Shown here one piece after another: positions 1 through 64,000 of a DNA stretch of 64,000 bases. Where the stretch lies: contig JANYED010000167.1 of the NCBI GenBank assembly GCA_025363315.1, positions 8,348 to 72,347 of the forward strand. The letters run 5' to 3'. Positions within the stretch are counted from its first letter, which is position 1; every line of letters begins with the position of its first letter. A program made the position numbers and the translations under genes. The notes under the pieces are model-generated. The model made no database searches, had not been told where the DNA came from, and worked only from the letters and a program-made list of their open reading frames with translations. This DNA comes from Polaromonas sp. GTDB lineage: Bacteria > Pseudomonadota > Gammaproteobacteria > Burkholderiales > Burkholderiaceae_C.

Positions 1-1
1 T

Positions 2-160
2 CAAGTTTCTTCGCAAATCAAATTGATGAATGCAATTCGCCAGTTCACTGCAAACGATCTCGACTTCGTGATGATTACGCCGTACGGGATGTCCGCTGAG
101 TCGGTTATGTCCGATCAGATCGTCCCGGTGCTTTTGCTGACCAGGAGGACTAATCTATAA
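2..160 (+). CDS. 3' end of a gene truncated by the window edge, possibly a universal-stress-protein-like C-terminus
   Basis: Open frame from base 2 to TAA at 158-160: QVSSQIKLMNAIRQFTANDLDFVMITPYGMSAESVMSDQIVPVLLLTRRTNL*. The DxxVM...G.SAE.V...PVLL ending resembles USP C-termini (recollection, not searched). Confidence 0.35.
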   Translation, partial: QVSSQIKLMNAIRQFTANDLDFVMITPYGMSAESVMSDQIVPVLLLTRRTNL

Positions 161-204
161 AAACAAATCGTTCTTGACTTTCCTGCTACCCGGCTACGCG
201 CGCG

Positions 205-1482
205 TCAAAAACTCGTCGCAAACATCACCACCACCGCCACAGCCATAACAATAGTCGCTCCCCAGCCAAAGAACCTGTGGCGCGTGCTGATGGTGTATTT
301 CCCCATCAAACGTTTGGACTGCCCAATCCACATGAGCGCAGCCATGATGGGCACCGAAATAACGCCATTCACAATGGCGCTCCAGACCAGTGCCTTAATG
401 GGGTCAAGCTCAAAATAGCCCATCAGCGTGCCAATGCCAGTAGCGGCCACGATGATGAGGTAGAAACCTCTTGCTTCGTGAAACCCCTTGGACAGGCCAG
501 CCTTCCAACCGTAAAGCTCGCTAACGGCGAATGCGGCGGAGCCAGCCAACACAGGTACAGCAAGAAGTCCGGTACCAATGATTCCCAAAGCAAAGACCAC
601 GAACGCGAATTCGCCGGCAATGGGCCTCAAAGCTTCTGCCGCTTGCGCCGAAGTCTGAATATTCGTGACCCCTTTAAGATTCAATGTGACCGCAGTCGCT
701 ACAACGATGCATACGGCAACTACATTAGAAAAGGTCATACCGAAGAAAGTGTCTAACTTGATGCGCGACAACTGCTTGGCAGCATATTTGGGGTCGCTCT
801 TCAGCTTTTCCGCATCAGGCCTGCTGTGGCTGTCTTCTACCTCCTGCGAAGCCTGCCAGAAGAACAAGTATGGGCTGATGGTGGTTCCGAGTACCGCAAC
901 GATCATCGCGGCGTATTCCTTCAGAGATGAATCTGTCGGAAAAAACGTCCAGGGTTGCAATGACTCAGTTATTGCCTGGTGCCATGGAACAGATACGGTC
1001 AAAATAACCGCTACGTATGCAAACAGCGCCAGTGTGAGCCACTTGAGTATGCGAACTGTACGCTCGTAAGAAAAGAATATTTGGGTTGCGATACAGAGTG
1101 CACCGAAGCCTAGGACATATAACGTCTGGTTACCGCCAGCCAGTAATCGGACGGCCTCGCCCATGGCACCAATATCAGCGGCAATGTTGATGGTGTTAGC
1201 GATCACCAACAAACTCACCAAACCGACAGTTAGCCAGCGGGGAAACAATTTGTTGATGTTTGACGCCAAGCCTTCGCCCGTGACCCAGCCAATTCTGGCT
1301 GAAAGCATCTGAATGCCAATCATCAGCGGCGTAGTCAGCAGCAGAGTCCAGACCAGTCCGAATCGAAACTGGGAACCGGCTTGGGAATAAGTGGCAATGC
1401 CGCTTGGATCGTCATCTACTGCGCCCGTAATAAGGCCAGGGCCGAGTCGTCGGAAAATCTTTTGTGCAGTTTGAGTCACCAT
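205..1482 (-). CDS. NRAMP/SLC11-superfamily divalent metal transporter (non-canonical DDDPSG / GTTISPY type)
   Basis: 425 aa, about 11 hydrophobic segments, N-terminal GPGLITGAVDDDPSGIATYSQAG and TM6 LGTTISPYLFFWQ motifs. Confidence 0.85.
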   Translation of the reverse strand: MVTQTAQKIFRRLGPGLITGAVDDDPSGIATYSQAGSQFRFGLVWTLLLTTPLMIGIQMLSARIGWVTGEGLASNINKLFPRWLTVGLVSLLVIANTINIAADIGAMGEAVRLLAGGNQTLYVLGFGALCIATQIFFSYERTVRILKWLTLALFAYVAVILTVSVPWHQAITESLQPWTFFPTDSSLKEYAAMIVAVLGTTISPYLFFWQASQEVEDSHSRPDAEKLKSDPKYAAKQLSRIKLDTFFGMTFSNVVAVCIVVATAVTLNLKGVTNIQTSAQAAEALRPIAGEFAFVVFALGIIGTGLLAVPVLAGSAAFAVSELYGWKAGLSKGFHEARGFYLIIVAATGIGTLMGYFELDPIKALVWSAIVNGVISVPIMAALMWIGQSKRLMGKYTISTRHRFFGWGATIVMAVAVVVMFATSF

Positions 1483-1514
1483 GGTTGATCCCTTTTTCCA
1501 TCCGCAGGTCGGGG

Positions 1515-2093
1515 TTAATTACCTAAATAGAAGTCGACTTTAAACAAAGTCAAAACACCCATGATGGCAAATATTACCGCTGCAATTGAGTGAACAAGCT
1601 TCATGGGTATTTTCTTGGAGAAGCGGTCCCCGACAAACACTGCGGGAACATCAGCGATCAGCATGCCCAGCGTGGTGCCGATCACGACCATCAACGGATT
1701 CGGAAAGTGCGCAGCCATGGCGACTGTGGCAATCTGCGTCTTGTCGCCCGTCTCTGCCAAAAAGAACGTCACCAGCGTGGCACCAAATACTCCCAGGTGG
1801 TTGGCGACGTGTGTCTCTTCATCTTCAATTTTGTCCGGAATCATGGTCCATACCGCCATGCCGAGAAATGACACCCCGACAACCCAACGTAAAACCTCAG
1901 GGGTCAGCATGGAGGTGATCCAGGCGCCCAATGCACCAGCCAGACCATGATTAACCAGGGTTGCGCAAAGAATCGCCGCAATGATGGGAAGGGGTTTCTT
2001 GAATCTCGCAGCCAGAACGAAGGCGAGAAGCTGTGTCTTGTCGCCAATCTCAGCCAGAGCTACAACGCCCATTGAAGTGAACAGAGCTTCCAT
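1515..2093 (-). CDS. TMEM165/GDT1 (UPF0016) family putative Mn2+ exporter, MneA-like
   Basis: 192 aa with the two family motifs LAEIGDKTQ and LAETGDKTQ; directly downstream of a yybP-ykoY-like RNA. Confidence 0.92.
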   Translation of the reverse strand: MEALFTSMGVVALAEIGDKTQLLAFVLAARFKKPLPIIAAILCATLVNHGLAGALGAWITSMLTPEVLRWVVGVSFLGMAVWTMIPDKIEDEETHVANHLGVFGATLVTFFLAETGDKTQIATVAMAAHFPNPLMVVIGTTLGMLIADVPAVFVGDRFSKKIPMKLVHSIAAVIFAIMGVLTLFKVDFYLGN

Positions 2094-2154
2094 TTATAAA
2101 TTACCGGGCAAGGCAAAAAGGCAATTAACTACGTGCTCACCGGCCAAACCTGAA

Positions 2155-2275
2155 GCTACATGGTCAAAGGTCTTGCCAAATTGCAAAGCCATTTCGACAC
2201 GATTGGTGAAGTCAAGTGTGTTGACGCAGAGGCAATCGATGATCTGAAGTCCAGTTTCTCCCCAGAAACGCTTTA
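2155..2275 (-). ncRNA. yybP-ykoY manganese riboswitch
   Basis: Minus strand reads ...UUUCUGGGGAGAAACU...CGUCAACACAC...UUGGCAAGACCUUUGACCA..., carrying the GGGGAG, CGUCAAC and GGCAAGACC blocks of proteobacterial yybP-ykoY RNAs. It sits in the 5' UTR of a UPF0016 gene, the known context. Boundaries approximate. Confidence 0.85.
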
Positions 2276-2284
2276 ACAGAAGCA

Positions 2285-3445
2285 TCAATTCGCCGTCAGT
2301 TGCATCAAAGCTTGAATGCCCATGAGGACTGCAACAAACGCCATTAATCCGCTTGAGAAATATGGCACTTTGCGGGCCAGATCACTGAACTTACCGTTGC
2401 CAAAGCGTTTTCCAACCTGGCGCGCGCCCCAAGCAGCTATGACACCAACGCCTACCATTGAAATAGCTAAACCAAAGCTAAAACTCGCAACCATGACAGC
2501 GCCTAACGTGAATCGCTTCAGATGCAGGCAAATTATCAGTATGGTCACTGATGCGGGGCATGGCACCAAACCACCCGTCAAGCCAAACATCGCAATCTGC
2601 CCTGTCGTTACTTTCTGACCGACGAAGCGACGTTTGATATCTTCCGCATGGGCACGCTCATGGGCGTCTTGGTAGGTGCCATCACCTCCCAGCAGGTCGT
2701 CACTCACGTCATGATGGTGCGGGTGATGGTGCGGGTGGTCATGATCACCATGGGCGTGGTCATCTTCGTAAAATTTGACTTCAAAACGATGTGTGTGGTC
2801 CCCATGTCCCATACTCAAAACCGCTTCAAATTCGTGCGGCTCAGGGACTTCCTGAGGCGACTCCAAATAGCTGCCAGTGGCTTTGAGTTCAAAAGTCTGC
2901 TTGGTACCGTCCGGGCGAACAGTTTCGATGAATACTGAATCGTGGTCATGGAAGGGCTCGCTTTCCATGGAAGAGTCATAGGCGTGAAGGCGAAACCGGG
3001 GCGGCATTCCTGTCTCAAAAACCTCCAGTTCGACGAATCCATGTCCCGTATTGATGATCTTGCCGCCATGTGGTGCACGTTGCTGTGCTTTTGCCGCCAA
3101 CTCGTCACGCCGCGTACGCATAAACATCCACACGGATACGGCGAGCACCACCACGGCAGAAAGAAGCATGAAATAGGGTTCTGCCCGTTCAGCAATCAAT
3201 TCGTTTCCGAACTTCAATGCCACTGCCGCTAGCGCCCAAACAACCAGCGAATGGGAGAATGCAGCGCAAAGTCCGAGCAAGGCGGCTTGTCCAACGGAAC
3301 CCTTAACCGCGATGATGAACGACGCCATCATTGTTTTAGAGTGTCCAGGCTCAAGACCATGCAAAGCCCCAAGCAAAATGGCTGTGGGGACGAAGACCCA
3401 CAAGTTCGTGGCCCCTTGTTGGATGAGTTCTGCGATGGGTGGCAT
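2285..3445 (-). CDS. rcnA: Nickel/cobalt efflux transporter RcnA (NicO family) with enlarged His-rich loop
   Basis: LGALHGLEPGHSKTMMA motif, His-rich HAHGDHDHPHHHPHHHD, QDAHERAHA and GGLVPCPAS motifs; divergent from an RcnR-family gene. Confidence 0.9.
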   Translation of the reverse strand: MPPIAELIQQGATNLWVFVPTAILLGALHGLEPGHSKTMMASFIIAVKGSVGQAALLGLCAAFSHSLVVWALAAVALKFGNELIAERAEPYFMLLSAVVVLAVSVWMFMRTRRDELAAKAQQRAPHGGKIINTGHGFVELEVFETGMPPRFRLHAYDSSMESEPFHDHDSVFIETVRPDGTKQTFELKATGSYLESPQEVPEPHEFEAVLSMGHGDHTHRFEVKFYEDDHAHGDHDHPHHHPHHHDVSDDLLGGDGTYQDAHERAHAEDIKRRFVGQKVTTGQIAMFGLTGGLVPCPASVTILIICLHLKRFTLGAVMVASFSFGLAISMVGVGVIAAWGARQVGKRFGNGKFSDLARKVPYFSSGLMAFVAVLMGIQALMQLTAN

Positions 3446-3489
3446 TGGAGTGATTAAGTCTGGAAAAAGTGCGCTAAGCGCAGACGCCG

Positions 3490-3509
3490 ATACTATACCC
3501 CAGTATAAT
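3490..3509. promoter_or_regulatory. RcnR-type operator overlapping a TATAAT -10 hexamer
   Basis: ATACT-ATACCCC-AGTAT: TACT-N7-AGTA inverted repeat with a C-tract, matching the TACT-G6-N-AGTA RcnR operator architecture. TATAAT at 3504-3509; lies between divergent rcnA and rcnR. Confidence 0.8.
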
Positions 3510-3534
3510 ATATTGATGAAAAGGAAGATGACAA

Positions 3535-3810
3535 ATGGCGCACACGATCAAAGGCAAGGCCAAACTACTCACCCGCGTGCGACGCATTCGCGGGCAGTCA
3601 GATGCATTGGAAAAGGCGCTTGAAGCGGAGGCGGATTGCGCAGCGGTATTGCAGCAGATCGCAGCTATCCGTGGTGCAGTCAATGGTCTTATGTCAGAAG
3701 TTCTGGAACATCACTTGCGCGATCACCTGGGTGCAGGCGCTGTTGATGCCGCCAAAAGGGAGCAAGACCTTGAAGAAGTCGTTGCGGTGCTGAAGTCTTA
3801 TCTCAAGTAG
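3535..3810 (+). CDS. rcnR: RcnR/CsoR/FrmR family metal-sensing repressor
   Basis: 91 aa; MAHT N-terminus, RVRRIRGQ, DCAAVLQQIAAIRGAVNGLM, HHLRDH, C-terminal SYLK. Confidence 0.9.
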   Translation: MAHTIKGKAKLLTRVRRIRGQSDALEKALEAEADCAAVLQQIAAIRGAVNGLMSEVLEHHLRDHLGAGAVDAAKREQDLEEVVAVLKSYLK

Positions 3811-3857
3811 TCGATATTGAAAGGCGTGGACATTTTGATTCTCTGGCGTTACGCCAA

Positions 3858-5147
3858 CTATGACAAAAGCTCAGCGAGCTTATTGCCGAGGCGATTCCAG
3901 GCTTCGCGCTTCTCTTCCGCATAGTCGTACGTTTGGTAGGTGCGTATCAGTTTGCTTGGCTCCACATGATTCAGAACGCGCTCAATAATTGCCGGTACAA
4001 CTTTGATCGACTGCATTAACGTAGCTCCGGTCCTGCGCAAGTCATGTGGAACCCAGTCGCCGCCGGTTAGCAATAGTGCGTCGGAGTTCTTCGTCCTGTT
4101 TTTCATGGGCTTGCGACCTTGACCAGCCATTTGTCTGTCGCGTATTTGTTTGGTCGTAGATTTGGCACAGACAAAAGTTTTTCCGGTGGTGTCTGGAAAG
4201 CACCATACCTTACTGTCGGCTTGTTTCTTCAGCGCATTGAACTGGTTAATGGAAAAATCAGACAGGTAAATGGTGTGAGCTTTGCCATTTTTTGAATGTT
4301 CTTTTGGAATCACCCATTCCTTTTTCTTGAAGTCCACATGCTCCCATCGAGCTTGAATAACCTCGCTGATCCGGCAACAGCACGACAGCATTAGCCATAT
4401 CGCGATCTGACTCTTCGGCATCAACCCCGAGTCTGGCAATTTCCGAGCAAGTTCACAAATTTCATCCTCGCTCAAAGCTCTGGTTCGCTCACCGCCCTCG
4501 TACTCACGTGGAAGTATCTTGTCTTTCCGAAGATCAATTTCGTCCGTTGGGTTCTCAAAAAGAGTCTTCCAAGCGCGCTTTCGAGCGGCCCAGCGGAACA
4601 TCTGCTTTATGTCGGCAAAGAGTGCAACTGCAGTACGAAGTGATCCACGTTTTACAACCTCGCGTAATATTTTTTCAATATGCTCGGGGTGTACCTTGCC
4701 GAGTTGGTAGTCGCCAATAGTTGGAAAGACGTCGCGTTTGAAAGACCGCTGTAGCTCCTTACCACCATCTTTCCGATCAACAGTTTTGACCCACTCGTCG
4801 AAAAGATCCTGGAGGGTCTTCTCATGTGATTTGGCATGTGCGATGCGCTCCAGTTCCGCTTTTCTTTCTTCATCGACTTTGACTTGAATGTCGATACCCT
4901 TGCGTGCGAGTGATCGAATAAGAGTTGCTTCTTCGCGCGCCTCCTTGAGCCCGAGTCGGCCGTCACCGTCACCGTAGAGTTCTGGCAACCGGTACTGGCG
5001 CTCTTTGCCATCCAGCATGTACCTGACCAGCCAACTCTTGGCGCCATCTGTAGCTATCCGCAGTTGTAAGCCATCGCCGTCGGTCAGTTTGTATGGCTTA
5101 TCTTTCGGCCGCGCGTTGTCGATTTGCTTTACAGTCAGGTTACCCAT
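3858..5147 (-). CDS. P4-like tyrosine integrase with N-terminal arm-binding domain
   Basis: Probable start MGNLTVKQI at 5147. Arm-binding-type N-terminus (KPYKLTDGDGLQLRI...KSW) and catalytic R (CCRISE), K (SKNGK), HxxR (HDLRR), H (LNH) and Y (TYQTY) all present. Confidence 0.93.
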   Translation of the reverse strand: MGNLTVKQIDNARPKDKPYKLTDGDGLQLRIATDGAKSWLVRYMLDGKERQYRLPELYGDGDGRLGLKEAREEATLIRSLARKGIDIQVKVDEERKAELERIAHAKSHEKTLQDLFDEWVKTVDRKDGGKELQRSFKRDVFPTIGDYQLGKVHPEHIEKILREVVKRGSLRTAVALFADIKQMFRWAARKRAWKTLFENPTDEIDLRKDKILPREYEGGERTRALSEDEICELARKLPDSGLMPKSQIAIWLMLSCCCRISEVIQARWEHVDFKKKEWVIPKEHSKNGKAHTIYLSDFSINQFNALKKQADSKVWCFPDTTGKTFVCAKSTTKQIRDRQMAGQGRKPMKNRTKNSDALLLTGGDWVPHDLRRTGATLMQSIKVVPAIIERVLNHVEPSKLIRTYQTYDYAEEKREAWNRLGNKLAELLS

Positions 5148-5180
5148 AATCAGTTCCAAGGGGTCGGGGAAAATGCTTCC

Positions 5181-5200
5181 GTGTCCGAACGGTGTCCGAA
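5181..5200 (+). repeat. Direct repeat GTGTCCGAA x2 (11-bp period), likely integrase arm-type binding sites
   Basis: gtgtccgaa at 5181-5189 and 5192-5200, between the integrase start and the att site. Function inferred from position. Confidence 0.5.
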
Positions 5201-5317
5201 AAAACATCGGCTTTTATTGGATTATGCTGGATTTCGCTGAACGATGTCACTTCCTAAGTTGTTGATTTAATTGAATAAATGGATTTTGTTGAATGTTGCT
5301 GGACAATCAAAAAAATT

Positions 5318-5363
5318 GCTACGAACCAAGGGGTCGTGGGTTCAATTCCTGCCAGCCGCACCA
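5318..5363 (+). other. att site: duplicated 3' 46 bp of tRNA-Arg(ACG), not a complete tRNA
   Basis: GCTACGAACCAAGGGGTCGTGGGTTCAATTCCTGCCAGCCGCACCA = anticodon loop (ACG), T-arm and CCA; upstream sequence has no D-arm or 5' acceptor strand. Confidence 0.9.
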
Positions 5364-5382
5364 GAATTAACGTTCTAGAACC

Positions 5383-5419
5383 ATAGCTTAGAGGCTTACC
5401 CCTCTAGGCTATTTTTTTT
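5383..5419 (+). terminator. Intrinsic terminator left behind the displaced tRNA 3' end
   Basis: Stem ATAGCTTAGAGG / CCTCTAGGCTAT followed by a T-tract. Confidence 0.8.
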
Positions 5420-5437
5420 GCTGTCCTGATAGCAGGC

Positions 5438-5491
5438 GCTATTGAATCAGGAGCTGCTCGCGCCCGAATTTATTGGGCTTGGGCCCTAAAA
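5438..5491 (+). repeat. 54-bp dispersed motif, copy 1 (intergenic)
   Basis: gctat tgaatca ggagc tgct cgcgc ccg aatttat tgggct tgggccctaaaa. Confidence 0.9.
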
Positions 5492-5557
5492 CATACCTAA
5501 AGACGGCTGAACCGTCAAAAAAAATTCAAAATCAGCGCGTTTTGTAAAAAAGTAGCC

Positions 5558-5611
5558 AAAACCGCCTAAAACCTAATATTTACGGGCGCGAGCAGCTACC
5601 AAATTAATAGT
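5558..5611 (-). repeat. 54-bp motif, copy 2 (intergenic, inverted relative to copy 1)
   Basis: Reverse complement: actat taatttg gtagc tgct cgcgc ccg taatatt aggttt taggcggttttg. Confidence 0.85.
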
Positions 5612-5673
5612 CGGTGGCATATCATGACGACTGAAACTTTTCTGCGGTGCTGCAGTGCAAGCGCCGCCACACC

Positions 5674-6243
5674 ATGAACAAAGCCTTCACCAAAGAAACC
5701 GATTCAGACGACGACGACCTGGCTTTGCCGCCGCTGCTGCAGGGCGGTAAAAATTACATCACGCCTGCTGGCTATGCGCGTTTGCGGGGTGAATTGCTTA
5801 ACCTGATGGATGTTGAACGGCCCAAAATCGTCGATGTGGTGCACTGGGCGGCCAGCAACGGAGACCGGTCTGAAAACGGTGACTACCTGTACGGCAAAAA
5901 GCGCCTCCGCGAGATTGACCGGCGTATCCGGTTTTTAACCCAGCGGCTGGAAATTGCCGAAATCACCGATCCGTCGATTCACCACGGCAAAAACCAGGTG
6001 TTTTTTGGCTGCACGGTGACTTATGAGGATGATGTGGCCACTGAGCGCAGCGTCACGATTTTGGGCATTGACGAGGCGGACACGTTGGCCGGGCAGGTCA
6101 GCTGGGTGTCGCCGGTGGCGCGGGTGCTGCTCAAAGCGCGGGTCGGTGACGAAGTCAGTTTGCAAACGCCAGAAGGTGTGCGGGTTTTAAGCGTGATCAG
6201 CGTGAACTACCCCACGCCAGGCGCTACAACGCCAACTGATTAA
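5674..6243 (+). CDS. greB: Transcription elongation factor GreB
   Basis: MNKAFTKE start; WAASNGDRSENGDYLYGKKRLREIDRRIRFL; VSWVSPVARVLL. Confidence 0.95.
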   Translation: MNKAFTKETDSDDDDLALPPLLQGGKNYITPAGYARLRGELLNLMDVERPKIVDVVHWAASNGDRSENGDYLYGKKRLREIDRRIRFLTQRLEIAEITDPSIHHGKNQVFFGCTVTYEDDVATERSVTILGIDEADTLAGQVSWVSPVARVLLKARVGDEVSLQTPEGVRVLSVISVNYPTPGATTPTD

Positions 6244-6254
6244 ACGCCAGCTAA

Positions 6255-8525
6255 TTAAACGCCCGGTTTTGCCCGCTGCACCCGCAGCACCGACGCCGTG
6301 CGTTTGACGTTGCGCAGTACGGTAGCCAGGTGCGCCCTGTCGCGCACCGCAATGCCAAATTTCAGTTCGGTCGCGTCTTGCGCACGCTCCTGGCCCATGT
6401 TGACGTGAGTGATGTCAGCCTCAGCCGTGGCCAGCGCGGCAGCCACCCGGGCCAGCACGCCTTTACCGTTAGTGACTGTGATCAGCAGCGCGGTTTCAAA
6501 CAGCCGCGTGGGCTCGTCAGACCAGTCCACGGCAATAAAGCGTTCACTGTCGCGGTGCTGCAAGCGCTTGGCCACCGCGCAGTCGTCCGTGTGCACCACT
6601 AGGCCTTCACCGCGGCCGAGGTAACCCAAAATGCCGTCGCCTGGTATCGGCTTGCAGCACAGCGCAAACTGCACAGAAGCGCCCTCGCTGCCGTCCAGCA
6701 CCAGCGAGCCTTGCGACACCGATTCATGCGCCGTGTATCGCTCCCGGCTGAGCAGCAGGGCGTTGGGTTTTTCGCCTCTTTCAGCCAGCAATACCACAAT
6801 GCGCTTGGCCACCATGCTGGCAATGCGCTTGCCCAATCCCACATCGGTCAGCAAGTCAGCCCGCGAGCGGTTGCCGCTAAAGCGCAAGATTTTGTCCCAC
6901 AGCGGGCGGTCTGCCTTGCTGTCTTCTGGCAGCTTTTCGATGCCTTCGGCGCGCAGCGCCTGGGTCAGCATTTTTTCGCCCAGCTCTTGTGATTCAGCCA
7001 GCGCCATGGTTTTAAGGTGGTGGCGAATTTTTGAGCGTGCCTTGCCGGTTCTGACAAAACTGAGCCAGCCGGGGTTGGGGCTGGCCACCGTCGAGGTGAT
7101 GATTTCAATCACGTCACCGTTGTGCAGTTCAGACCGCAGCGGCACCTGCTCGCCATTGACTTTGGCCGCGACCGAGCGGTTGCCAATGTCGCTGTGAATG
7201 GCATAGGCAAAGTCGACGATGGTGGCGCCGCGCGGCATCGCCATGATCTGGCCTTTCGGCGTAAAAACGTAAACCGCATCGGGGAAGAGATCAATCTTGA
7301 CGTGGTCCCAAAACTCGGCAGCGTCGCGTGTTTCATGTTGAATGTCGAGCAACGACTGCAGCCACTGCGACCCCAGCCGCTGCGAGGCGTCACTGTTCGG
7401 GTCTTTGGCCTTGTACAGCCAGTGCGCGGCCACGCCTGATTCAGCCACCACATGCATGGCCTCGGTACGCATTTGAAATTCAATGTTGGTGCCAAACGGG
7501 CCCACCAGCGTGGTGTGCAGCGACTGGTAGCCGTTGATTTTGGGGATCGCAATGTAGTCCTTGAACTTGCCCGGCAGCGGCTTGTAATGCTGGTGCAGCA
7601 CGCCCATGGCGGTGTAGCAGGCGTTCAGCCGATCAACAATCACGCGAAAGCCGTAAATGTCTGTGACCTGCGCAAACGACAGATGCTTTTCATCCATTTT
7701 GCGGTAGACGGAATACAGCGTTTTTTCACGCCCCGAGATTTGCACGCCGATGTTCTCAAGTGCAAATGCCGACTCAACCTCAGCCTGCACACGTTTGATG
7801 ACATCGCGCCTGCGGCCACGCGCTTTGAGCAGGGCTTTGCGCAGCACCTGATAGCGCCACGGGTGCAGGTGCTGAAACGACAGCTCTTGCAGCTCGCGGT
7901 AAGTGGTGTTTAGGCCGAGGCGGTGGGCGATGGGGGCATATATGTCGAGTGTTTCGCGTGAAATACGCGCCCACTTTTCACGCGGCGCGTCGCCCAGGGT
8001 TCGCATGTTGTGGGTGCGGTCGGCCAGCTTGATCAAAATCACCCGCACATCGCGCGCCATGGCCAGCAGCATTTTTCTGAAAGACTCGGCCTGGTTTTCT
8101 TCTCTGGTGTTGAACTCCAGCTTTTCCAGCTTTGTCAGGCCATCAACCAGTTCGGCCACCGGCGCGCCAAAGCGTTCTATCAACTCAGGCTTGGTCACGC
8201 CGCAATCTTCAATCGCGTCGTGCAGCAGCGCGGCCATTAGTGCTTGCGCGTCCAGCTTCCATTCAGCGCACTGCAGGGCCACAGCAATTGGGTGGGTGAT
8301 GTAAGGCTCGCCGCTGTTGCGCAGCTGGCCCAGGTGCGCCTCGTCAGCAAAACGGTAGGCGCGGCGGATGTTGTCCACATCCTCGGGGCTCATGTAGTCA
8401 AGTTTGGCGGTAAGCGCGGCAAAGCTGGCAGCAGCGGCGTTGGCGGCTGCAGGCGTGGTCTTGGGTGCAGGCTTGGCGGGTCGGGCTCGCTTGACCGGCG
8501 GGGTGGGAGGAAGCAGGGCGCTCAT
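6255..8525 (-). CDS. spoT: Bifunctional (p)ppGpp synthetase/hydrolase SpoT
   Basis: HD hydrolase (AALLHDAIED), synthetase (YQSLHT, EFQMRT), TGS, CC and ACT regions; downstream of gmk-rpoZ. Confidence 0.96.
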   Translation of the reverse strand: MSALLPPTPPVKRARPAKPAPKTTPAAANAAAASFAALTAKLDYMSPEDVDNIRRAYRFADEAHLGQLRNSGEPYITHPIAVALQCAEWKLDAQALMAALLHDAIEDCGVTKPELIERFGAPVAELVDGLTKLEKLEFNTREENQAESFRKMLLAMARDVRVILIKLADRTHNMRTLGDAPREKWARISRETLDIYAPIAHRLGLNTTYRELQELSFQHLHPWRYQVLRKALLKARGRRRDVIKRVQAEVESAFALENIGVQISGREKTLYSVYRKMDEKHLSFAQVTDIYGFRVIVDRLNACYTAMGVLHQHYKPLPGKFKDYIAIPKINGYQSLHTTLVGPFGTNIEFQMRTEAMHVVAESGVAAHWLYKAKDPNSDASQRLGSQWLQSLLDIQHETRDAAEFWDHVKIDLFPDAVYVFTPKGQIMAMPRGATIVDFAYAIHSDIGNRSVAAKVNGEQVPLRSELHNGDVIEIITSTVASPNPGWLSFVRTGKARSKIRHHLKTMALAESQELGEKMLTQALRAEGIEKLPEDSKADRPLWDKILRFSGNRSRADLLTDVGLGKRIASMVAKRIVVLLAERGEKPNALLLSRERYTAHESVSQGSLVLDGSEGASVQFALCCKPIPGDGILGYLGRGEGLVVHTDDCAVAKRLQHRDSERFIAVDWSDEPTRLFETALLITVTNGKGVLARVAAALATAEADITHVNMGQERAQDATELKFGIAVRDRAHLATVLRNVKRTASVLRVQRAKPGV

Positions 8526-8601
8526 GCCTTAAATGTATCGCGCAGCGTGGTCAATTTGAAGCGAATGGCCTTTGTATGACATGAGGGCATGCCCAGAAAG
8601 C

Positions 8602-8628
8602 AAAAAAGCACCGGCTAGCGGTGCTTTT
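8602..8628. terminator. Hairpin terminator between rpoZ and spoT
   Basis: AAAAAAGCACCG-GCTAG-CGGTGCTTTT; gives a 3' U-tract on the minus strand. Confidence 0.7.
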
Positions 8629-8665
8629 GATGCGGGTCGCGCGAATTCGCGTGGGGTGTCGCGAT

Positions 8666-8869
8666 TTAGCCCGGGACTTTTTTCAGCATTTCCAGGCCCA
8701 CTTTGCCTTCGGCGATTTCGCGCAGGGCAGTGACGGCGGGCTTGTTTTTGCTATCAATTTTGGCGGTGTGACCTTGGCTCAGCATGCGTGCGCGATAAGT
8801 GGCAGCCAAAACCAGCTGAAAGCGATTCGGGATTTTTGCGAGGCAGTCTTCAACAGTGATGCGGGCCAT
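8666..8869 (-). CDS. rpoZ: RNA polymerase omega subunit
   Basis: [10 protein letters not shown]...[16 protein letters not shown]...ALREIAEG. Confidence 0.97.
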
Positions 8870-8905
8870 GGGGTTCTCCGGGTGGGGTCAAAATGCAGGT
8901 CATGC

Positions 8906-9526
8906 TTAAACAATATGCAAGGCTTTGAAGGTTTCAGCTCTGGCAATGCGCTGGGCTGCAAACTTCAGCCGCTGGGCGTGCACAATGGTTTTCAGGTCGA
9001 AAACGGCACGTTCAAACAACTCATTGATTATAACGAAGTCAAATTCCCGCGCCTGGGCCATCTCGGTGGCGGCGTTTTCAAGCCGCAGCTCAATGACGTC
9101 GGCAGCGTCTTCACCCCGCCGCTGCAGGCGCGAACGCAGCTCTTCCCAGCTGGGCGGCAAGATAAAAATCAGCACTGCGTTGGCAAATATCCGCTTGATG
9201 TTGATCGCGCCCTGAAAGTCGATTTCCAGAATCACATCCGCGCCATGGGCCACCCGCTCTTCAATCGCCTGGCGCGATGTGCCGTAGCGCTGGCCGTGCA
9301 CATGTGCCCATTCCAGGAACGAATTGCGCAGCACCATGGCGTCAAATTCGTCGGGCGAGATGAAAAAGTACTCGCGGCCATGCTTTTCCTGGCCGCGCGG
9401 CGCGCGTGTGGTGTGCGACACCGCCGGTTGCACCCGTGAGTCGATCTCCATCAGGGCCTTGACCAGGCTTGACTTGCCCGCGCCGCTGGGCGCTGCCACA
9501 ACAAATAAGTTACCAGGATAGTCCAT
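8906..9526 (-). CDS. gmk: Guanylate kinase
   Basis: [10 protein letters not shown]-loop, [31 protein letters not shown]. Confidence 0.97.
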
Positions 9527-9550
9527 ATCGTTTTGTTTTTGGTGGCGTGG

Positions 9551-10468
9551 TTATTCGATATTTTGTACTTGCTCGCGAATCTGCTCGATCAGCACCTTCA
9601 TGTCGACCGAAATTCTCGTCAGTTCGAGCGACGCGGATTTCGAGCCCAGCGTATTGGCCTCGCGGTGCAGTTCCTGAATCAAAAAATCAAGCCGTTTGCC
9701 CAGCTCGCCGCCGCCTTCCAGCAGGCGGTCAATCTCGTCCAGATGCGACGCCAGGCGCGTGACTTCTTCAGCCACGTCAATGCGGATGGCAAAGCTGGTT
9801 GCCTCCGTCAGCGCCCGGTCAGTGGCGGATTCCGGCGTGCTGGACACATCAGCCAGCGCCATCGCGTCTTTGAAGCGTTCTAAAAACTTTGCTTTTTGCT
9901 GCTCGACCAGCTTGGGCACCAGCGGCACAACCTGCGCTGACAAAGCGCGCAGCTGGGCGGTGCGGTCCGTCAGCATGTCTTTGAGCCGGCTGCCTTCCCG
10001 CTGCCTGGCTGACAGCAAATCTTTCAGTGCTTTTTGGGCGAGCTTGAGCAGTTCCTCGCTGTGGTCATGTGGCTTTTTGTCTTCATTGGTGGCAATGCGC
10101 AGCACATCTGCCACGCTGAGTAGGGTGGCCTGCGGAAGCCACGACTTGATGGTGTCTTCCAACGAACCGAGGCGCTGCAGCGTGCTGGCAGAAGGCGGCT
10201 GCAAGCTGCTGGTAGAGCTGCCCGTCAGTGCCACGCGGAGCTCGACTTTGCCGCGTTTAAGCTTGGCCAAAAGCAGCTCACGCAGCGCAGGTTCCATCTG
10301 GCGCAGCTCGTCGGGCAGGCGGAACGCCAGGTCTAAAAAGCGGCTGTTGACCGAGCGGATCTCCACGCCCAAATGCGCATGCAAATGCTGTTGGGACGCC
10401 TCGTCGGAGCCGCTGCTGGTGCTGCTCGACTGGACGGCTGCGTAGCCCGTCATGCTGTAAACTGACAT
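9551..10468 (-). CDS. yicC: YicC/YloC family endoribonuclease
   Basis: SMTGYA, EIRSVNSRFLDL, GKRLDFLIQELHREANTLGSK, EQIREQVQNIE. Confidence 0.93.
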   Translation of the reverse strand: MSVYSMTGYAAVQSSSTSSGSDEASQQHLHAHLGVEIRSVNSRFLDLAFRLPDELRQMEPALRELLLAKLKRGKVELRVALTGSSTSSLQPPSASTLQRLGSLEDTIKSWLPQATLLSVADVLRIATNEDKKPHDHSEELLKLAQKALKDLLSARQREGSRLKDMLTDRTAQLRALSAQVVPLVPKLVEQQKAKFLERFKDAMALADVSSTPESATDRALTEATSFAIRIDVAEEVTRLASHLDEIDRLLEGGGELGKRLDFLIQELHREANTLGSKSASLELTRISVDMKVLIEQIREQVQNIE

Positions 10469-10546
10469 GAGATTGAGAAGCTTTCAGTAAAAACAGGATT
10501 CCAAGAGCAGGATCGGGTGGGTTTCACCTCTGCACATTTTCAAATT

Positions 10547-11554
10547 ATGTCAAAGGTCAAACCAGCTCCCCTGCCACCCGACACCGTCATTGGTGGTTAC
10601 CGCGTGGTGCGCAAATTGTCGGCTGGCGGCTTTGGAGTAGTTTACTTGGCGGTGGACAACGAAGGCCAGCAGGTTGCCATCAAGGAATACCTGCCGTCGT
10701 CTCTGGCGGGGCGGCCACCGGGCGAATTGCTGCCGCAGGTGCAGCCCGACAAGCTGTCGCTGTACCGTCTGGGCTTAAAGAGTTTTTTTGAAGAAGGCCG
10801 CTCGCTGGCGCAAATTTCTCACGGCTCGGTTGTCAGCGTGTTGAATTTTTTTCGTGAGAACGAAACCGTCTACATGGTGATGAATTACCTGGAAGGCGGC
10901 ACGCTGCAGGACTTCATCATCACCGCGCGTGAGCTTAAAAAACAAAAAGTCTTTCGCGAATCCACCATCCGTTCACTGTTTGATGAAATCTTGCGCGGCC
11001 TGCGCATCGTGCACCAGCACAAGATGCTGCACTTGGACATCAAACCGGCCAATATTTTTATCACCGACGACAACCGGGCGGTACTGATTGACTTTGGCGC
11101 CGCGCGCGAGGTGCTGAGCAAGGAAGGCAACTTCATTCGCCCGATGTACACGCCCGGCTTTGCCGCGCCAGAGATGTACCGGCGCGATTCGTCGATGGGC
11201 CCGTGGACCGACATTTACGCGATTGGTGCCTGTATTTACGCCACCATGCAGGGCTACCCGCCAAACGACGCGCCGCAGCGGTTGGAAAAAGACCGGCTGT
11301 CGCTGGCCTTGTCGCGTTTGCGCGGCGTGTATTCAGACAATTTGATCGAGGTGGTGGAGTGGTGCATGTCGCTTGATCCCCTGTCGCGCCCGCAGTCGGT
11401 GTTTGCACTGCAAAAAGAGCTCAGCCGCGAGGGCGAGCGCCGTTACACAAAACTCAGCGTCGGTGAAAAAGTCAGGCTGCAGTTCGACAACATGGTTTCT
11501 GACACCAAAAAAACCGCAAAGAGAGCGGCTAACGCCGTGACCCGCTTTAAATGA
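10547..11554 (+). CDS. Soluble Hanks-type Ser/Thr protein kinase
   Basis: Probable start MSKVKPAP. LSAGGFGVVY, VAIKEY, HLDIKPANIF, DFG, APE and DIYAIG motifs; no transmembrane segment. Confidence 0.93.
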   Translation: MSKVKPAPLPPDTVIGGYRVVRKLSAGGFGVVYLAVDNEGQQVAIKEYLPSSLAGRPPGELLPQVQPDKLSLYRLGLKSFFEEGRSLAQISHGSVVSVLNFFRENETVYMVMNYLEGGTLQDFIITARELKKQKVFRESTIRSLFDEILRGLRIVHQHKMLHLDIKPANIFITDDNRAVLIDFGAAREVLSKEGNFIRPMYTPGFAAPEMYRRDSSMGPWTDIYAIGACIYATMQGYPPNDAPQRLEKDRLSLALSRLRGVYSDNLIEVVEWCMSLDPLSRPQSVFALQKELSREGERRYTKLSVGEKVRLQFDNMVSDTKKTAKRAANAVTRFK

Positions 11555-12453
11555 AATTCTCTGTCTTTCAGGTCAGCCGCCGCGGCGGGCGGGAAAAAAA
11601 TGAAGACCGCATGGGTTACTGCTACGCCCGTGAATCCGGCTTGTTTGTGCTGGCCGACGGCATGGGCGGCCACCCGGAAGGCGAAGTCGCGGCCCAGCTG
11701 GCGCTGCAAACCATTTCAGCTATCTACCAAAAAGAAGCGCGTCCATCCATCAAGGACACAACAGAATTCTTGTCGACCGCATTGATGGCGGCGCACCACC
11801 AGATCGTTCGCTACGCGAGCGAAAAAGGCATGCTGGACACGCCGCGCACCACGCTGGTAGCTTGCATTTTGCAAGGTGCGGGTGCCACCTGGGTGCACTG
11901 CGGCGACTCGCGGCTGTACGTGGTGCGCGACGGTGAACTGCTGACCCGCACGCGCGACCACTCTTATTTCGAGCAGCAACACGCGGGCGGCTCCCGCTTT
12001 GAGCACATCAACCGCAATATCTTATTCACCTGCCTCGGCTCGCCGACCAAGCCAGTGTTTGACGTCACCGGCCCGGTGATCTTGCAGCAGGGCGATAAAT
12101 TGTTGCTGTGTTCGGACGGATTGTGGGGCAGCTTGTCTGACGATGAAATTGTCAAACATCTCGCGGGTAAGGGTGTGTCCGACGCCGTACCCGACTTGGT
12201 TGAAAACGCCCTGCGCGTGGGCGGCGAGCAAAGCGACAACGTGACCGTGCTGGCCATGGAATGGGAAACGCCCGACGCTTTTGAGTCGACACGCGGTATA
12301 TCTACCGACAGTATTTCTGACGGCGTGTTTGCGTCCACCATTCAGGCCGGCTGGATGGATTCGTTTGTGGACGATCTGGACGAGGCGTCCATTGAGCGTT
12401 CGATTGCCGAGATCAATGAGGCGATTCGCCGATCGGCAGCCCGCAAAGCCTGA
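11551..12453 (+). CDS. PP2C-family Ser/Thr phosphatase
   Basis: NEDR, LADGMGGH, HCGDSRLY, LLCSDGLW and DNVT motifs; 4-bp overlap with the kinase stop. Confidence 0.93.
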   Translation: MKFSVFQVSRRGGREKNEDRMGYCYARESGLFVLADGMGGHPEGEVAAQLALQTISAIYQKEARPSIKDTTEFLSTALMAAHHQIVRYASEKGMLDTPRTTLVACILQGAGATWVHCGDSRLYVVRDGELLTRTRDHSYFEQQHAGGSRFEHINRNILFTCLGSPTKPVFDVTGPVILQQGDKLLLCSDGLWGSLSDDEIVKHLAGKGVSDAVPDLVENALRVGGEQSDNVTVLAMEWETPDAFESTRGISTDSISDGVFASTIQAGWMDSFVDDLDEASIERSIAEINEAIRRSAARKA

Positions 12454-12543
12454 ACTCCGTCCCCGAGCGAAGCGCTGTCTGTGTTACTTGAGCGCCAACT
12501 CCATGCCAACTGCCATAACCCTGACCCCACGAAAGTACACGCC

Positions 12544-13281
12544 ATGAGCACCTTTGAACGAAGCAGCGCGCGCGCCGCCAACGCCCTGCGCCCTGTGCGC
12601 ATCACCCGCCACTACACCGCGTATGCCGAGGGCTCGGTGCTGATTGAATTTGGTGGCACCAAGGTGCTTTGTACCGCGTCGGTTGAAGAAAAAGTGCCCG
12701 GCCACAAAAAAGGCAGCGGCAAAGGCTGGGTAACGGCTGAATACGGCATGCTGCCGCGCGCCACCCACACCAGATCCGACCGTGAAGCCGCCCGCGGCAA
12801 GCAAAGCGGCCGTACGCAGGAGATCCAGCGCCTGATTGGCCGATCACTGCGCACAGTGTTTGACTTGAAAAAGCTTGGCGAACGCACGATTTACCTTGAC
12901 TGCGACGTGATTCAGGCCGACGGCGGCACGCGCACCGCAGCGATTACCGGTGCGTTTGTGGCGGCGCAAGATGCGGTGAACAAACTCATTGCGGATGGAA
13001 AGCTCAAGGAAACACCGATCACCAGCCATGTGGCCGCTATTTCAGTAGGCATTGTTCAGGGCACGCCGCTGCTTGATTTGGAATATACCGAGGACTCCGC
13101 CTGCGACACCGACATGAATGTGGTGATGACCGGCGAAGGCAATTTTGTCGAAGTGCAGGGTACGGCTGAAGGCGCCGCTTTCACGCGCGCCGAGATGGAC
13201 GTGCTCTTGGGTCTGGCTGAAAAAGGCATCCGTGAGCTGGTCGGCATGCAAAAAAAGTCGTTGTCTTTTGCTATTAATTAA
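12544..13281 (+). CDS. rph: Ribonuclease PH
   Basis: Probable start [62 protein letters not shown]. Confidence 0.96.
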
Positions 13282-13323
13282 ATAGCTGCTTGCGCCCAAA
13301 TTCATTGGGCTGCAGCCGTATTT
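13270..13323 (+). repeat. 54-bp motif, copy 3; supplies the last codons and stop of rph and fills the rph-rdgB gap
   Basis: gctat taattaa atagc tgct tgcgc cca aattcat tgggct gcagccgtattt; rph TAA is at 13279-13281. Confidence 0.9.
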
Positions 13324-13327
13324 GACT

Positions 13328-13933
13328 ATGAAAATTATTTTAGCGTCGAACAACCAGGGCAAGCTGGCCGAGCTGCAAGCCATGTTTGAACCACTGGGTC
13401 TGCAGTTGCTTCGTCAAGCTGACTTGGGTATTGGTGAGGCTGACGAGCCGTTTCGCACCTTTGTTGAAAACGCTTTGGCCAAAGCCCGCCACGCAGCGCA
13501 CGCCAGCGGCTTGCCTGCTGTGGCTGACGACGCCGGTTTGTGTGTCGACGCCTTTGGCGGCTTGCCGGGTGTGGACACCGCTTTTTATGCGACACAGTTT
13601 GGCTACGCCAAAGGCGACGACAACAACGTCAAGGCGCTGTTGGAGCAGATGGCTGTGATTAACAACCGGCGCGCGGCACTGGTCAGCACGCTGGTGGCGG
13701 TGCGTTCGGTTGACGACCCCGAGCCGCTGATAGCGGTGGGCCGTGTGGTGGGTGAAATTACCCGCGAACCGTTGGGCAGCAATGGTTTTGGGTTTGACCC
13801 CGTGATGTTTATCCCCGAGTTTGGCAAAACTTTTGCGCAGCTGCCGGTCGATGTAAAAAACGCCAACAGCCATCGGGGAAAGGCCGCGCGGTTGATGAGC
13901 GCACTGATGCAAGAGCGCTGGTTGCAAGCGTAA
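13328..13933 (+). CDS. rdgB: RdgB/HAM1 non-canonical purine NTP pyrophosphatase
   Basis: LASNNQGKLAE, TFVENALAKAR, ADDAGL, GFGFDP, KNANSHRGKA. Confidence 0.95.
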   Translation: MKIILASNNQGKLAELQAMFEPLGLQLLRQADLGIGEADEPFRTFVENALAKARHAAHASGLPAVADDAGLCVDAFGGLPGVDTAFYATQFGYAKGDDNNVKALLEQMAVINNRRAALVSTLVAVRSVDDPEPLIAVGRVVGEITREPLGSNGFGFDPVMFIPEFGKTFAQLPVDVKNANSHRGKAARLMSALMQERWLQA

Positions 13934-13949
13934 ACGCCGCGTTCTATCC

Positions 13950-15218
13950 ATGCCCCAGCAAGACATTCAGCACTACATGCGTCCTGGCACGCTGCAGCTC
14001 AAAAGCTTGCCGCCCCTGTCGCTGTATGTGCATTTGCCGTGGTGTATTAAAAAATGCCCGTATTGCGATTTCAATTCACATGAACTGGCCCCCACAGTCG
14101 CGCACGCTGTGTCGCTCCCTGCCCCCCGAGGGGGCGTCGCCAGCTTGGGGCGGCCCGGCGCCGGCGCAGTTGGCGGGCTACTTGAGCAGCGCTATATCGA
14201 CGCGCTGATCGCCGACCTGGAATCATCACTTCCGCTGATTTGGGGCCGCACTGTGCACAGCATATTCATCGGCGGCGGCACGCCCAGCTTGTTTTCGCCT
14301 GCTGCCATTGACCGGCTGCTGGCTGATATTCGAGCACGCGTCAAGCTCAATGCCGACTGCGAAATCACGCTGGAGGCGAACCCCGGCACGTTTGAAAAAG
14401 ACCGCTTCAAAGCTTTCAGAAGCGCCGGTGTCAATCGCCTGTCCATCGGTGTGCAAAGCTTCAATGACCAGCACCTCAGGGCGCTGGGCCGCGTGCATGA
14501 CCGTGCCCAGGCGATTGCGGCGGTTGAAGAAGCCGCACAGGCGTTTGATACCTTCAACCTGGACATCATGTACGCGCTGCCGGGCCAGACGCTGCAACAT
14601 TTAGAGCAGGACATGCAAGTGGCGCTTGGGCTGCAGCCCCCTCACATCTCCATCTATCACCTGACGATTGAGCCCAACACCTACTTTGCCAAGTTTCCGC
14701 CGGCCATACCTGAAGAAGACATGGCGTACGACATGCTCGACAAAATCACCGAGATGACCGAGGCCAAAGGTTTGGCGCGCTATGAAATATCCGCCTACGC
14801 CAAACCCGGCCACCGCTGCTTTCACAACACCAACTACTGGCAGTTTGGCGACTACCTTGGCATAGGCGCTGGTGCGCACAGCAAGCTGAGTTTTGCGCAC
14901 CGCGTAGTACGGCAGGTGCGAGTGCGCGAGCCCACGCTGTACATTGACAAAGCATTGGCAGGCGATGCCGTCACAACCGACACAGAAGTCAGTCGGGCCG
15001 ACTTGCCGTTTGAGTTCATGCTCAATGCGCTGCGTTTGAAAGATGGTTTCAAACTGCAAGATTTCGTGGACAAAACAGGCCTGCCGTTCACTGCGATTGC
15101 CAAAGGTATGGATGAGGCTGAGCGTAAGGGCCTCATTGAACGGGATTTTGTCAACGTCAAACCCACGGTACGGGGCTTTGATTTTTTAAACGACCTACAG
15201 CAGCTTTTTTTGGCCTAA
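13950..15218 (+). CDS. hemW: Radical SAM heme chaperone HemW
   Basis: LYVHLPWCIKKCPYCDFNS, FIGGGTPS, LEANP, HNTNYW; conserved position after rph-rdgB. Confidence 0.92.
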   Translation: MPQQDIQHYMRPGTLQLKSLPPLSLYVHLPWCIKKCPYCDFNSHELAPTVAHAVSLPAPRGGVASLGRPGAGAVGGLLEQRYIDALIADLESSLPLIWGRTVHSIFIGGGTPSLFSPAAIDRLLADIRARVKLNADCEITLEANPGTFEKDRFKAFRSAGVNRLSIGVQSFNDQHLRALGRVHDRAQAIAAVEEAAQAFDTFNLDIMYALPGQTLQHLEQDMQVALGLQPPHISIYHLTIEPNTYFAKFPPAIPEEDMAYDMLDKITEMTEAKGLARYEISAYAKPGHRCFHNTNYWQFGDYLGIGAGAHSKLSFAHRVVRQVRVREPTLYIDKALAGDAVTTDTEVSRADLPFEFMLNALRLKDGFKLQDFVDKTGLPFTAIAKGMDEAERKGLIERDFVNVKPTVRGFDFLNDLQQLFLA

Positions 15219-15234
15219 CTGCTTGAGAGATGTT

Positions 15235-15456
15235 ATGGAAACCTCAAGCATTATTTTGCTGGTCGTCAGCGCATCCATCAGCTTTGCGCTTGGCAGAACG
15301 ATCATGCACTTTCGCAACAAAAAGAAAAAAGCCGCTGCGCAAAAGCTAACCGCGAAAGCCTTGCGCGACGCGCCGCCTGAGGTAGAGTCCAAAAACAAGA
15401 GCAAGCGCAAACGGCAACTCCAGCAGATCGAGAAATCAGGGAAAGACCGTGTTTAA
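15235..15456 (+). CDS. Small hypothetical protein, single N-terminal hydrophobic anchor plus basic tail
   Basis: METSSIILLVVSASISFALGRTIMHFRNKKKK...; AGAG upstream of ATG; fills the hemW-tRNA gap. Confidence 0.55.
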   Translation: METSSIILLVVSASISFALGRTIMHFRNKKKKAAAQKLTAKALRDAPPEVESKNKSKRKRQLQQIEKSGKDRV

Positions 15457-15487
15457 CGTGGACTCGTCGATGTGACGATGAGATGTG

Positions 15488-15577
15488 TGGCGGAAGCTGT
15501 GAGATTCGAACTCACGGAGGACTCGCATCCTCGGCAGTTTTCAAGACTGCTGCATTCAACCGCTCTGCCAAGCTTCC
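15488..15577 (-). tRNA. tRNA-Ser(TGA)
   Basis: Reverse complement GGAAGCTTGGCAGAGCGGTTGAATGCAGCAGTCTTGAAAACTGCCGAGGATGCGAGTCCTCCGTGAGTTCGAATCTCACAGCTTCCGCCA: TGA anticodon, long variable arm, T-loop, CCA. Confidence 0.97.
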
Positions 15578-15663
15578 GAGAACGACAGTTTAACAGCTTG
15601 GCTTAACGACACCCCATGCCTGAAGTTCGGCTGGTGATGGTCACTCACCTATTTTTAGGTGGG

Positions 15664-15717
15664 GTTTAAGCCGCTAGACCAATAGATACGGGCGCAAGCA
15701 GCTCATTAATTCATAGC
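15664..15717 (-). repeat. 54-bp motif, copy 4; supplies the stop of the hxlR-like gene
   Basis: Reverse complement: gctat gaattaa tgagc tgct tgcgc ccg tatctat tggtct agcggcttaaac. Confidence 0.9.
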
Positions 15718-16134
15718 GTCGGTTGCATTTTTCCGCGCAGTGAAAGCCGTGCGGGCGTCCAAAATGGTCTGACGGTGCTCGTCGGCCCATGTCCACACGC
15801 CGCAAAACGCTTCTCCCAGGCTGCGGCCCAGCGGCGTCAGTTCATATTCAACCCGGGGCGGCACCACGGGGAACACTTCTCGTAACACCAGCCCGTCAGC
15901 CTCCATCTGGCGCAAAGTTTTGGTCAGCATCTTCTGGCTTACGTCGCCTATCAGCTCGCCGAGCCGGGTAAAGCGCAGCTTGCCGTGCTCCTCTAGCGTC
16001 TCCAGGGCCAGCATGGTCCATTTGTCGGCTACGCGGCCAATGATGTCCCTGACCAGCGCCTACAGCTCGGGTTCAAGGGTATTAATCAGCGGCGGTTAGC
16101 CGGAAAGGGGATGTTGTGGACTGGGTTTGGGCAT
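15706..16134 (-). pseudogene. HxlR-family winged-helix regulator with two in-frame nonsense codons
   Basis: From ATG 16134: MPKPSPQHPLSG*PPLINTLEPEL*ALVRDIIGRVADKWTMLALE... (TAA at 16096-16098, TAG at 16060-16062). HxlR motifs ADKWT, VSQKMLTKTLRQME and PPRVEYELT are present. Confidence 0.8.
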
Positions 16135-16269
16135 GTGATTTGACACTCTCTTTTAAGTATGTATGCCACTTATTTGCGCCTACTTTTTTTTGGTTAGTGA
16201 AAGTTTTAACATCGCGTTCTTCGTTGATTCTTCATTGACATTCATCCATTTATCTTGAGGAAACCCATC

Positions 16270-17040
16270 ATGCAAATGAGCAACAACACCATTTTGATCA
16301 CGGGCGGCGCAAGCGGCATTGGCCGCGCGCTGGCTGAAGCTTTTCACGCGCTGGGTAACCAGGTCATCATTGCGGGCCGCCGCCAGGCGCTTCTGACCGA
16401 AGTCACAGCGGCTAACCCCGGCATGGCGTCGTTCGTGCTGGATGTGGCCAGCGCTCGCGACATTGAGCGCTTTGCCGAGCAAGTCAGACGCGACTATCCT
16501 GCGCTGAACGTCGTGATTCACAACGCAGGCGTCATGATGGCTGAGGATGTGCACAACCCATCGCTGGGCGCGGCCGAAGCCACCATCGCCACCAACCTGC
16601 TGGGGCCGATCCGATTGAACACGGCGCTACTGCCGCTGCTGCTCATGCAGCCTCAGGCCACTGTCATGACGGTCTCGTCGGGGCTGGCTTTTTTGCCGCT
16701 GGCGACCACGCCCACCTACAGCGCGACCAAGGCGGCGATTCATTCATACACCCAGTCGCTGCGTTACCAGCTCAAGGCCACGAATGTGCAGGTGCTGGAG
16801 CTGGCCCCGCCGTACGTGCAAACCGAACTGATGGGAGCCCAGCAGGCCAGTGACCCGCACGCCATGCCGCTCATGGAATTCATTGCCGAGGTGATGGGCT
16901 TTTTGACCAGCGCACCGGGTGCAACCGAGATTCTGGTCGAACGGGTCAAGCCCTTGCGCTTTGCCGAAGCGAATGGCGGATACGACGGGTTTTTTAAAAC
17001 CTTCAATGACGGCATGGCGGCCGCTGGTGTGGGCAAGTAA
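16270..17040 (+). CDS. Short-chain dehydrogenase/reductase (DltE-like)
   Basis: TGGASGIG, HNAG, SS and YSATK catalytic motifs; GAGG RBS before ATG 16270; divergent from the hxlR-like gene. Confidence 0.92.
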   Translation: MQMSNNTILITGGASGIGRALAEAFHALGNQVIIAGRRQALLTEVTAANPGMASFVLDVASARDIERFAEQVRRDYPALNVVIHNAGVMMAEDVHNPSLGAAEATIATNLLGPIRLNTALLPLLLMQPQATVMTVSSGLAFLPLATTPTYSATKAAIHSYTQSLRYQLKATNVQVLELAPPYVQTELMGAQQASDPHAMPLMEFIAEVMGFLTSAPGATEILVERVKPLRFAEANGGYDGFFKTFNDGMAAAGVGK

Positions 17041-17049
17041 ATAGGTAAT

Positions 17050-17103
17050 AAAAATGCCACCAGACCAATAAATACGGGTGCTAGCAGCTCCGCTATTAAT
17101 AGC
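17050..17103 (-). repeat. 54-bp motif, copy 5 (intergenic)
   Basis: Reverse complement: gctat taatagc ggagc tgct agcac ccg tatttat tggtct ggtggcattttt. Confidence 0.85.
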
Positions 17104-17163
17104 AGCTGCCGGGTTTTCGAAAATCTGTTGGCAGCAGAGCGCCGCGCCCCCTAACATTGCTGT

Positions 17164-18072
17164 ATGACCACTGGGCCAGCGCCACCAACATCGACAACCG
17201 CCAGTGAGCCAGCCGCACCAGTGCAGCGCATCATCAAGGTACGGCGAGACTACAACAGCTGGGTGGCCGGCAAGACGATGGAAGACTATGCGCTGCGCTT
17301 TACCCCAAAGCGTTTTCGCAAATGGTCGGAGTAGCGGGTGGCCAACACCGCGTTTGGTGCGGCGTCATTTTTGATTCTGGAGGCCGTGGGCTTTACGCTG
17401 CTGGTAAGGTACGGTTTGAAGAAAACGTTTTGGGCGATTCTGGCGACCAGCCTCATCATTTTCATGGCGGGTTTGCCTATCAGCATTTACGCTGCGCGCT
17501 ACGGTGTCGACATGGACTTGCTCACCCGGGGCGCGGGCTTTGGCTACATTGGCTCGACGCTTACCTCGCTGATTTACGCGTCGTTCACTTTTATCTTTTA
17601 TGCGCTTGAAGCCGCGGTGATGGCCTATGCGCTGGAACTGGCGCTGGGTATTCCGCCCAGCTGGGGCTACCTGATCTGCGCGCTACTGGTGATTCCGTTA
17701 GTGACTCACGGCGTGTCGGCCGTCAGCCGCCTGAGCCTTCGCCTTCACCTTCTTCAGCGCACCGATGACACGTTTGACGCGGGCGAGAGCGGCGGCGATT
17801 GGCTGATCGTGATACGCGAGACTTCTGAAGATGCGGTTGTTGAAGCCATGAGCCTGAGTTTCAAGCTGACCGCACGCGAAGCCGAGGTGTTGTATTGGGT
17901 GATCAAAGGCAAGATCAACCGCGACATTGCCGACATTTTGGGTGCGAGCCCCGCCACCGTCAAAAAGCACCCGAAGCGCGTCTATGCCAAGCTAGGTGTA
18001 GAGACACGTACGGCCGCTGCTGGCGTGGCGACGAATCGCCTCAGGCAGATCCATCCGCAGTTTGAGGGATAG
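17164..18072 (+). pseudogene. Deletion-fusion remnant: N-terminus of a permease-domain hybrid sensor kinase joined to the C-terminus of a LuxR-type response regulator
   Basis: RIIKVRRDYNSWV...EDYALRFTP...KWSE*RVANTAFG (TAG at 17332-17334), then DMDLLTRGAGFGYIGST. At about 17733 the frame switches to ...LTAREAEVLYWVIKGKINRDIADILGASPATVKKH, a LuxR HTH. Confidence 0.8.
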
Positions 18073-18272
18073 CGGTTATACTAATGGCCTGACACGCACC
18101 AGCGTTTCAAATCAAAGTTTGTGCTTTTTTGGCCCACACAGCTTTAAAGCTTACAAACACCAACCACTTTTTCTTGTACGCACGGCCGACAACCTTACGC
18201 ACACTTATGGTGTACCCAGTACGACTTTGCTCTGCTGTTGAATTGAAACCCCATCACCGTTGATGAAACCGC

Positions 18273-18300
18273 ACAACCCGGGCTACGCGGGTTGTTTATT
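18273..18300 (+). terminator. Terminator-like hairpin upstream of the infA-linked ORF
   Basis: ACAACCCG-GGCTACG-CGGGTTGT followed by TTATT. Confidence 0.5.
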
Positions 18301-18391
18301 GTTCAGCATTGATAAAGCACTTTGAGTGCAAATGCGCCCGCCGCACGCTTCGTAATTAAAACAGGCGCAGGCTTTTTTGAATTTGATTTTT

Positions 18392-18649
18392 ATGATGATG
18401 TCCCACAACACGCCACACCGCATGGCAGTCGGAAAATATTTGGTTTCGCCCCTTGCCAAGGCGCAAGGCGAAGGCCGCTACGCCGCATCGGTGTCCATCC
18501 GCTCAGGCAAAGGAAGCGCCACGCATGACCGCGTGATGCGCTTCACCGGTCTGTTCGACAGCGCCGCTTCGGCCCTGCAATACGCTACTGAGCACGCCCT
18601 CGGCTGGATCAACGAACGCCCAGAGTCGGCCTGCGCCTCAGGCGTTTAA
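18392..18649 (+). CDS. Hypothetical protein upstream of infA
   Basis: About 85-aa ORF (GKYLVSP...YAASVSIRSG.GS.THDRVMRF...F....A..YA) ending 33 bp before infA; exact start among 18392/18395/18398 uncertain. Confidence 0.65.
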   Translation: MMMSHNTPHRMAVGKYLVSPLAKAQGEGRYAASVSIRSGKGSATHDRVMRFTGLFDSAASALQYATEHALGWINERPESACASGV

Positions 18650-18682
18650 TTTCAGCTTTTAATTTTCGAGGACAATAAGTGC

Positions 18683-18964
18683 ATGGCTAAAGAAGAACTG
18701 ATTGAAATGCATGGGCTGGTTGATGAGGTCTTGCCCGACTCCCGTTTTCGCGTCACGCTGGACAACGGTCACAAATTGGTGGCCTACACGTCGGGCAAGA
18801 TGCGCAAAAATCACATCCGCATTTTGGCAGGTGACCAAGTGTCGCTCGAGCTGTCCCCGTATGACCTCAGCAAAGGCCGTATTACGTTTCGCCACATTGC
18901 GGGCCGCGGCCCTGGGCCTGGCGCCGGTCCCGGCGGCGGCGCACCGCAACGCGGCGCACGCTAG
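18683..18964 (+). CDS. infA: Translation initiation factor IF-1 with Gly/Pro-rich C-terminal tail
   Basis: MAKEELIEM...[14 protein letters not shown]...[31 protein letters not shown]; GAGG RBS upstream. Confidence 0.96.
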
Positions 18965-18971
18965 GTCTTAC

Positions 18972-19032
18972 CAGCTATGAAGCAGCTACTAAGCAGCTGT
19001 TCGGCAGCTATTTAACAGTTGTTTGCCAGCTT
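18972..19032. repeat. Six CAGYTN hexamers at exact 11-bp spacing
   Basis: cagcta 18972, cagcta 18983, cagctg 18994, cagcta 19005, cagttg 19016, cagctt 19027. Confidence 0.8.
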
Positions 19033-19035
19033 TCA

Positions 19036-19059
19036 AAAAGGCCCGTAATGGGCCTTTTC
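19036..19059. terminator. Bidirectional terminator between infA and dctA
   Basis: AAAAAGGCCC-GTAAT-GGGCCTTTT. Confidence 0.8.
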
Positions 19060-19088
19060 ACCATCTGCGCAGTCTGCAGCAACGCATG

Positions 19089-20444
19089 TCAAGTCGCCAT
19101 GTGCTCAGTCTTTTTGTCGAGCATGATTTCCGGCTCCTGGGCCTCAACCCAGGTTTCGTTGTTCAAACCTGCATGCAGGCGCTTGACGTCCAGTTCATCT
19201 GTCCACTTGGCGATAACCAGCGTGGCCACGCCGTTACCGATCAGGTTGGTCAGCGCCCTGGCTTCTGACATGAAGCGGTCAATCCCCAAAATCAGCGCCA
19301 GACCCGCTACCGGCACCGTGCCCACCGCTGAAAGGGTCGCGGCCAGGACGATAAAACCACTGCCCGTCACGCCCGCCGCGCCCTTTGACGTCAGCAGCAG
19401 AACCGCCAGCAGCGTGATCTCCTGCATCAACGTCATGGGGGTGTTGGTAGCTTGCGCAATAAACACGGCTGCCATCGTCAGGTAAATAGAGGTGCCGTCG
19501 AGATTGAACGAATAGCCGGTTGGAATCACCAAGCCGACCGTGGTCTTTTTAGCGCCCAGGTTTTCCATCTTCTCCATCATGCGCGGCAGCACCGACTCAG
19601 ACGAAGATGTGCCAAGAACAATCAGCAACTCCTCTTTGATGTATTTGATGAACTTCCAGATGCTAAAACCGTGCAGGCGCGCAATCGCGCCGAGCACCAC
19701 AAAAATAAAAATCAGACAGGTCAGGTAAAACGCTCCCATCAGTTTGCCAAGCGAAAACAGCGACCCCAAACCATATTTGCCGATGGTGAAAGCCATTGCG
19801 CCAAAAGCGCCGATGGGGGCGAGCTTCATGATGAAGCCGACAATGGCAAACAGCACGTGAGATATTTTTTCGATCACATCAAACACCAGCGTGCCGCGCC
19901 CGCCAAATCGGTGCAAGGCAAAACCAAACAGCACTGCAATCAGCAGCACCTGCAAAATTTCGCCTTTGGCAAAGGCATCGACCAGCGCGGTCGGGATGAT
20001 ATTTAAAAAAAAGTCAGTGGTGCCGACCATCTTGCCGGGGCCGGTATAGGCCGCAACGGCTTTGGTGTCCAGCGTTGAGACATCGACATTCATGCCGGTG
20101 CCAGGCTGAAACACATTGACCAGCACCAGGCCAATGACGAGTGCAAAGCTTGACACCACCTCAAAATACAGCAGCGCCAGCCCGCCGGTTTTACCGACTT
20201 TTTTCATGTCTTCCATGCCGGCAATACCCACCACCACGGTGCAAAAAATAATCGGCGCAATCATCATTTTGATAAGTTTGATGAAGCCGTCGCCCAGGGG
20301 TTTCATTTCTGCCCCTACTGCCGGGTAAAAGTACCCGAGCGTCACACCAATAACCACAGCGCAGATCACCTGCAGGTAAAGTGACCGGTAAAAGGGCGGT
20401 TTGGCTTGCGCGGTGTGGTCACTTGGGTTGGTCGCAATAGTCAT
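19089..20444 (-). CDS. dctA: C4-dicarboxylate/H+ symporter DctA
   Basis: [63 protein letters not shown]. Confidence 0.95.
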
Positions 20445-20586
20445 GGTGGTCTGGCATCATTTGGATGCTGCTTGTCAATGAACCTCCCCAATATAGACCT
20501 TTCGGGAGCGCATGTCTTGTGGAAACCCACAGCCTGCTATCGTCAGACTTGGCGGTGGCTATAAAGCATTTAATGAAAGATATCGT

Positions 20587-21078
20587 ATGAAAAAAATTCT
20601 CGGGATGTCGGCGCTGTCGCTGGCGACTGTTTTATTGCTGCTTTTCTGGTTGACGCGTGCAGGGGCCCAGCAAGTCGGTGAGGTCAACACGGTGTTCAAA
20701 TTGCTCAGCCCAAACGACAAAATCGTGGTGGATGCGTATGACGACCCCAAGGTGGCAGGCATTACCTGCTATGTTTCGCGCGCCAAAACTGGCGGCTACA
20801 AAGGCGCTCTCGGTTTGGCAGAAGACAAATCGGAAGCGTCCATCGCCTGCCGTCAAACCGGACCGATCACTTTTACCAAGCCGCTGGATGCGCAAGAGGA
20901 CGTGATGACCGAGCGTATTTCACTGGTGTTCAAAAAACTGCGCGTGGTGCGTATGGTGGACGCGCCGCGCAACACGTTGGTGTACCTGACCTACTCTGAT
21001 CGCCTCATCGAAGGGTCGCCGCAAAACAGTGTGACAGCTGTGCCAGTGGATCGAGCCAACAAAATCCCAGTGAAGTAG
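20587..21078 (+). CDS. creA: CreA family protein
   Basis: Signal peptide; [58 protein letters not shown]. Confidence 0.9.
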
Positions 21079-21171
21079 AACTTTCTTTACCGGACATTTA
21101 CGTGCGCGTTTCAGGCGCTACGCTGACGGTAAAAGCGTCGGTTGATAATTGAATTTTTCTGAGGATTCTTA

Positions 21172-22857
21172 ATGAACCCGCCTGACGAAGCGAAGCTTGT
21201 CCGCACCAACAGTCCAACTACCACGCCGTCCGTCAGGCCGATGAGCCGCCGCGCAAAGTGGACCGGTGCGGTAGTGGCTGTGCTGGTGTTGGCAGGTCTT
21301 GGTGGGCTGACTTGGTATCTGACGCGGCCTGCGGCGGCGCCTGGTGCAGCAACCGCAGCCGGTGGCTCTGGCGGCCCAGCCGGTCCGGGCGGTCCGGGCG
21401 GTCCGGGCGGGGGATTTGGCGGCGGCGGCCGGGGTGCCAGCACGGTTGGCGTGGCTATCGCTGAGCGAGCCAGCATCCCTATCACGCTTGATGCGCTGGG
21501 TACTGTCACGCCGTTGGCGACCAGCCGGGTTCGCTCGCAGGTGTCGGGCGTGTTGAACAGTGTGTTGTTTAAAGAAGGACAAATGGTGCGCGCCGGTGAG
21601 CTGCTGGCGACGCTCGATGCACGTCAGTTTGAGCTGGCGCTGGCGCAGGCAACAGGTCAACGCCAGCGGGACGCAGCGCAGCTCGACAGCGCCAAGGTGA
21701 CATTGCAGCGGTTCAAAACCCTGTTGAGCCAAGACTCGATTGCGCTGCAGGACGTTGACACTCAAGCCGCGCTGGTCAAGCAGCTTGAAGGCACGGTGAT
21801 GGTGGACACCGCAGCGGTGGGCGCGGCTCAGCTTAACCTGAGCTACACCCGCATCACCGCGCCTATCAGCGGCAGGGTGGGCCTGCGTACGGTAGATGTG
21901 GGCAACACCATCAGCAGCAGCGATGCCAACGGGGTTGCCATCATCACGCAAGTCATGCCGATGGACGTCGTGTTTTCAGTGCCGCAAGACCGTGTGGGCG
22001 ATGTGCTCAAAGCCGCAAAAAATGAGATGCTCGTCACAGCCCTTGACAGAACCCGGTCCAGCGCCTTGGGCAGCGGCACCTTTGCATCGCTTGACAATCA
22101 GATCGACACGACGACCGGAACGGTCAAAGCCAAAGCGCGCTTTGCCAATGCAGATCAAGCGCTGTTTGCCAATCAGTTTGTCAACATTCAGTTACTCATC
22201 AAATCTATCGACAACGCTGTTGTCGTGCCCGTGACGGCTGTACGTCTGGGCGGCAGCGGCGATTATGTGTTTGTATTGAACGCTGCTGAGCGCACCGTGT
22301 CGATCCGCCCTGTAGTGCGCGGTCCGGCCAGTGGTGAAAAAATAGTGATTTCGTCTGGCCTGAAAGCAGGCGAGCAGGTGATCACCGAAGGTGCAGACCG
22401 GCTCAAAGAAGGTTCACGCGTGAGCTTGGCCGGCGACGCACCGCGCGGCGGCGGCCGCCGTCAGGGGGCCAGCGCGCCACTGGGCGCACCCAGCGCTGCT
22501 GTTGCCGTACCGTCTGGCGCTGCGTCGCCCACCGAGCCGCAACGCGCTGCGCCCGCTGACAAACCAGTACCCGCGGCGCCGCCGGTGCGGGCTGCTCCCA
22601 GCACCAAAGCAGCGGCCGGCCCTTCCCCTGAGCAGCGCCAGCGCATGCTCGACCAGGTCAAAGACAACCCCGAGGCACTGGAACGCCGGAAAAAGTTTCT
22701 TGAAAAAATCGACAGTGGTGATCCAGAGGCGCTGCAACGCTGGCAAGGCATGCAGCAGCGCATGCAACAGGGGGGTGGCCAAGGCGGTAATCAAGGCGGT
22801 GGCCAAGGTTTTGGCCTAGGCGGTGGCGGTCAAGGCCGCGAGCGCCCCCCGCAATGA
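21172..22857 (+). CDS. mdtA: RND efflux periplasmic adaptor (MdtA/MuxA-like) with long C-terminal extension
   Basis: Single TM, LGTVTPL, VRSQVSG, ITAPISGRVGLR, DNQIDTTTGTVKAKARF; 561 aa. Confidence 0.9.
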   Translation: MNPPDEAKLVRTNSPTTTPSVRPMSRRAKWTGAVVAVLVLAGLGGLTWYLTRPAAAPGAATAAGGSGGPAGPGGPGGPGGGFGGGGRGASTVGVAIAERASIPITLDALGTVTPLATSRVRSQVSGVLNSVLFKEGQMVRAGELLATLDARQFELALAQATGQRQRDAAQLDSAKVTLQRFKTLLSQDSIALQDVDTQAALVKQLEGTVMVDTAAVGAAQLNLSYTRITAPISGRVGLRTVDVGNTISSSDANGVAIITQVMPMDVVFSVPQDRVGDVLKAAKNEMLVTALDRTRSSALGSGTFASLDNQIDTTTGTVKAKARFANADQALFANQFVNIQLLIKSIDNAVVVPVTAVRLGGSGDYVFVLNAAERTVSIRPVVRGPASGEKIVISSGLKAGEQVITEGADRLKEGSRVSLAGDAPRGGGRRQGASAPLGAPSAAVAVPSGAASPTEPQRAAPADKPVPAAPPVRAAPSTKAAAGPSPEQRQRMLDQVKDNPEALERRKKFLEKIDSGDPEALQRWQGMQQRMQQGGGQGGNQGGGQGFGLGGGGQGRERPPQ

Positions 22858-22864
22858 TGTGTCT

Positions 22865-25800
22865 ATGAATCCATCCAGTCCCTTTATTCTTCGTCCAGTC
22901 GCCACGTCGCTGTTGATGCTGGCGGTTGTGCTGGCCGGGTTGCTGGGCTTGAAGTTTTTGCCTTTGTCGGCGCTGCCGCAAGTTGACTACCCCACCATCC
23001 AGGTGCAAACGCTGTACCCGGGGGCCAGCCCCGAAGTCATGGCCCAAACGGTGTCCAGCCCACTGGAGCGCCAGTTTGGCCAAATGCCGGGCCTGCAGCG
23101 CATGAGTACCACCAGCGCGGCGGGTGTGTCTATCATCACACTGCAATTTGGCTTGGGTTTGGCGCTCGATATTGCCGAGCAGCAAGTGCAAGCCGCTATT
23201 AATGCAGGAGCATCTCTACTGCCCGCCGACTTGCCTGCGCCGCCGGTTTATGCCAAAATCAACCCAGCGGATGCGCCCGTCTTGACCCTGGCCGTCACGT
23301 CCGATACGCTGCCGCTGACCGAGGTGCAAAACCTGGTCAACACCCGCCTGGCCTTAAAAATCAGCCAGGTCAATGGTGTGGGTCTGGTCACGCTCAGCGG
23401 CGGGCAGCGGCCCGCAGTGCGCATCCAGGCTGACGTACGGGCGCTGGCGTCCTATGGTTTGGGGATGGACACTTTTCGCACAGCCATCACTGCGGCCAAT
23501 GCCAACGCCGCCAAGGGCAGCATTGACGGGCCAAGTCGGGCTTACAGCATCAATTCAAATGACCAATTGGTCACGGCACAGGACTATAAAAATTTGATCA
23601 TCGCTTACCGCAATGGCGCGGCGGTTCGTGTTTCCGATGTGGCTCAGGTGGTCAATGGTGCGGAAAACGTCAAACTGGGTGCCTGGTCAAACCTGACACC
23701 CGCCATTATCTTGAACGTGCAACGTCAGCCTGGTGCCAACGTGATTGCCACCGTGGACGCCATCAAGGCCCGCTTGCCTGAGTTGCAGTCGGGCTTGCCC
23801 GGCTCGCTCAGGGTGGATGTGCTGTCTGATCGCACCACCGGCATACGTGCATCTGTGATGCATGTGCAGATTGAACTGCTGCTGGCTGTGCTGCTCGTGG
23901 TGCTGGTTATCTTTGCTTTTCTGCACAGCCTGCGGGCCACCATCATCGCCAGCCTGGCGGTGCCGATTTCGTTGATTGGCACCTGCGGCGCCATGTACAT
24001 GCTGGGCTATAGCTTGAACAACCTGAGCCTGATGGCGCTGACGATTGCCACTGGCTTTGTGGTCGATGACGCGATTGTGATGATTGAAAACATCTCGCGT
24101 TATATCGAGGAGGGTTTGGCGCCTGTGGAGGCCGCTATCAAAGGCGCAGCACAAATCGGCTTCACGATTATTTCGCTCACTGTGTCGCTGATTGCGGTGT
24201 TGATTCCGCTGCTGTTTATGGGCGATGTCGTAGGGCGGTTGTTCAGGGAATTCGCCGTCACCCTGGCAATCACGATTTTGATTTCTGCGGTGGTTTCCTT
24301 AACACTAGTGCCGATGATGTCGGCACGCTGGTTAAAGAAGGGACCAGCCAAAACCAATGACAGCAAACTTCAACAATTTTTCAGCAACGTGATCAAGCGA
24401 TATGACCGCGGGTTGACTTGGGTTTTCAAACGCCAGGCTTTGACGCTGCTGGTTGCCTTTGCAACGCTTGTCGTCACGGGGCTGCTGTACATCGTCATTC
24501 CGAAAGGATTGTTCCCCACCCAGGACACCGGCCAGCTGCAGGCGCGCGTGCAAGCGGTGCAGTCCATCTCTTACGCCCGCATGGCCGAGCTCCAGCAAGC
24601 CGCCGCCAAAGCGATTCTTGAAGACCCCGATGTTGAAAATCTGTCGTCATTTGTGGGCGTGGATGCCGCCAACAACACCATGCTGCACACCGGCCGCATG
24701 TTGATCAACCTGAAAAAAGTCCGAACGACGGGACAACTTGCGACGATGCAACGACTGCAGGATCGCGTCAGCAAAGTTGCAGGTGTGACTCTGTACCTGC
24801 AGCCCACCCAAGACTTGACCATTGATGCCGAGGCCGGGCCCACGCAGTTTCGTGTGGCGATGGAAGGGTCGGACAACAAGGTGGTGGTGTTGTGGGCCAA
24901 AAAACTTGCCGCGCGCATGGCTGAGTTGAGCAGCCTGCGCCATGTCACCACCGATGCAGGCGCAACCGGGGCGTCGGTCTTTGTCACCGTTGACCGCGAC
25001 ACCGCATCCCGGCTCGGCATTGCCACCTCAACGATTGACGATGCGTTGTACAGCGCTTTCGGCCAGCGCATCGTGTCCACCATTTTTACCGAGACCAACC
25101 AGTACCGCGTGATTCTTGAAGCCCTGCCCAACCAGCTCACGAACGCGGCAATGCTGGGTAGCTTACAGATTAAAACCGCCTCTGGCGCAGCAGCGCCACT
25201 GGACAGTATTGCCACCATCACCGAGCGGCCTGCGCCGCTGCAAGTGACCAACGTTGACCAATTCCCCGCGACCACGCTTGGCTTTGACCTGGGGCCTGGT
25301 GTGGCGCTGGGCAAGGCGGTCGATGACATCAAGCGTGCAGCCAGAGACATTGCGTTGCCCGCCAGTGTGAGCCTGACTTTTCTGGGCGCATCTGGCGCTT
25401 ACGAAGCATCGCTGTCCAGCCAGCTGTGGTTGATTTTGGCGGCACTTGTGTGTGTGTACATCGTGTTGGGCGTGCTGTATGAAAGCTACATTCATCCGCT
25501 GACGATTTTGTCGACGCTGCCGTCAGCGGGTGTGGGCGCGCTGCTGGCGTTGATCGTCACCGGCAATGACTTGGGCGTGATAGGCATCATCGGGATTATT
25601 TTGTTGATTGGTATCGTCAAGAAAAACGCCATCATGATGATTGATTTTGCGATTGATGCGGAACGCACCCAGGGCAAGTCTGCGCAGGACGCGATTCATC
25701 AAGCGGCTTTGTTGCGCTTTCGTCCCATTTTGATGACGACTCTGGCGGCTTTGTTTGCTGCTGTGCCTTTGATGTTGGGATGGGGCGAGGGCGCTGAATT

Positions 25801-25927
25801 GCGCAGACCGCTTGGTTTGGCCATTTTTGGGGGGCTTGTGGTCAGTCAGGTGCTGACCCTATTCACGACGCCGGTTATTTATTTGGGGTTTGATCGGTTG
25901 GGGCGTAAATTGGGTCGTAAAGGCTAG
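22865..25927 (+). CDS. mdtB: RND efflux permease (MdtB/MuxB-like)
   Basis: Start MNPSSPFILRPVATSLLM; GFVVDDAIVMIENI, GIVKKNAIMMIDFA, RFRPILMTT. Confidence 0.93.
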   Translation: MNPSSPFILRPVATSLLMLAVVLAGLLGLKFLPLSALPQVDYPTIQVQTLYPGASPEVMAQTVSSPLERQFGQMPGLQRMSTTSAAGVSIITLQFGLGLALDIAEQQVQAAINAGASLLPADLPAPPVYAKINPADAPVLTLAVTSDTLPLTEVQNLVNTRLALKISQVNGVGLVTLSGGQRPAVRIQADVRALASYGLGMDTFRTAITAANANAAKGSIDGPSRAYSINSNDQLVTAQDYKNLIIAYRNGAAVRVSDVAQVVNGAENVKLGAWSNLTPAIILNVQRQPGANVIATVDAIKARLPELQSGLPGSLRVDVLSDRTTGIRASVMHVQIELLLAVLLVVLVIFAFLHSLRATIIASLAVPISLIGTCGAMYMLGYSLNNLSLMALTIATGFVVDDAIVMIENISRYIEEGLAPVEAAIKGAAQIGFTIISLTVSLIAVLIPLLFMGDVVGRLFREFAVTLAITILISAVVSLTLVPMMSARWLKKGPAKTNDSKLQQFFSNVIKRYDRGLTWVFKRQALTLLVAFATLVVTGLLYIVIPKGLFPTQDTGQLQARVQAVQSISYARMAELQQAAAKAILEDPDVENLSSFVGVDAANNTMLHTGRMLINLKKVRTTGQLATMQRLQDRVSKVAGVTLYLQPTQDLTIDAEAGPTQFRVAMEGSDNKVVVLWAKKLAARMAELSSLRHVTTDAGATGASVFVTVDRDTASRLGIATSTIDDALYSAFGQRIVSTIFTETNQYRVILEALPNQLTNAAMLGSLQIKTASGAAAPLDSIATITERPAPLQVTNVDQFPATTLGFDLGPGVALGKAVDDIKRAARDIALPASVSLTFLGASGAYEASLSSQLWLILAALVCVYIVLGVLYESYIHPLTILSTLPSAGVGALLALIVTGNDLGVIGIIGIILLIGIVKKNAIMMIDFAIDAERTQGKSAQDAIHQAALLRFRPILMTTLAALFAAVPLMLGWGEGAELRRPLGLAIFGGLVVSQVLTLFTTPVIYLGFDRLGRKLGRKG

Positions 25928-25938
25928 TTTTCCCTATG

Positions 25939-25992
25939 ATTTATGCCTCTAGACCAATGGATACGGGCGCGAGCAGCTTGTTAATTGATAGC
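25939..25992 (-). repeat. 54-bp motif, copy 6 (intergenic, between mdtB and mdtC)
   Basis: Reverse complement: gctat caattaa caagc tgct cgcgc ccg tatccat tggtct agaggcataaat. Confidence 0.9.
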
Positions 25993-26081
25993 GTGTTTAG
26001 CTTTGCGGAGTTTGCCGGGATTCGCCCAGCATGCTTGGAAGGGGCAACATTTCTCAAACAAAAGCGCAATCTGAGAAATAA

Positions 26082-29000
26082 ATGAACCTCTCAGAACCGT
26101 TCGTCCGCCGCCCAGTAGCCACAGTCCTGCTAACAGTAGGCTTGGCACTGTCCGGCATAGGTGCCTTCTTTGTCCTCCCGGTCTCACCGTTGCCGCAAGT
26201 CGACTTCCCCGTGATCACCGTCAGCGCCGCCATTCCCGGGGCCAGCCCAGACACCATGGCCAGCAGTGTCGCGACGCCACTGGAGCGTCGCCTGGGTGCA
26301 ATTTCGGGCGTCAACGAGATGACTTCGTCTAGCAGCAGCGGTCAGACGCGAATCAATTTGCAGTTTGACCTGAACCGCAAAATTGATGCTGCTGCCCGCG
26401 AAGTGCAGGGCGCTATCAACGCCAGCCGGGTCGACTTGCCCGCTGCGCTGCGCAGCAACCCGACGTATCGCAAAGCGAACCCGGCATCTGCGCCGATCAT
26501 GATTTTGGCGCTCACGTCCAAAACCCGCACGCCCGGGCAAATTTATGACGATGTGTCCAGCCTGTTGCAGCAAAAAATCGCACAGGTGCCTGGTGTGGGT
26601 GATGTGGAACTAGGTGGCGGCTCGTTGCCCGCGGTGCGGGTTGAATTGCTGCCTTTCGCATTGAACCGCTACGGTATCAGCATGGAAGACGTGCGGGCTG
26701 CGCTGCAAGCGTCCAACGCCAACCGGCCCAAGGGCGCGATTGAAGACGACCGCGACGGCAAGGGCAATCGTTTGCAGATTTATTCGGTCGGCAACACGGC
26801 TTCAGGCGGCTTGAAGGCGGCTGACTACAAAAATTTAACAGTTGGCGTGCGCAATGGCGCGTCAATCAGCCTGGGCGATGTTGCCAACGTGCGTGACGGT
26901 ACTGAAAACACCAACACCATTGGGCTGTTTAACGGCGACGCCGCCGTGATTGTGCTGATCACCCGCCAGCCGGGTGCCAACGTGATTGAAACAGTTGACG
27001 GTATACGCGCGTTGTTGCCTGAGCTGCAAGCCCAGCTGCCCAAAGACGTGAAGATGTCGGTAGCGTCTGACAGCACCAATTCCATTCGCTCGTCCCTGCG
27101 TGAAATTGAAATCACGCTGCTGATTTCAATCGTGCTGGTGGTGCTGGTGGTCAGCGCGTTTTTGCGCAGCGCACGTGCCACCTTCATTCCCGCAGCGGCC
27201 ACTGTGGTGTCGCTGCTGGGCACATTCAGCGTCATGTACCTGCTCGGTTTTAGTTTGAACAACCTGAGTCTGATGGCCCTGACAGTGGCGACTGGTTTTG
27301 TGGTCGATGATGCGATTGTGGTGCTGGAAAACACCAGCCGCCACATTGAAGCAGGCATGGACCGCTTCAAGGCTGCGCTGCTGGGGGCGCGTGAAGTCGG
27401 CTTTACCGTGCTGTCCATCAGCTTGTCGCTGGTGGCCGTGTTTATTCCACTGCTTTTCATGGGCGGGCAACTTGGACGACTGTTTCGTGAGTTTGCCGTC
27501 ACGCTGTCTGTTGCGGTGATGATCTCACTTGTCATATCGCTGACCACTACGCCGATGATGTGTGCCTGGCTGCTCAAGCCGCATTCCAAAACCAGTCCTG
27601 GACGCGTGTCAAGCTGGTTCGACAAACGATTTAAACAGGTCCTGCGCACTTATGAAGCCAGCCTCGATTGGGCATTGCACATGCGTTGGCTGATCATGCT
27701 GATCCTTGTATCGGTCGTGGGCATGAATGTGTATTTGTTCATCAAAATCCCGAAAGGGTTTTTTCCGCAGCAAGACAGTGGGCAAATCAACGGCGGCCTG
27801 CGTGCTGACCAGAGCATTTCGTTTCAGGCTACCCAGGGCAAGCTCAAAGAACTGGTGGACATCATTCGTGCCGACCCGGCGGTGGACACGGTGGTGGGCT
27901 TTACCGGCGGCGGCAGGGCTGGCGGCGGCTTTATGTTTGTTAACCTCAAGCCGCTTGCACAGCGGCTGGAAGGCATTGGCGGCCAGGCGGTAATTTCCCG
28001 TTTGCGGCCGCAATTGGCGCGGGTCACTGGCATCAGTTTGTTTTTAGGGCCGGTGCAAGACTTGCGCGGTGGTGGGCGGTCCAGCAACTCGACTTACCAG
28101 TACACGCTGAAAAGCGACAACGTAGCAGACTTGCGCAAATGGGCTGCACGGCTGGCTGATCAAATGAAAAGCCAGGTAGCGCTAACCGACGTCGACACCG
28201 ACCAGCAAGACAACGCAGTAGAGACCATGGTCACGGTTGACAAAGACAGCGCGTCACGCTTGGGCATTACTGCACGAGATATCGACAATGCTCTGTACAA
28301 CGGTTTTGGCCAAAGGCAGGTGGCGACGGTCTACAGTGACCTCAACCAATACAAAGTCATCATGGAAATTTCGCCGCGTTTCCGGCAAAGCCCGGAGTCG
28401 CTCAAAGACATTTACATTCCGGCGCGGGCTACCGGCGTGGGGGTGGCCAACGCGGCCGCGTTGGTCAACCCAGGGCTGCGCGACCAATCCACCGGCCAGG
28501 CATTAAGCCAGGGTAGCACCATGGTGCCGTTGTCAGCGATTGCGAAGTTTTCTGAAAGCGCCAAGGCATCGAGCGTCAACCATCAGGACGGCGAACTCGC
28601 GACCACGGTGTCGTACAACCTGGCTGAGGGTGCGACCCTGCAACAAGGCCAGGATGCCGTCAAACAGGCCGAGGCCGAAATTGGGCTGCCCAACAACGTG
28701 CGCGGCAGCTTTGAAGGCACCGCCAAAGCCGCGCAAGACTCGCAAGGCCAGCAGCCACTCCTTATTTTGGCGGCGCTGGTCGTCATCTATATCGTGTTGG
28801 GCGTTTTGTATGAAAGTCTGGTGCACCCCATCACTGTGTTGTCAACCCTGCCATCGGCAGGCGTGGGTGCGGTGCTGGCGTTGATGATCTTCAAGCTTGA
28901 TTTTTCCATCATTGCGTTGATTGGTGTCTTTCTGTTGATTGGCATCGTCAAGAAAAACGCGATTTTGATCATCGATTTTGCGATTGACGCTGAGCGTTCG

Positions 29001-29279
29001 CGCGGCCTGAGCGCGCTTGACGCTGTGCGCGAGGCTTGCGTGCTGCGCTTTCGCCCCATCCTCATGACCACGCTGGCCGCGGTACTGGGCGCCTTGCCAC
29101 TGGCCATTGGCTTTGGCGAGGGGGCCGAGCTGCGCCGCCCACTGGGCATTGCCATCATTGGCGGGCTGATTGCCAGCCAGTTGCTGACGCTTTTAACCAC
29201 ACCCGTTGTGTATGTGTTGATGGACAAGCTGCGCAGGCGCGGTGCGCATGAAGCACATCTGGCGCGGGCAAGTTCTTGA
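26082..29279 (+). CDS. mdtC: RND efflux permease (MdtC/MuxC-like)
   Basis: MNLSEPFVRRPVAT, GFVVDDAIVVLEN, GIVKKNAILIIDFA, RFRPILMTT. Confidence 0.93.
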   Translation: MNLSEPFVRRPVATVLLTVGLALSGIGAFFVLPVSPLPQVDFPVITVSAAIPGASPDTMASSVATPLERRLGAISGVNEMTSSSSSGQTRINLQFDLNRKIDAAAREVQGAINASRVDLPAALRSNPTYRKANPASAPIMILALTSKTRTPGQIYDDVSSLLQQKIAQVPGVGDVELGGGSLPAVRVELLPFALNRYGISMEDVRAALQASNANRPKGAIEDDRDGKGNRLQIYSVGNTASGGLKAADYKNLTVGVRNGASISLGDVANVRDGTENTNTIGLFNGDAAVIVLITRQPGANVIETVDGIRALLPELQAQLPKDVKMSVASDSTNSIRSSLREIEITLLISIVLVVLVVSAFLRSARATFIPAAATVVSLLGTFSVMYLLGFSLNNLSLMALTVATGFVVDDAIVVLENTSRHIEAGMDRFKAALLGAREVGFTVLSISLSLVAVFIPLLFMGGQLGRLFREFAVTLSVAVMISLVISLTTTPMMCAWLLKPHSKTSPGRVSSWFDKRFKQVLRTYEASLDWALHMRWLIMLILVSVVGMNVYLFIKIPKGFFPQQDSGQINGGLRADQSISFQATQGKLKELVDIIRADPAVDTVVGFTGGGRAGGGFMFVNLKPLAQRLEGIGGQAVISRLRPQLARVTGISLFLGPVQDLRGGGRSSNSTYQYTLKSDNVADLRKWAARLADQMKSQVALTDVDTDQQDNAVETMVTVDKDSASRLGITARDIDNALYNGFGQRQVATVYSDLNQYKVIMEISPRFRQSPESLKDIYIPARATGVGVANAAALVNPGLRDQSTGQALSQGSTMVPLSAIAKFSESAKASSVNHQDGELATTVSYNLAEGATLQQGQDAVKQAEAEIGLPNNVRGSFEGTAKAAQDSQGQQPLLILAALVVIYIVLGVLYESLVHPITVLSTLPSAGVGAVLALMIFKLDFSIIALIGVFLLIGIVKKNAILIIDFAIDAERSRGLSALDAVREACVLRFRPILMTTLAAVLGALPLAIGFGEGAELRRPLGIAIIGGLIASQLLTLLTTPVVYVLMDKLRRRGAHEAHLARASS

Positions 29280-29289
29280 AAGAGTGACC

Positions 29290-30696
29290 ATGCAGATACC
29301 TACCCACAGACTTATTTTTCCTGTCACGCTGACTTTGCTCATTGCAGGCTGTGCAGTGGGGCCTAAATACGAGCGACCTGCTGCGCCAGACGTTGGTGCT
29401 TACAAGGAAGCGGGCGACTGGATCAAAGCTGCGCCGGCTGATGCACTGGAGCGTGGGCCGTGGTGGCAAATGTTCAATGACCCGCTGCTCAATGACATGG
29501 TGGCTCGTGTTGAGGTGACGAATCAGAATGTGGCGGTGGCGGTGGCGGCTTATGAGCAGGCGCGTGCGCTGGTAGCTCAGCAGCGCGGCGCCATGTTCCC
29601 ATCGGTCACGCTGAATCTTGGCAGCACACGCTCTGGCAGTGGAGGCGGTACGGCAGGTTTGGTCGGCAGGAGCGGCAATAACTACCAAGCCAGCCTGGGC
29701 AGTACTTGGGAGCCCGACGTTTGGGGGCGATTGAGCGGTCTTGTCAATGGCGCGGCCGCATTGGCAGCAGCGAGCGATGCTGACCTGGCCACGGCCCGTC
29801 TGTCTGCTCAGGGGCAACTTGCGGTCAACTACCTGTCGCTACGCCAACAAGATGCGCAAATTGCCTTGCTTGCCAGCACACTGGCAGGTTATCAGCGTGC
29901 GCTGGAGATCACGCAAAACCGCTACAACGCAGGCATCGCTGCCAAGACCGATGTCTTGCAAGCCCAAACGCAACTGGCCAACGCTAAAGCTGATGAACTG
30001 AGCTTGCAGGGCAGCCGTGCTCAGCTAGAACACGCCATCGCAGTTCTGCTCGGTCAGCCGCCCGGCAATTTTGCGGTGGTTGTGCTGGCCGACTGGAAAT
30101 CTACCGTGCCGAATGTTCCAGTTGCGCTGCCGTCTACCCTGCTGCTGCGCAGGCCTGACATTGCGGCTGCCGAGCGCCGCGTGGCCAATGCCAATGCGCA
30201 AATCGGCGTTGCGCAAGTCGCCTACTACCCCAGCTTTAGTTTGAGCGCATCGGTGGGCTCGTCAGCCAGCCGCGTACCTAACCTCTTTACCGCGCCGACG
30301 GCATTGTGGTCACTCGGCTTGTCAGCAGCGCAGGCCATTTTCAGAGGCGGCGCAATAGACGCTCAAGTTGACGGCGCACGCGCCGCTTACGACCAAACTG
30401 TGGCGCGCTATCGCCAAGTGGTTCTGAGCGCTTTTCAAAACGTAGAAGACCAGTTGTCAGCCACCCGCGTGCTGCAAAGCCAGCAGGTGCTGCGCGCCGA
30501 GGCGTCTAGCGCGGCAGACCAAGTCGAGCAGCAGGTGCTAAACCGCTATCGCAGTGGGCAAGTTGGCTACACAGAGGTTATTACATCGCAAACTACCGCG
30601 CTGGCCGCGCGCCGTGCGTTGGTGCAGGCAACGGCTGATCGCCAAACGACCGCTGTGGCCTTGATTCAATCGCTAGGCGGTGGCTGGAACGACTGA
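29290..30696 (+). CDS. RND outer-membrane factor lipoprotein (OpmB/NodT-like)
   Basis: Start MQIPTHRL; lipobox LIAGC-AVGP; WEPDVWG, RRPDIAAAER, ALIQSLGGGW. Confidence 0.92.
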   Translation: MQIPTHRLIFPVTLTLLIAGCAVGPKYERPAAPDVGAYKEAGDWIKAAPADALERGPWWQMFNDPLLNDMVARVEVTNQNVAVAVAAYEQARALVAQQRGAMFPSVTLNLGSTRSGSGGGTAGLVGRSGNNYQASLGSTWEPDVWGRLSGLVNGAAALAAASDADLATARLSAQGQLAVNYLSLRQQDAQIALLASTLAGYQRALEITQNRYNAGIAAKTDVLQAQTQLANAKADELSLQGSRAQLEHAIAVLLGQPPGNFAVVVLADWKSTVPNVPVALPSTLLLRRPDIAAAERRVANANAQIGVAQVAYYPSFSLSASVGSSASRVPNLFTAPTALWSLGLSAAQAIFRGGAIDAQVDGARAAYDQTVARYRQVVLSAFQNVEDQLSATRVLQSQQVLRAEASSAADQVEQQVLNRYRSGQVGYTEVITSQTTALAARRALVQATADRQTTAVALIQSLGGGWND

Positions 30697-31851
30697 TGCA
30701 ACCGGGTAGCTGCCCGCCAGTAAAATGCCTTTGTCCACCGTATTGATATCTGTCTTGCCGCAAAACGCCATGGTCAGGTCGAGTTCTTTGTGAATGATCT
30801 GCAGCGCTTTGGTCACACCTTGCTCCCCCATCGCGCCTAGTGCATACAACCAGGCGCGGCCGATGTAAACGCCCTTCGCACCCAGGGCGACGGCTTTGAT
30901 CACGTCTTGCCCGCTGCGTATGCCGCCATCCATGTGCACTTCAATATCCTTGCCTACTGCGGCCACAATGCGGGGCAGGGCTCGGATGGATGACTCGGCA
31001 CCATCCAATTGTCTGCCGCCGTGGTTAGACACGATGAGTGCATCTGCACCGCTGTCAACGGCCAGGCGTGCGTCTTCTTCGTCTTGAATGCCCTTCAAAA
31101 TAATTTTGCCGCCCCAGCGTTTTTTGATCCATTCCACATCACCCCAATTAAGCGCCGGGTCAAACTGTTTGGCAGTCCAGTCGCTTAATGAACTCATGTC
31201 GTCAACGCCTTTGACGTGGCCCACGATGTTGCCAAAGCCGTGGCGCTTGGTACCCAGCATGCCCAGGCCCCAGCGCGGCTTGGTCGCCATGTTGATGATG
31301 TTCGGAAGGGTTAATTTGGGCGGCGCAGACAGGCCGTTTTTTAAGTCTTTGTGCCGCTGGCCCAAGATTTGCAAATCAAGCGTGATGACCAGGGCTGAGC
31401 AGTTGGCGGCTTTGGCCCGGTCGATCAGGCGCTCGATAAAGTCGCGGTCTTTTAAGACGTAAAGCTGAAACCAGAACGGGTGGCGGCCGGTGCTATCTGC
31501 CACATCTTCAAGCGAACAAATGCTCATGGTTGACAGGGTGAACGGTATGCCGAACTTTTTGGCGGCCCGCGCGCCACAAATTTCACCATCGGCGTGTTGC
31601 ATGCCGCTCATTCCGGTCGGCGCAATGGCCACAGGCATAGCGACGTTTTGGCCAATCATTTGGGTAGCCGTGCTGCGGCCTTCCATGTTGACAGCCACGC
31701 GCTGGCGGAATTTGATGGCCTGAAAGTCTGCCTCATTCGCTCGGTAAGTACCTTCTGTCCATGAGCCAGAATCGGCATAGTCGTAAAACATGCGCGGCAC
31801 GCGCGCCTTGTGCAGAATGCGCAAATCTTCTATGTTGGTGATGACGGTCAT
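30673..31851 (-). CDS. lldD: FMN-dependent alpha-hydroxy acid dehydrogenase (L-lactate dehydrogenase-like)
   Basis: FYDYADSG, WFQLY, SNHGGRQLD, DGGIRSGQD, GRAWLY; 24-bp 3' overlap with the OMF gene. Confidence 0.9.
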   Translation of the reverse strand: MTVITNIEDLRILHKARVPRMFYDYADSGSWTEGTYRANEADFQAIKFRQRVAVNMEGRSTATQMIGQNVAMPVAIAPTGMSGMQHADGEICGARAAKKFGIPFTLSTMSICSLEDVADSTGRHPFWFQLYVLKDRDFIERLIDRAKAANCSALVITLDLQILGQRHKDLKNGLSAPPKLTLPNIINMATKPRWGLGMLGTKRHGFGNIVGHVKGVDDMSSLSDWTAKQFDPALNWGDVEWIKKRWGGKIILKGIQDEEDARLAVDSGADALIVSNHGGRQLDGAESSIRALPRIVAAVGKDIEVHMDGGIRSGQDVIKAVALGAKGVYIGRAWLYALGAMGEQGVTKALQIIHKELDLTMAFCGKTDINTVDKGILLAGSYPVASVVPATA

Positions 31852-31938
31852 GGTGTTGTCTCAGTAGGTTTGGCTTGATACCCATGGTAGCGGGGCAAGC
31901 CAGCATGAGCAGTGAAAAGCGCTTTGGCAGTCGTGAAA

Positions 31939-34311
31939 TTATTTTAATGTTCCTGTCGACGCGGTTTTAACACCCGCACCGCGTACTTCAATTTTTACTT
32001 CGTCCAGCACCTTGCCGTTGCTGTCGATCAGTTGCACCACATGCCGTCCTGGCCAGGGCAGCCACTGTGCCTGCGCGCCGCGTGCAACAACTTTGCCCTC
32101 CATCCGCCAGCGCAGGTTACGCCCCTCGGCCTTGAAGCTGACGCGTTGGGCTTTGGACGGAATGTCTGGGTCCAGCGCAATAACCGTACCGGCTGTGGGG
32201 GCGATGATCTTGGGTTCGATTTCAGCTGAAAAAGTACTTTTTAATAGGTCTTTTGAGTCTGTAGCCCAATCAACACGGGCGCGAGCAGCTCCTGAATCAG
32301 TAGCAAACAGATTTTGTTCAGTACCTTTGATGAACCACTCAGTGCGCGCTGCCTCCAGCCCATCAAACGCCACGCGGCTTTGCATCAGCCCGGGCGGTGG
32401 CGTGGGCGCGCGGCTGGGTTGGGTGCGGTGCAGGTGATTCATCACCGCCGCCCAGATCGGCGCTGCTCCGCTTGTGCCGCTCACGTCCCACATGGGTGCG
32501 CCGCTGGCGTTGCCTACCCACACGCCTACTGTGTAGCGCTGCGAATAGCCGACGGCCCAGTTGTCGCGCATGTCTTTGCTGGTGCCGGTTTTAACGGCAG
32601 TCCAAAAGCGGGTGGCCAGCACACTGTCAGTGCCAAAGGTGCGGGCACGCGCCAGTGGGTCGGCCAGGATGTCGCTGACGATAAATGCCGCGCGTGGGTC
32701 GATGGCGGATTCGGGTACAGCCCTCACCCCCGCCCACTCCCGTGCACGGGAGTGGGGGCCAATCGGGGAAGTCTGGCTCCCTTTCACGTACGCGGGAGTG
32801 GGCAGGGGTGAGGGTGAAGCGAATTTAACTTCCCCAACCTGCCCCCCATTGGCCAGCGTCCGATAAGCATTCGTCAAATTCAGCAGAGACACTTCAGAAC
32901 TGCCCAATGCCAGGCTATAGCCGTAATAGTCGCCGCTCTCTTTAAGCGGCAGTCCTGCGCCCTTGAGCTGCCTGGCAAACGCATCAGGCGACAACATGAC
33001 CAGCGTGCGCACCGCTGGCACATTCAGCGACGCCCCCAGCGCGGTGCGGGTGCTGACCATGCCCTTGAACTGACGGTCATAGTTTTGCGGAATGTACAGG
33101 CCGCTGGCAGTGGGGATTTGCGTGGACGAGTCTTCCAGCAATGATGCGGCAGTGATGCGCTGCTCAGCAATGGCCTGAGCGTACAAAAAGGGCTTGAGAG
33201 TTGAGCCCGGTTGGCGCAGCGCCGTCACGCCATCAACGTCAGCGGCTTTGCTGAGTTCATTGGACGAGCCAACCCAGGCCAGTACTTCGCCCGTGCCGTT
33301 GTCGAGCACCAGCACAGCACCGTCCTCCACATGGCGGCCGCGTAGCTCCCGTAGCTGCTGCTGCAAGGTTTGGACGGCGAAGCGTTGGAGTGGGGCACGC
33401 AGGGTGGACTGGATTGATTTTGCGGAGCCCTCACCCCGCAAGGGGCGAGGAAGGAATTCAGGAACGCCACTCTTGCCCCCTCTCCCGCTGACGGGAGAGG
33501 GTCGAGGTGAGGGGGCCTGCAAAGCCACCAGCCGCTGTGCCAAGTGCGGCGCAAACCCCTCGCTAGCATCAAACGCCTTGTGCTGCAAAGCACCCGATAC
33601 AAATAAGTCCAGCGCGTCGCAGTCGGCTCTGGATTGCAAAAGTTTTAAAACGCCACAAGACCGCTGGCTGACCTGCGCCGCCTTCGCATTTGGCCCCCGC
33701 ACCAGTGCCGCAGCCACCGCCGCCTCACGCTCATCCAGCCCATGCGCCGCCTTGCCAAACAGCGTGCGACTCAACGCGTCAACCCCCACCAACTCACCCC
33801 TGAATGGCACCAGATTCAAGTACGCTTCCAGAATCTGGTCCTTGCGCCAGCGTGCTTCAAGGACTTGGGTTGACACGGTTTGGCCGATTTTTTGACCCAC
33901 GCTTCGGCCATTGGCACCTGCACGCAAATCATCGTCCAGCAGGCCAGCCAGTTGCATGCTGATGGTCGATGCACCGCGTGTTTTGGTGTTCCACAAGTTG
34001 GCCCATGCAGCGCTTGACACCGCCCGCCAGTCCACGCCGCTGTGTTCATAAAAGCGTTTGTCTTCGGACAACACCAGCGCCGTGCGCAGGGCAGGCGACA
34101 CGTCAGCCAACGCCACCCACTGGCCGCGCCGCACGGTGCTGTCAGTGCGCAGGCGCTGAATGACTTCCCCGTCCCGTGCCAAAATCAGCGTGTCAGACGG
34201 CTTGTAGTCCTGTTTGACACTGTCAAATGATGCTGTAGCCCAACAAATACGGGCGCAGCTAGCTATTAAATAAATAGCGATACATCCGGCCCTGACAGCA
34301 TTAAGCGTCAC
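31939..34311 (-). CDS. pbpC: Penicillin-binding protein 1C
   Basis: EDKRFYEH, GASTISMQLA, SxxK (STLK), SLN and KTG motifs; 4-bp overlap with the A2M gene; contains four in-frame repeat-derived segments. Confidence 0.93.
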   Translation of the reverse strand: MTLNAVRAGCIAIYLIASCARICWATASFDSVKQDYKPSDTLILARDGEVIQRLRTDSTVRRGQWVALADVSPALRTALVLSEDKRFYEHSGVDWRAVSSAAWANLWNTKTRGASTISMQLAGLLDDDLRAGANGRSVGQKIGQTVSTQVLEARWRKDQILEAYLNLVPFRGELVGVDALSRTLFGKAAHGLDEREAAVAAALVRGPNAKAAQVSQRSCGVLKLLQSRADCDALDLFVSGALQHKAFDASEGFAPHLAQRLVALQAPSPRPSPVSGRGGKSGVPEFLPRPLRGEGSAKSIQSTLRAPLQRFAVQTLQQQLRELRGRHVEDGAVLVLDNGTGEVLAWVGSSNELSKAADVDGVTALRQPGSTLKPFLYAQAIAEQRITAASLLEDSSTQIPTASGLYIPQNYDRQFKGMVSTRTALGASLNVPAVRTLVMLSPDAFARQLKGAGLPLKESGDYYGYSLALGSSEVSLLNLTNAYRTLANGGQVGEVKFASPSPLPTPAYVKGSQTSPIGPHSRAREWAGVRAVPESAIDPRAAFIVSDILADPLARARTFGTDSVLATRFWTAVKTGTSKDMRDNWAVGYSQRYTVGVWVGNASGAPMWDVSGTSGAAPIWAAVMNHLHRTQPSRAPTPPPGLMQSRVAFDGLEAARTEWFIKGTEQNLFATDSGAARARVDWATDSKDLLKSTFSAEIEPKIIAPTAGTVIALDPDIPSKAQRVSFKAEGRNLRWRMEGKVVARGAQAQWLPWPGRHVVQLIDSNGKVLDEVKIEVRGAGVKTASTGTLK
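32251..32304 (-). repeat. 54-bp motif, copy 7 (inside pbpC, encodes ATDSGAARARVDWATDSK)
   Basis: Reverse complement: gctac tgattca ggagc tgct cgcgc ccg tgttgat tgggct acagactcaaaa. Confidence 0.92.
32721..32814. repeat. GC-rich REP-like inverted doublet inside pbpC
   Basis: Arms ccctcacccccgcccactcccg (32721-32742) and cgggagtgggcaggggtgaggg (32793-32814), 21/22 complementary; internal hairpin CCCACTCCCGTGCACGGGAGTGGG. Confidence 0.88.
33427..33516. repeat. Second GC-rich REP-like inverted doublet inside pbpC
   Basis: Outer arms CCCTCACC / GGTGAGGG; internal hairpins CCTCACCCC-GCAA-GGGGCGAGG and CCCTCTCCCG-CTGA-CGGGAGAGGG. Confidence 0.85.
34225..34278 (-). repeat. 54-bp motif, copy 8 (inside the pbpC N-terminal anchor, AIYLIASCARICWATASF)
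   Basis: Reverse complement: gctat ttattta atagc tagc tgcgc ccg tatttgt tgggct acagcatcattt. Confidence 0.88.
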
Positions 34312-37300
34312 TTCACACCCCCCACCTTTACCCGCGCATTCGGTGCTTCGCCAAACATTTCGGGCGCGTACATCGCCTCTACGCGGCTTGGCGGCAGTGC
34401 AAAGTCGCCAACGTTGTTCAGGCGCATGGTGTATTGCATCTTGACAACGCCTTTAGGCAGGTACTCGTAATAGCTGCGAAAGGCTTCAAAGCTGCGCTCT
34501 TCAAAAGCTGGCCAGCCGGAGCCTGATTTCTTTTCCCCCTTGGTGGCTATTTCTGAATCACGACCCAGGCCGCTGCCCAAAATGGTTGCGCCGCCGGGAA
34601 TGGGGTCGGTAATCGCTACCCAGGTCATGTCGGCTGATGCATTGACCTCCAGCGTGATACGAACCACGTCGCCACGCGTGTAGATGCCCTTCACAGCTTG
34701 CTCTACCGGGTCCATCGTTTTCTTGATCTGGTAGCCCGCATTGAAGGGTTCTTTGAGCTGCACGGCGGCCAGCGATTGCAGTGTTAGCCACGGTCTGCCT
34801 GTGCCAGTGTGCGTCACGTTCAAGCTGTCTTTAGCCGCTGAAGCCGCTTTGGCCCACGTTAAAAACATCGTGTTGTTGCGCAGATTGCCAGGGGATGCAG
34901 GTGCGCCGAACATGGTGGTTTGGTTGGGTGCGCCGCCCGCATCTGTGGTCTTTACCCGGTCGACCTTGGCCCAGTCGACTTGAGCAGCCGCAGCGGTCAG
35001 CGCGGCCTTGGTTACGCCCGCAACCGGCGTGGCTTCAAACCTGGCAGAGAACTTGTCCAGAGCCAAGCCGCCCCACAAATTGGCGGTTGTCGTCAGCCAC
35101 GCACCTTTTTGCTGGCGGCCAATAAAGCCGTTGGCAAGGCGCCCGATGTCGTCTTTCCACGCCGCGTCGTCCATCACGGCCAGCATCAGGCGCGCGGTGT
35201 TGACGTCGCCATTGACCATCAGCCACCACCAGTAGTCGTCTTTTTCAGTGCTGAAAATCAGTTTGGTGCCCTGGTACGAAAGGCGTGATTTCAAAACCTG
35301 ATTCGCTTCGGCAATACGTTCCTCACGCTTCGGAACATCGCTCACACGCTTCAAAATGCTCAGCCAGTCAATCACCGCATTCGTCGGCCACTGGTTGGGC
35401 GCAATCGTGATGCTGCCGAGCATGCGGCCCTGTGCTTTACCGTAACGGGCAAGCGCTTCAAGTGCGGCGAGTTTGCGCACGTCCAGGTCTTTGCGTGGGC
35501 TCCAAAATTCGCGTTGAATACGGCCTTCAACAAACGCGATCAAGCCGCGCTCCATGGGTGCACGCACATCGTCTGGCAAAGCAAATGCGGGGTTGATGCT
35601 GGCCGCTTCGTGCGTGGCGGCCAGCAGATAAGCGGTCAGTGCATCGCTGCCGCGCGCAGCATCGCCATCACGCGGCGGAAAGTAATTGGCCAGGCCGTCA
35701 CTGTCCAGATAACCCGGGATTTGCCCAACTACCGACTGCCACAGTTTGCCGTCACGCAGGCCGACTGATTTGCTGGTTTTTTGTTCCAGGCAGGCAAACG
35801 GGTAGTTGGCAAACCAGTCACGCACGCCGTCCATACCATCAGCCAGTTTGGGTTGCAGCGACATCTTCAAACCGCCCCGACCTGGCAAGGCATCAGCAGG
35901 CGGGTTCACGTCGAGACTGAACGAACCGTCGACCTGAATCAGCGTGGCTTGCTGCACCGTGAGTGGCACAGCCGGGATGATGCGCTGGCGGGCTTTCAGG
36001 CCATCGCGCACCCCGCTTATCGTGTCTTTGGCTTCAATCTCCCAAAGAATCGCCTCTTGCCGCGTAAAGCCCAGTTGCCCGGGCGCTGTCACCGTCCATG
36101 CCACTTCACGCGCTTCACCTGCAGGAATATCAACAGTCTGCGGCTTCAATTCAAGCAGCGTCGCGCGCGGCGCCACCTCCACTTTCATCGCCGCCTTGGT
36201 CGTGTTACGCAGTGTGATTTGTGCGCGGAACTGATCGTCCTCTCGCACCAGCGGCGGCAAGCCGCTGATGATTTGCAAGTCTTGCGTGGCTTTGATGGAC
36301 GTTTGCCCAGTGCCGAACAAGCCTGTAGCCGCATCAGCCACCGCCACAATTTTGAATGTCGTCAGCGCATCATTGAGCGGCACAGTCACTACTGCCTGGC
36401 CATTCGCATCCAGTTGCACGCGGGGGTTCCACAGCAGCAGGGTGTCGAGCAGCTCGCGCGTGTTGCTTCGGCCACCGCCGCCGCCCGCTGCCACCGCTTT
36501 GCGGCCATAGTGCCTGCGGCCAATGATTTCCATTTGCGCGGTCGAGGTTTCAACGCCCCAGGCGCGGCGTTGCAGCATCGCGTCGAGCAATCCCCAGCTG
36601 CTGTTTGGCATCAGCTCCAGCAGGGCTTGGTCAACCGCAGCCAGTGCCACCTCTGCGTTGGCAGCAGGCTGGCCGCTGGGCAGCTTGACCTGAATCGTCA
36701 CTTTGGCTTGGCTGCGCACGGCGTAGCTTTCTTTGTCGGGCTTCACGCTCACGTCTAACTGATGCGCTTTGGTACCGACGCGGATTTCAGCAAGCCCCAG
36801 CCTGAAGGCAGGCTTGCTCAAATCAACCAGTGCAGTCGGCGCAACGTATTCGCGGCCTTCGTACCAAAAAGATGTCCACCACTCTTTAGGCGCTTTAAAC
36901 CCCCAGGTAAAAAAGCTGTACCAAGGCACTTCACGCAGGCGGCCACGCAGCGCCAGCACACTGACGTACACGTTCGGCCCCCAGCCTTCCTTGATTTTCA
37001 AGCTGATGGTCGGGTCTTGCCCATTGAGCTGCACGACTTGCGTGTCAATGATGCCTTCACGCTCAACCGCCACCAGCGCCGTTGCAAACCTGAAAGGCAT
37101 GCGTACCTGAAACTTGGCCACATCACCGGGTTGGTAGCTTTTTTTCTCGGGCAGCACGTCCATGCGGTCATGGTTTTCACCGCCAAACCACAGCTCGCCC
37201 TGCTTGGTCACGTACACCGAGCTGGCCGCCTGGATGGTGTTGCCATCTTTATCTTTGGCCGTCACGATGAGTTCGACTTCGCCTGCCTCGCCCAGTTTGG

Positions 37301-40292
37301 TTTCACACAGCAGCAGCCCGCGTGCATCGCTTTTGCCGCTGCACACACTGCCTAAATCCTTGATTTCAGTCTTGTTGTCGTAGGTGTAAAAGCCGCCCAC
37401 CATGCGCTTGCGGCTGGTGGTGACAATACGCGCCACGGCCTGCACTGTCAGTGCAATATCTGTAGCAGCGAGCCCCTTTAAATCAAGTGCTAGCGCCTGA
37501 AACTTGATTTTCTGGCTGCTCGACACCCAGCCCTCCGTTTTGATGCCCGCCACTACGCCTGAAGGCCACAACGTGCTCAAGCTTCGAATCGTTTGCACCT
37601 CGCCATTCGGGTCGGCATAGGTGGCTTCCAGCAGCAGCTCTTGCGGTTGTTTGGCAGTAGGTACATCAGAAATGGTGACTTTACCTGCACCGTTTTTGTT
37701 CAGCGTTAACGGCAACTTGTCAGCTATAACGCGCTGGTCTTGTGATGCCGTGGTTTCCTCTTCGCCTTGTGCATTGCCGGTTTGCTTGCCGCGCGGCGGG
37801 CTAAAGCTGAACTCTTCGTAGTCGCTATAGCTTAAATACTTGCCGCGCACCAGGGCTGACACACGCACGGGCAAGTTCACCGCGCCGCCGCCCGCTACAT
37901 AGTTGATTTGCACGTCGGCGGGTACGGACTTGACATTGACCAGCGCCTTTTTGTTGGTGGGCGTAACGCGCCCTTCAAGCACCGGCAAGCGAAACTCTTC
38001 CACTCTGAATTGGCCCGTGCTGATGTTGCCGTTGCTGCTATCGCTATCGCTGTCGCTGTCGTTATTTTTTTGCCTGTCGAGGTAGACCTGATAGATGCCA
38101 AGTTTGGCAGCGGGCGGTATGGCAAATGTGTTCTCGGCGCTTTGGCCACCCGTTGCGGTTTTGCGCCAATTGAGGGCTTGTTTGTACTGCTGTCCGCTAC
38201 CCACGTGGGTGACGATCAGCGTTTCGGGTAACACGCTGGCCAGGCCAAAACCTTTGCTGGTCTCGGTGCGCAAAATATGCTTCATCGACACGGTTTCGCC
38301 CGCTTTGAACAGCGTGCGGTCAAAAATGGTGTGGGCACGTTCGTCGGGCACGGGTTCGCGGCTGGTCGGCACGTTAAAACGCCACGGCTCGATGCCTTTG
38401 TGCCAATTGCTCCAGGTGAAGGCCAAATCATCTGCAGCCCGAGCGCTTATGAAATAAGCGCCATTGGTTTCTGACTCGCCGTCTGAATCACTGCCTGAAC
38501 TATTTCTGTAGCACTGCCCGGGGTCGGGCGACAAGCCGGTGAAGTTGGCAATACCTTGCGCGTTGGTAGTGGCCTTGGCAAGCTGCTTGCCGTTGCAGTC
38601 AGACACCGCCACTTGGGCGTTGGCAACCACCGTACCTTTGTCCAATGTGGTCACCCAGGCCATTGCGTTTTCTCGCCCCAGCTTGAAGTGCACCGCGAGG
38701 TTGGTGACCAGTGCGGATGTACGAACGTACATTGTCCTGGACGCGCCGTAGCGCTCGTCGAGCAACGAGCCTCCTAGTTTTTGCGACGCAATTTCCACCA
38801 CGTGAAAGCCAGGTGAAAGTGGAATACCCACCACCTCAAATGGACGTGGATCCGCGGCGACGGGTTTGGGTAAATCTAAGGTGGTAACTCCCGGCTGACT
38901 TTGCAACAGCGAGACGGTGCGCGATTGAACAGTGTCTTTGTCTCGCTTTTCGAGTACCTTCGGCAATACGCCTTTGACATCACGAATGGCCATGCGGCGC
39001 GGCACTTCATAGCTGTCGTAGCGCTGCACTTTGCGAAACCACGCAATGATTTCTGCATCCGTCTTGGGTTGTAGCCCGTTGACTTTTCCTGGGGTCAGGC
39101 CCTTGATCGGCAAGGCCGCTTCAACGTTGCGCAGCGTCACGGGCAGCAGCGCCATGTAACCAGGCTCGCCGTTATTTTCCGCGTACCGCTCCACAATGCC
39201 AAACGGTGCGGCCGCAAATTTTGCCAGCGGCGGCATCGCGCCGGTGGCTACCCTCAAAGGAAAGCTGTCAGCATTGTTCAGCGGCCGGCCTGATGCGTCT
39301 TTGAAGTCTTTGGGCAGCTCCAGCACATAGGGCGTGGATTCACTGAACAGCGGCTTGAAGGTGATGCTGTTCACCACGTCCGCTGCATCGCCTTCATTTT
39401 CAAACGTCGGCTTAAGCTTGTCTTTGCCGCCCGTCAAACGAATCGCCTCGGCCAGCTTGCGCGGCACCGGTGCGTTGAAGTTCAGGCTCATCGGCCGGAT
39501 GGGCAGACAGGCCGACTGGGCGTTTTCACGCTCGCAGTTGAAGCTGGCAGCAAACGGCTCGCGCACCTTGAAGTTGTAGCGCTTTTCAATGCTGTTGGGT
39601 ATACCGCTTGGCGTGCTGACACCTTTGCCGTAGACCAGTTGCATTTTGCTGGCGGGCGTGAGGCGGCGATTGCAGGTGAGGGCGGCAAACTTCAATGGCT
39701 CGGCGGCTGCGGCTTTGTCCAGCCCCTGCGACTTTAAAAGCGCATCACGCTCTTTGCCCTCAATCAGCTTGACGGGCACTCGCTCGCCCAGGCCCTCAAC
39801 GCTGCACCACACATTGTCTTGAATGCTTTTGAGCGTCGCCGCGCCATTGAGCTGAAGTAAAAAATACTGTTCTTCATCAATCCGCTCGCCACCAGAGGGT
39901 TGCAGGCTTTGAATAAACGGCCCGCTAGTATTGAATTTATAGCTACTTGCGCCCGTCAACAGGGCGCCAGAGGGCGATTTAAGCCCAGCACGCATCTGCA
40001 CATTGCAGTTCACACCCGGCGGTAAGTCGTTTTCAAACTCGAACGCCCATTCGCGGTCGCTGATCCAGCGGCCACTGCCTTTGCTGGCTTGTGCATCGCT
40101 GCAACTTAGCGTCAAAGGCGCAGGCGCTTTGGGGTCGCCAAAATTGACGGCGCTGTCGTCAAACTTGGCCACCACCTGGCGTATGCGCGCCACCTCGCCT
40201 TGCGGACTGAGGCTGGTGATTTGCAGCGCCTGCGTGGGAAGTGCTGCGGCCGCCATACCGGCGGCGATGAGTCTCAAAGTGATGGATAGCAA
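34308..40292 (-). CDS. Bacterial alpha-2-macroglobulin (YfhM-like)
   Basis: About 1990 aa; thioester motif YPFACLEQ; paired with pbpC. GAGGAG RBS 6 nt before TTG at 40292 suggests this start rather than 40340. Confidence 0.92.
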   Translation of the reverse strand: MLSITLRLIAAGMAAAALPTQALQITSLSPQGEVARIRQVVAKFDDSAVNFGDPKAPAPLTLSCSDAQASKGSGRWISDREWAFEFENDLPPGVNCNVQMRAGLKSPSGALLTGASSYKFNTSGPFIQSLQPSGGERIDEEQYFLLQLNGAATLKSIQDNVWCSVEGLGERVPVKLIEGKERDALLKSQGLDKAAAAEPLKFAALTCNRRLTPASKMQLVYGKGVSTPSGIPNSIEKRYNFKVREPFAASFNCERENAQSACLPIRPMSLNFNAPVPRKLAEAIRLTGGKDKLKPTFENEGDAADVVNSITFKPLFSESTPYVLELPKDFKDASGRPLNNADSFPLRVATGAMPPLAKFAAAPFGIVERYAENNGEPGYMALLPVTLRNVEAALPIKGLTPGKVNGLQPKTDAEIIAWFRKVQRYDSYEVPRRMAIRDVKGVLPKVLEKRDKDTVQSRTVSLLQSQPGVTTLDLPKPVAADPRPFEVVGIPLSPGFHVVEIASQKLGGSLLDERYGASRTMYVRTSALVTNLAVHFKLGRENAMAWVTTLDKGTVVANAQVAVSDCNGKQLAKATTNAQGIANFTGLSPDPGQCYRNSSGSDSDGESETNGAYFISARAADDLAFTWSNWHKGIEPWRFNVPTSREPVPDERAHTIFDRTLFKAGETVSMKHILRTETSKGFGLASVLPETLIVTHVGSGQQYKQALNWRKTATGGQSAENTFAIPPAAKLGIYQVYLDRQKNNDSDSDSDSSNGNISTGQFRVEEFRLPVLEGRVTPTNKKALVNVKSVPADVQINYVAGGGAVNLPVRVSALVRGKYLSYSDYEEFSFSPPRGKQTGNAQGEEETTASQDQRVIADKLPLTLNKNGAGKVTISDVPTAKQPQELLLEATYADPNGEVQTIRSLSTLWPSGVVAGIKTEGWVSSSQKIKFQALALDLKGLAATDIALTVQAVARIVTTSRKRMVGGFYTYDNKTEIKDLGSVCSGKSDARGLLLCETKLGEAGEVELIVTAKDKDGNTIQAASSVYVTKQGELWFGGENHDRMDVLPEKKSYQPGDVAKFQVRMPFRFATALVAVEREGIIDTQVVQLNGQDPTISLKIKEGWGPNVYVSVLALRGRLREVPWYSFFTWGFKAPKEWWTSFWYEGREYVAPTALVDLSKPAFRLGLAEIRVGTKAHQLDVSVKPDKESYAVRSQAKVTIQVKLPSGQPAANAEVALAAVDQALLELMPNSSWGLLDAMLQRRAWGVETSTAQMEIIGRRHYGRKAVAAGGGGGRSNTRELLDTLLLWNPRVQLDANGQAVVTVPLNDALTTFKIVAVADAATGLFGTGQTSIKATQDLQIISGLPPLVREDDQFRAQITLRNTTKAAMKVEVAPRATLLELKPQTVDIPAGEAREVAWTVTAPGQLGFTRQEAILWEIEAKDTISGVRDGLKARQRIIPAVPLTVQQATLIQVDGSFSLDVNPPADALPGRGGLKMSLQPKLADGMDGVRDWFANYPFACLEQKTSKSVGLRDGKLWQSVVGQIPGYLDSDGLANYFPPRDGDAARGSDALTAYLLAATHEAASINPAFALPDDVRAPMERGLIAFVEGRIQREFWSPRKDLDVRKLAALEALARYGKAQGRMLGSITIAPNQWPTNAVIDWLSILKRVSDVPKREERIAEANQVLKSRLSYQGTKLIFSTEKDDYWWWLMVNGDVNTARLMLAVMDDAAWKDDIGRLANGFIGRQQKGAWLTTTANLWGGLALDKFSARFEATPVAGVTKAALTAAAAQVDWAKVDRVKTTDAGGAPNQTTMFGAPASPGNLRNNTMFLTWAKAASAAKDSLNVTHTGTGRPWLTLQSLAAVQLKEPFNAGYQIKKTMDPVEQAVKGIYTRGDVVRITLEVNASADMTWVAITDPIPGGATILGSGLGRDSEIATKGEKKSGSGWPAFEERSFEAFRSYYEYLPKGVVKMQYTMRLNNVGDFALPPSRVEAMYAPEMFGEAPNARVKVGGVK
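39927..39980 (+). repeat. 54-bp motif, copy 9 (antisense inside A2M, KSPSGALLTGASSYKFNT)
   Basis: agtat tgaattt atagc tact tgcgc ccg tcaacag ggcgcc agagggcgattt. Confidence 0.82.
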
Positions 40293-40424
40293 GGTGGGCT
40301 CCTCAAAATTTGTCTTTTTTGACTCTCGAGAGTAGCTCAATTGAAAGCACTTTCGGTTACATCGCCTTGCAACAGGTTGCGACTTTTGCCCATGACAATC
40401 GGGCTTTGATTCAGAAGCTCCGGA

Positions 40425-41105
40425 ATGTTAAGTAAAACCTCGTTGAAACCCGTTGCCTCCTGTTTGTTGATGGTTGCCTTGACTTGCGCTTTGGTCGGCT
40501 GCGGCGGTGGAGCCGGTGATGCGCCAGGGCCCAACACAGCCGCGGGCAGTGGTGCCGCAACCAATGCTGTTGCACCGCTGCCGGTTCCCGTTGCTGCGGC
40601 CACGCCGCCCGCGGTCACGCTAACGCCTTTGTCGGTGGTGCCAGCCGTCTCTGCCAGCGACTTCAGCTGCGGTTTGAATGGTGCGGCGGGCATTGAGGCT
40701 GAAATCACGCAGCGGATGAACGCAGCCCGGGCTGCCGGTGCGGTGTGCGGCACCACGACGTATGCAGCCGCTGCCGCTTTGGTATGGAACAGCACGCTGC
40801 TGGCCGCAGCCAAAGGGCATTCAGCCGACATGGCACAAAAAAATTACTTTTCGCACACCAGTCAGGACGGCCGCACCGCTGGCCAGCGCATCACCACAGC
40901 GGGCTACAACTGGTCAGCGTACGGCGAAAACATTGCTGCGGGTCAAACCACGGTCGAGCAGGTCATGACAGGCTGGATCAACAGCCCCGGCCATTGCCAG
41001 AACCTGATGAACCCGAATTTCCGCGATGTGGCCGTGGCCTGCGTGCGCAACGACGCTGCCGACTATCGGCTTTATTGGACCATGGATTTGGGGCGCAGCC
41101 GCTGA
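40425..41105 (+). CDS. CAP/SCP-domain lipoprotein
   Basis: Lipobox LVGC; AAKGHSADMA, FSHTS, YGENIAAGQ, WINSPGHCQNLMNP, YWT. Confidence 0.9.
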   Translation: MLSKTSLKPVASCLLMVALTCALVGCGGGAGDAPGPNTAAGSGAATNAVAPLPVPVAAATPPAVTLTPLSVVPAVSASDFSCGLNGAAGIEAEITQRMNAARAAGAVCGTTTYAAAAALVWNSTLLAAAKGHSADMAQKNYFSHTSQDGRTAGQRITTAGYNWSAYGENIAAGQTTVEQVMTGWINSPGHCQNLMNPNFRDVAVACVRNDAADYRLYWTMDLGRSR

Positions 41106-41128
41106 GGTGGGACGGCTAAAAGGTCATC

Positions 41129-42547
41129 TCAAACGGGCTGTGCCAGCCGCGCCCGATGCCGCGCAATCTGCGCCCGCACCTGCACCGGTGCGGTGCCGCC
41201 CAATGTACTGCGCGCGTTCAGAGAGCCGCGCAAGCTTAGGCACTCGTACACGTCTTTTTCTATTTTTCCGTTGAAGCCTTGCAGCACCTCCAGCGGCAGT
41301 TCTGACAAATCGACGTTATGCGACATGGCAGCTTTCACGGCGTGCGCCACGGCCTCATGCGCGTCCCTGAAGGGCAAGCCCTTTTTTACCATGTAGTCGG
41401 CCAAGTCAGTCGCTGTGGCGTAGCCGCACAACGCGGCTTGCTCCATCGCTTTGGGTTTGACGGTAATGCCTTTTACCATCTCGGCAAATATGCGCAGGGT
41501 GTCTTTAAGCGTGTCTACCGTGTCAAACAGCGGCTCTTTGTCTTCCTGGTTGTCCTTGTTGTAGGCCAGGGGCTGGCCCTTCATCAGCGTGATCAAGCCC
41601 ATCAAATGGCCAACGACACGGCCGGTTTTGCCGCGTGCCAGTTCGGGAACGTCCGGGTTCTTCTTCTGCGGCATGATGGACGAGCCGGTGGTGAAACGGT
41701 CCGGGATGTGAATGAAGCCAAAGTTTTGGCTCATCCACAAAATCAGCTCCTCGCTCATGCGGCTGATGTGTACCATGGCAATGGATGCAGCGGCGGTAAA
41801 TTCAATAGCAAAGTCGCGGTCACTCACCGCATCAAGCGAGTTTTGGCAAACGCAGGGCTGGCCGCTTTCATCGACCATGCCCAGTGTTTTGGCAACGCGT
41901 TCGCGGTCCAGCGGATAGCTGGTGCCGGCCAGCGCAGCAGCACCCAGCGGCAGAAAATTAACGCGTTTGCGCACCTCTGCCATGCGCGCCGCATCACGTG
42001 CAAACATTTCCACATAGGCCAGCATGTGGTGGCCAAAGCTGACGGGCTGCGCTACCTGCAGGTGGGTGAAGCCGGGCAGAATCACATCGACATTCGCTTC
42101 TGCAACATCGACGAGTGCTGTTTGCAGTGCTACCAACAAATCGTCAATCAGATCAATCTCACCGCGCAGCCACAGGCGCACATCAGTAGTGACCTGGTCG
42201 TTTCTGGATCGGCCAGTGTGCAGGCGCTTGCCCGCGTCGCCCATTAGCGCAGTCAGACGGGCTTCAATGTTCAGATGAACATCTTCCAGGTCAAGCTTCC
42301 ATTCAAAATCGCCCGATTCGATCTCGGCCGTGATTTTTGCCATGCCTTCTTTGATGGATGCATGGTCAGCCGCGTTGATGATCCCTTGCGCTGCCAGCAT
42401 GTCGGCGTGCGCCAGCGAGCCCGTGATGTCCGCTTTCCACAGGCGCTTGTCAAAAAATACACTCGACGTGTAGCGCTTGACCAGATCGCTCATGGGTTCA
42501 GAAAAGAGCGCCGACCAGGCTTGGGATTTTTTGTCGAATTGGTTCAC
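41129..42547 (-). CDS. argH: Argininosuccinate lyase
   Basis: [47 protein letters not shown]. Confidence 0.96.
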
Positions 42548-42713
42548 ATTAAACTTTCTGGAGCGTGCCCGTCGGCGACGTTGGGCTTGTTTGCAGCGCC
42601 GGGCAGTGCAATACTCCCACCAGCCTCTGTTATGCCATTCATTTTTACGTCACTCATTTTATCTGCCCCGCTTACACCAACATGCTAGCGCCACCGCCAC
42701 CGCCACCAGCACC

Positions 42714-43778
42714 ATGAAGCTTGCCCCGCCAGCATTTGCTGAATCTACCCTGCACGGCGGCCTGACGCCGCTGGACGATGGCGCGAGTCCGGTCCAGGCG
42801 GTGCTGATTCGACCCAACATGTTTGATGCTTGCCACGTCGGCGTAGTGCTGCGGGCTGTGTTGTTTGTTGAAAGCGTGGTCGGCGTGGGCGCCATGTTTG
42901 TGGCCAGCCAGCCGCTCGACTGGCTGCTTCGGTTTTCGTTGCTGACCGGCGGCGTGCTGCCCGCCACGCTGACCTGGCTGATAGCAGCTTGCGCTTTAAA
43001 AACGCGTCTGGCCCGGCTCAAGCCGGTTGTGCAATGGCTGGCAGGCGTCAGCTGGGGCGCTTTGGCAGGCTTGTACGGCTGCGGCTTGCTGGGTTTTATG
43101 GGTTTGCTGCAGCCCGCCCCGTGGTTTGCCAGTGCAGCAGCGGGCGCCTTGATCTCCAGCATGCTGCTTGCTGGGCTTTTTTGGCGGGCGCGGGCGCGCA
43201 CCCCGGCGGCCACCGCAGCCCGGCTGGCCGAGCTGCAATCGCGCATTCGCCCGCATTTTTTGTTCAACACCCTGAACAGCGCCATCGCGCTGGTGCGTGC
43301 GGAACCGCTTAAGGCCGAGGCGGTGCTGGAAGACTTGAGCGAGCTGTTTCGCAGCGCGCTGGCCGACCCGGCAGAGTCCGTCACGCTGAGCCAGGAAATT
43401 TCGCTGGCCCAGCGCTATCTGGAGATTGAGGAAATCCGTTTTGGCGAGCGTCTGCAAATCAGCTGGCACCTTGACGCCAACGCTATGCAGGCCAGGCTGC
43501 CACCGCTGCTGCTCCAGCCGCTGGTTGAAAACGCCATCAAGCATGGAGTAGAGCCAAGCGCTGCTGGGGCGCAGGTCAAAATCTCCACCGAACGGCGCGG
43601 CAGCACGGTGGTGGTCAAGGTCACCAACACCACACCGGCCGGCGTGGGTAGCCGTGGCCATGGGCTGGCCCTGGCCAATGTGCGAGAGCGTTTGCTGCTG
43701 CTGCATGATGTGCAGGCGCGCTTTCAAACGGTTTACAAAGACGGTGTTTTTCAGGTCCGGCTGGAATTACCCGTATGA
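42714..43778 (+). CDS. LytS/YehU-type (FimS/AlgZ-like) sensor histidine kinase
   Basis: Probable start MKLAPP; TM region then LQSRIRPHFLFNTLN, LLQPLVENAIKHG, GHGLALANVRERL. Confidence 0.88.
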   Translation: MKLAPPAFAESTLHGGLTPLDDGASPVQAVLIRPNMFDACHVGVVLRAVLFVESVVGVGAMFVASQPLDWLLRFSLLTGGVLPATLTWLIAACALKTRLARLKPVVQWLAGVSWGALAGLYGCGLLGFMGLLQPAPWFASAAAGALISSMLLAGLFWRARARTPAATAARLAELQSRIRPHFLFNTLNSAIALVRAEPLKAEAVLEDLSELFRSALADPAESVTLSQEISLAQRYLEIEEIRFGERLQISWHLDANAMQARLPPLLLQPLVENAIKHGVEPSAAGAQVKISTERRGSTVVVKVTNTTPAGVGSRGHGLALANVRERLLLLHDVQARFQTVYKDGVFQVRLELPV

Positions 43779-43788
43779 GCAGGCCCGT

Positions 43789-44529
43789 ATGAAACTGAGA
43801 GTGCTGCTGGTGGATGACGAAGCGCTGGCCAGAGCCCGGCTGCGCGTTCTGCTGGCCGACTGCCATGCCCCCGCAGCCGCCGTGGTGGCAGAAGCCGGTG
43901 ATGCCGCGCAGGCCATGGTCGCCATCCGGCAGCATGCGCTCGATGTGGTGTTGCTTGACGTGCGCATGCCCGGCATCAGTGGCGTGCAACTGGCGCAGGC
44001 GATTGCCGGGCTGCCCCAGCCACCGGCCGTGGTGTTCGTCACCGCGCATGCAGAGCACGCGGTGCAGGCCTTTGAAGTCGAAGCGGTGGATTACCTGACC
44101 AAACCGGTGCGGTTGGAACGATTGCAGCAAGCGCTACAAAAAGTGGAGCGGCTAGCCAATATTAACGCTGGGCTGCAGCCAGATTTATCAGGTGAAGTGC
44201 TGATCATTCAAGACCGCGGCCGCACCGAGCGCGTGCCACTGGCCGAGGTCTTGTACCTCAAAGCCGAGCTCAAATACATCACCGTGCGGACCGCCAGGCA
44301 GAGCTACATTCTGGATGGTGCGTTAAATGAGCTGGAAGAAAAGTACGCCGCCCACTTCATGCGCGTCCACCGCAATGCTTTGATTGCGCGCCGCGCGGTG
44401 CGGGCACTCGTCAAGCATTTTGACGATGAAGAAGGTGAAGGCTGGGCGGTACGACTCAGCGGCATTGACGAGCTTCTGGCGGTGTCGCGTCGCCAGCTCA
44501 GCGCAGTGCGCGAAGCCATTGCCAGCTGA
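43789..44529 (+). CDS. LytTR-family response regulator (AlgR-like)
   Basis: LVDDE, LLDVRMPG, FVTAH, DYLTKP receiver; LytTR domain with AELKY and RVHRNALI. Confidence 0.92.
   Translation: MKLRVLLVDDEALARARLRVLLADCHAPAAAVVAEAGDAAQAMVAIRQHALDVVLLDVRMPGISGVQLAQAIAGLPQPPAVVFVTAHAEHAVQAFEVEAVDYLTKPVRLERLQQALQKVERLANINAGLQPDLSGEVLIIQDRGRTERVPLAEVLYLKAELKYITVRTARQSYILDGALNELEEKYAAHFMRVHRNALIARRAVRALVKHFDDEEGEGWAVRLSGIDELLAVSRRQLSAVREAIAS
44133..44186 (+). repeat. 54-bp motif, copy 10 (degenerate, in the REC-LytTR linker)
   Basis: gctac aaaaagt ggagc ggct agcca ata ttaacgc tgggct gcagccagattt; aligns ungapped to copy 15. Confidence 0.72.
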
Positions 44530-44530
44530 T

Positions 44531-44562
44531 GGCAAGCCTCGCAGCATCGCGAGGCTTTGCCC
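44531..44562. terminator. Hairpin downstream of the LytTR regulator
   Basis: GGCAAGCCTCGC-AGCATC-GCGAGGCTTTGCC; no clear U-tract. Confidence 0.4.
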
Positions 44563-44808
44563 ACAGCGATTGGAACAGCTTGCGGCCCTGTGTGGGCTGA
44601 AAACTGATACACCGGCGCTGCAGGGATGGGTCTGAAAGGCTTCGTCCTACAGCTTGTTGAGGGCCGCCATGTTTGAATACATGGGTAAACATTACATGGG
44701 TTGCCGCTTCGCAAATTCTGCTGCCTAAAACATTCAGGACCATCTTGGATCGTGCCGGAAAACGGGGTTACCCGACTCGGCAGCCAGCCCGCCAGTACAG
44801 GAGACTGC

Positions 44809-46050
44809 ATGACACCCGACCCAACTGTTGCCGCTGACGCCATTCCCAGCGTCATTCCCGCCATTGTTCCAAGCCCCGCTCCAGACTCGGTAGCCGCAGC
44901 AGCTGCCAAGGCGCAGTCAGAGCCCGCGCCTGGCGAAAGACAGCCCTTTTTACTGCACATGCCGGTCAGCATACGCAGCGTGTCGCTGGTGGTGCTGGCA
45001 GCGTTTGCCGGGCTGTTTGTGCTGCACTGGGCCAAGGCGGTGTTTATTCCGCTCATGCTGGGCCTCGTTTTCAGCTACGCGCTGTCGCCGCTGGTCAACT
45101 GGATGGAGAACAAGCGCGTGCCGCGCTGGCTGGGTGCTGCGGTCTTGCTGCTAAGCATTCTGGCGGCGGCTGGCAGCACTTCCTATGCCCTGGCTGATGA
45201 AGCCGTCAAGCTGGTGGAATCGCTCCCGGCTGCTGCGCAAAAATTCCGCGAATCGATCAAGTCGCGGCGCGACAGACCAGCCAGCACGCTGGAGACCATG
45301 CAAAAAGCAGCCACACAAATAGAGCAGGCCGCGCAAGACGGCAGCCCGCCCCCAGCCGCCAACAACCGCGGCGCGATACGCGTGGTGGTAGAGCCGTCAC
45401 GCTTTAACATCAAGGACTATCTGTGGACGGGCACCCTCGGCCTGGTCGCGCTGCTGGGTCAGTTCACCGTGGTGGTTTTTTTGACCTATTTCCTGATGGT
45501 GTCGGGCAATACCTTCCGGCGCAAGCTGATCAAACTGGCCGGGCCGTCGCTCAGCAGCAAAAAAATCACGCTGCAGGCCCTGGATGAAATTACTGGGCAA
45601 ATTCAGCGCTACCTGCAGGTACAGCTTTTTACCAGTGCGCTGGTGGGCGTGCTGAGCGGCCTGGCCCTCGGCGCTCTCGGGCTTGAAAACGCGGCGGTGT
45701 GGGGTATTGCTGCCGGAGTGCTGAACCTGGTGCCGTATGTGGGCTCCCTGGTCACGGCCGTTGCTTCAGCGGGGGTGGCGTTTTTACAGTTTGGCTCCTT
45801 GAACATGGCGCTGCTGGTGGGCGGCGTGTCGTTGCTGATCCACACCATCGTGGGCAATCTGCTCACGCCGTGGCTCACCAGCCGCGCCAGCCGCATGAAC
45901 CCGGTGGCCGTGTTTGTCGGCCTGCTGGCCTGGGGCTGGCTGTGGGGCGTGTGGGGTTTGCTGCTCGGCATTCCCATCCTGATGATTGTGAAGGCGGTAT
46001 GCGACCGGGTGGACGACCTCAAACCGGTGGGTGAGTTTTTGGGGTCTTGA
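44809..46050 (+). CDS. AI-2E (PerM) family transporter
   Basis: Probable start MTPDPTV after GGAG; multiple TMs, LNLVPYVG, MNPVAVF, GLLLGIP. Confidence 0.88.
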   Translation: MTPDPTVAADAIPSVIPAIVPSPAPDSVAAAAAKAQSEPAPGERQPFLLHMPVSIRSVSLVVLAAFAGLFVLHWAKAVFIPLMLGLVFSYALSPLVNWMENKRVPRWLGAAVLLLSILAAAGSTSYALADEAVKLVESLPAAAQKFRESIKSRRDRPASTLETMQKAATQIEQAAQDGSPPPAANNRGAIRVVVEPSRFNIKDYLWTGTLGLVALLGQFTVVVFLTYFLMVSGNTFRRKLIKLAGPSLSSKKITLQALDEITGQIQRYLQVQLFTSALVGVLSGLALGALGLENAAVWGIAAGVLNLVPYVGSLVTAVASAGVAFLQFGSLNMALLVGGVSLLIHTIVGNLLTPWLTSRASRMNPVAVFVGLLAWGWLWGVWGLLLGIPILMIVKAVCDRVDDLKPVGEFLGS

Positions 46051-46065
46051 ACCGCGTCGTCAAGT

Positions 46066-46119
46066 GCTCCTGAATCAGGAGCTGCTTGTACCCGTCTATG
46101 TTGGTCTAGCGGCACTTTA
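46066..46119 (+). repeat. 54-bp motif, copy 11 (intergenic)
   Basis: gctcc tgaatca ggagc tgct tgtac ccg tctatgt tggtct agcggcacttta. Confidence 0.85.
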
Positions 46120-46169
46120 TATCCTTGCGCCTTGTCGCTGCCTTGCATGATCCGGCTCGGGCAGCACGT

Positions 46170-46334
46170 CGGCCAACGCTGACGATCACATCAGCGTTAA
46201 CGGCCGATCACAATGCCAAGTTCTCAACTGTATTGACCCATAGCGCTGGCGAGGTTACACACGCTTTAGCAGTTTTGACGCAAGAGTTGTGTGTTTTTGA
46301 TGTCTGGGCAACCAACGATGGACGGCCAGGTTGA
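46170..46334 (+). pseudogene. Possible degenerate immunoglobulin-like domain gene remnant
   Basis: Frame reads TLTITSALTADHNAKFSTVLTHSAGEVTHALAVLT, similar to the I-set pattern TLTI..A...D.G..Y.V.V.N.AG.V....A.LT (recollection); no credible start codon. Confidence 0.4.
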
Positions 46335-46459
46335 CACGACGCTGTTTTAGGCTTCAAAGCGTGTCGGGCTAGCCTTGCAGGCGCTTGGCGCTGCAGCAAC
46401 TGCCCCAAAGTGAACGAGACCCAATCACGCTGAACTGACGGCAGCGCTTTGATGAACTT

Positions 46460-46513
46460 GATATGAATTCAATAGCAGCACGCGCTGCTATCCATTGGCT
46501 CACAGCATTATGT
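46460..46513 (+). repeat. 54-bp motif, copy 12 (degenerate, intergenic)
   Basis: gatat gaattca atagc agca cgcgc tgc tatccat tggctc acagcattatgt. Confidence 0.7.
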
Positions 46514-46527
46514 TTATAGGCAGAACG

Positions 46528-47811
46528 TCAGCATAACTGCTGCGAAATCACGGTTTTTTCTATCAGCCGGTCATCGCCGAGCGTGATGAGTGCAAAGAGC
46601 AGCTCATCGAGGTTGTTTGCGCGGGCGGCTTTGCGGGCCAGCAGGGGTGTGGCCTGCGGGTTGACGATGACAAAGTCAGCCTCGCAGCCCGGTTGCAGGT
46701 TGCCGACCACGCCCGCCAAGCCCATGGCCTGGGCGGCACCTGCCGTGTGTTGCCACCACAGCTGCTGCGGCTTAATCGACAGGCCGGGTTTGGTGGCCCC
46801 TTCCCGGCCCACGTAATACGCGGCCAACATGGTGTGAAACGGGCTGAACGACGTGCCGCCGCCCACGTCGCTGGCCAGGCCGTAAGAAAAACCCGCCTGG
46901 TCGGCCGCGCGATAGTCAAAATAGCCGCTGCCCAAAAAGAGGTTGCTGGTCGGGCTGACCGCGGCAGCTGTGCCCGTGCTTCGCATCAAGGCGCGGTCGT
47001 CATCGTCAATATGAATGCAGTGGGCGTACACGGCTTTGGGCCGCAGCAGACCAAATTGTTCGTACACGCTGAGGTAGCTGCGAGCCTTCGGGTACAGGCG
47101 TTTGACCCAGGCGATTTCATCCTTGTTCTCCGCCACGTGGGACTGAATCCACACGTCTGGATACTTGGCTGCCAGCACGCCCGCGCCCTGCAATTGCGCC
47201 GCGCTGCTGGTCGGTACAAAGCGTGGGGTGATCGCATAACCCAGCCGGTCAATGCCGTGCCATTTGTTGATCAGGGCTTCAGTATCGACGAGACTCTGCT
47301 TTGTTTCATCACGCAGGCCGTCGGGGGCGTTTTGGTCCATCAGTACCTTGCCAGCCACCATGCGCAAACTTTGCTTTCGCGCCTCGCCCAGCAGTGCGTC
47401 AACAGATTGTCGGTGTGATGTGGCAAAAGTGAGCGCGGTTGTCACGCCATTGCGAAGCAGTTCTGCTATGAAGAACGTAGCTGCTTGCGCACAGTATTCG
47501 GGCGCTGCAAAGCGCTTTTCTTCTGGAAAGGTGTGGTTCTTCAGCCACGGCAGCAAGCCGTCAGCGGGCAAGCCCATCACGTCTGTCTGCGGGAAGTGGA
47601 TGTGCATGTCTACAAAACCAGGGGCGATGATGCGGCCGGGCAGGTGTTCAACCGGCAAGTCGGGGTAGCTCGAACGCAAGCTTTGAAAGCTGCCAATGGC
47701 CTGGACGACCTGGCGACCTTGTGTGTTGGGGCCTGCGACGAGCAGCCCGTCTTGTTCAAAAACGGCGTCGCGGCCCTTGAAGTGCAGCAGCGAGGCGCGG
47801 TAGGCTTTCAT
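46528..47811 (-). CDS. guaD: Guanine deaminase
   Basis: PGFVDMHIHFPQ, WLKNHTFPEE, AITPRF, QSHVAEN, AHCIH, SNLFLGSG, ASDVGGGTS. Confidence 0.93.
   Translation of the reverse strand: MKAYRASLLHFKGRDAVFEQDGLLVAGPNTQGRQVVQAIGSFQSLRSSYPDLPVEHLPGRIIAPGFVDMHIHFPQTDVMGLPADGLLPWLKNHTFPEEKRFAAPEYCAQAATFFIAELLRNGVTTALTFATSHRQSVDALLGEARKQSLRMVAGKVLMDQNAPDGLRDETKQSLVDTEALINKWHGIDRLGYAITPRFVPTSSAAQLQGAGVLAAKYPDVWIQSHVAENKDEIAWVKRLYPKARSYLSVYEQFGLLRPKAVYAHCIHIDDDDRALMRSTGTAAAVSPTSNLFLGSGYFDYRAADQAGFSYGLASDVGGGTSFSPFHTMLAAYYVGREGATKPGLSIKPQQLWWQHTAGAAQAMGLAGVVGNLQPGCEADFVIVNPQATPLLARKAARANNLDELLFALITLGDDRLIEKTVISQQLC
47465..47518 (+). repeat. 54-bp motif, copy 13 (antisense inside guaD, KRFAAPEYCAQAATFFIA)
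   Basis: gctat gaagaac gtagc tgct tgcgc aca gtattcg ggcgct gcaaagcgcttt. Confidence 0.82.
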
Positions 47812-47822
47812 CGTTCAAGGCA

Positions 47823-48197
47823 TCAGTTGGTCAAAGTGCAACTGTCACCCATGCCATCGCGCCACACCCGAACTGCAGCCAGGCCGGGCAAGCTGGGGGC
47901 TAAAGCGCGCCATATGTAGGCACACAGGTTCTCTAGCGTGGCCGTGCCCAGGCCGGGCACGTCGTCCAGCATGCGGTGGTCCAGCTGGGGGCGCAGCAGC
48001 TCAATGGCTGCGCGCACGCGGCCCAGGTCGAGCACCATGCCCGTGGCGGGGTCAGGCTGGCCGCTCAAGGTGACCTCGGCGTTGTAGGTGTGGCCGTGGA
48101 TGCGGCGGCTTGCCTCGGCCTGTGTGTCGGCTCCAGTTTCACGCTTGAGCGTGTGTGCGGCATCGAAATAAAAGCGTTGGCTGATTTGGTACGTCAT
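47823..48197 (-). CDS. queD: 6-carboxy-5,6,7,8-tetrahydropterin synthase
   Basis: FDAAHTL, IHGHTY, LDHRMLD, TLENL motifs; downstream of queE. Confidence 0.88.
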   Translation of the reverse strand: MTYQISQRFYFDAAHTLKRETGADTQAEASRRIHGHTYNAEVTLSGQPDPATGMVLDLGRVRAAIELLRPQLDHRMLDDVPGLGTATLENLCAYIWRALAPSLPGLAAVRVWRDGMGDSCTLTN

Positions 48198-48225
48198 CTG
48201 AAAGCCTTCAGCAATTGCCTGTCAT

Positions 48226-48861
48226 TTAGCGAATGCCAGTCAGTTTGTGGGTTTGCAGGCTGAGTCGCCACGCCGGGCGCTGCATGCAAAGTGCAATGCA
48301 ATCGCTGAGATTAGCCGCTTTCAGCACGTTGTCCATCGGCTGCAAATAGCGATGGGTGAATTGGGCGGCTTCAAGCTCTGTCAGATGAAATGCAATTTGC
48401 GGCCACACCACTTTCAGCTCATTGCCATGCCGCTGCACCCACGGCGCACCGGCTTTAGGGCTGACGCAAATCCAGTCGATGCCTGCTGGGGCGGTGATCG
48501 TGCCGTTGGTCTCCACCGCGATTTCAAAACCGCGCGCATGCAGCGCTTCAATCAAAGCCGCATCGACTTGCAGCAATGGCTCACCACCTGTCATCACAAC
48601 GAAACGATGCGCTTTGCCGGCGACAGGCCACTGCGCGGCGATTTGGTCGGCAAGCGCATCCGCATCAGCAAACTTGCCGCCGAGCGTGCCGTCCGTCCCC
48701 ACAAAATCGGTATCGCAAAAATTGCAGATCGCGCTGGCGCGGTCTTGCTCGCGGCCAGACCACAAATTGCAGCCCGCAAAGCGGCAAAACACTGCTGGGC
48801 GACCTGCGTTAGCGCCTTCGCCTTGCAGGGTGTAAAAAATTTCTTTGACTTGATAGCTCAT
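48226..48861 (-). CDS. queE: 7-carboxy-7-deazaguanine synthase (CX14CX2C type)
   Basis: KEIFYTLQGEG, GC-NLWSGREQDRASAI-C-NF-C (CX14CX2C, as in Burkholderia QueE), TGGEP, ETNG, VSPK, SLQTHK. Confidence 0.95.
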   Translation of the reverse strand: MSYQVKEIFYTLQGEGANAGRPAVFCRFAGCNLWSGREQDRASAICNFCDTDFVGTDGTLGGKFADADALADQIAAQWPVAGKAHRFVVMTGGEPLLQVDAALIEALHARGFEIAVETNGTITAPAGIDWICVSPKAGAPWVQRHGNELKVVWPQIAFHLTELEAAQFTHRYLQPMDNVLKAANLSDCIALCMQRPAWRLSLQTHKLTGIR

Positions 48862-48893
48862 AACAAGCTCCATGCCGCAATAGGCAGAGCGGT

Positions 48894-48924
48894 GAGGTTT
48901 TTATACATGGTAGTCCTCTACATG
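48894..48924 (-). ncRNA. Candidate preQ1 class I riboswitch aptamer
   Basis: RNA CAUG-UAGAGGACUAC-CAUG-UAUAAAAA-CCUC: 4-bp P1, loop starting with U and ending in AC, A-rich linker, and 3' CCUC pairing with loop GAGG (H-type pseudoknot); 32 nt upstream of the queE ATG. Confidence 0.55.
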
Positions 48925-48986
48925 GCGCCGAGAAATTGAATTTGAGTTGCTTGTCGGGCGGCAAGCGACTCGATAAGTTTAAAGCC

Positions 48987-50027
48987 TCACGCAAATGTGG
49001 CGAAACAGGCGTCCAGCTGGTCGATGTATCGGCGCTTGGCCGATGCGTCAATGAAGCTGGCTTCAAAACTGTTGCGCGCCAAGGTGTACGCCTGCTGCGC
49101 TTGCAAGCCTGTGGCCACAAACGTTTGTGTGAAGTTGTCATTCATGTAGCCGCCAAAGTAAGCCGGGTCGTCTGAATTGACAGTCACCGCCAAGCCGGTA
49201 TCCAGCAAATGCTTGATGTTATGGCTGGCCAGATCAGGAAACACGCAGAGCTTGAGGTTGGACAGTGGGCACACCGTCAGTGCAATGCGATCTGTCGCCA
49301 AACGCTGCAGCAGCGCGGCGTCTTTGCTGGACTGCACGCCATGGTCAATGCGCTCGACTTTGAGTACATCCAGCGCCGTCCACACATAAGCTGGCGGGCC
49401 TTCTTCACCAGCATGGGCAACGAGGTGAAAGCCCAGCTCCCGGCAACGCGCAAACACACGTGCAAACTTTTCGGGCGGATTGCCGACTTCGCCCGAATCA
49501 AGCCCAATACCGATGATTTTGTCCCTGTACGGCAGCGCTTGCTCCAGCGTTTCAAACGCTTCTTGCTCGCTGAGATGCCGCAAAAAGCACATGATGAGCG
49601 AGCCGTTCACGCCCAGCTCGGCTTGCGCATCCACACACGCACGATGTAGCCCGTTGATGACCACATCCATGCTCACGCCGCGCGCGGTGTGCGTTTGCGG
49701 GTCAAAAAACAGCTCGGCATGAATCACGTTGTCTGCAGCAGCCCTGACAAAGTAAGCGCTCGCCATGTCGTAAAAGTCCTGCTCTTTCAGCAGCACACTG
49801 GCCCCGGCATAATAAATGTCAAGAAAGCTTTGGAGATTGGTGAAGGCGTAGGCTTGACGAAGCTCTGCAACGCTGCTGTAGGGAATGGTGATGTTGTTGC
49901 GCTGGGCCAGTGCGAAGATCAGCTCCGGCTCCAGGGAGCCTTCAATGTGAATATGCAACTCCGCCTTGGGCATGGTCCTCAGCAAGTCAGGCAAGCGGTT
50001 TGCGGCAACGGGTTTGACGTGATTCAT
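48987..50027 (-). CDS. add: Adenosine/adenine deaminase
   Basis: Probable start MNHVKP; PKAELHIHIEGSLEP, AHAGEE, RIDHG, CPLSN, NSDDP. Confidence 0.92.
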   Translation of the reverse strand: MNHVKPVAANRLPDLLRTMPKAELHIHIEGSLEPELIFALAQRNNITIPYSSVAELRQAYAFTNLQSFLDIYYAGASVLLKEQDFYDMASAYFVRAAADNVIHAELFFDPQTHTARGVSMDVVINGLHRACVDAQAELGVNGSLIMCFLRHLSEQEAFETLEQALPYRDKIIGIGLDSGEVGNPPEKFARVFARCRELGFHLVAHAGEEGPPAYVWTALDVLKVERIDHGVQSSKDAALLQRLATDRIALTVCPLSNLKLCVFPDLASHNIKHLLDTGLAVTVNSDDPAYFGGYMNDNFTQTFVATGLQAQQAYTLARNSFEASFIDASAKRRYIDQLDACFATFA

Positions 50028-50044
50028 TTGAACTCCAACAAAGA

Positions 50045-50068
50045 AAAAAGGCCGCAACAAAGCGGCCT
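50045..50068 (-). terminator. Intrinsic terminator after the BMP lipoprotein gene
   Basis: Minus strand AAGGCCGC-TTTGTT-GCGGCCTT followed by TTTT. Confidence 0.75.
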
Positions 50069-50088
50069 TGGCTAGACAAACCGGAATC

Positions 50089-51258
50089 TTACTTCTTGTC
50101 AGCGCCTGGCACTTTACCCTCAACGCCTTTGACGTACGTTTTCAGGCCGCCCAAAAACTTGTCATCGGCAACCGTGTCCTTGGCAATCAACTCTTTACCC
50201 GTGTTATCCATGATCGGGCCTTTCCAGATCATGAACGTGCCGTCTTTCAGGCCCGCTTTGATGTCGTTGATGCGTTTTTTGGTGTCGTCTGGCACGTCGC
50301 TAGCAACAGACACCATGTCAATCGTGCCTTCTTTTACGCCCCACCAGGTGCCCGTGCCGCCAGTCCATTTGCCTTCGAGTGCTTCGCCTACAGACTTCAC
50401 GTAGTACGGGCCCCAGTTGATGATGGCCGAGCCCAAGTGCGCTTTCGGGCCGTAGGCGGTCATGTCCGAGTCCCAGCCAAACGCGCGCTTGCCCATTTTT
50501 TCAGCGGTTTGCAACACGGCCGATGAGTCGGTGTTTTGCATCAGCACATCAGCGCCGCCGTTGATCAGGGCAGTCGCGGCTTCGGTTTCTTTGGGCGGGT
50601 TGAACCACTCGTTGACCCACACCACTTTGGTTTTGATCTTCGGGTTGACCGACTGCGCACCCAGGGTGAAGCTGTTGATGTTGCGGATCACTTCAGGAAT
50701 GGGGATCGAGCCGACCACACCCACCGTACCGGTCTTGCTCATCTTGCCTGCAATCACGCCCGCCATGTACGCGCCTTCATAGGTGCGGCTGTCGAAGGTG
50801 CGCATGTTCTCGGCGGTTTTGTAGCCGGTGGCGTGTTCAAACTTCACCCCTTTGGTGTCAGCGGCGACTTTCAGCATCGGCTCCATGTAGCCAAAGGTGG
50901 TGCCAAAAATGATTTTATTGCCTTGTGCTGCCATGTCGCGCAGCACGCGCTCGGCATCGGCTGACTCGGGCACTTTTTCCACAAAACTGGTGACGACCTT
51001 GTCGCCGTAGGCTTTTTCAACTTCTTTGCGGGCGTTGTCATGGGCAAACGTCCAGCCGCCGTCACCGACAGGGCCGACGTATGCAAAAGCGACTTTCAGG
51101 GGCTCAGCTTTTGGCGCAGGCGCTGACGCGGCAGGTGCAGGTGCTGGCGCTACAGCCACTGGTTTGACGTCTTCTTTTTTCCCACAACCAACCAGGGCCG
51201 CGGCAGCCACCGCCGTCAGGGCCGTCATCGTGAAGTAACGTTTTTGCAGGTTTGTCAT
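50089..51258 (-). CDS. BMP-family ABC transporter substrate-binding lipoprotein (purine/nucleoside)
   Basis: Probable start MTNLQKR; lipobox LVGC; VGPVGDGGWTFAH, FGTTFGYM, PIPEVIRNINSF. Confidence 0.9.
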   Translation of the reverse strand: MTNLQKRYFTMTALTAVAAAALVGCGKKEDVKPVAVAPAPAPAASAPAPKAEPLKVAFAYVGPVGDGGWTFAHDNARKEVEKAYGDKVVTSFVEKVPESADAERVLRDMAAQGNKIIFGTTFGYMEPMLKVAADTKGVKFEHATGYKTAENMRTFDSRTYEGAYMAGVIAGKMSKTGTVGVVGSIPIPEVIRNINSFTLGAQSVNPKIKTKVVWVNEWFNPPKETEAATALINGGADVLMQNTDSSAVLQTAEKMGKRAFGWDSDMTAYGPKAHLGSAIINWGPYYVKSVGEALEGKWTGGTGTWWGVKEGTIDMVSVASDVPDDTKKRINDIKAGLKDGTFMIWKGPIMDNTGKELIAKDTVADDKFLGGLKTYVKGVEGKVPGADKK

Positions 51259-51463
51259 GTCGTGTCGCTTTCGTTGTAAAAAGTAGGAAAAAAGAAAACA
51301 ATAATGTTGACGCAAGGCTCCATTTAATTGCGCTGGATACCAGGCTAGCTGCCAGTACCGCATCATATAAAAAACTCGATGCTATGTATATAAATATGGG
51401 CGCTCTTGCCGGGTAAGCTTTCAGTGATAAACGGAATACCTCTGCAACTATACATAAGCAAAC

Positions 51464-52882
51464 TTGATGCCAGCCACACCTTCACAAGCCAACACGCTGC
51501 TGATCCATCGCGCTGACGCGCTAGCCACCCTGCACGATACAGGCAGCCAGTACAAGGATGCCAGTCTGCTGATTGAGGGCAACGCGATTGCGTGGGTTGG
51601 CCGGGCAGCCGACTTGCCAGCGGGCGCGTTGGCATCGGCTGGCGACGTCATTGATGCCAGAGGCTGTGTGGTGGTGCCAGGGCTGATCAACACGCACCAC
51701 CACATGTTTCAGTCACTCACCCGGGCAGTGCCTGCGGCGCAAAATGCGGAGCTTTTTGGCTGGCTGAAGGCGTTGTATCCGATATGGGCCAGGCTGACCC
51801 CTGAGATGGTGAACGTGTCAACCCAAATCGCCATGGCCGAGCTGCTGCTGTCGGGCTGCACAACGTCGTCAGATCATTTGTACATCTACCCGAACGGCGT
51901 GCGGCTGGACGACAGCATTGAGGCCGCCGCGCGTATTGGCATGCGCTTTCATGCCACGCGCGGGGCGATGAGCGTCGGCGAAAGCGCGGGTGGCCTTCCG
52001 CCAGACAACCTGGTTGAAAACGAGGCGGCCATCCTCACTGATACTCAGCGGTTGATTGAACGTTATGACGACAAAGGTCGCTACGCGATGCTGCGGGTTG
52101 CCGCTGCGCCATGCTCACCATTTAGCGTCAGCACCAGTTTGATGCGCGAGTCTGCCGTGCTGGCAAGATCGTTAGGCGCGCGCATGCATACGCATCTGGC
52201 TGAAAACGACCACGACGTGGCCTACAGCCTTGAAAAGTTTGGCATGACACCGGCACAATACGCCGAGTCACTGGGCTGGCTGGGCAGCGATGTGTGGCAT
52301 GCCCACTGCGTCAAGCTGGACGCGCATGGCATAGGGCGCTTTGCCGCCACCGGCACAGGCGTCGCGCATTGCCCGTGCAGCAACATGCGCCTGGCGTCTG
52401 GCATTGCCCCTGTCCGCCGCATGCTGGATGCGGGTGTTGCGGTGGGCCTGGGTGTTGACGGCAGCGCCAGCAACGACGCTGCGCATTTGCTGAACGAAGC
52501 ACGGCAGGCCATGCTGCTGGCGCGGGTCGGCCGCTCGCTGGAGCCGTTTGGCTGCGATGCAGGCCCGCGCGAAATGGGTGCGATGGACGCGCTACACATG
52601 GCAACCCGTGGCGGTGCAAAAGTGCTGGGCCGCAGTGATATTGGCATGCTCGCACCGGGAATGGCCGCGGACGTGGCGATTTACGACACCCGCACGCTGG
52701 GCTTTGCCGGTGGCGCGGTTCATGACCCGATAGGCGCTTTGATGTTTTGCGTCAGCGCCAATGCGGCTTACACCATCGTTAATGGCAAAGTCGTGGTGCG
52801 CAATGGGCAACTGACGACGGTGGATTTGGGGCCGTTGATAGAGCGGCACAACCAGTTGGCCGTGCAACTTGTCAACACGTAA
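51464..52882 (+). CDS. 8-oxoguanine deaminase-like amidohydrolase
   Basis: PGLINTHHHMFQSLTRA, SSDHLY, APCSPF, HTHLAE, HCPCSNMRLASG, GVDGSASND. Confidence 0.88.
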   Translation: MMPATPSQANTLLIHRADALATLHDTGSQYKDASLLIEGNAIAWVGRAADLPAGALASAGDVIDARGCVVVPGLINTHHHMFQSLTRAVPAAQNAELFGWLKALYPIWARLTPEMVNVSTQIAMAELLLSGCTTSSDHLYIYPNGVRLDDSIEAAARIGMRFHATRGAMSVGESAGGLPPDNLVENEAAILTDTQRLIERYDDKGRYAMLRVAAAPCSPFSVSTSLMRESAVLARSLGARMHTHLAENDHDVAYSLEKFGMTPAQYAESLGWLGSDVWHAHCVKLDAHGIGRFAATGTGVAHCPCSNMRLASGIAPVRRMLDAGVAVGLGVDGSASNDAAHLLNEARQAMLLARVGRSLEPFGCDAGPREMGAMDALHMATRGGAKVLGRSDIGMLAPGMAADVAIYDTRTLGFAGGAVHDPIGALMFCVSANAAYTIVNGKVVVRNGQLTTVDLGPLIERHNQLAVQLVNT

Positions 52883-52888
52883 GGCTCT

Positions 52889-53809
52889 TCAACTGCCCGG
52901 ATAAAAGGGCTTGCCAATCGACGTCGGCATGTTCACCCGTATCCACAGCGGGTTGCGTGAGATCAGCACCAGCACCACGATGGTGGACAGGTAGGGCAGC
53001 ATGGTTAAAAACTGCGGCGGCACGCTGACACCCACGCCCTGCAGATGAAACTGCAGCATCGTCACGCCGCCAAATAGATAAGCTCCCAGGAGCACGCGCG
53101 CCGGCCGCCAGGTGGCAAAGGTCGTCAGCGCCAAGGCTATCCAGCCTTTGCCGGCAATCATGCCTTCGACCCACAGCGGGGTGTACACCACCGACACATA
53201 GGCACCCGCCAGCCCGCACAGCGCGCCGCCCGCCACTACAGCGGCCAGCCGGATGCGGCGCACTGGGTAGCCCAGCGCGTGGGCAGACTCAGGGCTTTCG
53301 CCGACCGAGCGCAGCACCAGCCCGGCTCGGGTTGAGCCTAAAAACCAGATCAAGCCCACGGCAATCCCGACCGCGATGTAGACCATCGGGTGCTGCCTGA
53401 AAAGCGCAACGCCTAAAAACGGAATGTCGCTTAAAAAAGGCAGCGCATGTTGCGTTTGTTCAGGCAGCTTTTCCTGCACATACTTGATGCCCACGAAGGC
53501 TGAAAAACCGGCTCCAAACAAACTCAGTGCCAATCCTGTTGCATATTGGTTCGTGTTGAGCCAGATCACCAGCACACCAAAAACAGCCGCCAGCAGCGCG
53601 CCCGCCGTCATGCCCGCCGCAAAGCCCAGCCAGGTGCTGCCGGTGTGCACCACAGCGGCAAAACCCGCAATGGCGGCGCACAGCATCATGCCTTCAGCGC
53701 CCAAATTTACAATGCCAGCTTTTTCATTCACGAGCAAGCCGAGTGCGGCAATGGCCAGCACCGTGCCAGCAGACAGCGTGGCAGCCAAAAGCAATGCCAT
53801 TGAATCCAT
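52889..53809 (-). CDS. Nucleoside/purine ABC transporter permease
   Basis: NLGAEGMML, NQYATGLAL, LRSVGESP, GKGWIALAL. Confidence 0.9.
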   Translation of the reverse strand: MDSMALLLAATLSAGTVLAIAALGLLVNEKAGIVNLGAEGMMLCAAIAGFAAVVHTGSTWLGFAAGMTAGALLAAVFGVLVIWLNTNQYATGLALSLFGAGFSAFVGIKYVQEKLPEQTQHALPFLSDIPFLGVALFRQHPMVYIAVGIAVGLIWFLGSTRAGLVLRSVGESPESAHALGYPVRRIRLAAVVAGGALCGLAGAYVSVVYTPLWVEGMIAGKGWIALALTTFATWRPARVLLGAYLFGGVTMLQFHLQGVGVSVPPQFLTMLPYLSTIVVLVLISRNPLWIRVNMPTSIGKPFYPGS

Positions 53810-54890
53810 CAGTTGGCTCCTTGGGGTTTCAAAGCAACAGTCTTGGAAAATCGCAGCCGGTACACCATCAACGTGTCACAAGCCAGCAGGTTAAATAGCA
53901 GCAAACCCTGAAACACACCGGTGAGCGACTTGGGCAGGCCCAGGCGCGACTGCGCCAGCTCGCCGCCAATGTAAAACATGCTCATCAGAAGAGCTGAAAA
54001 CACCACACCCAGCGGGTGAAGCCGCCCCACAAACGCCACAATGATCGCCGCAAAGCCGTAGCCCGCAGGCACATACGGCGTGAGCTGGCCAATCGGTCCG
54101 GCCACTTCAAGTGCGCCCGCCAAACCTGCCGCACCGCCTGACACCAGCAGGGCCGTCCACAGCGCGCGGCGTGACGAAAACCCGGCATAGCGCGCCGCAG
54201 CCGGAGCCAGGCCGCTGACTTCTTGCTTAAAACCCGCATAAGTGCGAAACAAAAACAGCCACAGGCCCAGCACCCCCAACGCCGCCAGCACAATGCCGAC
54301 GTTGACGCGCGAGCCTTGCATCAGTCGCGGGATTTGCGTGACCGCCTCAAACGTTTTGGTTTGCGGAAAGTTATAGCCATTCGGGTCCTTCCACGGGCCA
54401 AACACCAGATAGCTGAGTACCATATCGGCCACATACACCAGCATCAGGCTGACCAAAATTTCGCTGGCATTAAACCGGTCGCGCAGCAGCGCCGTGACGC
54501 CGCCCCACACCATGCCGCCCAGCACGCCCGCCACCAAAATCGCCGGGATGATCCACGGCCCGGTGTCTTTTTCAGCCAGCAGCGCCACGCCGCCAGCAGC
54601 CACCGCCCCCATCACAAACTGGCCCTCCGCACCAATGTTCCACACGTTCGATCGAAAGCACACCGACAAGCCCAGCGCGATGATGAGCAGCGGTGTGGCC
54701 TTGACCATCAGCTCGCTCAGCGCATTGGCGGACTTGATGGGTTCCCAAAAAAATACCGTCAGGCCTTTGACCGGGTCTTTGCCCAACAGCATGAACAACA
54801 GCACACCGATGACCACCGTCACACCAAGCGCCAGCAGCGGCGAAGCGTAGGTCCAAAACTTTGACGGCTCAGGCCGGGCTTCAAGTTTGA

Positions 54891-54894
<4 letters not shown>
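53809..54894 (-). CDS. Nucleoside/purine ABC transporter permease
   Basis: WNIGAEGQ, NASEILVSLML, GYGFAAIIVAFVGRLHP. Confidence 0.9.
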
Positions 54895-56495
<1,601 letters not shown>

Positions 56496-56523
56496 GTTGG
56501 TGAGTTCGTGTTTTCAGGGTATG

Positions 56524-56577
56524 TTTTAAGGCTGCAGCACAATATATTCGGGCGCGAGCAGCTATGATTTTCGTAGC
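56524..56577 (-). repeat. 54-bp motif, copy 14; supplies the last codons and stop of the LysR gene
   Basis: Reverse complement: gctac gaaaatc atagc tgct cgcgc ccg aatatat tgtgct gcagccttaaaa; TAG at 56562-56564. Confidence 0.9.
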
Positions 56578-57503
56578 GTTGTGGCGACCGATTTGATGCG
56601 TTCACGCAGCCACTTGGACGCATTCGACGCATGCGTTCGCTCGTGCCACAGCTGGTAGTACATCATGCGCGGAAACTCAATCGGGCTGGGCAAAATACGC
56701 AGTGGCAGCAGTTTGGCAAAGCGCTCGCAGTACTGCCGCCCGGTTGTCATCACCAGCAAGCTGGACGCCACCATCGACGGCATCAGGCCAAAGTGCGGGC
56801 AACGCACTGTAATGTTGCGTTGCAAGCCCAGCGTGGCGAGGTGTTCGTCAATCACGCCTTTTGCGCCCGGGTGGGTGGCGGTCGGCGCAATGTGCTCGGC
56901 CTCCAGCCAGCGCGCCAGGTTTTTCGGGTCCCACTTGCGGCGCACCGCAGGGTGGTCTTTGGCGACCATGCACACCACCTCGTCGCCAAACAGGCGCCCC
57001 ATGTGCAGATCGTCCGGCAGGTCCGCCCAGTTGCCAATCACGATGTCGACCTGACCCTGCGCCAAATGGGTGCGGTAATCAGACTCGGCCGACAGCGACT
57101 GGATGTCTATGTGGCAGCGCGGCGCCTGCGCCTTGATTTGTGCCACCAATTGCGGCAAGAACAAAGGGTCGAGGTAGTCGCTAGCTGCTATTTTGAAGGT
57201 GACTTGCGCGGTGGCCACGTCAAAGCCCTTGGCGTCGCTGAAGAGCATGCCGGCTGACCGCAAAATATGAGCCGAAGGCTCCAGCATGCGCAGCCCGGCG
57301 TCGGTCGGTACCATGCCGCTGCCTGAGCGCACCAGAATCGGGTCGCCCGCCAGCTCGCGCAGGCGCTTAAGCGCAGCGCTGACGGCACTTTGGTACATGC
57401 CCAGGCGCATGGCGGCGCGCGACACACTGCGTTCGGTAAGCACGGTATTCAAGACCTTGATGAGATGAAAATCTATCTTGTCGAAAAGTGCCTGGTCTTT
57501 CAT
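56562..57503 (-). CDS. LysR-family transcriptional regulator
   Basis: N-terminal HTH (ERSVSRAAMRLGMYQSAVSAALKRLRE..GDPILVR), FKIAASDY; divergent from xdhA. Confidence 0.92.
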   Translation of the reverse strand: MKDQALFDKIDFHLIKVLNTVLTERSVSRAAMRLGMYQSAVSAALKRLRELAGDPILVRSGSGMVPTDAGLRMLEPSAHILRSAGMLFSDAKGFDVATAQVTFKIAASDYLDPLFLPQLVAQIKAQAPRCHIDIQSLSAESDYRTHLAQGQVDIVIGNWADLPDDLHMGRLFGDEVVCMVAKDHPAVRRKWDPKNLARWLEAEHIAPTATHPGAKGVIDEHLATLGLQRNITVRCPHFGLMPSMVASSLLVMTTGRQYCERFAKLLPLRILPSPIEFPRMMYYQLWHERTHASNASKWLRERIKSVATTLRKS

Positions 57504-57574
57504 ATGCCTTTGTTCATAGCCTCGATATGGTTTTCAGTATGCAAGTAGCGCGCCTGCTGTCTTACCCTGCCAGA

Positions 57575-59104
57575 ATGTCTAGCATGTCCAGTATGTCATT
57601 ACCCCCGGTTTCTTCTGTCAGCGTGCACTCGGTTCGCTTTTTAAAAGCGGGGCACATGGTGTCTCTGCGCAATGTACCACCCAGCCGCACGCTGCTGGAG
57701 GTGCTGCGCGAAGAGCTGGGCAGTACCGCCACCAAAGAAGGCTGCGGTGAGGGCGACTGCGGTGCCTGTACGGTGGTGTTGGGTGAAAAGGTCGACGGTA
57801 AGCTGATCTTCAAGGCCGTGAACAGCTGCATCCGGCTGGCGCATTCGGTCGACGGCATGGCGGTCTGGACGGCTGAGGACATCGCCTCAGTCGATGGTCA
57901 GCTTCACCCGGCTCAAGAGGCGATGGTGCAGTGCCATGGTTCGCAATGTGGCTTTTGCACGCCCGGCTTTGTGATGAGCATGTTTGCGATGTACCAAAAC
58001 CACGTCTGCAAAGGCCAGACCATCACGCGTGAGCTGGCTCAAACCGAGCTGTCTGGCAACCTGTGCCGCTGCACCGGATACAGGCCGATTCTGGACGCTG
58101 CTCAGCAGATGGCAGCTCTTCCCAAAGCGCTTGTGGATGAGCGCAGCGTGCTACAAAAATTAGAGCTGCTCGCGCCCGAATCTATTGGGCTTGAGGCTGA
58201 TTTGGCAGGTAAAATCGGGTATCAGTCGCCGGTTTCACTGTCTGCGCTGCTGCAAATGCGCTCCCAAAACCCTGGCGCGCAAATTGTGGCGGGCACCACC
58301 GATGTGGGGCTGTGGGTGACCAAGCAGCACCTCCAGTTTGACCAGATCATTGACGTGACGCGGGCAGCCGAGTTGCGGCGGATTGAAGACTATCCGCACC
58401 ATATCGCCATAGGCGCGGCCGTCACGCTGAACGATGCCTATGTCGCGTTGGTAAAAGGCAGGCCGCAGCTGCAGGGCTTTGCAGCGAGGTTTGCGGGCCT
58501 GTCGGTGCGCAATTCGGGCACGCTGGGGGGCAATGTGGCTGGCGGCTCGCCGATTGGCGATTCCATGCCGCTGCTGATTGCGTTGGGCGCCAGCGTGGTG
58601 CTGATGAGCCAAAAGAACGGAAAAACAAGCAGCCGTGAGTTTGCACTGGAGGACTTTTACACCGGCTACAAGCAAAACCAACTGGCCGCCGATGAAGTGC
58701 TGGCCTGGATCAAAGTGCCCAAGCCCACGCCGCATGAGTTCTTGCGCATCTACAAAATCTCCAAACGCTTTGACGACGATATCTCGGCCGTTTGCCTGGG
58801 GCTGAATTTGCAGATCGACAACGGCCACGTGGTGAAAGCGTCCATTGGCATTGGCGGTGTTGCGGCCACGCCGGTACGCGCTATTAAAACAGAAGCTGCT
58901 TGCGCCCGTAAATCATGGTCTAAAGCCACTGTGAACTATGCGATGACTGTCCTCAGGGGTGAGTTTTCACCGATCTCTGACATGCGTGCGTCCAGCGCCT
59001 ACCGCACGCAAGTGTTGGGTAACCTGCTCGAGCGCTTCTGGCATGAAAGCCAGGGCTTGCAGCACATCAACCTGCAGTCCTTCACCCTTGAGGCGGCTGT
59101 ATGA
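57575..59104 (+). CDS. xdhA: Xanthine dehydrogenase small subunit (2Fe-2S/FAD)
   Basis: KEGCGEGDCGACTV, QCGFCTPG, GNLCRCTGY, AGTTDVG, ISKRFDDDIS, SDMRAS; start at 57575, 57584 or 57593. Confidence 0.95.
   Translation: MSSMSSMSLPPVSSVSVHSVRFLKAGHMVSLRNVPPSRTLLEVLREELGSTATKEGCGEGDCGACTVVLGEKVDGKLIFKAVNSCIRLAHSVDGMAVWTAEDIASVDGQLHPAQEAMVQCHGSQCGFCTPGFVMSMFAMYQNHVCKGQTITRELAQTELSGNLCRCTGYRPILDAAQQMAALPKALVDERSVLQKLELLAPESIGLEADLAGKIGYQSPVSLSALLQMRSQNPGAQIVAGTTDVGLWVTKQHLQFDQIIDVTRAAELRRIEDYPHHIAIGAAVTLNDAYVALVKGRPQLQGFAARFAGLSVRNSGTLGGNVAGGSPIGDSMPLLIALGASVVLMSQKNGKTSSREFALEDFYTGYKQNQLAADEVLAWIKVPKPTPHEFLRIYKISKRFDDDISAVCLGLNLQIDNGHVVKASIGIGGVAATPVRAIKTEAACARKSWSKATVNYAMTVLRGEFSPISDMRASSAYRTQVLGNLLERFWHESQGLQHINLQSFTLEAAV
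58150..58203 (+). repeat. 54-bp motif, copy 15 (inside the xdhA Fe-S/FAD linker, LQKLELLAPESIGLEADL)
   Basis: gctac aaaaatt agagc tgct cgcgc ccg aatctat tgggct tgaggctgattt. Confidence 0.92.
58880..58933 (+). repeat. 54-bp motif, copy 16 (inside the xdhA C-terminal domain, AIKTEAACARKSWSKATV)
   Basis: gctat taaaaca gaagc tgct tgcgc ccg taaatca tggtct aaagccactgtg. Confidence 0.9.
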
Positions 59105-61563
59105 GCGCAGCCAGATACAGCCCCATCAGCCCCATCAGCTCCATCAGCCCCATCAGCCCCGATGCAGTGGCGGACCCGGATGTGACGGCGCCAGACGCGC
59201 ATGCGGATGAGACGCCTGCCCACGACAGCACTGTGCGGCTGGCCGAGGCATCAGCTGAGCCTATCGTAAAGGCAGCTGTGACTGCTGCGGGCCAGTCCCG
59301 GTTTCATGAAAGCGCGCGCGCTCAGGTGGCCGGTGCCGCGAGCTACGTTGACGATATTCCTGAAATCAAAGGCACGCTGTATGCCGCGCCAATTCTTTCT
59401 ACCGTTGCCCACGGCAAGCTGCTGGGCGTGGACTGCACAGCGGCGCTGGCGATGCCGGGTGTCGTGGATGTGATCTTGCCTGCTGACATTCCTGGCGAGC
59501 AACTGCTGGCCACCTTTGCCCACGATGAACCGGTGTTTGCGCACCGGGTTGTCGAGCATGTTGGCCAGGTCATTGGCGCGGTGGTGGCTAACAGTGTGAT
59601 GCAAGCCCGACGTGCTGCGCGCGCCGTGGTGTGCCGCATTGAGGCCTTGCCCGCTTTGTTGAATGTGCACGACGCGCTGAAGGCCAAAAGCTTTGTGTTG
59701 CCGCCAGTCACCGTCAAGCGCGGCGATGCCAGCAAGGCTTTGAAGTCAGCGCAGTACACCCTGCACGGTCAGCTGGAAGTCGGCGGACAAGAGCACTTTT
59801 ACCTCGAAGGGCAGGTGGCCTATGCGGTGCCGCAAGAACAAAACCAATGGTTGATTTACGCCAGCACCCAGCACCCGGGCGAGGTGCAGCACTGGGTGGC
59901 GCATGCCCTGGGCATTGAGAACCACCGGGTGGTGGTGGAATGTCGGCGCATGGGTGGCGGCTTTGGCGGCAAAGAAACGCAGGCCGGGCATATGGCGGTG
60001 TGGGCGGCGATTGCGGCGCATAAATTAAAGCGGCCAGTCAAATTGCGGCTTGACAGGGACGACGACTTTTTAATCACCGGCAAGCGCCACCCGTTTGCCT
60101 ACGATTACAGCGTGGGGTTTGACGACACCGGCCGCATCACTGGCCTCCAAATGACAATGCTGGCCAACTGCGGCTTCAGCGCTGACCTGTCGGGCCCGGT
60201 AGCTGACCGCGCTATTTTTCACGTCGACAACGCCTACTTTTTGCAAGACGTGGACATCACCTCTTACCGCCTGAAAACCCATACCCAAAGCCATACCGCG
60301 TTTCGCGGCTTCGGCGGGCCACAGGGCATGATCGTGATTGAAAACATCATGGGTGACATTGCCCGCAAGCTGGGCTTGGACGCGCTGGATGTGCGCAAAC
60401 GCAACCTGTATGGCATCGGCGAGCGGGACGTGACGCATTACCAAATGAAAGTTGAAGACAATATCCTTGGGCCGCTGCTCTCAAAACTGGAGCGGACAGC
60501 GGACTACCGAAAACGCCAAACCACTATTGCCGCCTGGAACAAGCAAAGCCCCGTCATCAAACGCGGGCTGGCCATCACGCCCGTGAAGTTCGGCATCTCT
60601 TTCACGGCCACCTTGTTCAACCAGGCGGGCGCCCTGGTGCATGTGTATCTGGACGGCAGTGTGCAGGTCAACCACGGCGGCACTGAAATGGGGCAGGGCC
60701 TGAACACCAAAGTCTGCCAGATTGTGGCGGACGAGCTGGGCGTGGCGTTTGACTGCGTACTGGCCACGGCCAGCGACACCAGCAAAGTGCCCAACGCATC
60801 AGCCACTGCGGCATCTGCAGGCACCGACCTGAACGCGCGCGCCGCGCAATATGCGGCCAGGCACGTGCGTGACAACCTGGCGCAATTTGTGAGCGGCCTG
60901 GACAACTGCGGCGCGGGCGCAGTACGCTTTGCAGGCGGGCGCGTCAGCACGCCAAACAATGCACGATTGTTTGTTGATGTAGTCAAGCTGGCGTACGCTA
61001 ATCGGGTCCAGTTGTGGTCAGACGGCTTTTACCGAACACCCAAAATCCACTACGACAAAACCACGCTCACCGGCCGGCCGTTTTACTATTTTGCCTATGG
61101 CGCGGCGTGTACCGAGGTGGCCATCGACACGCTGACGGGTGAGTCGCGCGTACTCAAAGTTGATATCCTGCACGACGTGGGCACGTCCATTAACCCGGCC
61201 ATCGACATTGGGCAGATCGAAGGCGGCTTTGTGCAGGGCATGGGCTGGCTGACGACCGAGCAACTGGTGTGGAACGACAAAGGCCTGCTGACAACACACG
61301 CCCCGAGCACCTACAAAATCCCCGCAACGGGCGATATCCCTGCGCATCTCAAAGTTGACCTATGGCCAGAGCCAAACCGGGAAGACAACGTCTACGGCAG
61401 CAAGGCCGTGGGCGAGCCGCCTTTCATGCTGGCCATCAGTGTGTATGAGGCGATGAAAGCGGCGGTTGCGGCGGCGTCCGGTAACCAGGCGCGCATCGCG
61501 TTGAAGGCACCCGCCACGGCTGAAAATGTGCTGAGCAGTTTGTCAGCATCGCACAGCGCTTGA
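59101..61563 (+). CDS. xdhB: Xanthine dehydrogenase molybdopterin-binding subunit
   Basis: GGQEHFYLEG, RRMGGGFGGKE, AFRGFGGPQG, GGTEMGQG, IDIGQIEGG, SKAVGEPP; 4-bp overlap with xdhA. Confidence 0.95.
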   Translation: MSAARYSPISPISSISPISPDAVADPDVTAPDAHADETPAHDSTVRLAEASAEPIVKAAVTAAGQSRFHESARAQVAGAASYVDDIPEIKGTLYAAPILSTVAHGKLLGVDCTAALAMPGVVDVILPADIPGEQLLATFAHDEPVFAHRVVEHVGQVIGAVVANSVMQARRAARAVVCRIEALPALLNVHDALKAKSFVLPPVTVKRGDASKALKSAQYTLHGQLEVGGQEHFYLEGQVAYAVPQEQNQWLIYASTQHPGEVQHWVAHALGIENHRVVVECRRMGGGFGGKETQAGHMAVWAAIAAHKLKRPVKLRLDRDDDFLITGKRHPFAYDYSVGFDDTGRITGLQMTMLANCGFSADLSGPVADRAIFHVDNAYFLQDVDITSYRLKTHTQSHTAFRGFGGPQGMIVIENIMGDIARKLGLDALDVRKRNLYGIGERDVTHYQMKVEDNILGPLLSKLERTADYRKRQTTIAAWNKQSPVIKRGLAITPVKFGISFTATLFNQAGALVHVYLDGSVQVNHGGTEMGQGLNTKVCQIVADELGVAFDCVLATASDTSKVPNASATAASAGTDLNARAAQYAARHVRDNLAQFVSGLDNCGAGAVRFAGGRVSTPNNARLFVDVVKLAYANRVQLWSDGFYRTPKIHYDKTTLTGRPFYYFAYGAACTEVAIDTLTGESRVLKVDILHDVGTSINPAIDIGQIEGGFVQGMGWLTTEQLVWNDKGLLTTHAPSTYKIPATGDIPAHLKVDLWPEPNREDNVYGSKAVGEPPFMLAISVYEAMKAAVAAASGNQARIALKAPATAENVLSSLSASHSA
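59118..59162 (+). repeat. 9-bp tandem repeat (CAGCCCCAT) x5 in the xdhB 5' end
   Basis: cagccccat cagccccat cagctccat cagccccat cagccccga(t), encoding SPISPISSISPISP. Confidence 0.85.
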
Positions 61564-61719
61564 CGCCCTGCCTAACCCTTTCACTAAACCAGTGCATAGG
61601 CCGGTGTACAAGCTGGTGCACAACTCATGTCAGCTTTTAAACGCCCCGCGACGCGCTAACATAGGCCGTCAGCTTGGCGCTGTGATTAAAGCCTGCGGGA
61701 GGCCGAAAGTAGAAATAGT

Positions 61720-61735
61720 TGGCACGATCCATGCT
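61720..61735 (+). promoter_or_regulatory. Candidate sigma54 (-24/-12) promoter for the porin gene
   Basis: TGGCAC-GATCC-ATGCT with the canonical 10-nt GG/GC spacing, about 110 bp upstream of ATG 61845. Confidence 0.6.
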
Positions 61736-61844
61736 GGAATGGCTTCAGTGAGTTTTGTCTAAAAACGTCACGTTGACTTGTCGGGTTTCGTTTTGCTGTT
61801 TTACTTTTCAAACTTTAATCATCAACTTTTAAAGAAAGCCACCC

Positions 61845-62681
61845 ATGAAAAATATGCCAAAACTAGCAGCACTCCTCGCCGCGCTAATTGGTTCAACAGT
61901 CGCTTCTACTACTGCCCAAGCTGCAGATTTTGCGGTTAACTCCATTGGCTATCGTTATGCGCCCAGCCAGTCTGAGCCCGGCGTGACCGACAAGGTCTCC
62001 AAAAACATTTTTACCTTTACACACTTCAGCGTTGACTCTTTGGGTACCAACTTTTTTACCATTGACTTGCTGAAATCTTCGTCGAAAGACCCCGCCAACG
62101 GCGGCGCGCAGGGTGCGCAGGAATGGTACGGGTTTTACCAGCGTAACTTTTCATTGAGCTCCATGACGGGTAACAAGAACGGCTACGGTTTTGCCAAAGA
62201 CGTAAGCTTGACCGCGCGCTTTGATGCAGGCAGCAAAAACACAACCTTTGCACCATCACCGCTGAAATTGTGGCTGGGTGTAGAGGCTGCCTTGCCGGTC
62301 AGTGCAGGCTTCTGGAACGTGGGTGTTTCGGCTTATAAAGAAACCAACAACAACGGCATCGTTGGCAAGTCGGTGTCGTTCAAAGTGGCGCCGGCGCTGA
62401 CCAGTGCCTGGGCGATTCCCGTCGGCGGTATTGGCACCTTTGGCGGTTTCCTCGGCATCGTTGGCCCCAAAGGCAAGGACGGCTTTGGCGCCGAGACGAA
62501 AACTGAAACACTACTCCAGGCCAAATTCATGTTTGATGTGATGGGCCCCAAAAGTGGTTTGACTGCTGGTGTAGGCGTGGAGTACTGGAACAACAAGTTC
62601 GGCTGCGACAACAGCACCAACTTTGTGAAGAACTCCTGCCGGGCCACCACCCCCCTGTTGCTGGTTGAGTACAAGCTGTAA
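61845..62681 (+). CDS. Outer-membrane beta-barrel, Tsx-like nucleoside/nucleobase channel (putative)
   Basis: Signal peptide (AQA/ADF), alternating aromatic beta-strands, SEPG..DKVSK and EYWNNKFG, C-terminal EYKL; adjacent to purine-utilisation genes. Confidence 0.65.
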   Translation: MKNMPKLAALLAALIGSTVASTTAQAADFAVNSIGYRYAPSQSEPGVTDKVSKNIFTFTHFSVDSLGTNFFTIDLLKSSSKDPANGGAQGAQEWYGFYQRNFSLSSMTGNKNGYGFAKDVSLTARFDAGSKNTTFAPSPLKLWLGVEAALPVSAGFWNVGVSAYKETNNNGIVGKSVSFKVAPALTSAWAIPVGGIGTFGGFLGIVGPKGKDGFGAETKTETLLQAKFMFDVMGPKSGLTAGVGVEYWNNKFGCDNSTNFVKNSCRATTPLLLVEYKL

Positions 62682-62708
62682 TCAGCACGTTTGTGAGTCT
62701 CCTTTTCA

Positions 62709-62740
62709 GGCCAGTGATTTATTTCACTGGCCATTTTTTT
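62709..62740. terminator. Terminator between the convergent porin and NRAMP genes
   Basis: GGCCAGTGA-TTTATT-TCACTGGCC followed by ATTTTTTT. Confidence 0.75.
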
Positions 62741-62742
62741 GT

Positions 62743-64000
62743 CTACACCGGTCTGAACAGATCCCACATCATCATCACCACTGCAAAGCCCATAACGCCG
62801 ACGCCGCCCCAGCCAAACCAGCGGGTTTTAACGCCTGAGGTAAAGCTGCCCATGACCTCTGTTTTGCCTGCCAGCAGCATCATGCCGGCCATGATGGGTG
62901 CAGCCACCACGCCGTTGATCACAGCGCTCCAGTAAAGCGCTTTCATCGGGTCTATCGGCGTAAAGTCAAGCCCGGTGCCGACGATGGTGGCCACCGCGAT
63001 GATGGCGTAAAAGCGCTTGGCCTCAAACCATTGCCGTTCCAGACCGTCAGGCCAGTCAAAGGCCTCGGCCACTGCATAGGCAGCCGAAGATGCAAGCACT
63101 GGCACCGCCAGCATGCCGGTCGCAATGATGCCGCCAGCAAACAGCGCAAAGGCAAAGTCCCCAGCCAGCGGGCGCAGCGCTTGTGCGGCCTGTGCAGCGG
63201 TTGTTACATCGCGAATGCCCGCTCCGTACAGCACCACGCCACCCAGTACCATGATGAAAAACGCCACGGCGTTTGAAAAGATCATCCCGACGTAGGTGTC
63301 ACGCTTGACGCGCTTCAAGTCATGGCGAATTGCTCGGTCAGTACCACGTCCCTTGCCTTTTAACCGCAACTCTTCGACCTCTTGCGACGCTTGCCAGAAA
63401 AACAGGTACGGTGAAATCGTGGTGCCCAGCAGCGCCACAATCATCATCCAGTAACCCGACGTCCATTGCAGTTTGGGAATCACCAGGTCATGCAGCACGC
63501 GGCCCCAAGGCACATCGACCAGAAACACGGCGATGACGTAAGCAAACAAAAACAGCGTGAGCCATTTCAGAATGGGTGCCAGCTTGCGATACGGCACAAA
63601 CACCTGCAGTAGCACCGTCAACACGCCAAACACCACCGCGTGAAAGTGCGCGCCACCGCCCACCACCAATTGCAGGGCTTCGCCCATGGCGGCAATGTCG
63701 GCCGCAATGTTGATCGTGTTGGCCACCACCAGCAAAAAGACCATCGTCATTAAAAAAGAGCGCGGCGTGTGGTCGCGCAAGTTGGCGGCCACCCCTTTGC
63801 CGGTGACCCGGCCAATCCGCGCGCTGACCAGTTGAATCGCAATCATGAACGGCAGCGACAAAAATACTGTCCAGAGCAGCCCGGTGCCAAACTGCGCGCC
63901 GGCCTGGGTATAGGTGGTAATGCCTGATGGGTCGTCATCAGCCGCACCGGTAACGATGCCCGGGCCGACATGGCGTAAGAATGACGGAAGATATTGACGC
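62743..64000 (-). CDS. Second NRAMP-superfamily transporter, 5' end outside the window
   Basis: Frame is open to the window edge: ...FLRHVGPGIVTGAADDDPSGITTYTQAG... and LGTTISPYLFFWQASQEVEE; paralog of 205..1482. Confidence 0.88.
   Translation of the reverse strand, partial: RQYLPSFLRHVGPGIVTGAADDDPSGITTYTQAGAQFGTGLLWTVFLSLPFMIAIQLVSARIGRVTGKGVAANLRDHTPRSFLMTMVFLLVVANTINIAADIAAMGEALQLVVGGGAHFHAVVFGVLTVLLQVFVPYRKLAPILKWLTLFLFAYVIAVFLVDVPWGRVLHDLVIPKLQWTSGYWMMIVALLGTTISPYLFFWQASQEVEELRLKGKGRGTDRAIRHDLKRVKRDTYVGMIFSNAVAFFIMVLGGVVLYGAGIRDVTTAAQAAQALRPLAGDFAFALFAGGIIATGMLAVPVLASSAAYAVAEAFDWPDGLERQWFEAKRFYAIIAVATIVGTGLDFTPIDPMKALYWSAVINGVVAAPIMAGMMLLAGKTEVMGSFTSGVKTRWFGWGGVGVMGFAVVMMMWDLFRPV

Follow-up and report, generated by a model that had tools for sequence, protein, structure and literature searches.

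In a 64,000-nt stretch of a Polaromonas sp. contig (the window), the genes queE (7-carboxy-7-deazaguanine synthase, radical SAM; minus strand, 48226..48861) and queD (6-carboxytetrahydropterin synthase, PTPS family; minus strand, 47823..48197) follow a leader in which a preQ1-I riboswitch of atypical sequence had been predicted. The locus raises the question of whether this leader is a riboswitch, of what kind, and which gene it governs. Downstream lies guaD, encoding a guanine deaminase-like amidohydrolase (minus strand, 46528..47811), which starts 11 nt past the queD stop (47823); upstream lies the adenosine deaminase gene add (minus strand, 48987..50027), the usual upstream neighbour of the element. 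The span assigned in the original prediction, 47823-48924, covers queD and queE but ends at the 5′ edge of the pseudoknot core, whereas the element itself extends from about 48981 to 48894.

The core occupies 31 nt of the minus strand (48924-48894) and reads CAUG-UA-GAGG-ACUAC-CAUG-UAUAAAAA-CCUC. The predicted preQ1-I layout is present, with a G-U at the junction of P1 and L1, an L2 that ends in AC, an A-rich L3 and a GAGG/CCUC second helix. From its 5′ end, the core consists of the P1 5′ strand (CAUG, 48921..48924), which complements the start-codon strand and was invariant in 99 model hits; L1 (UA, 48919..48920), with an invariant first U and A, C or G at the second position; the P2 5′ strand (GAGG, 48915..48918); L2 (ACUAC, 48910..48914), with an invariant terminal AC in which C48910 is the candidate ligand-pairing base; the P1 3′ strand (CAUG, 48906..48909); L3 (UAUAAAAA, 48898..48905), with three variable nucleotides followed by an invariant A-run; and the P2 3′ strand (CCUC, 48894..48897). 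Among the model hits, L2 occurred as ACUAC, ACCAC, AACAC, ACAAC and ACUAAC, and the loop lengths (L1 = 2, L2 = 5, L3 = 8) are strictly kept across copies. The AUG at 48908-48906 is the start codon of an embedded open reading frame (ORF), L3 provides codons 2-4 of this ORF, and CCUC lies inside codons 4-5 (AAC CUC). The CCUC strand had been called anti-Shine-Dalgarno-like, and it does face GAGG; however, GAGG itself is the real Shine-Dalgarno (SD) sequence of the embedded ORF, 6 nt ahead of the AUG, and the start codon within P1 had been overlooked. In the preQ1-II, SAM-II and NAD+-II riboswitches, the SD sequence and sometimes the start codon lie inside a ligand-stabilised pseudoknot. The element resembles these riboswitches in having both its SD sequence and its start codon within a pseudoknot, but their sequences, sizes and pockets are unrelated to it and none of them has the CAUG/GAGG/CCUC core.

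Complementarity and analogy suggest that P1 and P2 form, and their pairing can be drawn in every copy. Both helices are invariant because GAGG is the SD sequence and the AUG of the P1 3′ strand is the start codon; covariation is therefore not possible, and none was seen. Two 4-bp helices by themselves would mean nothing, and folding of the whole leader was no better than that of shuffled sequences (z = −0.6). It is the conservation of the core that marks the element as non-random. Beyond the SD sequence and the AUG, the invariant positions are the U of L1, the A..AC of L2, the AAAA of L3 and the partner strands CAUG and CCUC. Near letter-for-letter copies of the core lie upstream of queE or of a queE-bearing operon in about 35 of 44 genomes of the same genus, and a covariance model built from the core matched 188 of the 401 family genomes, belonging to 105 of 201 genera, with E values down to 1e-16. 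Conservation in the leaders of relatives, which the original prediction had set as a test, was found in this family-wide search. Genomes that carry the element almost always have one copy (401 family genomes searched), and it also occurs in one other family of the order. A subtype with L3 shorter by one nucleotide was found on the queE leaders of four other genera, and one genome carries both L3-length subtypes.

No family in Rfam 15 matches the element, PreQ1 (RF00522) included. Against a gathering threshold of 39 bits, RF00522 gave no match at E ≤ 10 when segments of 3.5 kb, 146 nt or 48 nt spanning the core were searched, and across the element's own genome it produced just four unrelated matches of 13-17 bits. 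That standard models would miss the element had been anticipated correctly, and Rfam scans at relaxed thresholds did not find it either. A literature search, whose coverage excluded most subscription journals, returned no description of the motif. With preQ1-I the element shares a predicted minimal H-type pseudoknot with the same order and lengths of loops (2, 5, 8), a U that opens L1, an AC that closes L2, a G-C that closes P1 by the pocket and an L3 A-run followed by the C that starts P2, and its tail UAUAAAAAC agrees with the RF00522 consensus uAUAAAAAAC. For preQ1-I, a specificity C and adenines in L3 have been described (PMC10622847); in the 99 model hits the preQ1-I pocket positions (U of L1, C of L2, A-run of L3 and the G-C pair topping P1) are all invariant. 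A further likeness would be the proposed translational control by a hidden ribosome-binding site, and some copies, about 40 of 235, lie on queuosine genes. Unlike preQ1-I, the element escapes the Rfam model, its P1 has 4 bp and is invariant, its SD sequence is the P2 5′ strand in a hairpin loop and not a platform in the 3′ tail, the P1 3′ strand supplies its start codon, and its aptamer is coding sequence over the 3′ half. Type III preQ1-I riboswitches are almost exclusively gamma-proteobacterial and control yhhQ (PMC10622847), whereas the element was found in Comamonadaceae-type Burkholderiales.

The assumption that this is primarily a queE element was not borne out. Of 235 distinct copies, about 190 cover the start of another gene, here called bmp2, in an add/guaD purine-salvage context, and about 40 lead queE-queD. 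At most loci, the AUG of the core opens this gene, which encodes a BMP-family purine-base-binding protein of 349-393 aa and is usually followed by a guanine deaminase gene; guaD, found next to queD in the window, usually neighbours bmp2 in other genera. The motif lies exactly on the bmp2 start in 51 of the 57 genomes that have a bmp2 orthologue at least 55% identical. The product matched PF02608 (E = 5e-53) as a BMP/PnrA-like substrate-binding protein and the structures 3S99 (E = 6e-110) and AtzT (6PI5, E = 2e-102), and it keeps five of the seven pocket residues of AtzT, Asn218 being replaced by His and Asn220 by Gly. It is predicted to be a periplasmic purine-base-binding protein and a close homologue of the guanine binder AtzT and of 3S99. 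A main target of this kind, beside guanine deaminase, is a further difference from preQ1-I. A link of the motif to the absence of de novo queuosine synthesis was considered and rejected, because 102 of 121 genomes had QueC, whether or not they carried the motif. As a separate observation, a second, unrelated mini-pseudoknot, AUGAAGAGCGUCACUUCUAAAAUACGC, was noted on bmp2 in six other genera, in genomes without the first motif, and Rfam scans at relaxed thresholds gave nothing for it either.

Within the coding half of the core, the Leu codon of the P2 strand is CUC in 175 of 176 copies, which were chosen by a pattern that includes the CUC bases, compared with 27% of the Leu codons over the remainder of the gene. 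The codons AAA-AAC-CUC are fixed, AAA being used at 22% elsewhere in the gene. An Asn AAC codon that is always present at position 4, Tyr or His at codon 2 in many copies and an upstream ORF (uORF) coupled to queE could be explained by a leader peptide sensing queuosine-tRNA, in which ribosome speed at Tyr UAU and Asn AAC of MYKN... sets queE translation. We consider this explanation highly improbable and rejected it because codon 2 is variable, with 17 different codons among the copies, and because the ORF is normally a 360-aa protein: in most genomes the start heads a secreted protein of this length, where stalling would have no queuosine logic. In addition, conservation reaches 5′ of the AUG and is accompanied by covariation at the RNA level, and the queE-type subtype shifts the frame (MFKTS...) and loses the Asn codon.

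That 5′ region extends the originally reported core by three parts: a −10 box, which is conserved, the hairpin S1 and the helix S2. The box in the window is the −10-like hexamer TAAACT (minus strand, 48976..48981), for which the family consensus is TAAAAT/TAGAAT/TACAAT with A2 and T6 invariant. A [TGC]ANAAT hexamer precedes the core by 54-66 nt in 201 of 230 copies, compared with 0-6% in control windows (0-14 of 230). The box implies a putative transcription start at the foot of S1. A simple promoter/terminator scan of the window gave no full −35/−10 match and no hit. S1 (GAGU-CGCUUG / CAAGC-AACUC; minus strand, 48944..48971) has a folding energy of −11.1 kcal/mol and an 8-nt loop, CCGCCCGA (48961-48954). 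The letters of the stem vary freely between species, but its pairing persists: in a structure-anchored alignment, fitted to the structure and comprising 182 sequences with 48 skipped, 96% of S1 cells were paired and all 7 pairs showed 60-98 double changes.

The 6 nt that precede CAUG change in concert with the S1 loop, as in CGGGGC/GCCCCG, CGGAGC/GCUCCG, GGAAGC/GCUUCC, GGUGGC/GCCACC, UGUGGC/GCCACA, CAGAAC/GUUCUG and others. An exact complement of this 6-mer was present upstream in 48% of the copies, compared with 5% when the flanks were matched to the upstream regions of other species. Alignment of the full element by MAFFT followed by RNAalifold misaligned S1 and S2 and returned only P2; covariation was therefore assessed by alignment-free permutation tests and the structure-anchored alignment. 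In the window, S2 amounts to about 4 bp (CGCC with GGCG) between a 5′ strand within the S1 loop (48956..48960) and a 3′ strand, CGGCGC (48925..48930), that abuts P1 directly. The linker between S1 and S2, AAAUUCAAUUUCU (48931..48943), is loop 3 of the first pseudoknot; it measures 9-17 nt in all copies and is mostly U-rich, although the linker of the window itself is not. An outer helix closing the whole aptamer by pairing of the 5′ flank with sequence 3′ of CCUC was seen in only a handful of sequences and was dropped because the 5′ flank pairs with the S1 loop. The 5′ hairpin and the covarying second pseudoknot helix, which would stack on P1, again set the element apart from preQ1-I.

S1 and S2 covary, and a constant core is joined to downstream ORFs that differ by lineage and range from 15 to 393 codons, as is characteristic of riboswitches. 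We see about even chances that the element represents a riboswitch class or subclass not described before, in which a double pseudoknot would build a preQ1-I-like pocket out of the SD sequence, the start codon and the first five codons, respond to a guanine-like base and govern a purine-base uptake protein across Comamonadaceae-type bacteria. In such a structure, the 5′ untranslated region of about 90 nt would fold as two consecutive H-type pseudoknots: the S1 loop would pair with the 6-7 nt immediately preceding the core to form S2, S2 would run unbroken into P1 (CAUG/CAUG), and P1 would stack on P2 (GAGG/CCUC). We infer that a guanine-like base would bind at the P1/P2 junction and pair with the invariant terminal C of L2, as in preQ1-I, and that the knot, once bound, would be locked and keep the SD sequence and the AUG out of the ribosome's reach.

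A structured ribosome-binding site that responds to no small molecule, acting as an operator for a CsrA-type repressor or a small RNA, or as a fixed or temperature-sensitive fold that limits bmp2 initiation, is a rather unlikely but substantive alternative. A-rich codons after the AUG favour initiation in general, and those of the core could serve initiation as well; likewise, P1 and P2 never covary, the hairpin loop shows AGAGGA, a CsrA-like site over the SD sequence, and the Rfam aptamer models were all without a match. However, a global regulator would not be expected to have just one target in each genome, the invariant unpaired U of L1 and AC of L2 together with the fixed loop lengths typify a compact ligand pocket, and the layout and contact positions coincide with those of preQ1-I. 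Moreover, on bmp2 in genomes without the element, a different mini-pseudoknot replaces it.

In Polaromonas-like genomes, bmp2 has decayed to uORFs of 15-50 codons, the UGA of which nearly always overlaps the queE AUG. Every ORF shorter than 60 codons has its terminal NUGA on the queE start, and the peptides differ; two intermediate ORFs of 91 and 105 codons are without the overlap with the queE start. The remnant of bmp2 in the window is a uORF of 16 codons, MYKNLTALPIAAWSLL (minus strand, 48858..48908), whose UGA (48860-48858) overlaps the queE AUG (48861-48859) as AUGA. This overlap indicates translational coupling between the uORF and queE. The arrangement resembles other coupled AUGA leader ORFs in that the stop overlaps the queE start, a hairpin within the uORF pairs the queE SD sequence, and the peptide varies while its reading phase is conserved. 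Unlike those, this uORF is what decay has left of the 5′ end of a structural gene, and its translation starts within a conserved pseudoknot.

The hairpin in question, GCUCUGCC...GGCAUGGAGC (minus strand, 48867..48890), pairs the queE SD sequence GGAG (48871-48868), and GCUCUGCC/GGCAUGGAGC is the minimum-energy structure in RNAfold; SD-pairing hairpins of this type recur in many, though not all, relatives with short uORFs. The original prediction had opposed it to a CCGC/GCGG pairing that would free the SD sequence. Both pairings are present in the sequence, with CCGC at 48892-48889 and GCGG at 48878-48875 of the minus strand inside the uORF, but CCGC/GCGG is not conserved in the nearest relatives and lies within a translated uORF, and AUGA translational coupling accounts for the control of queE better than a hairpin switch does. 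An ordinary preQ1-I riboswitch that senses preQ1 only and acts on queE through such sequestering and anti-sequestering hairpins is accordingly improbable: its core layout matches, queE-queD lies downstream here and in about 40 of 235 copies, and the queE SD hairpin exists, but RF00522 gave no match against its 39-bit cut-off, the 4-bp P1, the SD sequence on the P2 5′ strand and the extra S1/S2 domain do not fit, bmp2 rather than queuosine genes lies under most copies, and both hairpins fall within the translated uORF, the CCGC/GCGG one being unconserved.

We therefore favour, by a modest margin, the view that the leader acts in cis to switch translation OFF, most likely as a riboswitch akin to preQ1-I with a guanine-like base as its ligand, and that control passes to queE via the uORF. 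The ancestral target ORF would be that of the periplasmic purine-base-binding protein bmp2, represented here by the 16-codon uORF. Ribosomes on the uORF would open the hairpin over the queE SD sequence and re-initiate at the overlapping AUGA, and queE-queD, possibly with guaD, would thereby inherit the control.

As for the ligand, the candidates are preQ1/preQ0 or guanine itself, and the specificity has possibly shifted from preQ1 towards guanine or preQ0. PreQ1 is plausible and guanine is a serious rival to it. Like the purine riboswitches, such as the translational add riboswitch of Vibrio vulnificus, the element is associated with purine salvage and transport genes, and a pocket pyrimidine would pair with the purine; unlike it, the guanine and adenine riboswitches are three-way junctions with no resemblance in fold, and Guanine-II is also a three-way junction (PMC12445698). 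The gene logic is awkward under any single ligand: preQ1 suits queE/queD and not the add-bmp2-guaD context that holds most copies, and guanine suits repression of an uptake protein and not repression of guanine deaminase or queE.

Should the element prove to be a ligand-binding RNA, the smallest known riboswitch family would gain a fourth architectural form, which would illustrate how a second pseudoknot stacked on a P1 of 4 bp can support it. Aptamer and coding sequence would also clearly overlap, with protein and RNA constraints acting on the same codons. Riboswitch searches limited to intergenic regions would miss the element because half of the aptamer is coding sequence, and such searches would thus have a blind spot. 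The AtzT-like bmp2 would form part of a transporter for guanine or 7-deazaguanine bases across a large group of environmental bacteria that includes Variovorax, Acidovorax, Polaromonas, Hydrogenophaga and Limnohabitans. In Polaromonas, the series would show a regulated gene decaying to a short coupling ORF and handing its riboswitch to the next genes.

The genes around the site all lie on the minus strand, in the transcription order bmp1 (BMP-family binding protein, about 51258-50089), add (adenosine deaminase, 50027-48987), a 125-nt spacer between add and queE, queE (48861-48226), queD (48197-47823) and guaD (47811-46528). The guaD start at 47811 lies 11 nt past the queD stop at 47823, which leaves no space for a promoter of its own, and guaD is therefore probably co-transcribed with queD. 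Divergently from bmp1 (51464-52882, plus strand) runs a 472-aa amidohydrolase ORF that we judged, from its sequence, to be of the 8-oxoguanine/isoxanthopterin deaminase type; if correct, this would add another purine-catabolism gene to the region. Within the spacer, the 31-nt core CAUG-UA-GAGG-ACUAC-CAUG-UAUAAAAA-CCUC (RNA sense), originally predicted to be a preQ1-I riboswitch upstream of queE-queD, was found exactly as described on the minus strand (48924-48894), with helices P1 (CAUG/CAUG) and P2 (GAGG/CCUC) and loops L1 to L3. The whole leader folded no better than shuffled sequence (z = -0.6), so that claims about it must rest on comparison between genomes. As had been anticipated for standard models, searches with 3.5 kb, 146 nt and 48 nt of sequence all failed to match the leader to any family of Rfam 15, PreQ1 (RF00522) included, at E <= 10, and elsewhere in the same genome RF00522 gave only noise of 13-17 bits, its cut-off being 39 bits. 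The element is absent from Rfam 15, and a full-text literature search, thin for subscription journals and hence compatible with an earlier description, found no account of it; Guanine-II is a three-way junction (PMC12445698). Intergenic-only searches would halve the core, whose 3' half codes for protein.

Homologues of QueE turned up in 59 of 121 genomes of the family and in 44 of 61 of the genus, and the orthologous queE leaders conserve the core: it stands almost letter-identical before queE or a queE-containing operon in about 35 of the 44 same-genus genomes and in four other genera. A covariance model built on a 46-nt region matched once in the own genome and in 188 of 401 family genomes (105 of 201 genera), almost always as one copy per genome, and in the rest of the order found matches in one further family only. 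In an exact-pattern scan of 185,579 species genomes, all but one of the matches listed belong to Comamonadaceae/Sphaerotilaceae-type Burkholderiales, including Variovorax, Polaromonas, Acidovorax, Comamonas, Hydrogenophaga, Limnohabitans, Rhodoferax, Ramlibacter, Methylibium and Ideonella. The only non-Burkholderiales match among those listed, locus L240 (JADJDQ010000002.1, labelled Candidatus Intricatilinea gracilis), has every part of the element, with an S1 loop and flank that match each other, and bmp2 as well; misbinning of the contig or transfer of the region may account for it.

Upstream of the core, four features were found at a fixed layout: a -10-like hexamer, a GC-rich hairpin (S1) starting 8-12 nt after it, a U-rich linker of 9-17 nt, and 6-7 nt abutting the first CAUG. 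Of 230 copies, 201 have such a hexamer (TAAAAT, TAGAAT, TACAAT, GACAAT or another, A2 and T6 being invariant) at 54-66 nt upstream of the core, compared with 0-6% (0-14 of 230) in control windows. The abutting nucleotides complement the S1 loop, with which they form helix S2, and the two strands covary (CGGGGC/GCCCCG, CGGAGC/GCUCCG, GGAAGC/GCUUCC, GGUGGC/GCCACC, UGUGGC/GCCACA, CAGGGC/GCCCUG, CGGGAC/GUCCCG, CAGAAC/GUUCUG and CCGAGC/GCUCGG). In an alignment-free test of 231 sequences, 48% had the exact complement of the 6-mer at 30-37 nt upstream, a share of 5% being reached when flanks were cross-paired between species, and twenty different 6-mers each had their own complement. A second such test, confined to the loop of the hairpin as predicted independently, gave a run of at least 5 Watson-Crick pairs for 64% of sequences (cross-species control, 8%). 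When 182 sequences were aligned on the structure, an alignment thus fitted to it and skipping 48 sequences, pairing reached 96% in S1, whose 7 pairs each carry 60-98 double changes, and 99.6% in S2, where 4 of 5 pairs show them; shuffled controls reached 48% and 86%, respectively. In the window, S1 is predicted by folding as GAGU-CGCUUG/CAAGC-AACUC (48971-48944, minus strand) and S2 has only about 4 bp. Because its 3' strand is continuous with the 5' strand of P1, S2 can stack on P1, which explains how a P1 of 4 bp might be stable. At most loci (e.g., L231, L246 and L293), S1 and the linker resemble an intrinsic terminator only about 10 nt past the conserved -10 box; they could serve as the add terminator where add lies upstream, and the U-run of the linker could pair with the A-run of L3.

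The element belongs primarily to another gene. About 190 of 235 distinct copies head bmp2, and translation from the AUG in the 3' strand of P1, which has a GAGG 6 nt upstream as a textbook ribosome-binding site, gave a 349-393-aa ORF in most of 123 loci; about 40 copies are instead followed by a short ORF and then queE-queD(-guaD). The motif sits on the bmp2 start in 51 of 57 sampled genomes with an orthologue at least 55% identical. Where the sequence sufficed, guaD comes next after bmp2, in many cases only a few bases on, and about 90 copies have add upstream; the close spacing of queD and guaD in the window has its counterpart in other genera, where bmp2 and guaD adjoin or overlap. The bmp2 product, with a lipoprotein or twin-arginine signal peptide beginning M-x-K/Q-N-L, is a Bmp/PnrA-like substrate-binding protein (PF02608) very close to PDB 3S99, which has a purine in its pocket, and to AtzT (6PI5), which co-purifies with guanine and binds it (Kd 110 nM). 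It keeps 5 of 7 AtzT pocket residues, and the changes Asn218 to His and Asn220 to Gly mean that this likeness does not fix the exact base bound. A third BMP-family gene of the own genome (contig C194:3833-4858), 54% identical to bmp2, encodes a product starting MFLKNLNQ (AUGUUUUUAAAAAACUUG), with an A-run present and the CAUG/GAGG/CCUC core absent. Orthologues of bmp2 lacking the motif have another nucleotide-conserved start, AUGAAGAGCGU(C/U)ACUUC(U/A)AAAAUACGC (MKSVTSKIR; loci L306, L307, L308, L310 and L311 in genomes G045, G103, G086, G102 and G114, and L314-L324), drawable as a tiny H-type pseudoknot (P1 GAAG/CUUC, P2 GCG/CGC, A-rich L3, L2 ending AC). This second motif was found in 11 of the 401 family genomes, from 6 genera, and never with the first in the same genome; one genus has one genome with each. 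It had no match in Rfam.

Among 99 aligned matches, only L1 base 2, the middle of L2, the first three bases of L3 and a one-base L2/L3 length change vary, while P1 and P2 are unchanged. Covariation is therefore absent from P1 and P2 and is found in S1 and S2. The invariance follows from the Shine-Dalgarno (SD) sequence and start codon being fixed by function, with the partner strands CAUG and CCUC fixed along with them. Codons 3-5 are AAA (or CAA)-AAC-CUC in all copies, whereas AAA makes up 22% of Lys and CUC 27% of Leu codons in the remainder of the same genes; this set was selected by a pattern including these bases, and the model-based set agrees. Since codon 2 varies (17 different codons) while codons 3-5 are uniform, codon usage places the constraint at the RNA level; the variability of codon 2 and the long ORF contradict a leader peptide that senses Q-tRNA. 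The AUG within the 5' CAUG is in frame with the true start codon (48924-48906, minus strand) and in the window and most copies is directly followed by UAG; copies with L1 = UC have an open frame (AUG-UCG-AGG-...) running into the ORF.

Same-genus genomes form a decay series of bmp2, from a full gene running by AUGA onto queE (locus L073) through internally deleted ORFs of 105 and 91 codons (L056 and L062) to ORFs of 15-50 codons with unrelated peptide tails, among them the 16-codon remnant MYKNLTALPIAAWSLL of the window (48908-48858, minus strand). All ORFs below 60 codons end in a UGA overlapping the queE start (AUGA, GUGA or UUGA), and the motif-to-queE distance is a multiple of three in all cases; a reading phase preserved where the peptide is not is the hallmark of translational coupling. 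In many cases a local hairpin within the short ORF pairs the queE SD, and a ribosome translating this ORF would open the hairpin. The hairpin GCUCUGCC/GGCAUGGAGC over the queE GGAG, part of the original prediction, is indeed the predicted minimum-energy structure of the leader, but is best read as a coupling device rather than a switch; the proposed CCGC/GCGG alternative, which lies inside the short ORF and is not conserved in the nearest relatives, found no support.

Ribosome binding does not explain the invariant unpaired bases (U at the start of L1, A..AC at the end of L2, the A-run of L3) or the strict loop lengths (L1, 2; L2, 5-6; L3, 7-8). They match preQ1-I in pocket positions and loop lengths, the core tail UAUAAAAAC equals the RF00522 consensus, and the core has both the specificity C and the L3 adenines described for preQ1-I (PMC10622847). 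A plain preQ1-I member with a hairpin switch, as first proposed, nevertheless fails on the missing RF00522 match and on a differing platform. The element may alternatively be a ligand-free operator for a protein or small RNA, with which the lack of covariation in P1 and P2 and a GGA motif displayed in the loop are consistent. On our analysis, the most economical reading would be a knot stabilised by a ligand with a guanine Watson-Crick face, which would hide the SD and AUG as an OFF switch, and we consider a riboswitch of this kind slightly better than an even bet. Within the riboswitch reading, guanine or a related purine is the somewhat less probable ligand, suggested by the many copies, the majority, in add-bmp2-guaD purine-salvage clusters and by the guanine binding of the nearest characterised bmp2 relative. 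A 7-deazaguanine (preQ1 or preQ0) is the rather likelier candidate, because the element so closely resembles preQ1-I, because queE leaders in four genera bear a dedicated subtype whose L3 is one nt shorter, and because both types occur together in one genome. In that genome (G347; loci L156 and L157), the bmp2-type copy has L3 UACAAAAA and the queE-type copy has L3 UUCAAAA, with a short ORF ending AUGA on queE. Neither ligand fits every controlled gene, and the distribution of QueC, present in 102 of 121 genomes irrespective of the motif, does not discriminate between them. If the ligand is a 7-deazaguanine, bmp2 would be a salvage binding protein for such bases.

Follow-up and report, generated by a model that had tools for sequence, protein, structure and literature searches.

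The 64-kb window (the whole stretch of DNA that was analysed) contains xdhA, whose product is the small (Fe-S/FAD) subunit of xanthine dehydrogenase. It carries Fer2, Fer2_2, FAD_binding_5 and CO_deh_flav_C domains (Pfam) and matches Rhodobacter capsulatus XdhA (1JRO_A) with an E-value of 2.8e-94; xdhB follows directly, and it is by this domain architecture together with a following xdhB that an XdhA is recognised. The database gene call places the start of xdhA at 57527, upstream of the 57575 used here, giving a product of 525 aa. In syntenic relatives the xdhB product carries Ald_Xan_dh_C and MoCoBD domains. A LysR-type regulator gene lies upstream; its identity was confirmed in the window and in loci L081, L083 and L084 only. 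Within xdhA are two copies of a dispersed DNA motif, referred to as copy 15 and copy 16. The features are listed in Table 1.

Table 1. Positions in the window of xdhA, its neighbours and the copies of the motif
Feature	Position	Strand	Bits	Basis and remarks
xdhA (xanthine dehydrogenase small subunit, Fe-S/FAD)	57575..59104	+		Pfam and 1JRO_A match
xdhB (molybdopterin subunit)	59101..61563	+		820-aa ORF; start overlaps xdhA stop (ATGA)
LysR-type regulator gene	56562-57503			divergent from xdhA
Motif copy 15, in xdhA	58148..58208	+		core AGCTGCTCGCGCCCG at 58164-58178; encodes (V)LQKLELLAPESIGLEADLA; Fe-S/FAD linker
Motif copy 16, in xdhA	58877..58930	+		core AGCTGCTTGCGCCCG at 58894-58908; encodes AIKTEAACARKSWSKAT; CO_deh_flav_C domain
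Motif copy, intergenic	5433..5495	+	55.1	inverted pair with 5557-5617
Motif copy, intergenic	5557-5617	-	45.0	inverted pair with 5433..5495
Motif copy at RNase PH gene	13265..13326	+	55.6	Pfam; overlaps stop codon
Motif copy at HxlR-type regulator gene	15664..15722	-	53.7	Pfam; overlaps stop codon
Motif copy, intergenic	17047..17109	-	49.8	downstream of short-chain dehydrogenase gene
Motif copy, intergenic	25936..25994	-	51.3	flanked by two AcrB-type genes
Motif copy in pbpC (gene 31939-34311, minus)	32248..32306	-	52.7	sense; encodes FATDSGAARARVDWATD
Motif copy at pbpC 5' end	34221..34281	-	46.1	translation; hydrophobic N-terminal segment CIAIYLIASCARICWATA
Motif copy in alpha-2-macroglobulin gene (34308-40340, minus)	39922..39982	+	41	Pfam; antisense, residues 119-139
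Motif copy at AI-2E-family transporter gene	46060..46122	+	43.6	Pfam; directly after stop codon
Motif copy in guaD (gene 46528-47811, minus)	47461..47520	+	34.5	antisense; encodes EKRFAAPEYCAQAATFFIAE
Motif copy at LysR-type gene end	56520..56579	-	49	overlaps last codons and TAG stop

The motif spans ~60-80 nt and has three conserved blocks, with the consensus GCTATT..AAT..TAGCTGCTyGCGCCCGtAT.TATTGGkCT..AGGC. The window holds 14 strong copies, seven on each strand, and the motif is dispersed through Polaromonas and related Comamonadaceae. Six of the 14 are fully intragenic and three more overlap stop codons. The intragenic copies are in the sense orientation in xdhA (two) and pbpC (two) and antisense in guaD and the alpha-2-macroglobulin gene. 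The 15-mer AGCTGCTYGCGCCCG is found exactly at 58164-58178 and 58894-58908; with up to two mismatches tolerated, the window yields 13 matches where 1.3 are expected, and none of 100 shuffles attains 13. Such a highly over-represented word, on both strands and with many intragenic copies, is what characterises DNA uptake sequences. The family is near star-like, with a nearest-neighbour identity of 0.651 against 0.625 +/- 0.006 in column shuffles, and this test identified no near-identical pairs among the copies of the window. In the source community the motif is highly abundant: metagenome depth at the core of copy 15 rises to 6000, compared with about 45-90.

The pbpC copy at 32248 falls in the linker between the transpeptidase domain and the C-terminal domain (Pfam), and of the 70 PbpC homologues inspected, largely Polaromonas-type, most show a recognisable version of the linker peptide. 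The copy in the alpha-2-macroglobulin gene sits downstream of a hydrophobic N-terminal stretch that, by eye in the translation, resembles a signal peptide. The inverted pair is flanked by a phage-type integrase gene and a GreA/GreB-family gene.

A profile and a position matrix were built from the 12 window copies outside xdhA, leaving both xdhA copies out. The nhmmer profile recovered 58148-58205 at 49.1 bits (E 1.5e-14, copy 15) and 58877-58928 at 39.4 bits (E 1.7e-11, copy 16). The position matrix scored them at 61 and 48 bits respectively, within the family range of 42-81; the background over all window positions has a mean of -78 and a standard deviation of 16. Both xdhA segments are thereby confirmed as genuine members of the dispersed family. 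Their sequences are LQKLELLAPESIGLEA (copy 15) and AIKTEAACARKSWSKATV (copy 16). A first-pass annotation of this DNA had placed two motif copies in xdhA in different reading phases (phase 3 and phase 1), and both are found there by the exact 15-mer and by nhmmer. The GCTA of copy 15 begins at 58150, a third codon position, and that of copy 16 at 58880, a first codon position. In the structure model copy 15 corresponds to a helix (189-199) and then a disordered stretch (201-212). Copy 16 forms an ordered helix-loop-helix with pLDDT 82-90. An assembly artefact is ruled out, as the same xdhA arrangement is seen in four metagenome runs and in relatives at 91% and 83% identity. The window was matched in DNA metagenomes only, not in RNA-seq.

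Neither copy has lengthened the protein. The spacing from P.RA to F.P.SDMRAS had been given as 27 residues, as in R. capsulatus, and the window XdhA after P.RA (IKTEAACARKSWSKATVNYAMTVLRGE) indeed aligns ungapped with the 27 residues of 1JRO chain A. The spacing A436..F464 around copy 16 is 27 residues in 81/81 sequences and the same pattern is fitted by 112/120 metagenome homologues; the 18-aa indel that would have spoken against a length-neutral C-terminal copy was looked for in the 81 sequences and is absent. Around copy 15 the spacing P183..Y216 is 32 in the window and either 28 or 32 in motif-bearing sequences; those that lack the motif have a median of 28. Length neutrality extends to the linker copy, a refinement of the earlier claim, which concerned the C-terminal copy only. 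The guaD product aligns with the guanine deaminase of E. coli (6OHB) without a gap over the motif, and so does a PurK motif site in another lineage with 4E4T. Where tested (xdhA twice, guaD and PurK), intragenic copies are without indels, as uptake sequences are. The in-frame insertion lengthening the host protein that marks a Rickettsia palindromic element (RPE) is not seen in XdhA (27 in 81/81; 28 or 32, the motif-less median being 28).

The residues encoded by copy 16 have changed. Outside the motif-bearing clade the first position of L.G is Leu in 73/73 homologues and the second is Gly in 69/73. Within the clade the Leu, invariant elsewhere, has given way to Cys, and the near-invariant Gly to Arg, His or Tyr, so that the CAR-type residues noticed at first pass depart from the family norm. 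Comparing the clade consensus with that of the 73 homologues, 20/29 nucleotide differences at copy 16 are towards the motif and one is away from it, synonymous sites included; we take this to mean that DNA, not protein, accounts for the change. At copy 15, 24 differences between the consensuses are motif-ward and none is away. Fixed changes specific to the clade occupy 12/54 nt of the copy-16 patch and 28/1356 (2%) elsewhere (odds ratio 13.6, p 7e-9), and the densest 18-codon window of such changes in xdhA is residues 437-454. Codons ending in A/T make up 0.65-0.77 of the patches vs 0.31 of the rest of xdhA, and synonymous codon identity is 0.76-0.81 in the patches vs 0.57 elsewhere. The proposal that amino-acid changes had been accepted to fit the DNA motif is supported by the motif-ward differences and by the A/T-ending codons.

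Copy 16 is imperfectly kept. The 3' half of its core (GCGCCCG, encoding A-R) is poorly preserved in the clade, where AR, AH, TG, LG and AY are all found. In many relatives the core is decaying; several lineages, among them the relatives at 91% and 83% identity, now have Leu, Ile or Phe in place of the Cys. This drift back to Leu, Ile or Phe suggests that the motif carries a cost. Copy 16 could be a decaying relic rather than a maintained site.

The copy-16 event is old and not particular to the window genome; the change is common to a clade that comprises over 100 metagenomic lineages. No presence/absence polymorphism was observed over the 16-18 kb shared with the 91% relatives (L083 and L084) and the 83% relative (L081), which keep every copy. 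The copy at the LysR-type gene end has a counterpart at the same place, close upstream of xdhA, in 11 further sources (L048 and 10 Polaromonas-type loci), which with the window makes 12. In a distant lineage (L054 and L061) both xdhA sites carry a variant, ...GCTGCT(TG/CT)AGCAG....TACA.GGGC, which is dispersed in its own lineage (58 metagenome contigs). These two dialects, GCGCCCG..TATTGGGC and GAGCAG..TACAAGGGC, have mutually exclusive cores: counts of window-type and variant-type cores are 9/0 in the window, 0/75 in the dialect loci and 0/3 in L054 and L061. Between them, the two xdhA copies of L054 share 80% identity, against 52-66% with the copies of other genomes. Tests of same-genome similarity gave modest p values of 0.015-0.017 and rest largely on one genome each; we give the dialect census more weight. 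The xdhA copies follow the dialect of the host genome, as is the case for uptake sequences, the argument for copy 16 coming from one lineage only (L054 and L061).

On balance, we think it probable that the codons were rewritten in place by a directional, genome-wide and sequence-directed process, with dynamics like those of DNA uptake sequences. The rewriting towards the motif began from two xdhA sites whose native sequence already half-matched it, the linker through LL.KL..L (CTGCTG...AGCTG) and the C-terminal site through A..TEAAL.G..W. At degenerate motif positions the native residues (T, E, W, T) stayed; at specific positions the protein yielded, with Cys for the invariant Leu, Arg for Gly and various residues for Pro. 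We infer that the process acts site by site and in place, keeping all copies matched to the host's version of the motif, perhaps by biased transmission or biased conversion of better-matching variants. No transposition or in-frame insertion would be needed. The overwriting proposed in the first-pass annotation thus stands as rewriting, and is probably better read as directional substitution in place than as the pasting of a donor copy. There are counterpoints to such a drive. At ~60 nt the profile greatly exceeds known uptake sequences in length, these having 9-12-nt cores within about 30 nt, and a single templated replacement of the patch would leave an equal burst of substitutions.

That single-step route, in which a patch of ~55 nt is copied from another repeat by repair or gene conversion at micro-homologies and the in-frame, equal-length outcomes are then selected, is unlikely in our estimate but deserves some weight. 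The changes are packed in one patch and on one branch (12/54 nt), as from a single event. The mutual similarity of the L054 copies (80%), the family nearest-neighbour similarity slightly above column shuffles and the closeness by eye of copy 15 to the intergenic copy at 5433, from GAGCTGCTCGCGCCCGAAT to TATTGGGCTTG, all point the same way. Against this, only around half the bases of the site before the event agreed with the motif, judged from the consensus rows, and RecA-type conversion is generally held to need far more identity than that. Native codons ACA GAA (T-E) and TGG survive inside the patch, the family has no near-identical donor-recipient pairs, and repeated strikes on the same two sites in separate lineages and dialects would be needed.

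Passive inheritance is rather more doubtful: the motif would have entered xdhA once, by any mechanism, in an ancestor and then persisted under protein constraint only. The presence of copy 16 throughout the clade and the erosion of its core in most members, with Cys giving way to Leu, Ile or Phe, agree with this. So does the divergence between the window and the 91% relative, which is fastest in the copy-16 region (about 12/58 nt vs about 9% overall, by eye). Yet within the patches synonymous positions show higher conservation than over the remainder of xdhA, and they remain A/T-ending in a G+C-rich gene. Orthologous xdhA sites also carry the dialect of their own genome, and copy-15 scores are patchy over the tree with many intermediate values.

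Insertion in frame of a small mobile element, in the manner of RPEs, with a compensating deletion is very improbable and is already contradicted by the length data. A gain of 18-20 codons would be expected, but there is none at copy 16 (81/81) or at copy 15 (median 28 vs 28), guaD and PurK are ungapped too, conserved native residues remain in register, and inspection by eye showed neither terminal inverted repeats nor target duplications around the copies. Such an element would fit a dispersed family with both orientations in several proteins, and clade A and a few other lineages do have four extra codons after copy 15 that correspond to the element's 3' extension (GATTTGGC..AAAA). Chance, or convergence through selection on the peptide (for example for a useful Cys), is hardly credible and is, on sequence grounds, already contradicted by the synonymous sites, which moved motif-ward too; the native A..TEAAL.G..W encodes part of the motif already and motif-less orthologues lie ~2 sd above random positions in the position matrix, but the profile lacking the xdhA copies gives E-values of 1e-11 to 1e-14 and unrelated proteins share the motif, read in several frames and from either strand.

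Other classes of element were considered. RNAalifold on 29 copies gave no consensus RNA structure, and explicit counting for three candidate helices found covariation not above shuffles, arguing against hairpins. At the gathering threshold Rfam reported only a tRNA in the whole window, and nothing meaningful for two copies at E <= 10. Among the window ORFs tested, including the two beside the inverted pair, none encodes a Y1/RAYT transposase. A MITE was rejected: the family is star-like with no near-identical pairs and its copies hold their positions from species to species, terminal repeats and target-site duplications having been judged by eye only. REP/REPIN elements were rejected on location (6/14 copies are intragenic) and on the lack of a conserved hairpin (RNAalifold; helix covariation no better than shuffles). 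BLAST of plasmid and phage collections with the 61-nt consensus gave no match, a weak negative as diverged short copies would fall below threshold. Our literature search found no paper containing the motif core sequence and nothing on uptake sequences or competence in the Polaromonas family or group.

If this reading is right, a word of ~60 nt has been imposed without indels, which would imply a DNA-level force that competes with protein-level selection. The imposition would extend to several enzymes and several reading frames, in step with the dialect of the host lineage. Molecular drive of the uptake-sequence type would gain a new bacterial group as well as a signal of much greater length. 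The replacement of a Leu invariant in 73/73 homologues by Cys, with later partial reversions, would serve as a natural experiment on the amount of sequence that a protein can give up to DNA constraint. On a practical level, motif copies break assemblies, because unitigs end at the motif, and they can mislead alignments and selection tests on host genes. Tentatively, the motif may be a so-far undescribed self-recognition or uptake-type signal of Polaromonas and related Comamonadaceae, ~60 nt long and with dialects, whose biased transmission would overwrite codons of housekeeping enzymes, including that of an invariant XdhA residue; we consider this broader proposal a possibility of limited likelihood.

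The beta-proteobacterial repeat element (BRE) was described in Polaromonas, Rhodoferax, Acidovorax and Bordetella by Hot et al. (2011); it is about 90 bp long, is often arranged in tandem arrays variable in number and reaches at most 29 copies per genome (PMC3110155). Both the BRE (the ~90-bp Bordetella bprJ repeat) and our motif are reported in Polaromonas, the comparison being one of descriptions and not of sequences. Like RPEs, the motif is found in frame in many unrelated functional proteins, with its peptide in linkers or surface helices. RPEs are insertions adding about 30-50 residues; unlike them the motif adds none, and no palindromic structure is supported. It shares with REP/REPIN-RAYT systems and MITEs the character of a short dispersed repeat, often at gene ends, with one inverted pair (5433/5557). 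REP/REPIN and MITEs are by definition extragenic, form hairpins and occur as clusters of near-identical copies, whereas the motif is intragenic in 6/14 cases, is without covariation and is star-like, and no RAYT gene was found among the window ORFs tested. HIP1 of cyanobacteria is an over-represented word in coding sequence, without indels and conserved at orthologous sites. The motif behaves likewise in all these respects, but HIP1 is an 8-nt palindrome and the motif is ~60 nt long, non-palindromic overall and has dialects.

Uptake sequences of the DUS type have lineage-specific dialects at orthologous positions, and the motif too has lineage dialects at orthologous sites. As with USS and DUS, its copy number is high, both strands are used, and the copies are length-neutral, made by substitution, star-like as a family and placed in certain reading frames, those in which the encoded peptide can be accommodated. 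It differs in its length of ~60-80 nt and its three blocks. In uptake-sequence systems a competence receptor recognises the short 9-12-nt core, and DNA fragments that bear it enter the cell in preference to others. Findlay and Redfield (2009) examined the USS of Pasteurellaceae and the DUS of Neisseriaceae within coding sequence; in such genomes 34-65% of uptake sequences lie inside genes (PMC2817400), compared with 6/14 of the window copies. These authors found uptake sequences at poorly conserved residues, imposing little constraint (PMC2817400). Copy 16, unlike these, replaced a Leu that is invariant in 73/73 other homologues.

The 15-mer AGCTGCTYGCGCCCG has 13 matches in the window at two or fewer mismatches, against 1.3 expected. 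It is the core of a repeat of about 60 nt, GCTATT.AAT....TAGCTGCTyGCGCCCGtAT.TATTGGkCT..AGGC, and the 3′ continuation of the element (..GATTTGGCTTAAAAAC or ..ATACCTAAAAA) was read from loose metagenome contig ends and a sister dialect. A profile built from the 12 window copies outside xdhA gave 14 strong copies (table). The two in xdhA, copy 15 in the Fe-S/FAD linker and copy 16 in the C-terminal domain, belong to the family; on the position-matrix scale the family spans 42–81 bits and the mean over all positions is −78 ± 16. The first-pass annotation had both copies right in coordinates, encoded peptides and differing codon phases. Six of the 14 strong copies are fully intragenic, sense or antisense to the host gene and in several reading frames. 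In four metagenome runs (X1–X4) depth rises from about 45–90 to 870–6000 at the copy-15 core (58103–58236) and to 340–740 at copy 16 (58840–58906), and unitigs stop at the motif. The source community thus carries the motif in very high numbers, and assemblies break up at it. No Rfam family matches it, and our literature search found no paper containing its sequence.

Motif copies and associated features of the window
Feature	Coordinates	Host or setting	Orientation to host	Remarks
xdhA copy 15	58148-58205	xdhA		profile 49 bits, E 1.5e-14; matrix 61 bits
xdhA copy 16	58877-58928	xdhA		profile 39 bits, E 1.7e-11; matrix 48 bits
guaD copy	47461-47520	guaD, 46528-47811 (minus)	antisense	encodes EYCAQAATFFIAE
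pbpC copies	34221-34281, 32248-32306	pbpC, 31939-34311 (minus)	both sense	
alpha-2-macroglobulin copy	39922-39982	34308-40340 (minus)	antisense	residues 119-139 of 2010 aa
stop-codon copy	13265-13326	RNase PH		supplies last codons and stop codon
stop-codon copy	15664-15722	HxlR		supplies last codons and stop codon
stop-codon copy	56520-56579	LysR		supplies last codons and stop codon
inverted pair	5433-5495 (+), 5557-5617 (-)	divergent region, phage-type integrase gene (3858-5207, minus) / GreA/GreB-family gene (5647-6243)		124 nt start to start
spacer copy	25936-25994	spacer of AcrB-type genes		
weak motif-like site	44125-44191			about 22 bits
xdhB	59101-61563	directly after xdhA		

xdhA lies in an ORF at 57488–59104. 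From the ATG at 57575 it encodes Fer2, Fer2_2, FAD_binding_5 and CO_deh_flav_C domains (Pfam), and it matches Rhodobacter capsulatus XdhA (1JRO chain A) with E 2.8e-94. At the 5′ end of xdhB (59117–59160) a 9-nt unit (CCCCATCAG / CTCCATCAG) is repeated in tandem about 4.5 times; the repeats encode SPISPISSISPISP, an N-terminal extension before the conserved part. The closest relatives are Polaromonas MAGs, at no more than 79% identity for species representatives and 83–91% for metagenomes; the window itself occurs in sediment and rock metagenomes. Neither xdhA copy is an insertion. At copy 16 the spacing from A436 to F464 is 27 residues in all 81 sequences, and the pattern also holds in 112 of another 120 homologues from metagenomes; the count of 27 against R. 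capsulatus XdhA, made in the first pass, was correct. At copy 15 the distance between the invariant P183 and Y216 is 28 residues in 12 homologues with the motif and 32 residues in eight, compared with a median of 28 (range 24–41) in 44 without it. The window's clade has four more codons here, and these correspond to the element's 3′ extension. For copy 15, an AlphaFold2 model (mean pLDDT 70) predicts a helix (189–199) and then a disordered linker (201–212); for copy 16 it predicts an ordered helix–loop–helix (437–463, pLDDT 82–90).

The earlier observation is confirmed, and the proposal that the motif overwrote xdhA codons and that the protein changed to fit the DNA motif is supported by the direction of the changes, the codon bias and the residue norms outside clade A (the window and loci L001–L007). 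It is refined in four ways: the event is old, copy 15 is length-neutral too, copy 16 is eroding in many relatives, and in-place directional substitution is the likelier route. Outside this clade position 443 is Leu (73/73), 445 Gly (69/73) and 447 Pro (53/73); within it they are Cys (7/8), Arg/His/Gly and Asp/His/Ser/Tyr, respectively. Clade A DNA at copy 16 reads GCT ATT AAA ACA GAA GCT GCT TGC GCC CGT AAA ... TGG TCA AAA GCC, and other sequences read GCC.TC CAG ACC GAA GCC GCC CTG ACC GGC CAG CCC TGG ACC. The two consensuses differ at 29 positions, 20 of them motif-ward and one away, and clade A scores 53.5 on the matrix compared with −41.5 for the other sequences. The same comparison at copy 15 gives 24 motif-ward and none away. 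Clade-specific fixed changes occupy 12 of 54 nt in the copy-16 patch and 28 of 1356 nt outside it (odds ratio 13.6, p 7e-9); among 18-codon windows of xdhA, such changes are densest at residues 437–454. A/T makes up 65–77% of third codon positions in the motif patches versus 31% elsewhere, and clade members also share synonymous codons more often there, with an identity of 0.76–0.81 versus 0.57.

Motif copies hold their position over long times. Upstream of xdhA, where in the window the LysR gene ends, a copy occupies the corresponding place in 12 sources: the window and 11 other loci (ten Polaromonas-type and L048). In the XdhA tree, scores above 15 bits at the copy-15 site recur on many separate branches, and intermediate values form a continuum. 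L054 and L061 form a distant branch, with neighbours that lack the motif. Both their xdhA sites bear a different centre (..GCTGCTTGAGCAG....TACA.GGGC), and the two L054 xdhA copies match each other at 80% identity and copies of other genomes at 52–66%. Scanning metagenome contigs for this centre gave 58, nearly all from three related assemblies. The consensus of this dialect, TTGCTAT.AAATTAATAGCTGCTTGAGCAGTATTTACAAGGGCTGGAGGCCGATTTGGCTTAAAAAC, keeps the architecture of the window motif with a different centre. Window-type and dialect-type cores are mutually exclusive (9 and 0 in the window, 0 and 75 in the dialect contigs, 0 and 3 in L054 plus L061), so the xdhA sites bear the host genome's own version of the motif. 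This dialect matching is the key result for the process. Either the same two pre-adapted places were written independently or the sites co-evolved with the family, and both routes imply that an active process with a direction operates at the DNA level. The dialect lineage also carries the motif inside PurK (ungapped against 4E4T), in an ABC exporter linker and in two more long ORFs, by eye membrane permease-like and helicase-like.

The peptide IKTEAAC(A/T/L)(R/H/G/Y)..WSKAT is common to over 100 metagenomic XdhA clusters at 70–83% identity, and the copy-16 event is therefore old. Metagenomic XdhA sequences retain the 3′ half of the core poorly. In several lineages Leu, Ile, Phe or Tyr has taken the place of the Cys, among them the relatives at 91% (ASLARKTWSAGT) and at 83% identity (AAIAYQAWSKAT); its loss may reflect repair of a change that carried a mild cost. 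In the 91% relatives (L083, 10565–10631; L084, 5348–5414) the 3′ part of copy 16 has changed from TCT AAA GCC to TCT GCA GGC, nearer the CTGCAGsC variant of other copies, and the core (GCT TCT CTC) has moved away from the motif.

Other genes of the window are affected similarly. The guaD copy, probably the "first case" of overwriting in the first-pass annotation, aligns with E. coli GuaD (6OHB) without gaps and brings in a Cys (EYCAQAA versus EYAREMS). The pbpC copy at 34221–34281 encodes an N-terminal hydrophobic segment; the other encodes a linker ahead of the C-terminal domain, and its peptide (..SGAARARIDWATG..) is discernible in most of 70 PbpC homologues inspected. Both are read in the frame of xdhA copy 16, giving A(A/S)(C/R)AR..W. 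The alpha-2-macroglobulin copy is one base off the guaD frame. The weak site shares the frame of copy 15, reading ALQKVERLANINAGLQPDLSG against VLQKLELLAPESIGLEADLAG in xdhA; by eye its host looks like a two-domain response regulator with the site in the inter-domain linker. The tandem AcrB-type genes (22823–25927, 26082–29279) share stretches of 70–76% identity at an offset of 3241 nt. Nramp-family genes at opposite window ends (205–1482, 62743–63861) are 76% identical over 89 nt (1132–1220 versus 63655–63743); the left one, beside the integrase, may be part of an island.

We infer a genome-wide, sequence-directed bias that would fix motif-ward variants in place. Fixation would be easiest where the native sequence half-matches the motif beforehand; at the xdhA sites motif-less orthologues score about 2 s.d. 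above random positions. A single templated patch replacement is less likely; it would account for the burst of change on one branch, but a mechanism able to work from a prior identity of about 50% is not known. The motif shows no mobile-element hallmarks, and such an element is disfavoured because there is no supported hairpin in the motif, no RAYT gene was found among the ORFs of the window that were tested, and the family has a nearly star-like structure (identity to the nearest neighbour 0.651 versus 0.625 ± 0.006 in column shuffles, maximum unexceptional). Chance resemblance and protein-driven convergence are excluded by the residue, consensus-direction, fixed-change and codon-usage results.

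DNA uptake sequences in coding regions behave as a motif-ward in-place bias would (PMC2817400), and the likeness to our motif would lie in these in-place dynamics within coding regions. The motif differs in the length of its signal and in hitting an invariant residue. The BRE repeat is described from the same genera, with some copies intragenic (Hot et al. 2011, PMC3110155). We would rate the motif as having uptake-sequence-like dynamics while being unusually long, dialect-forming and codon-overwriting.
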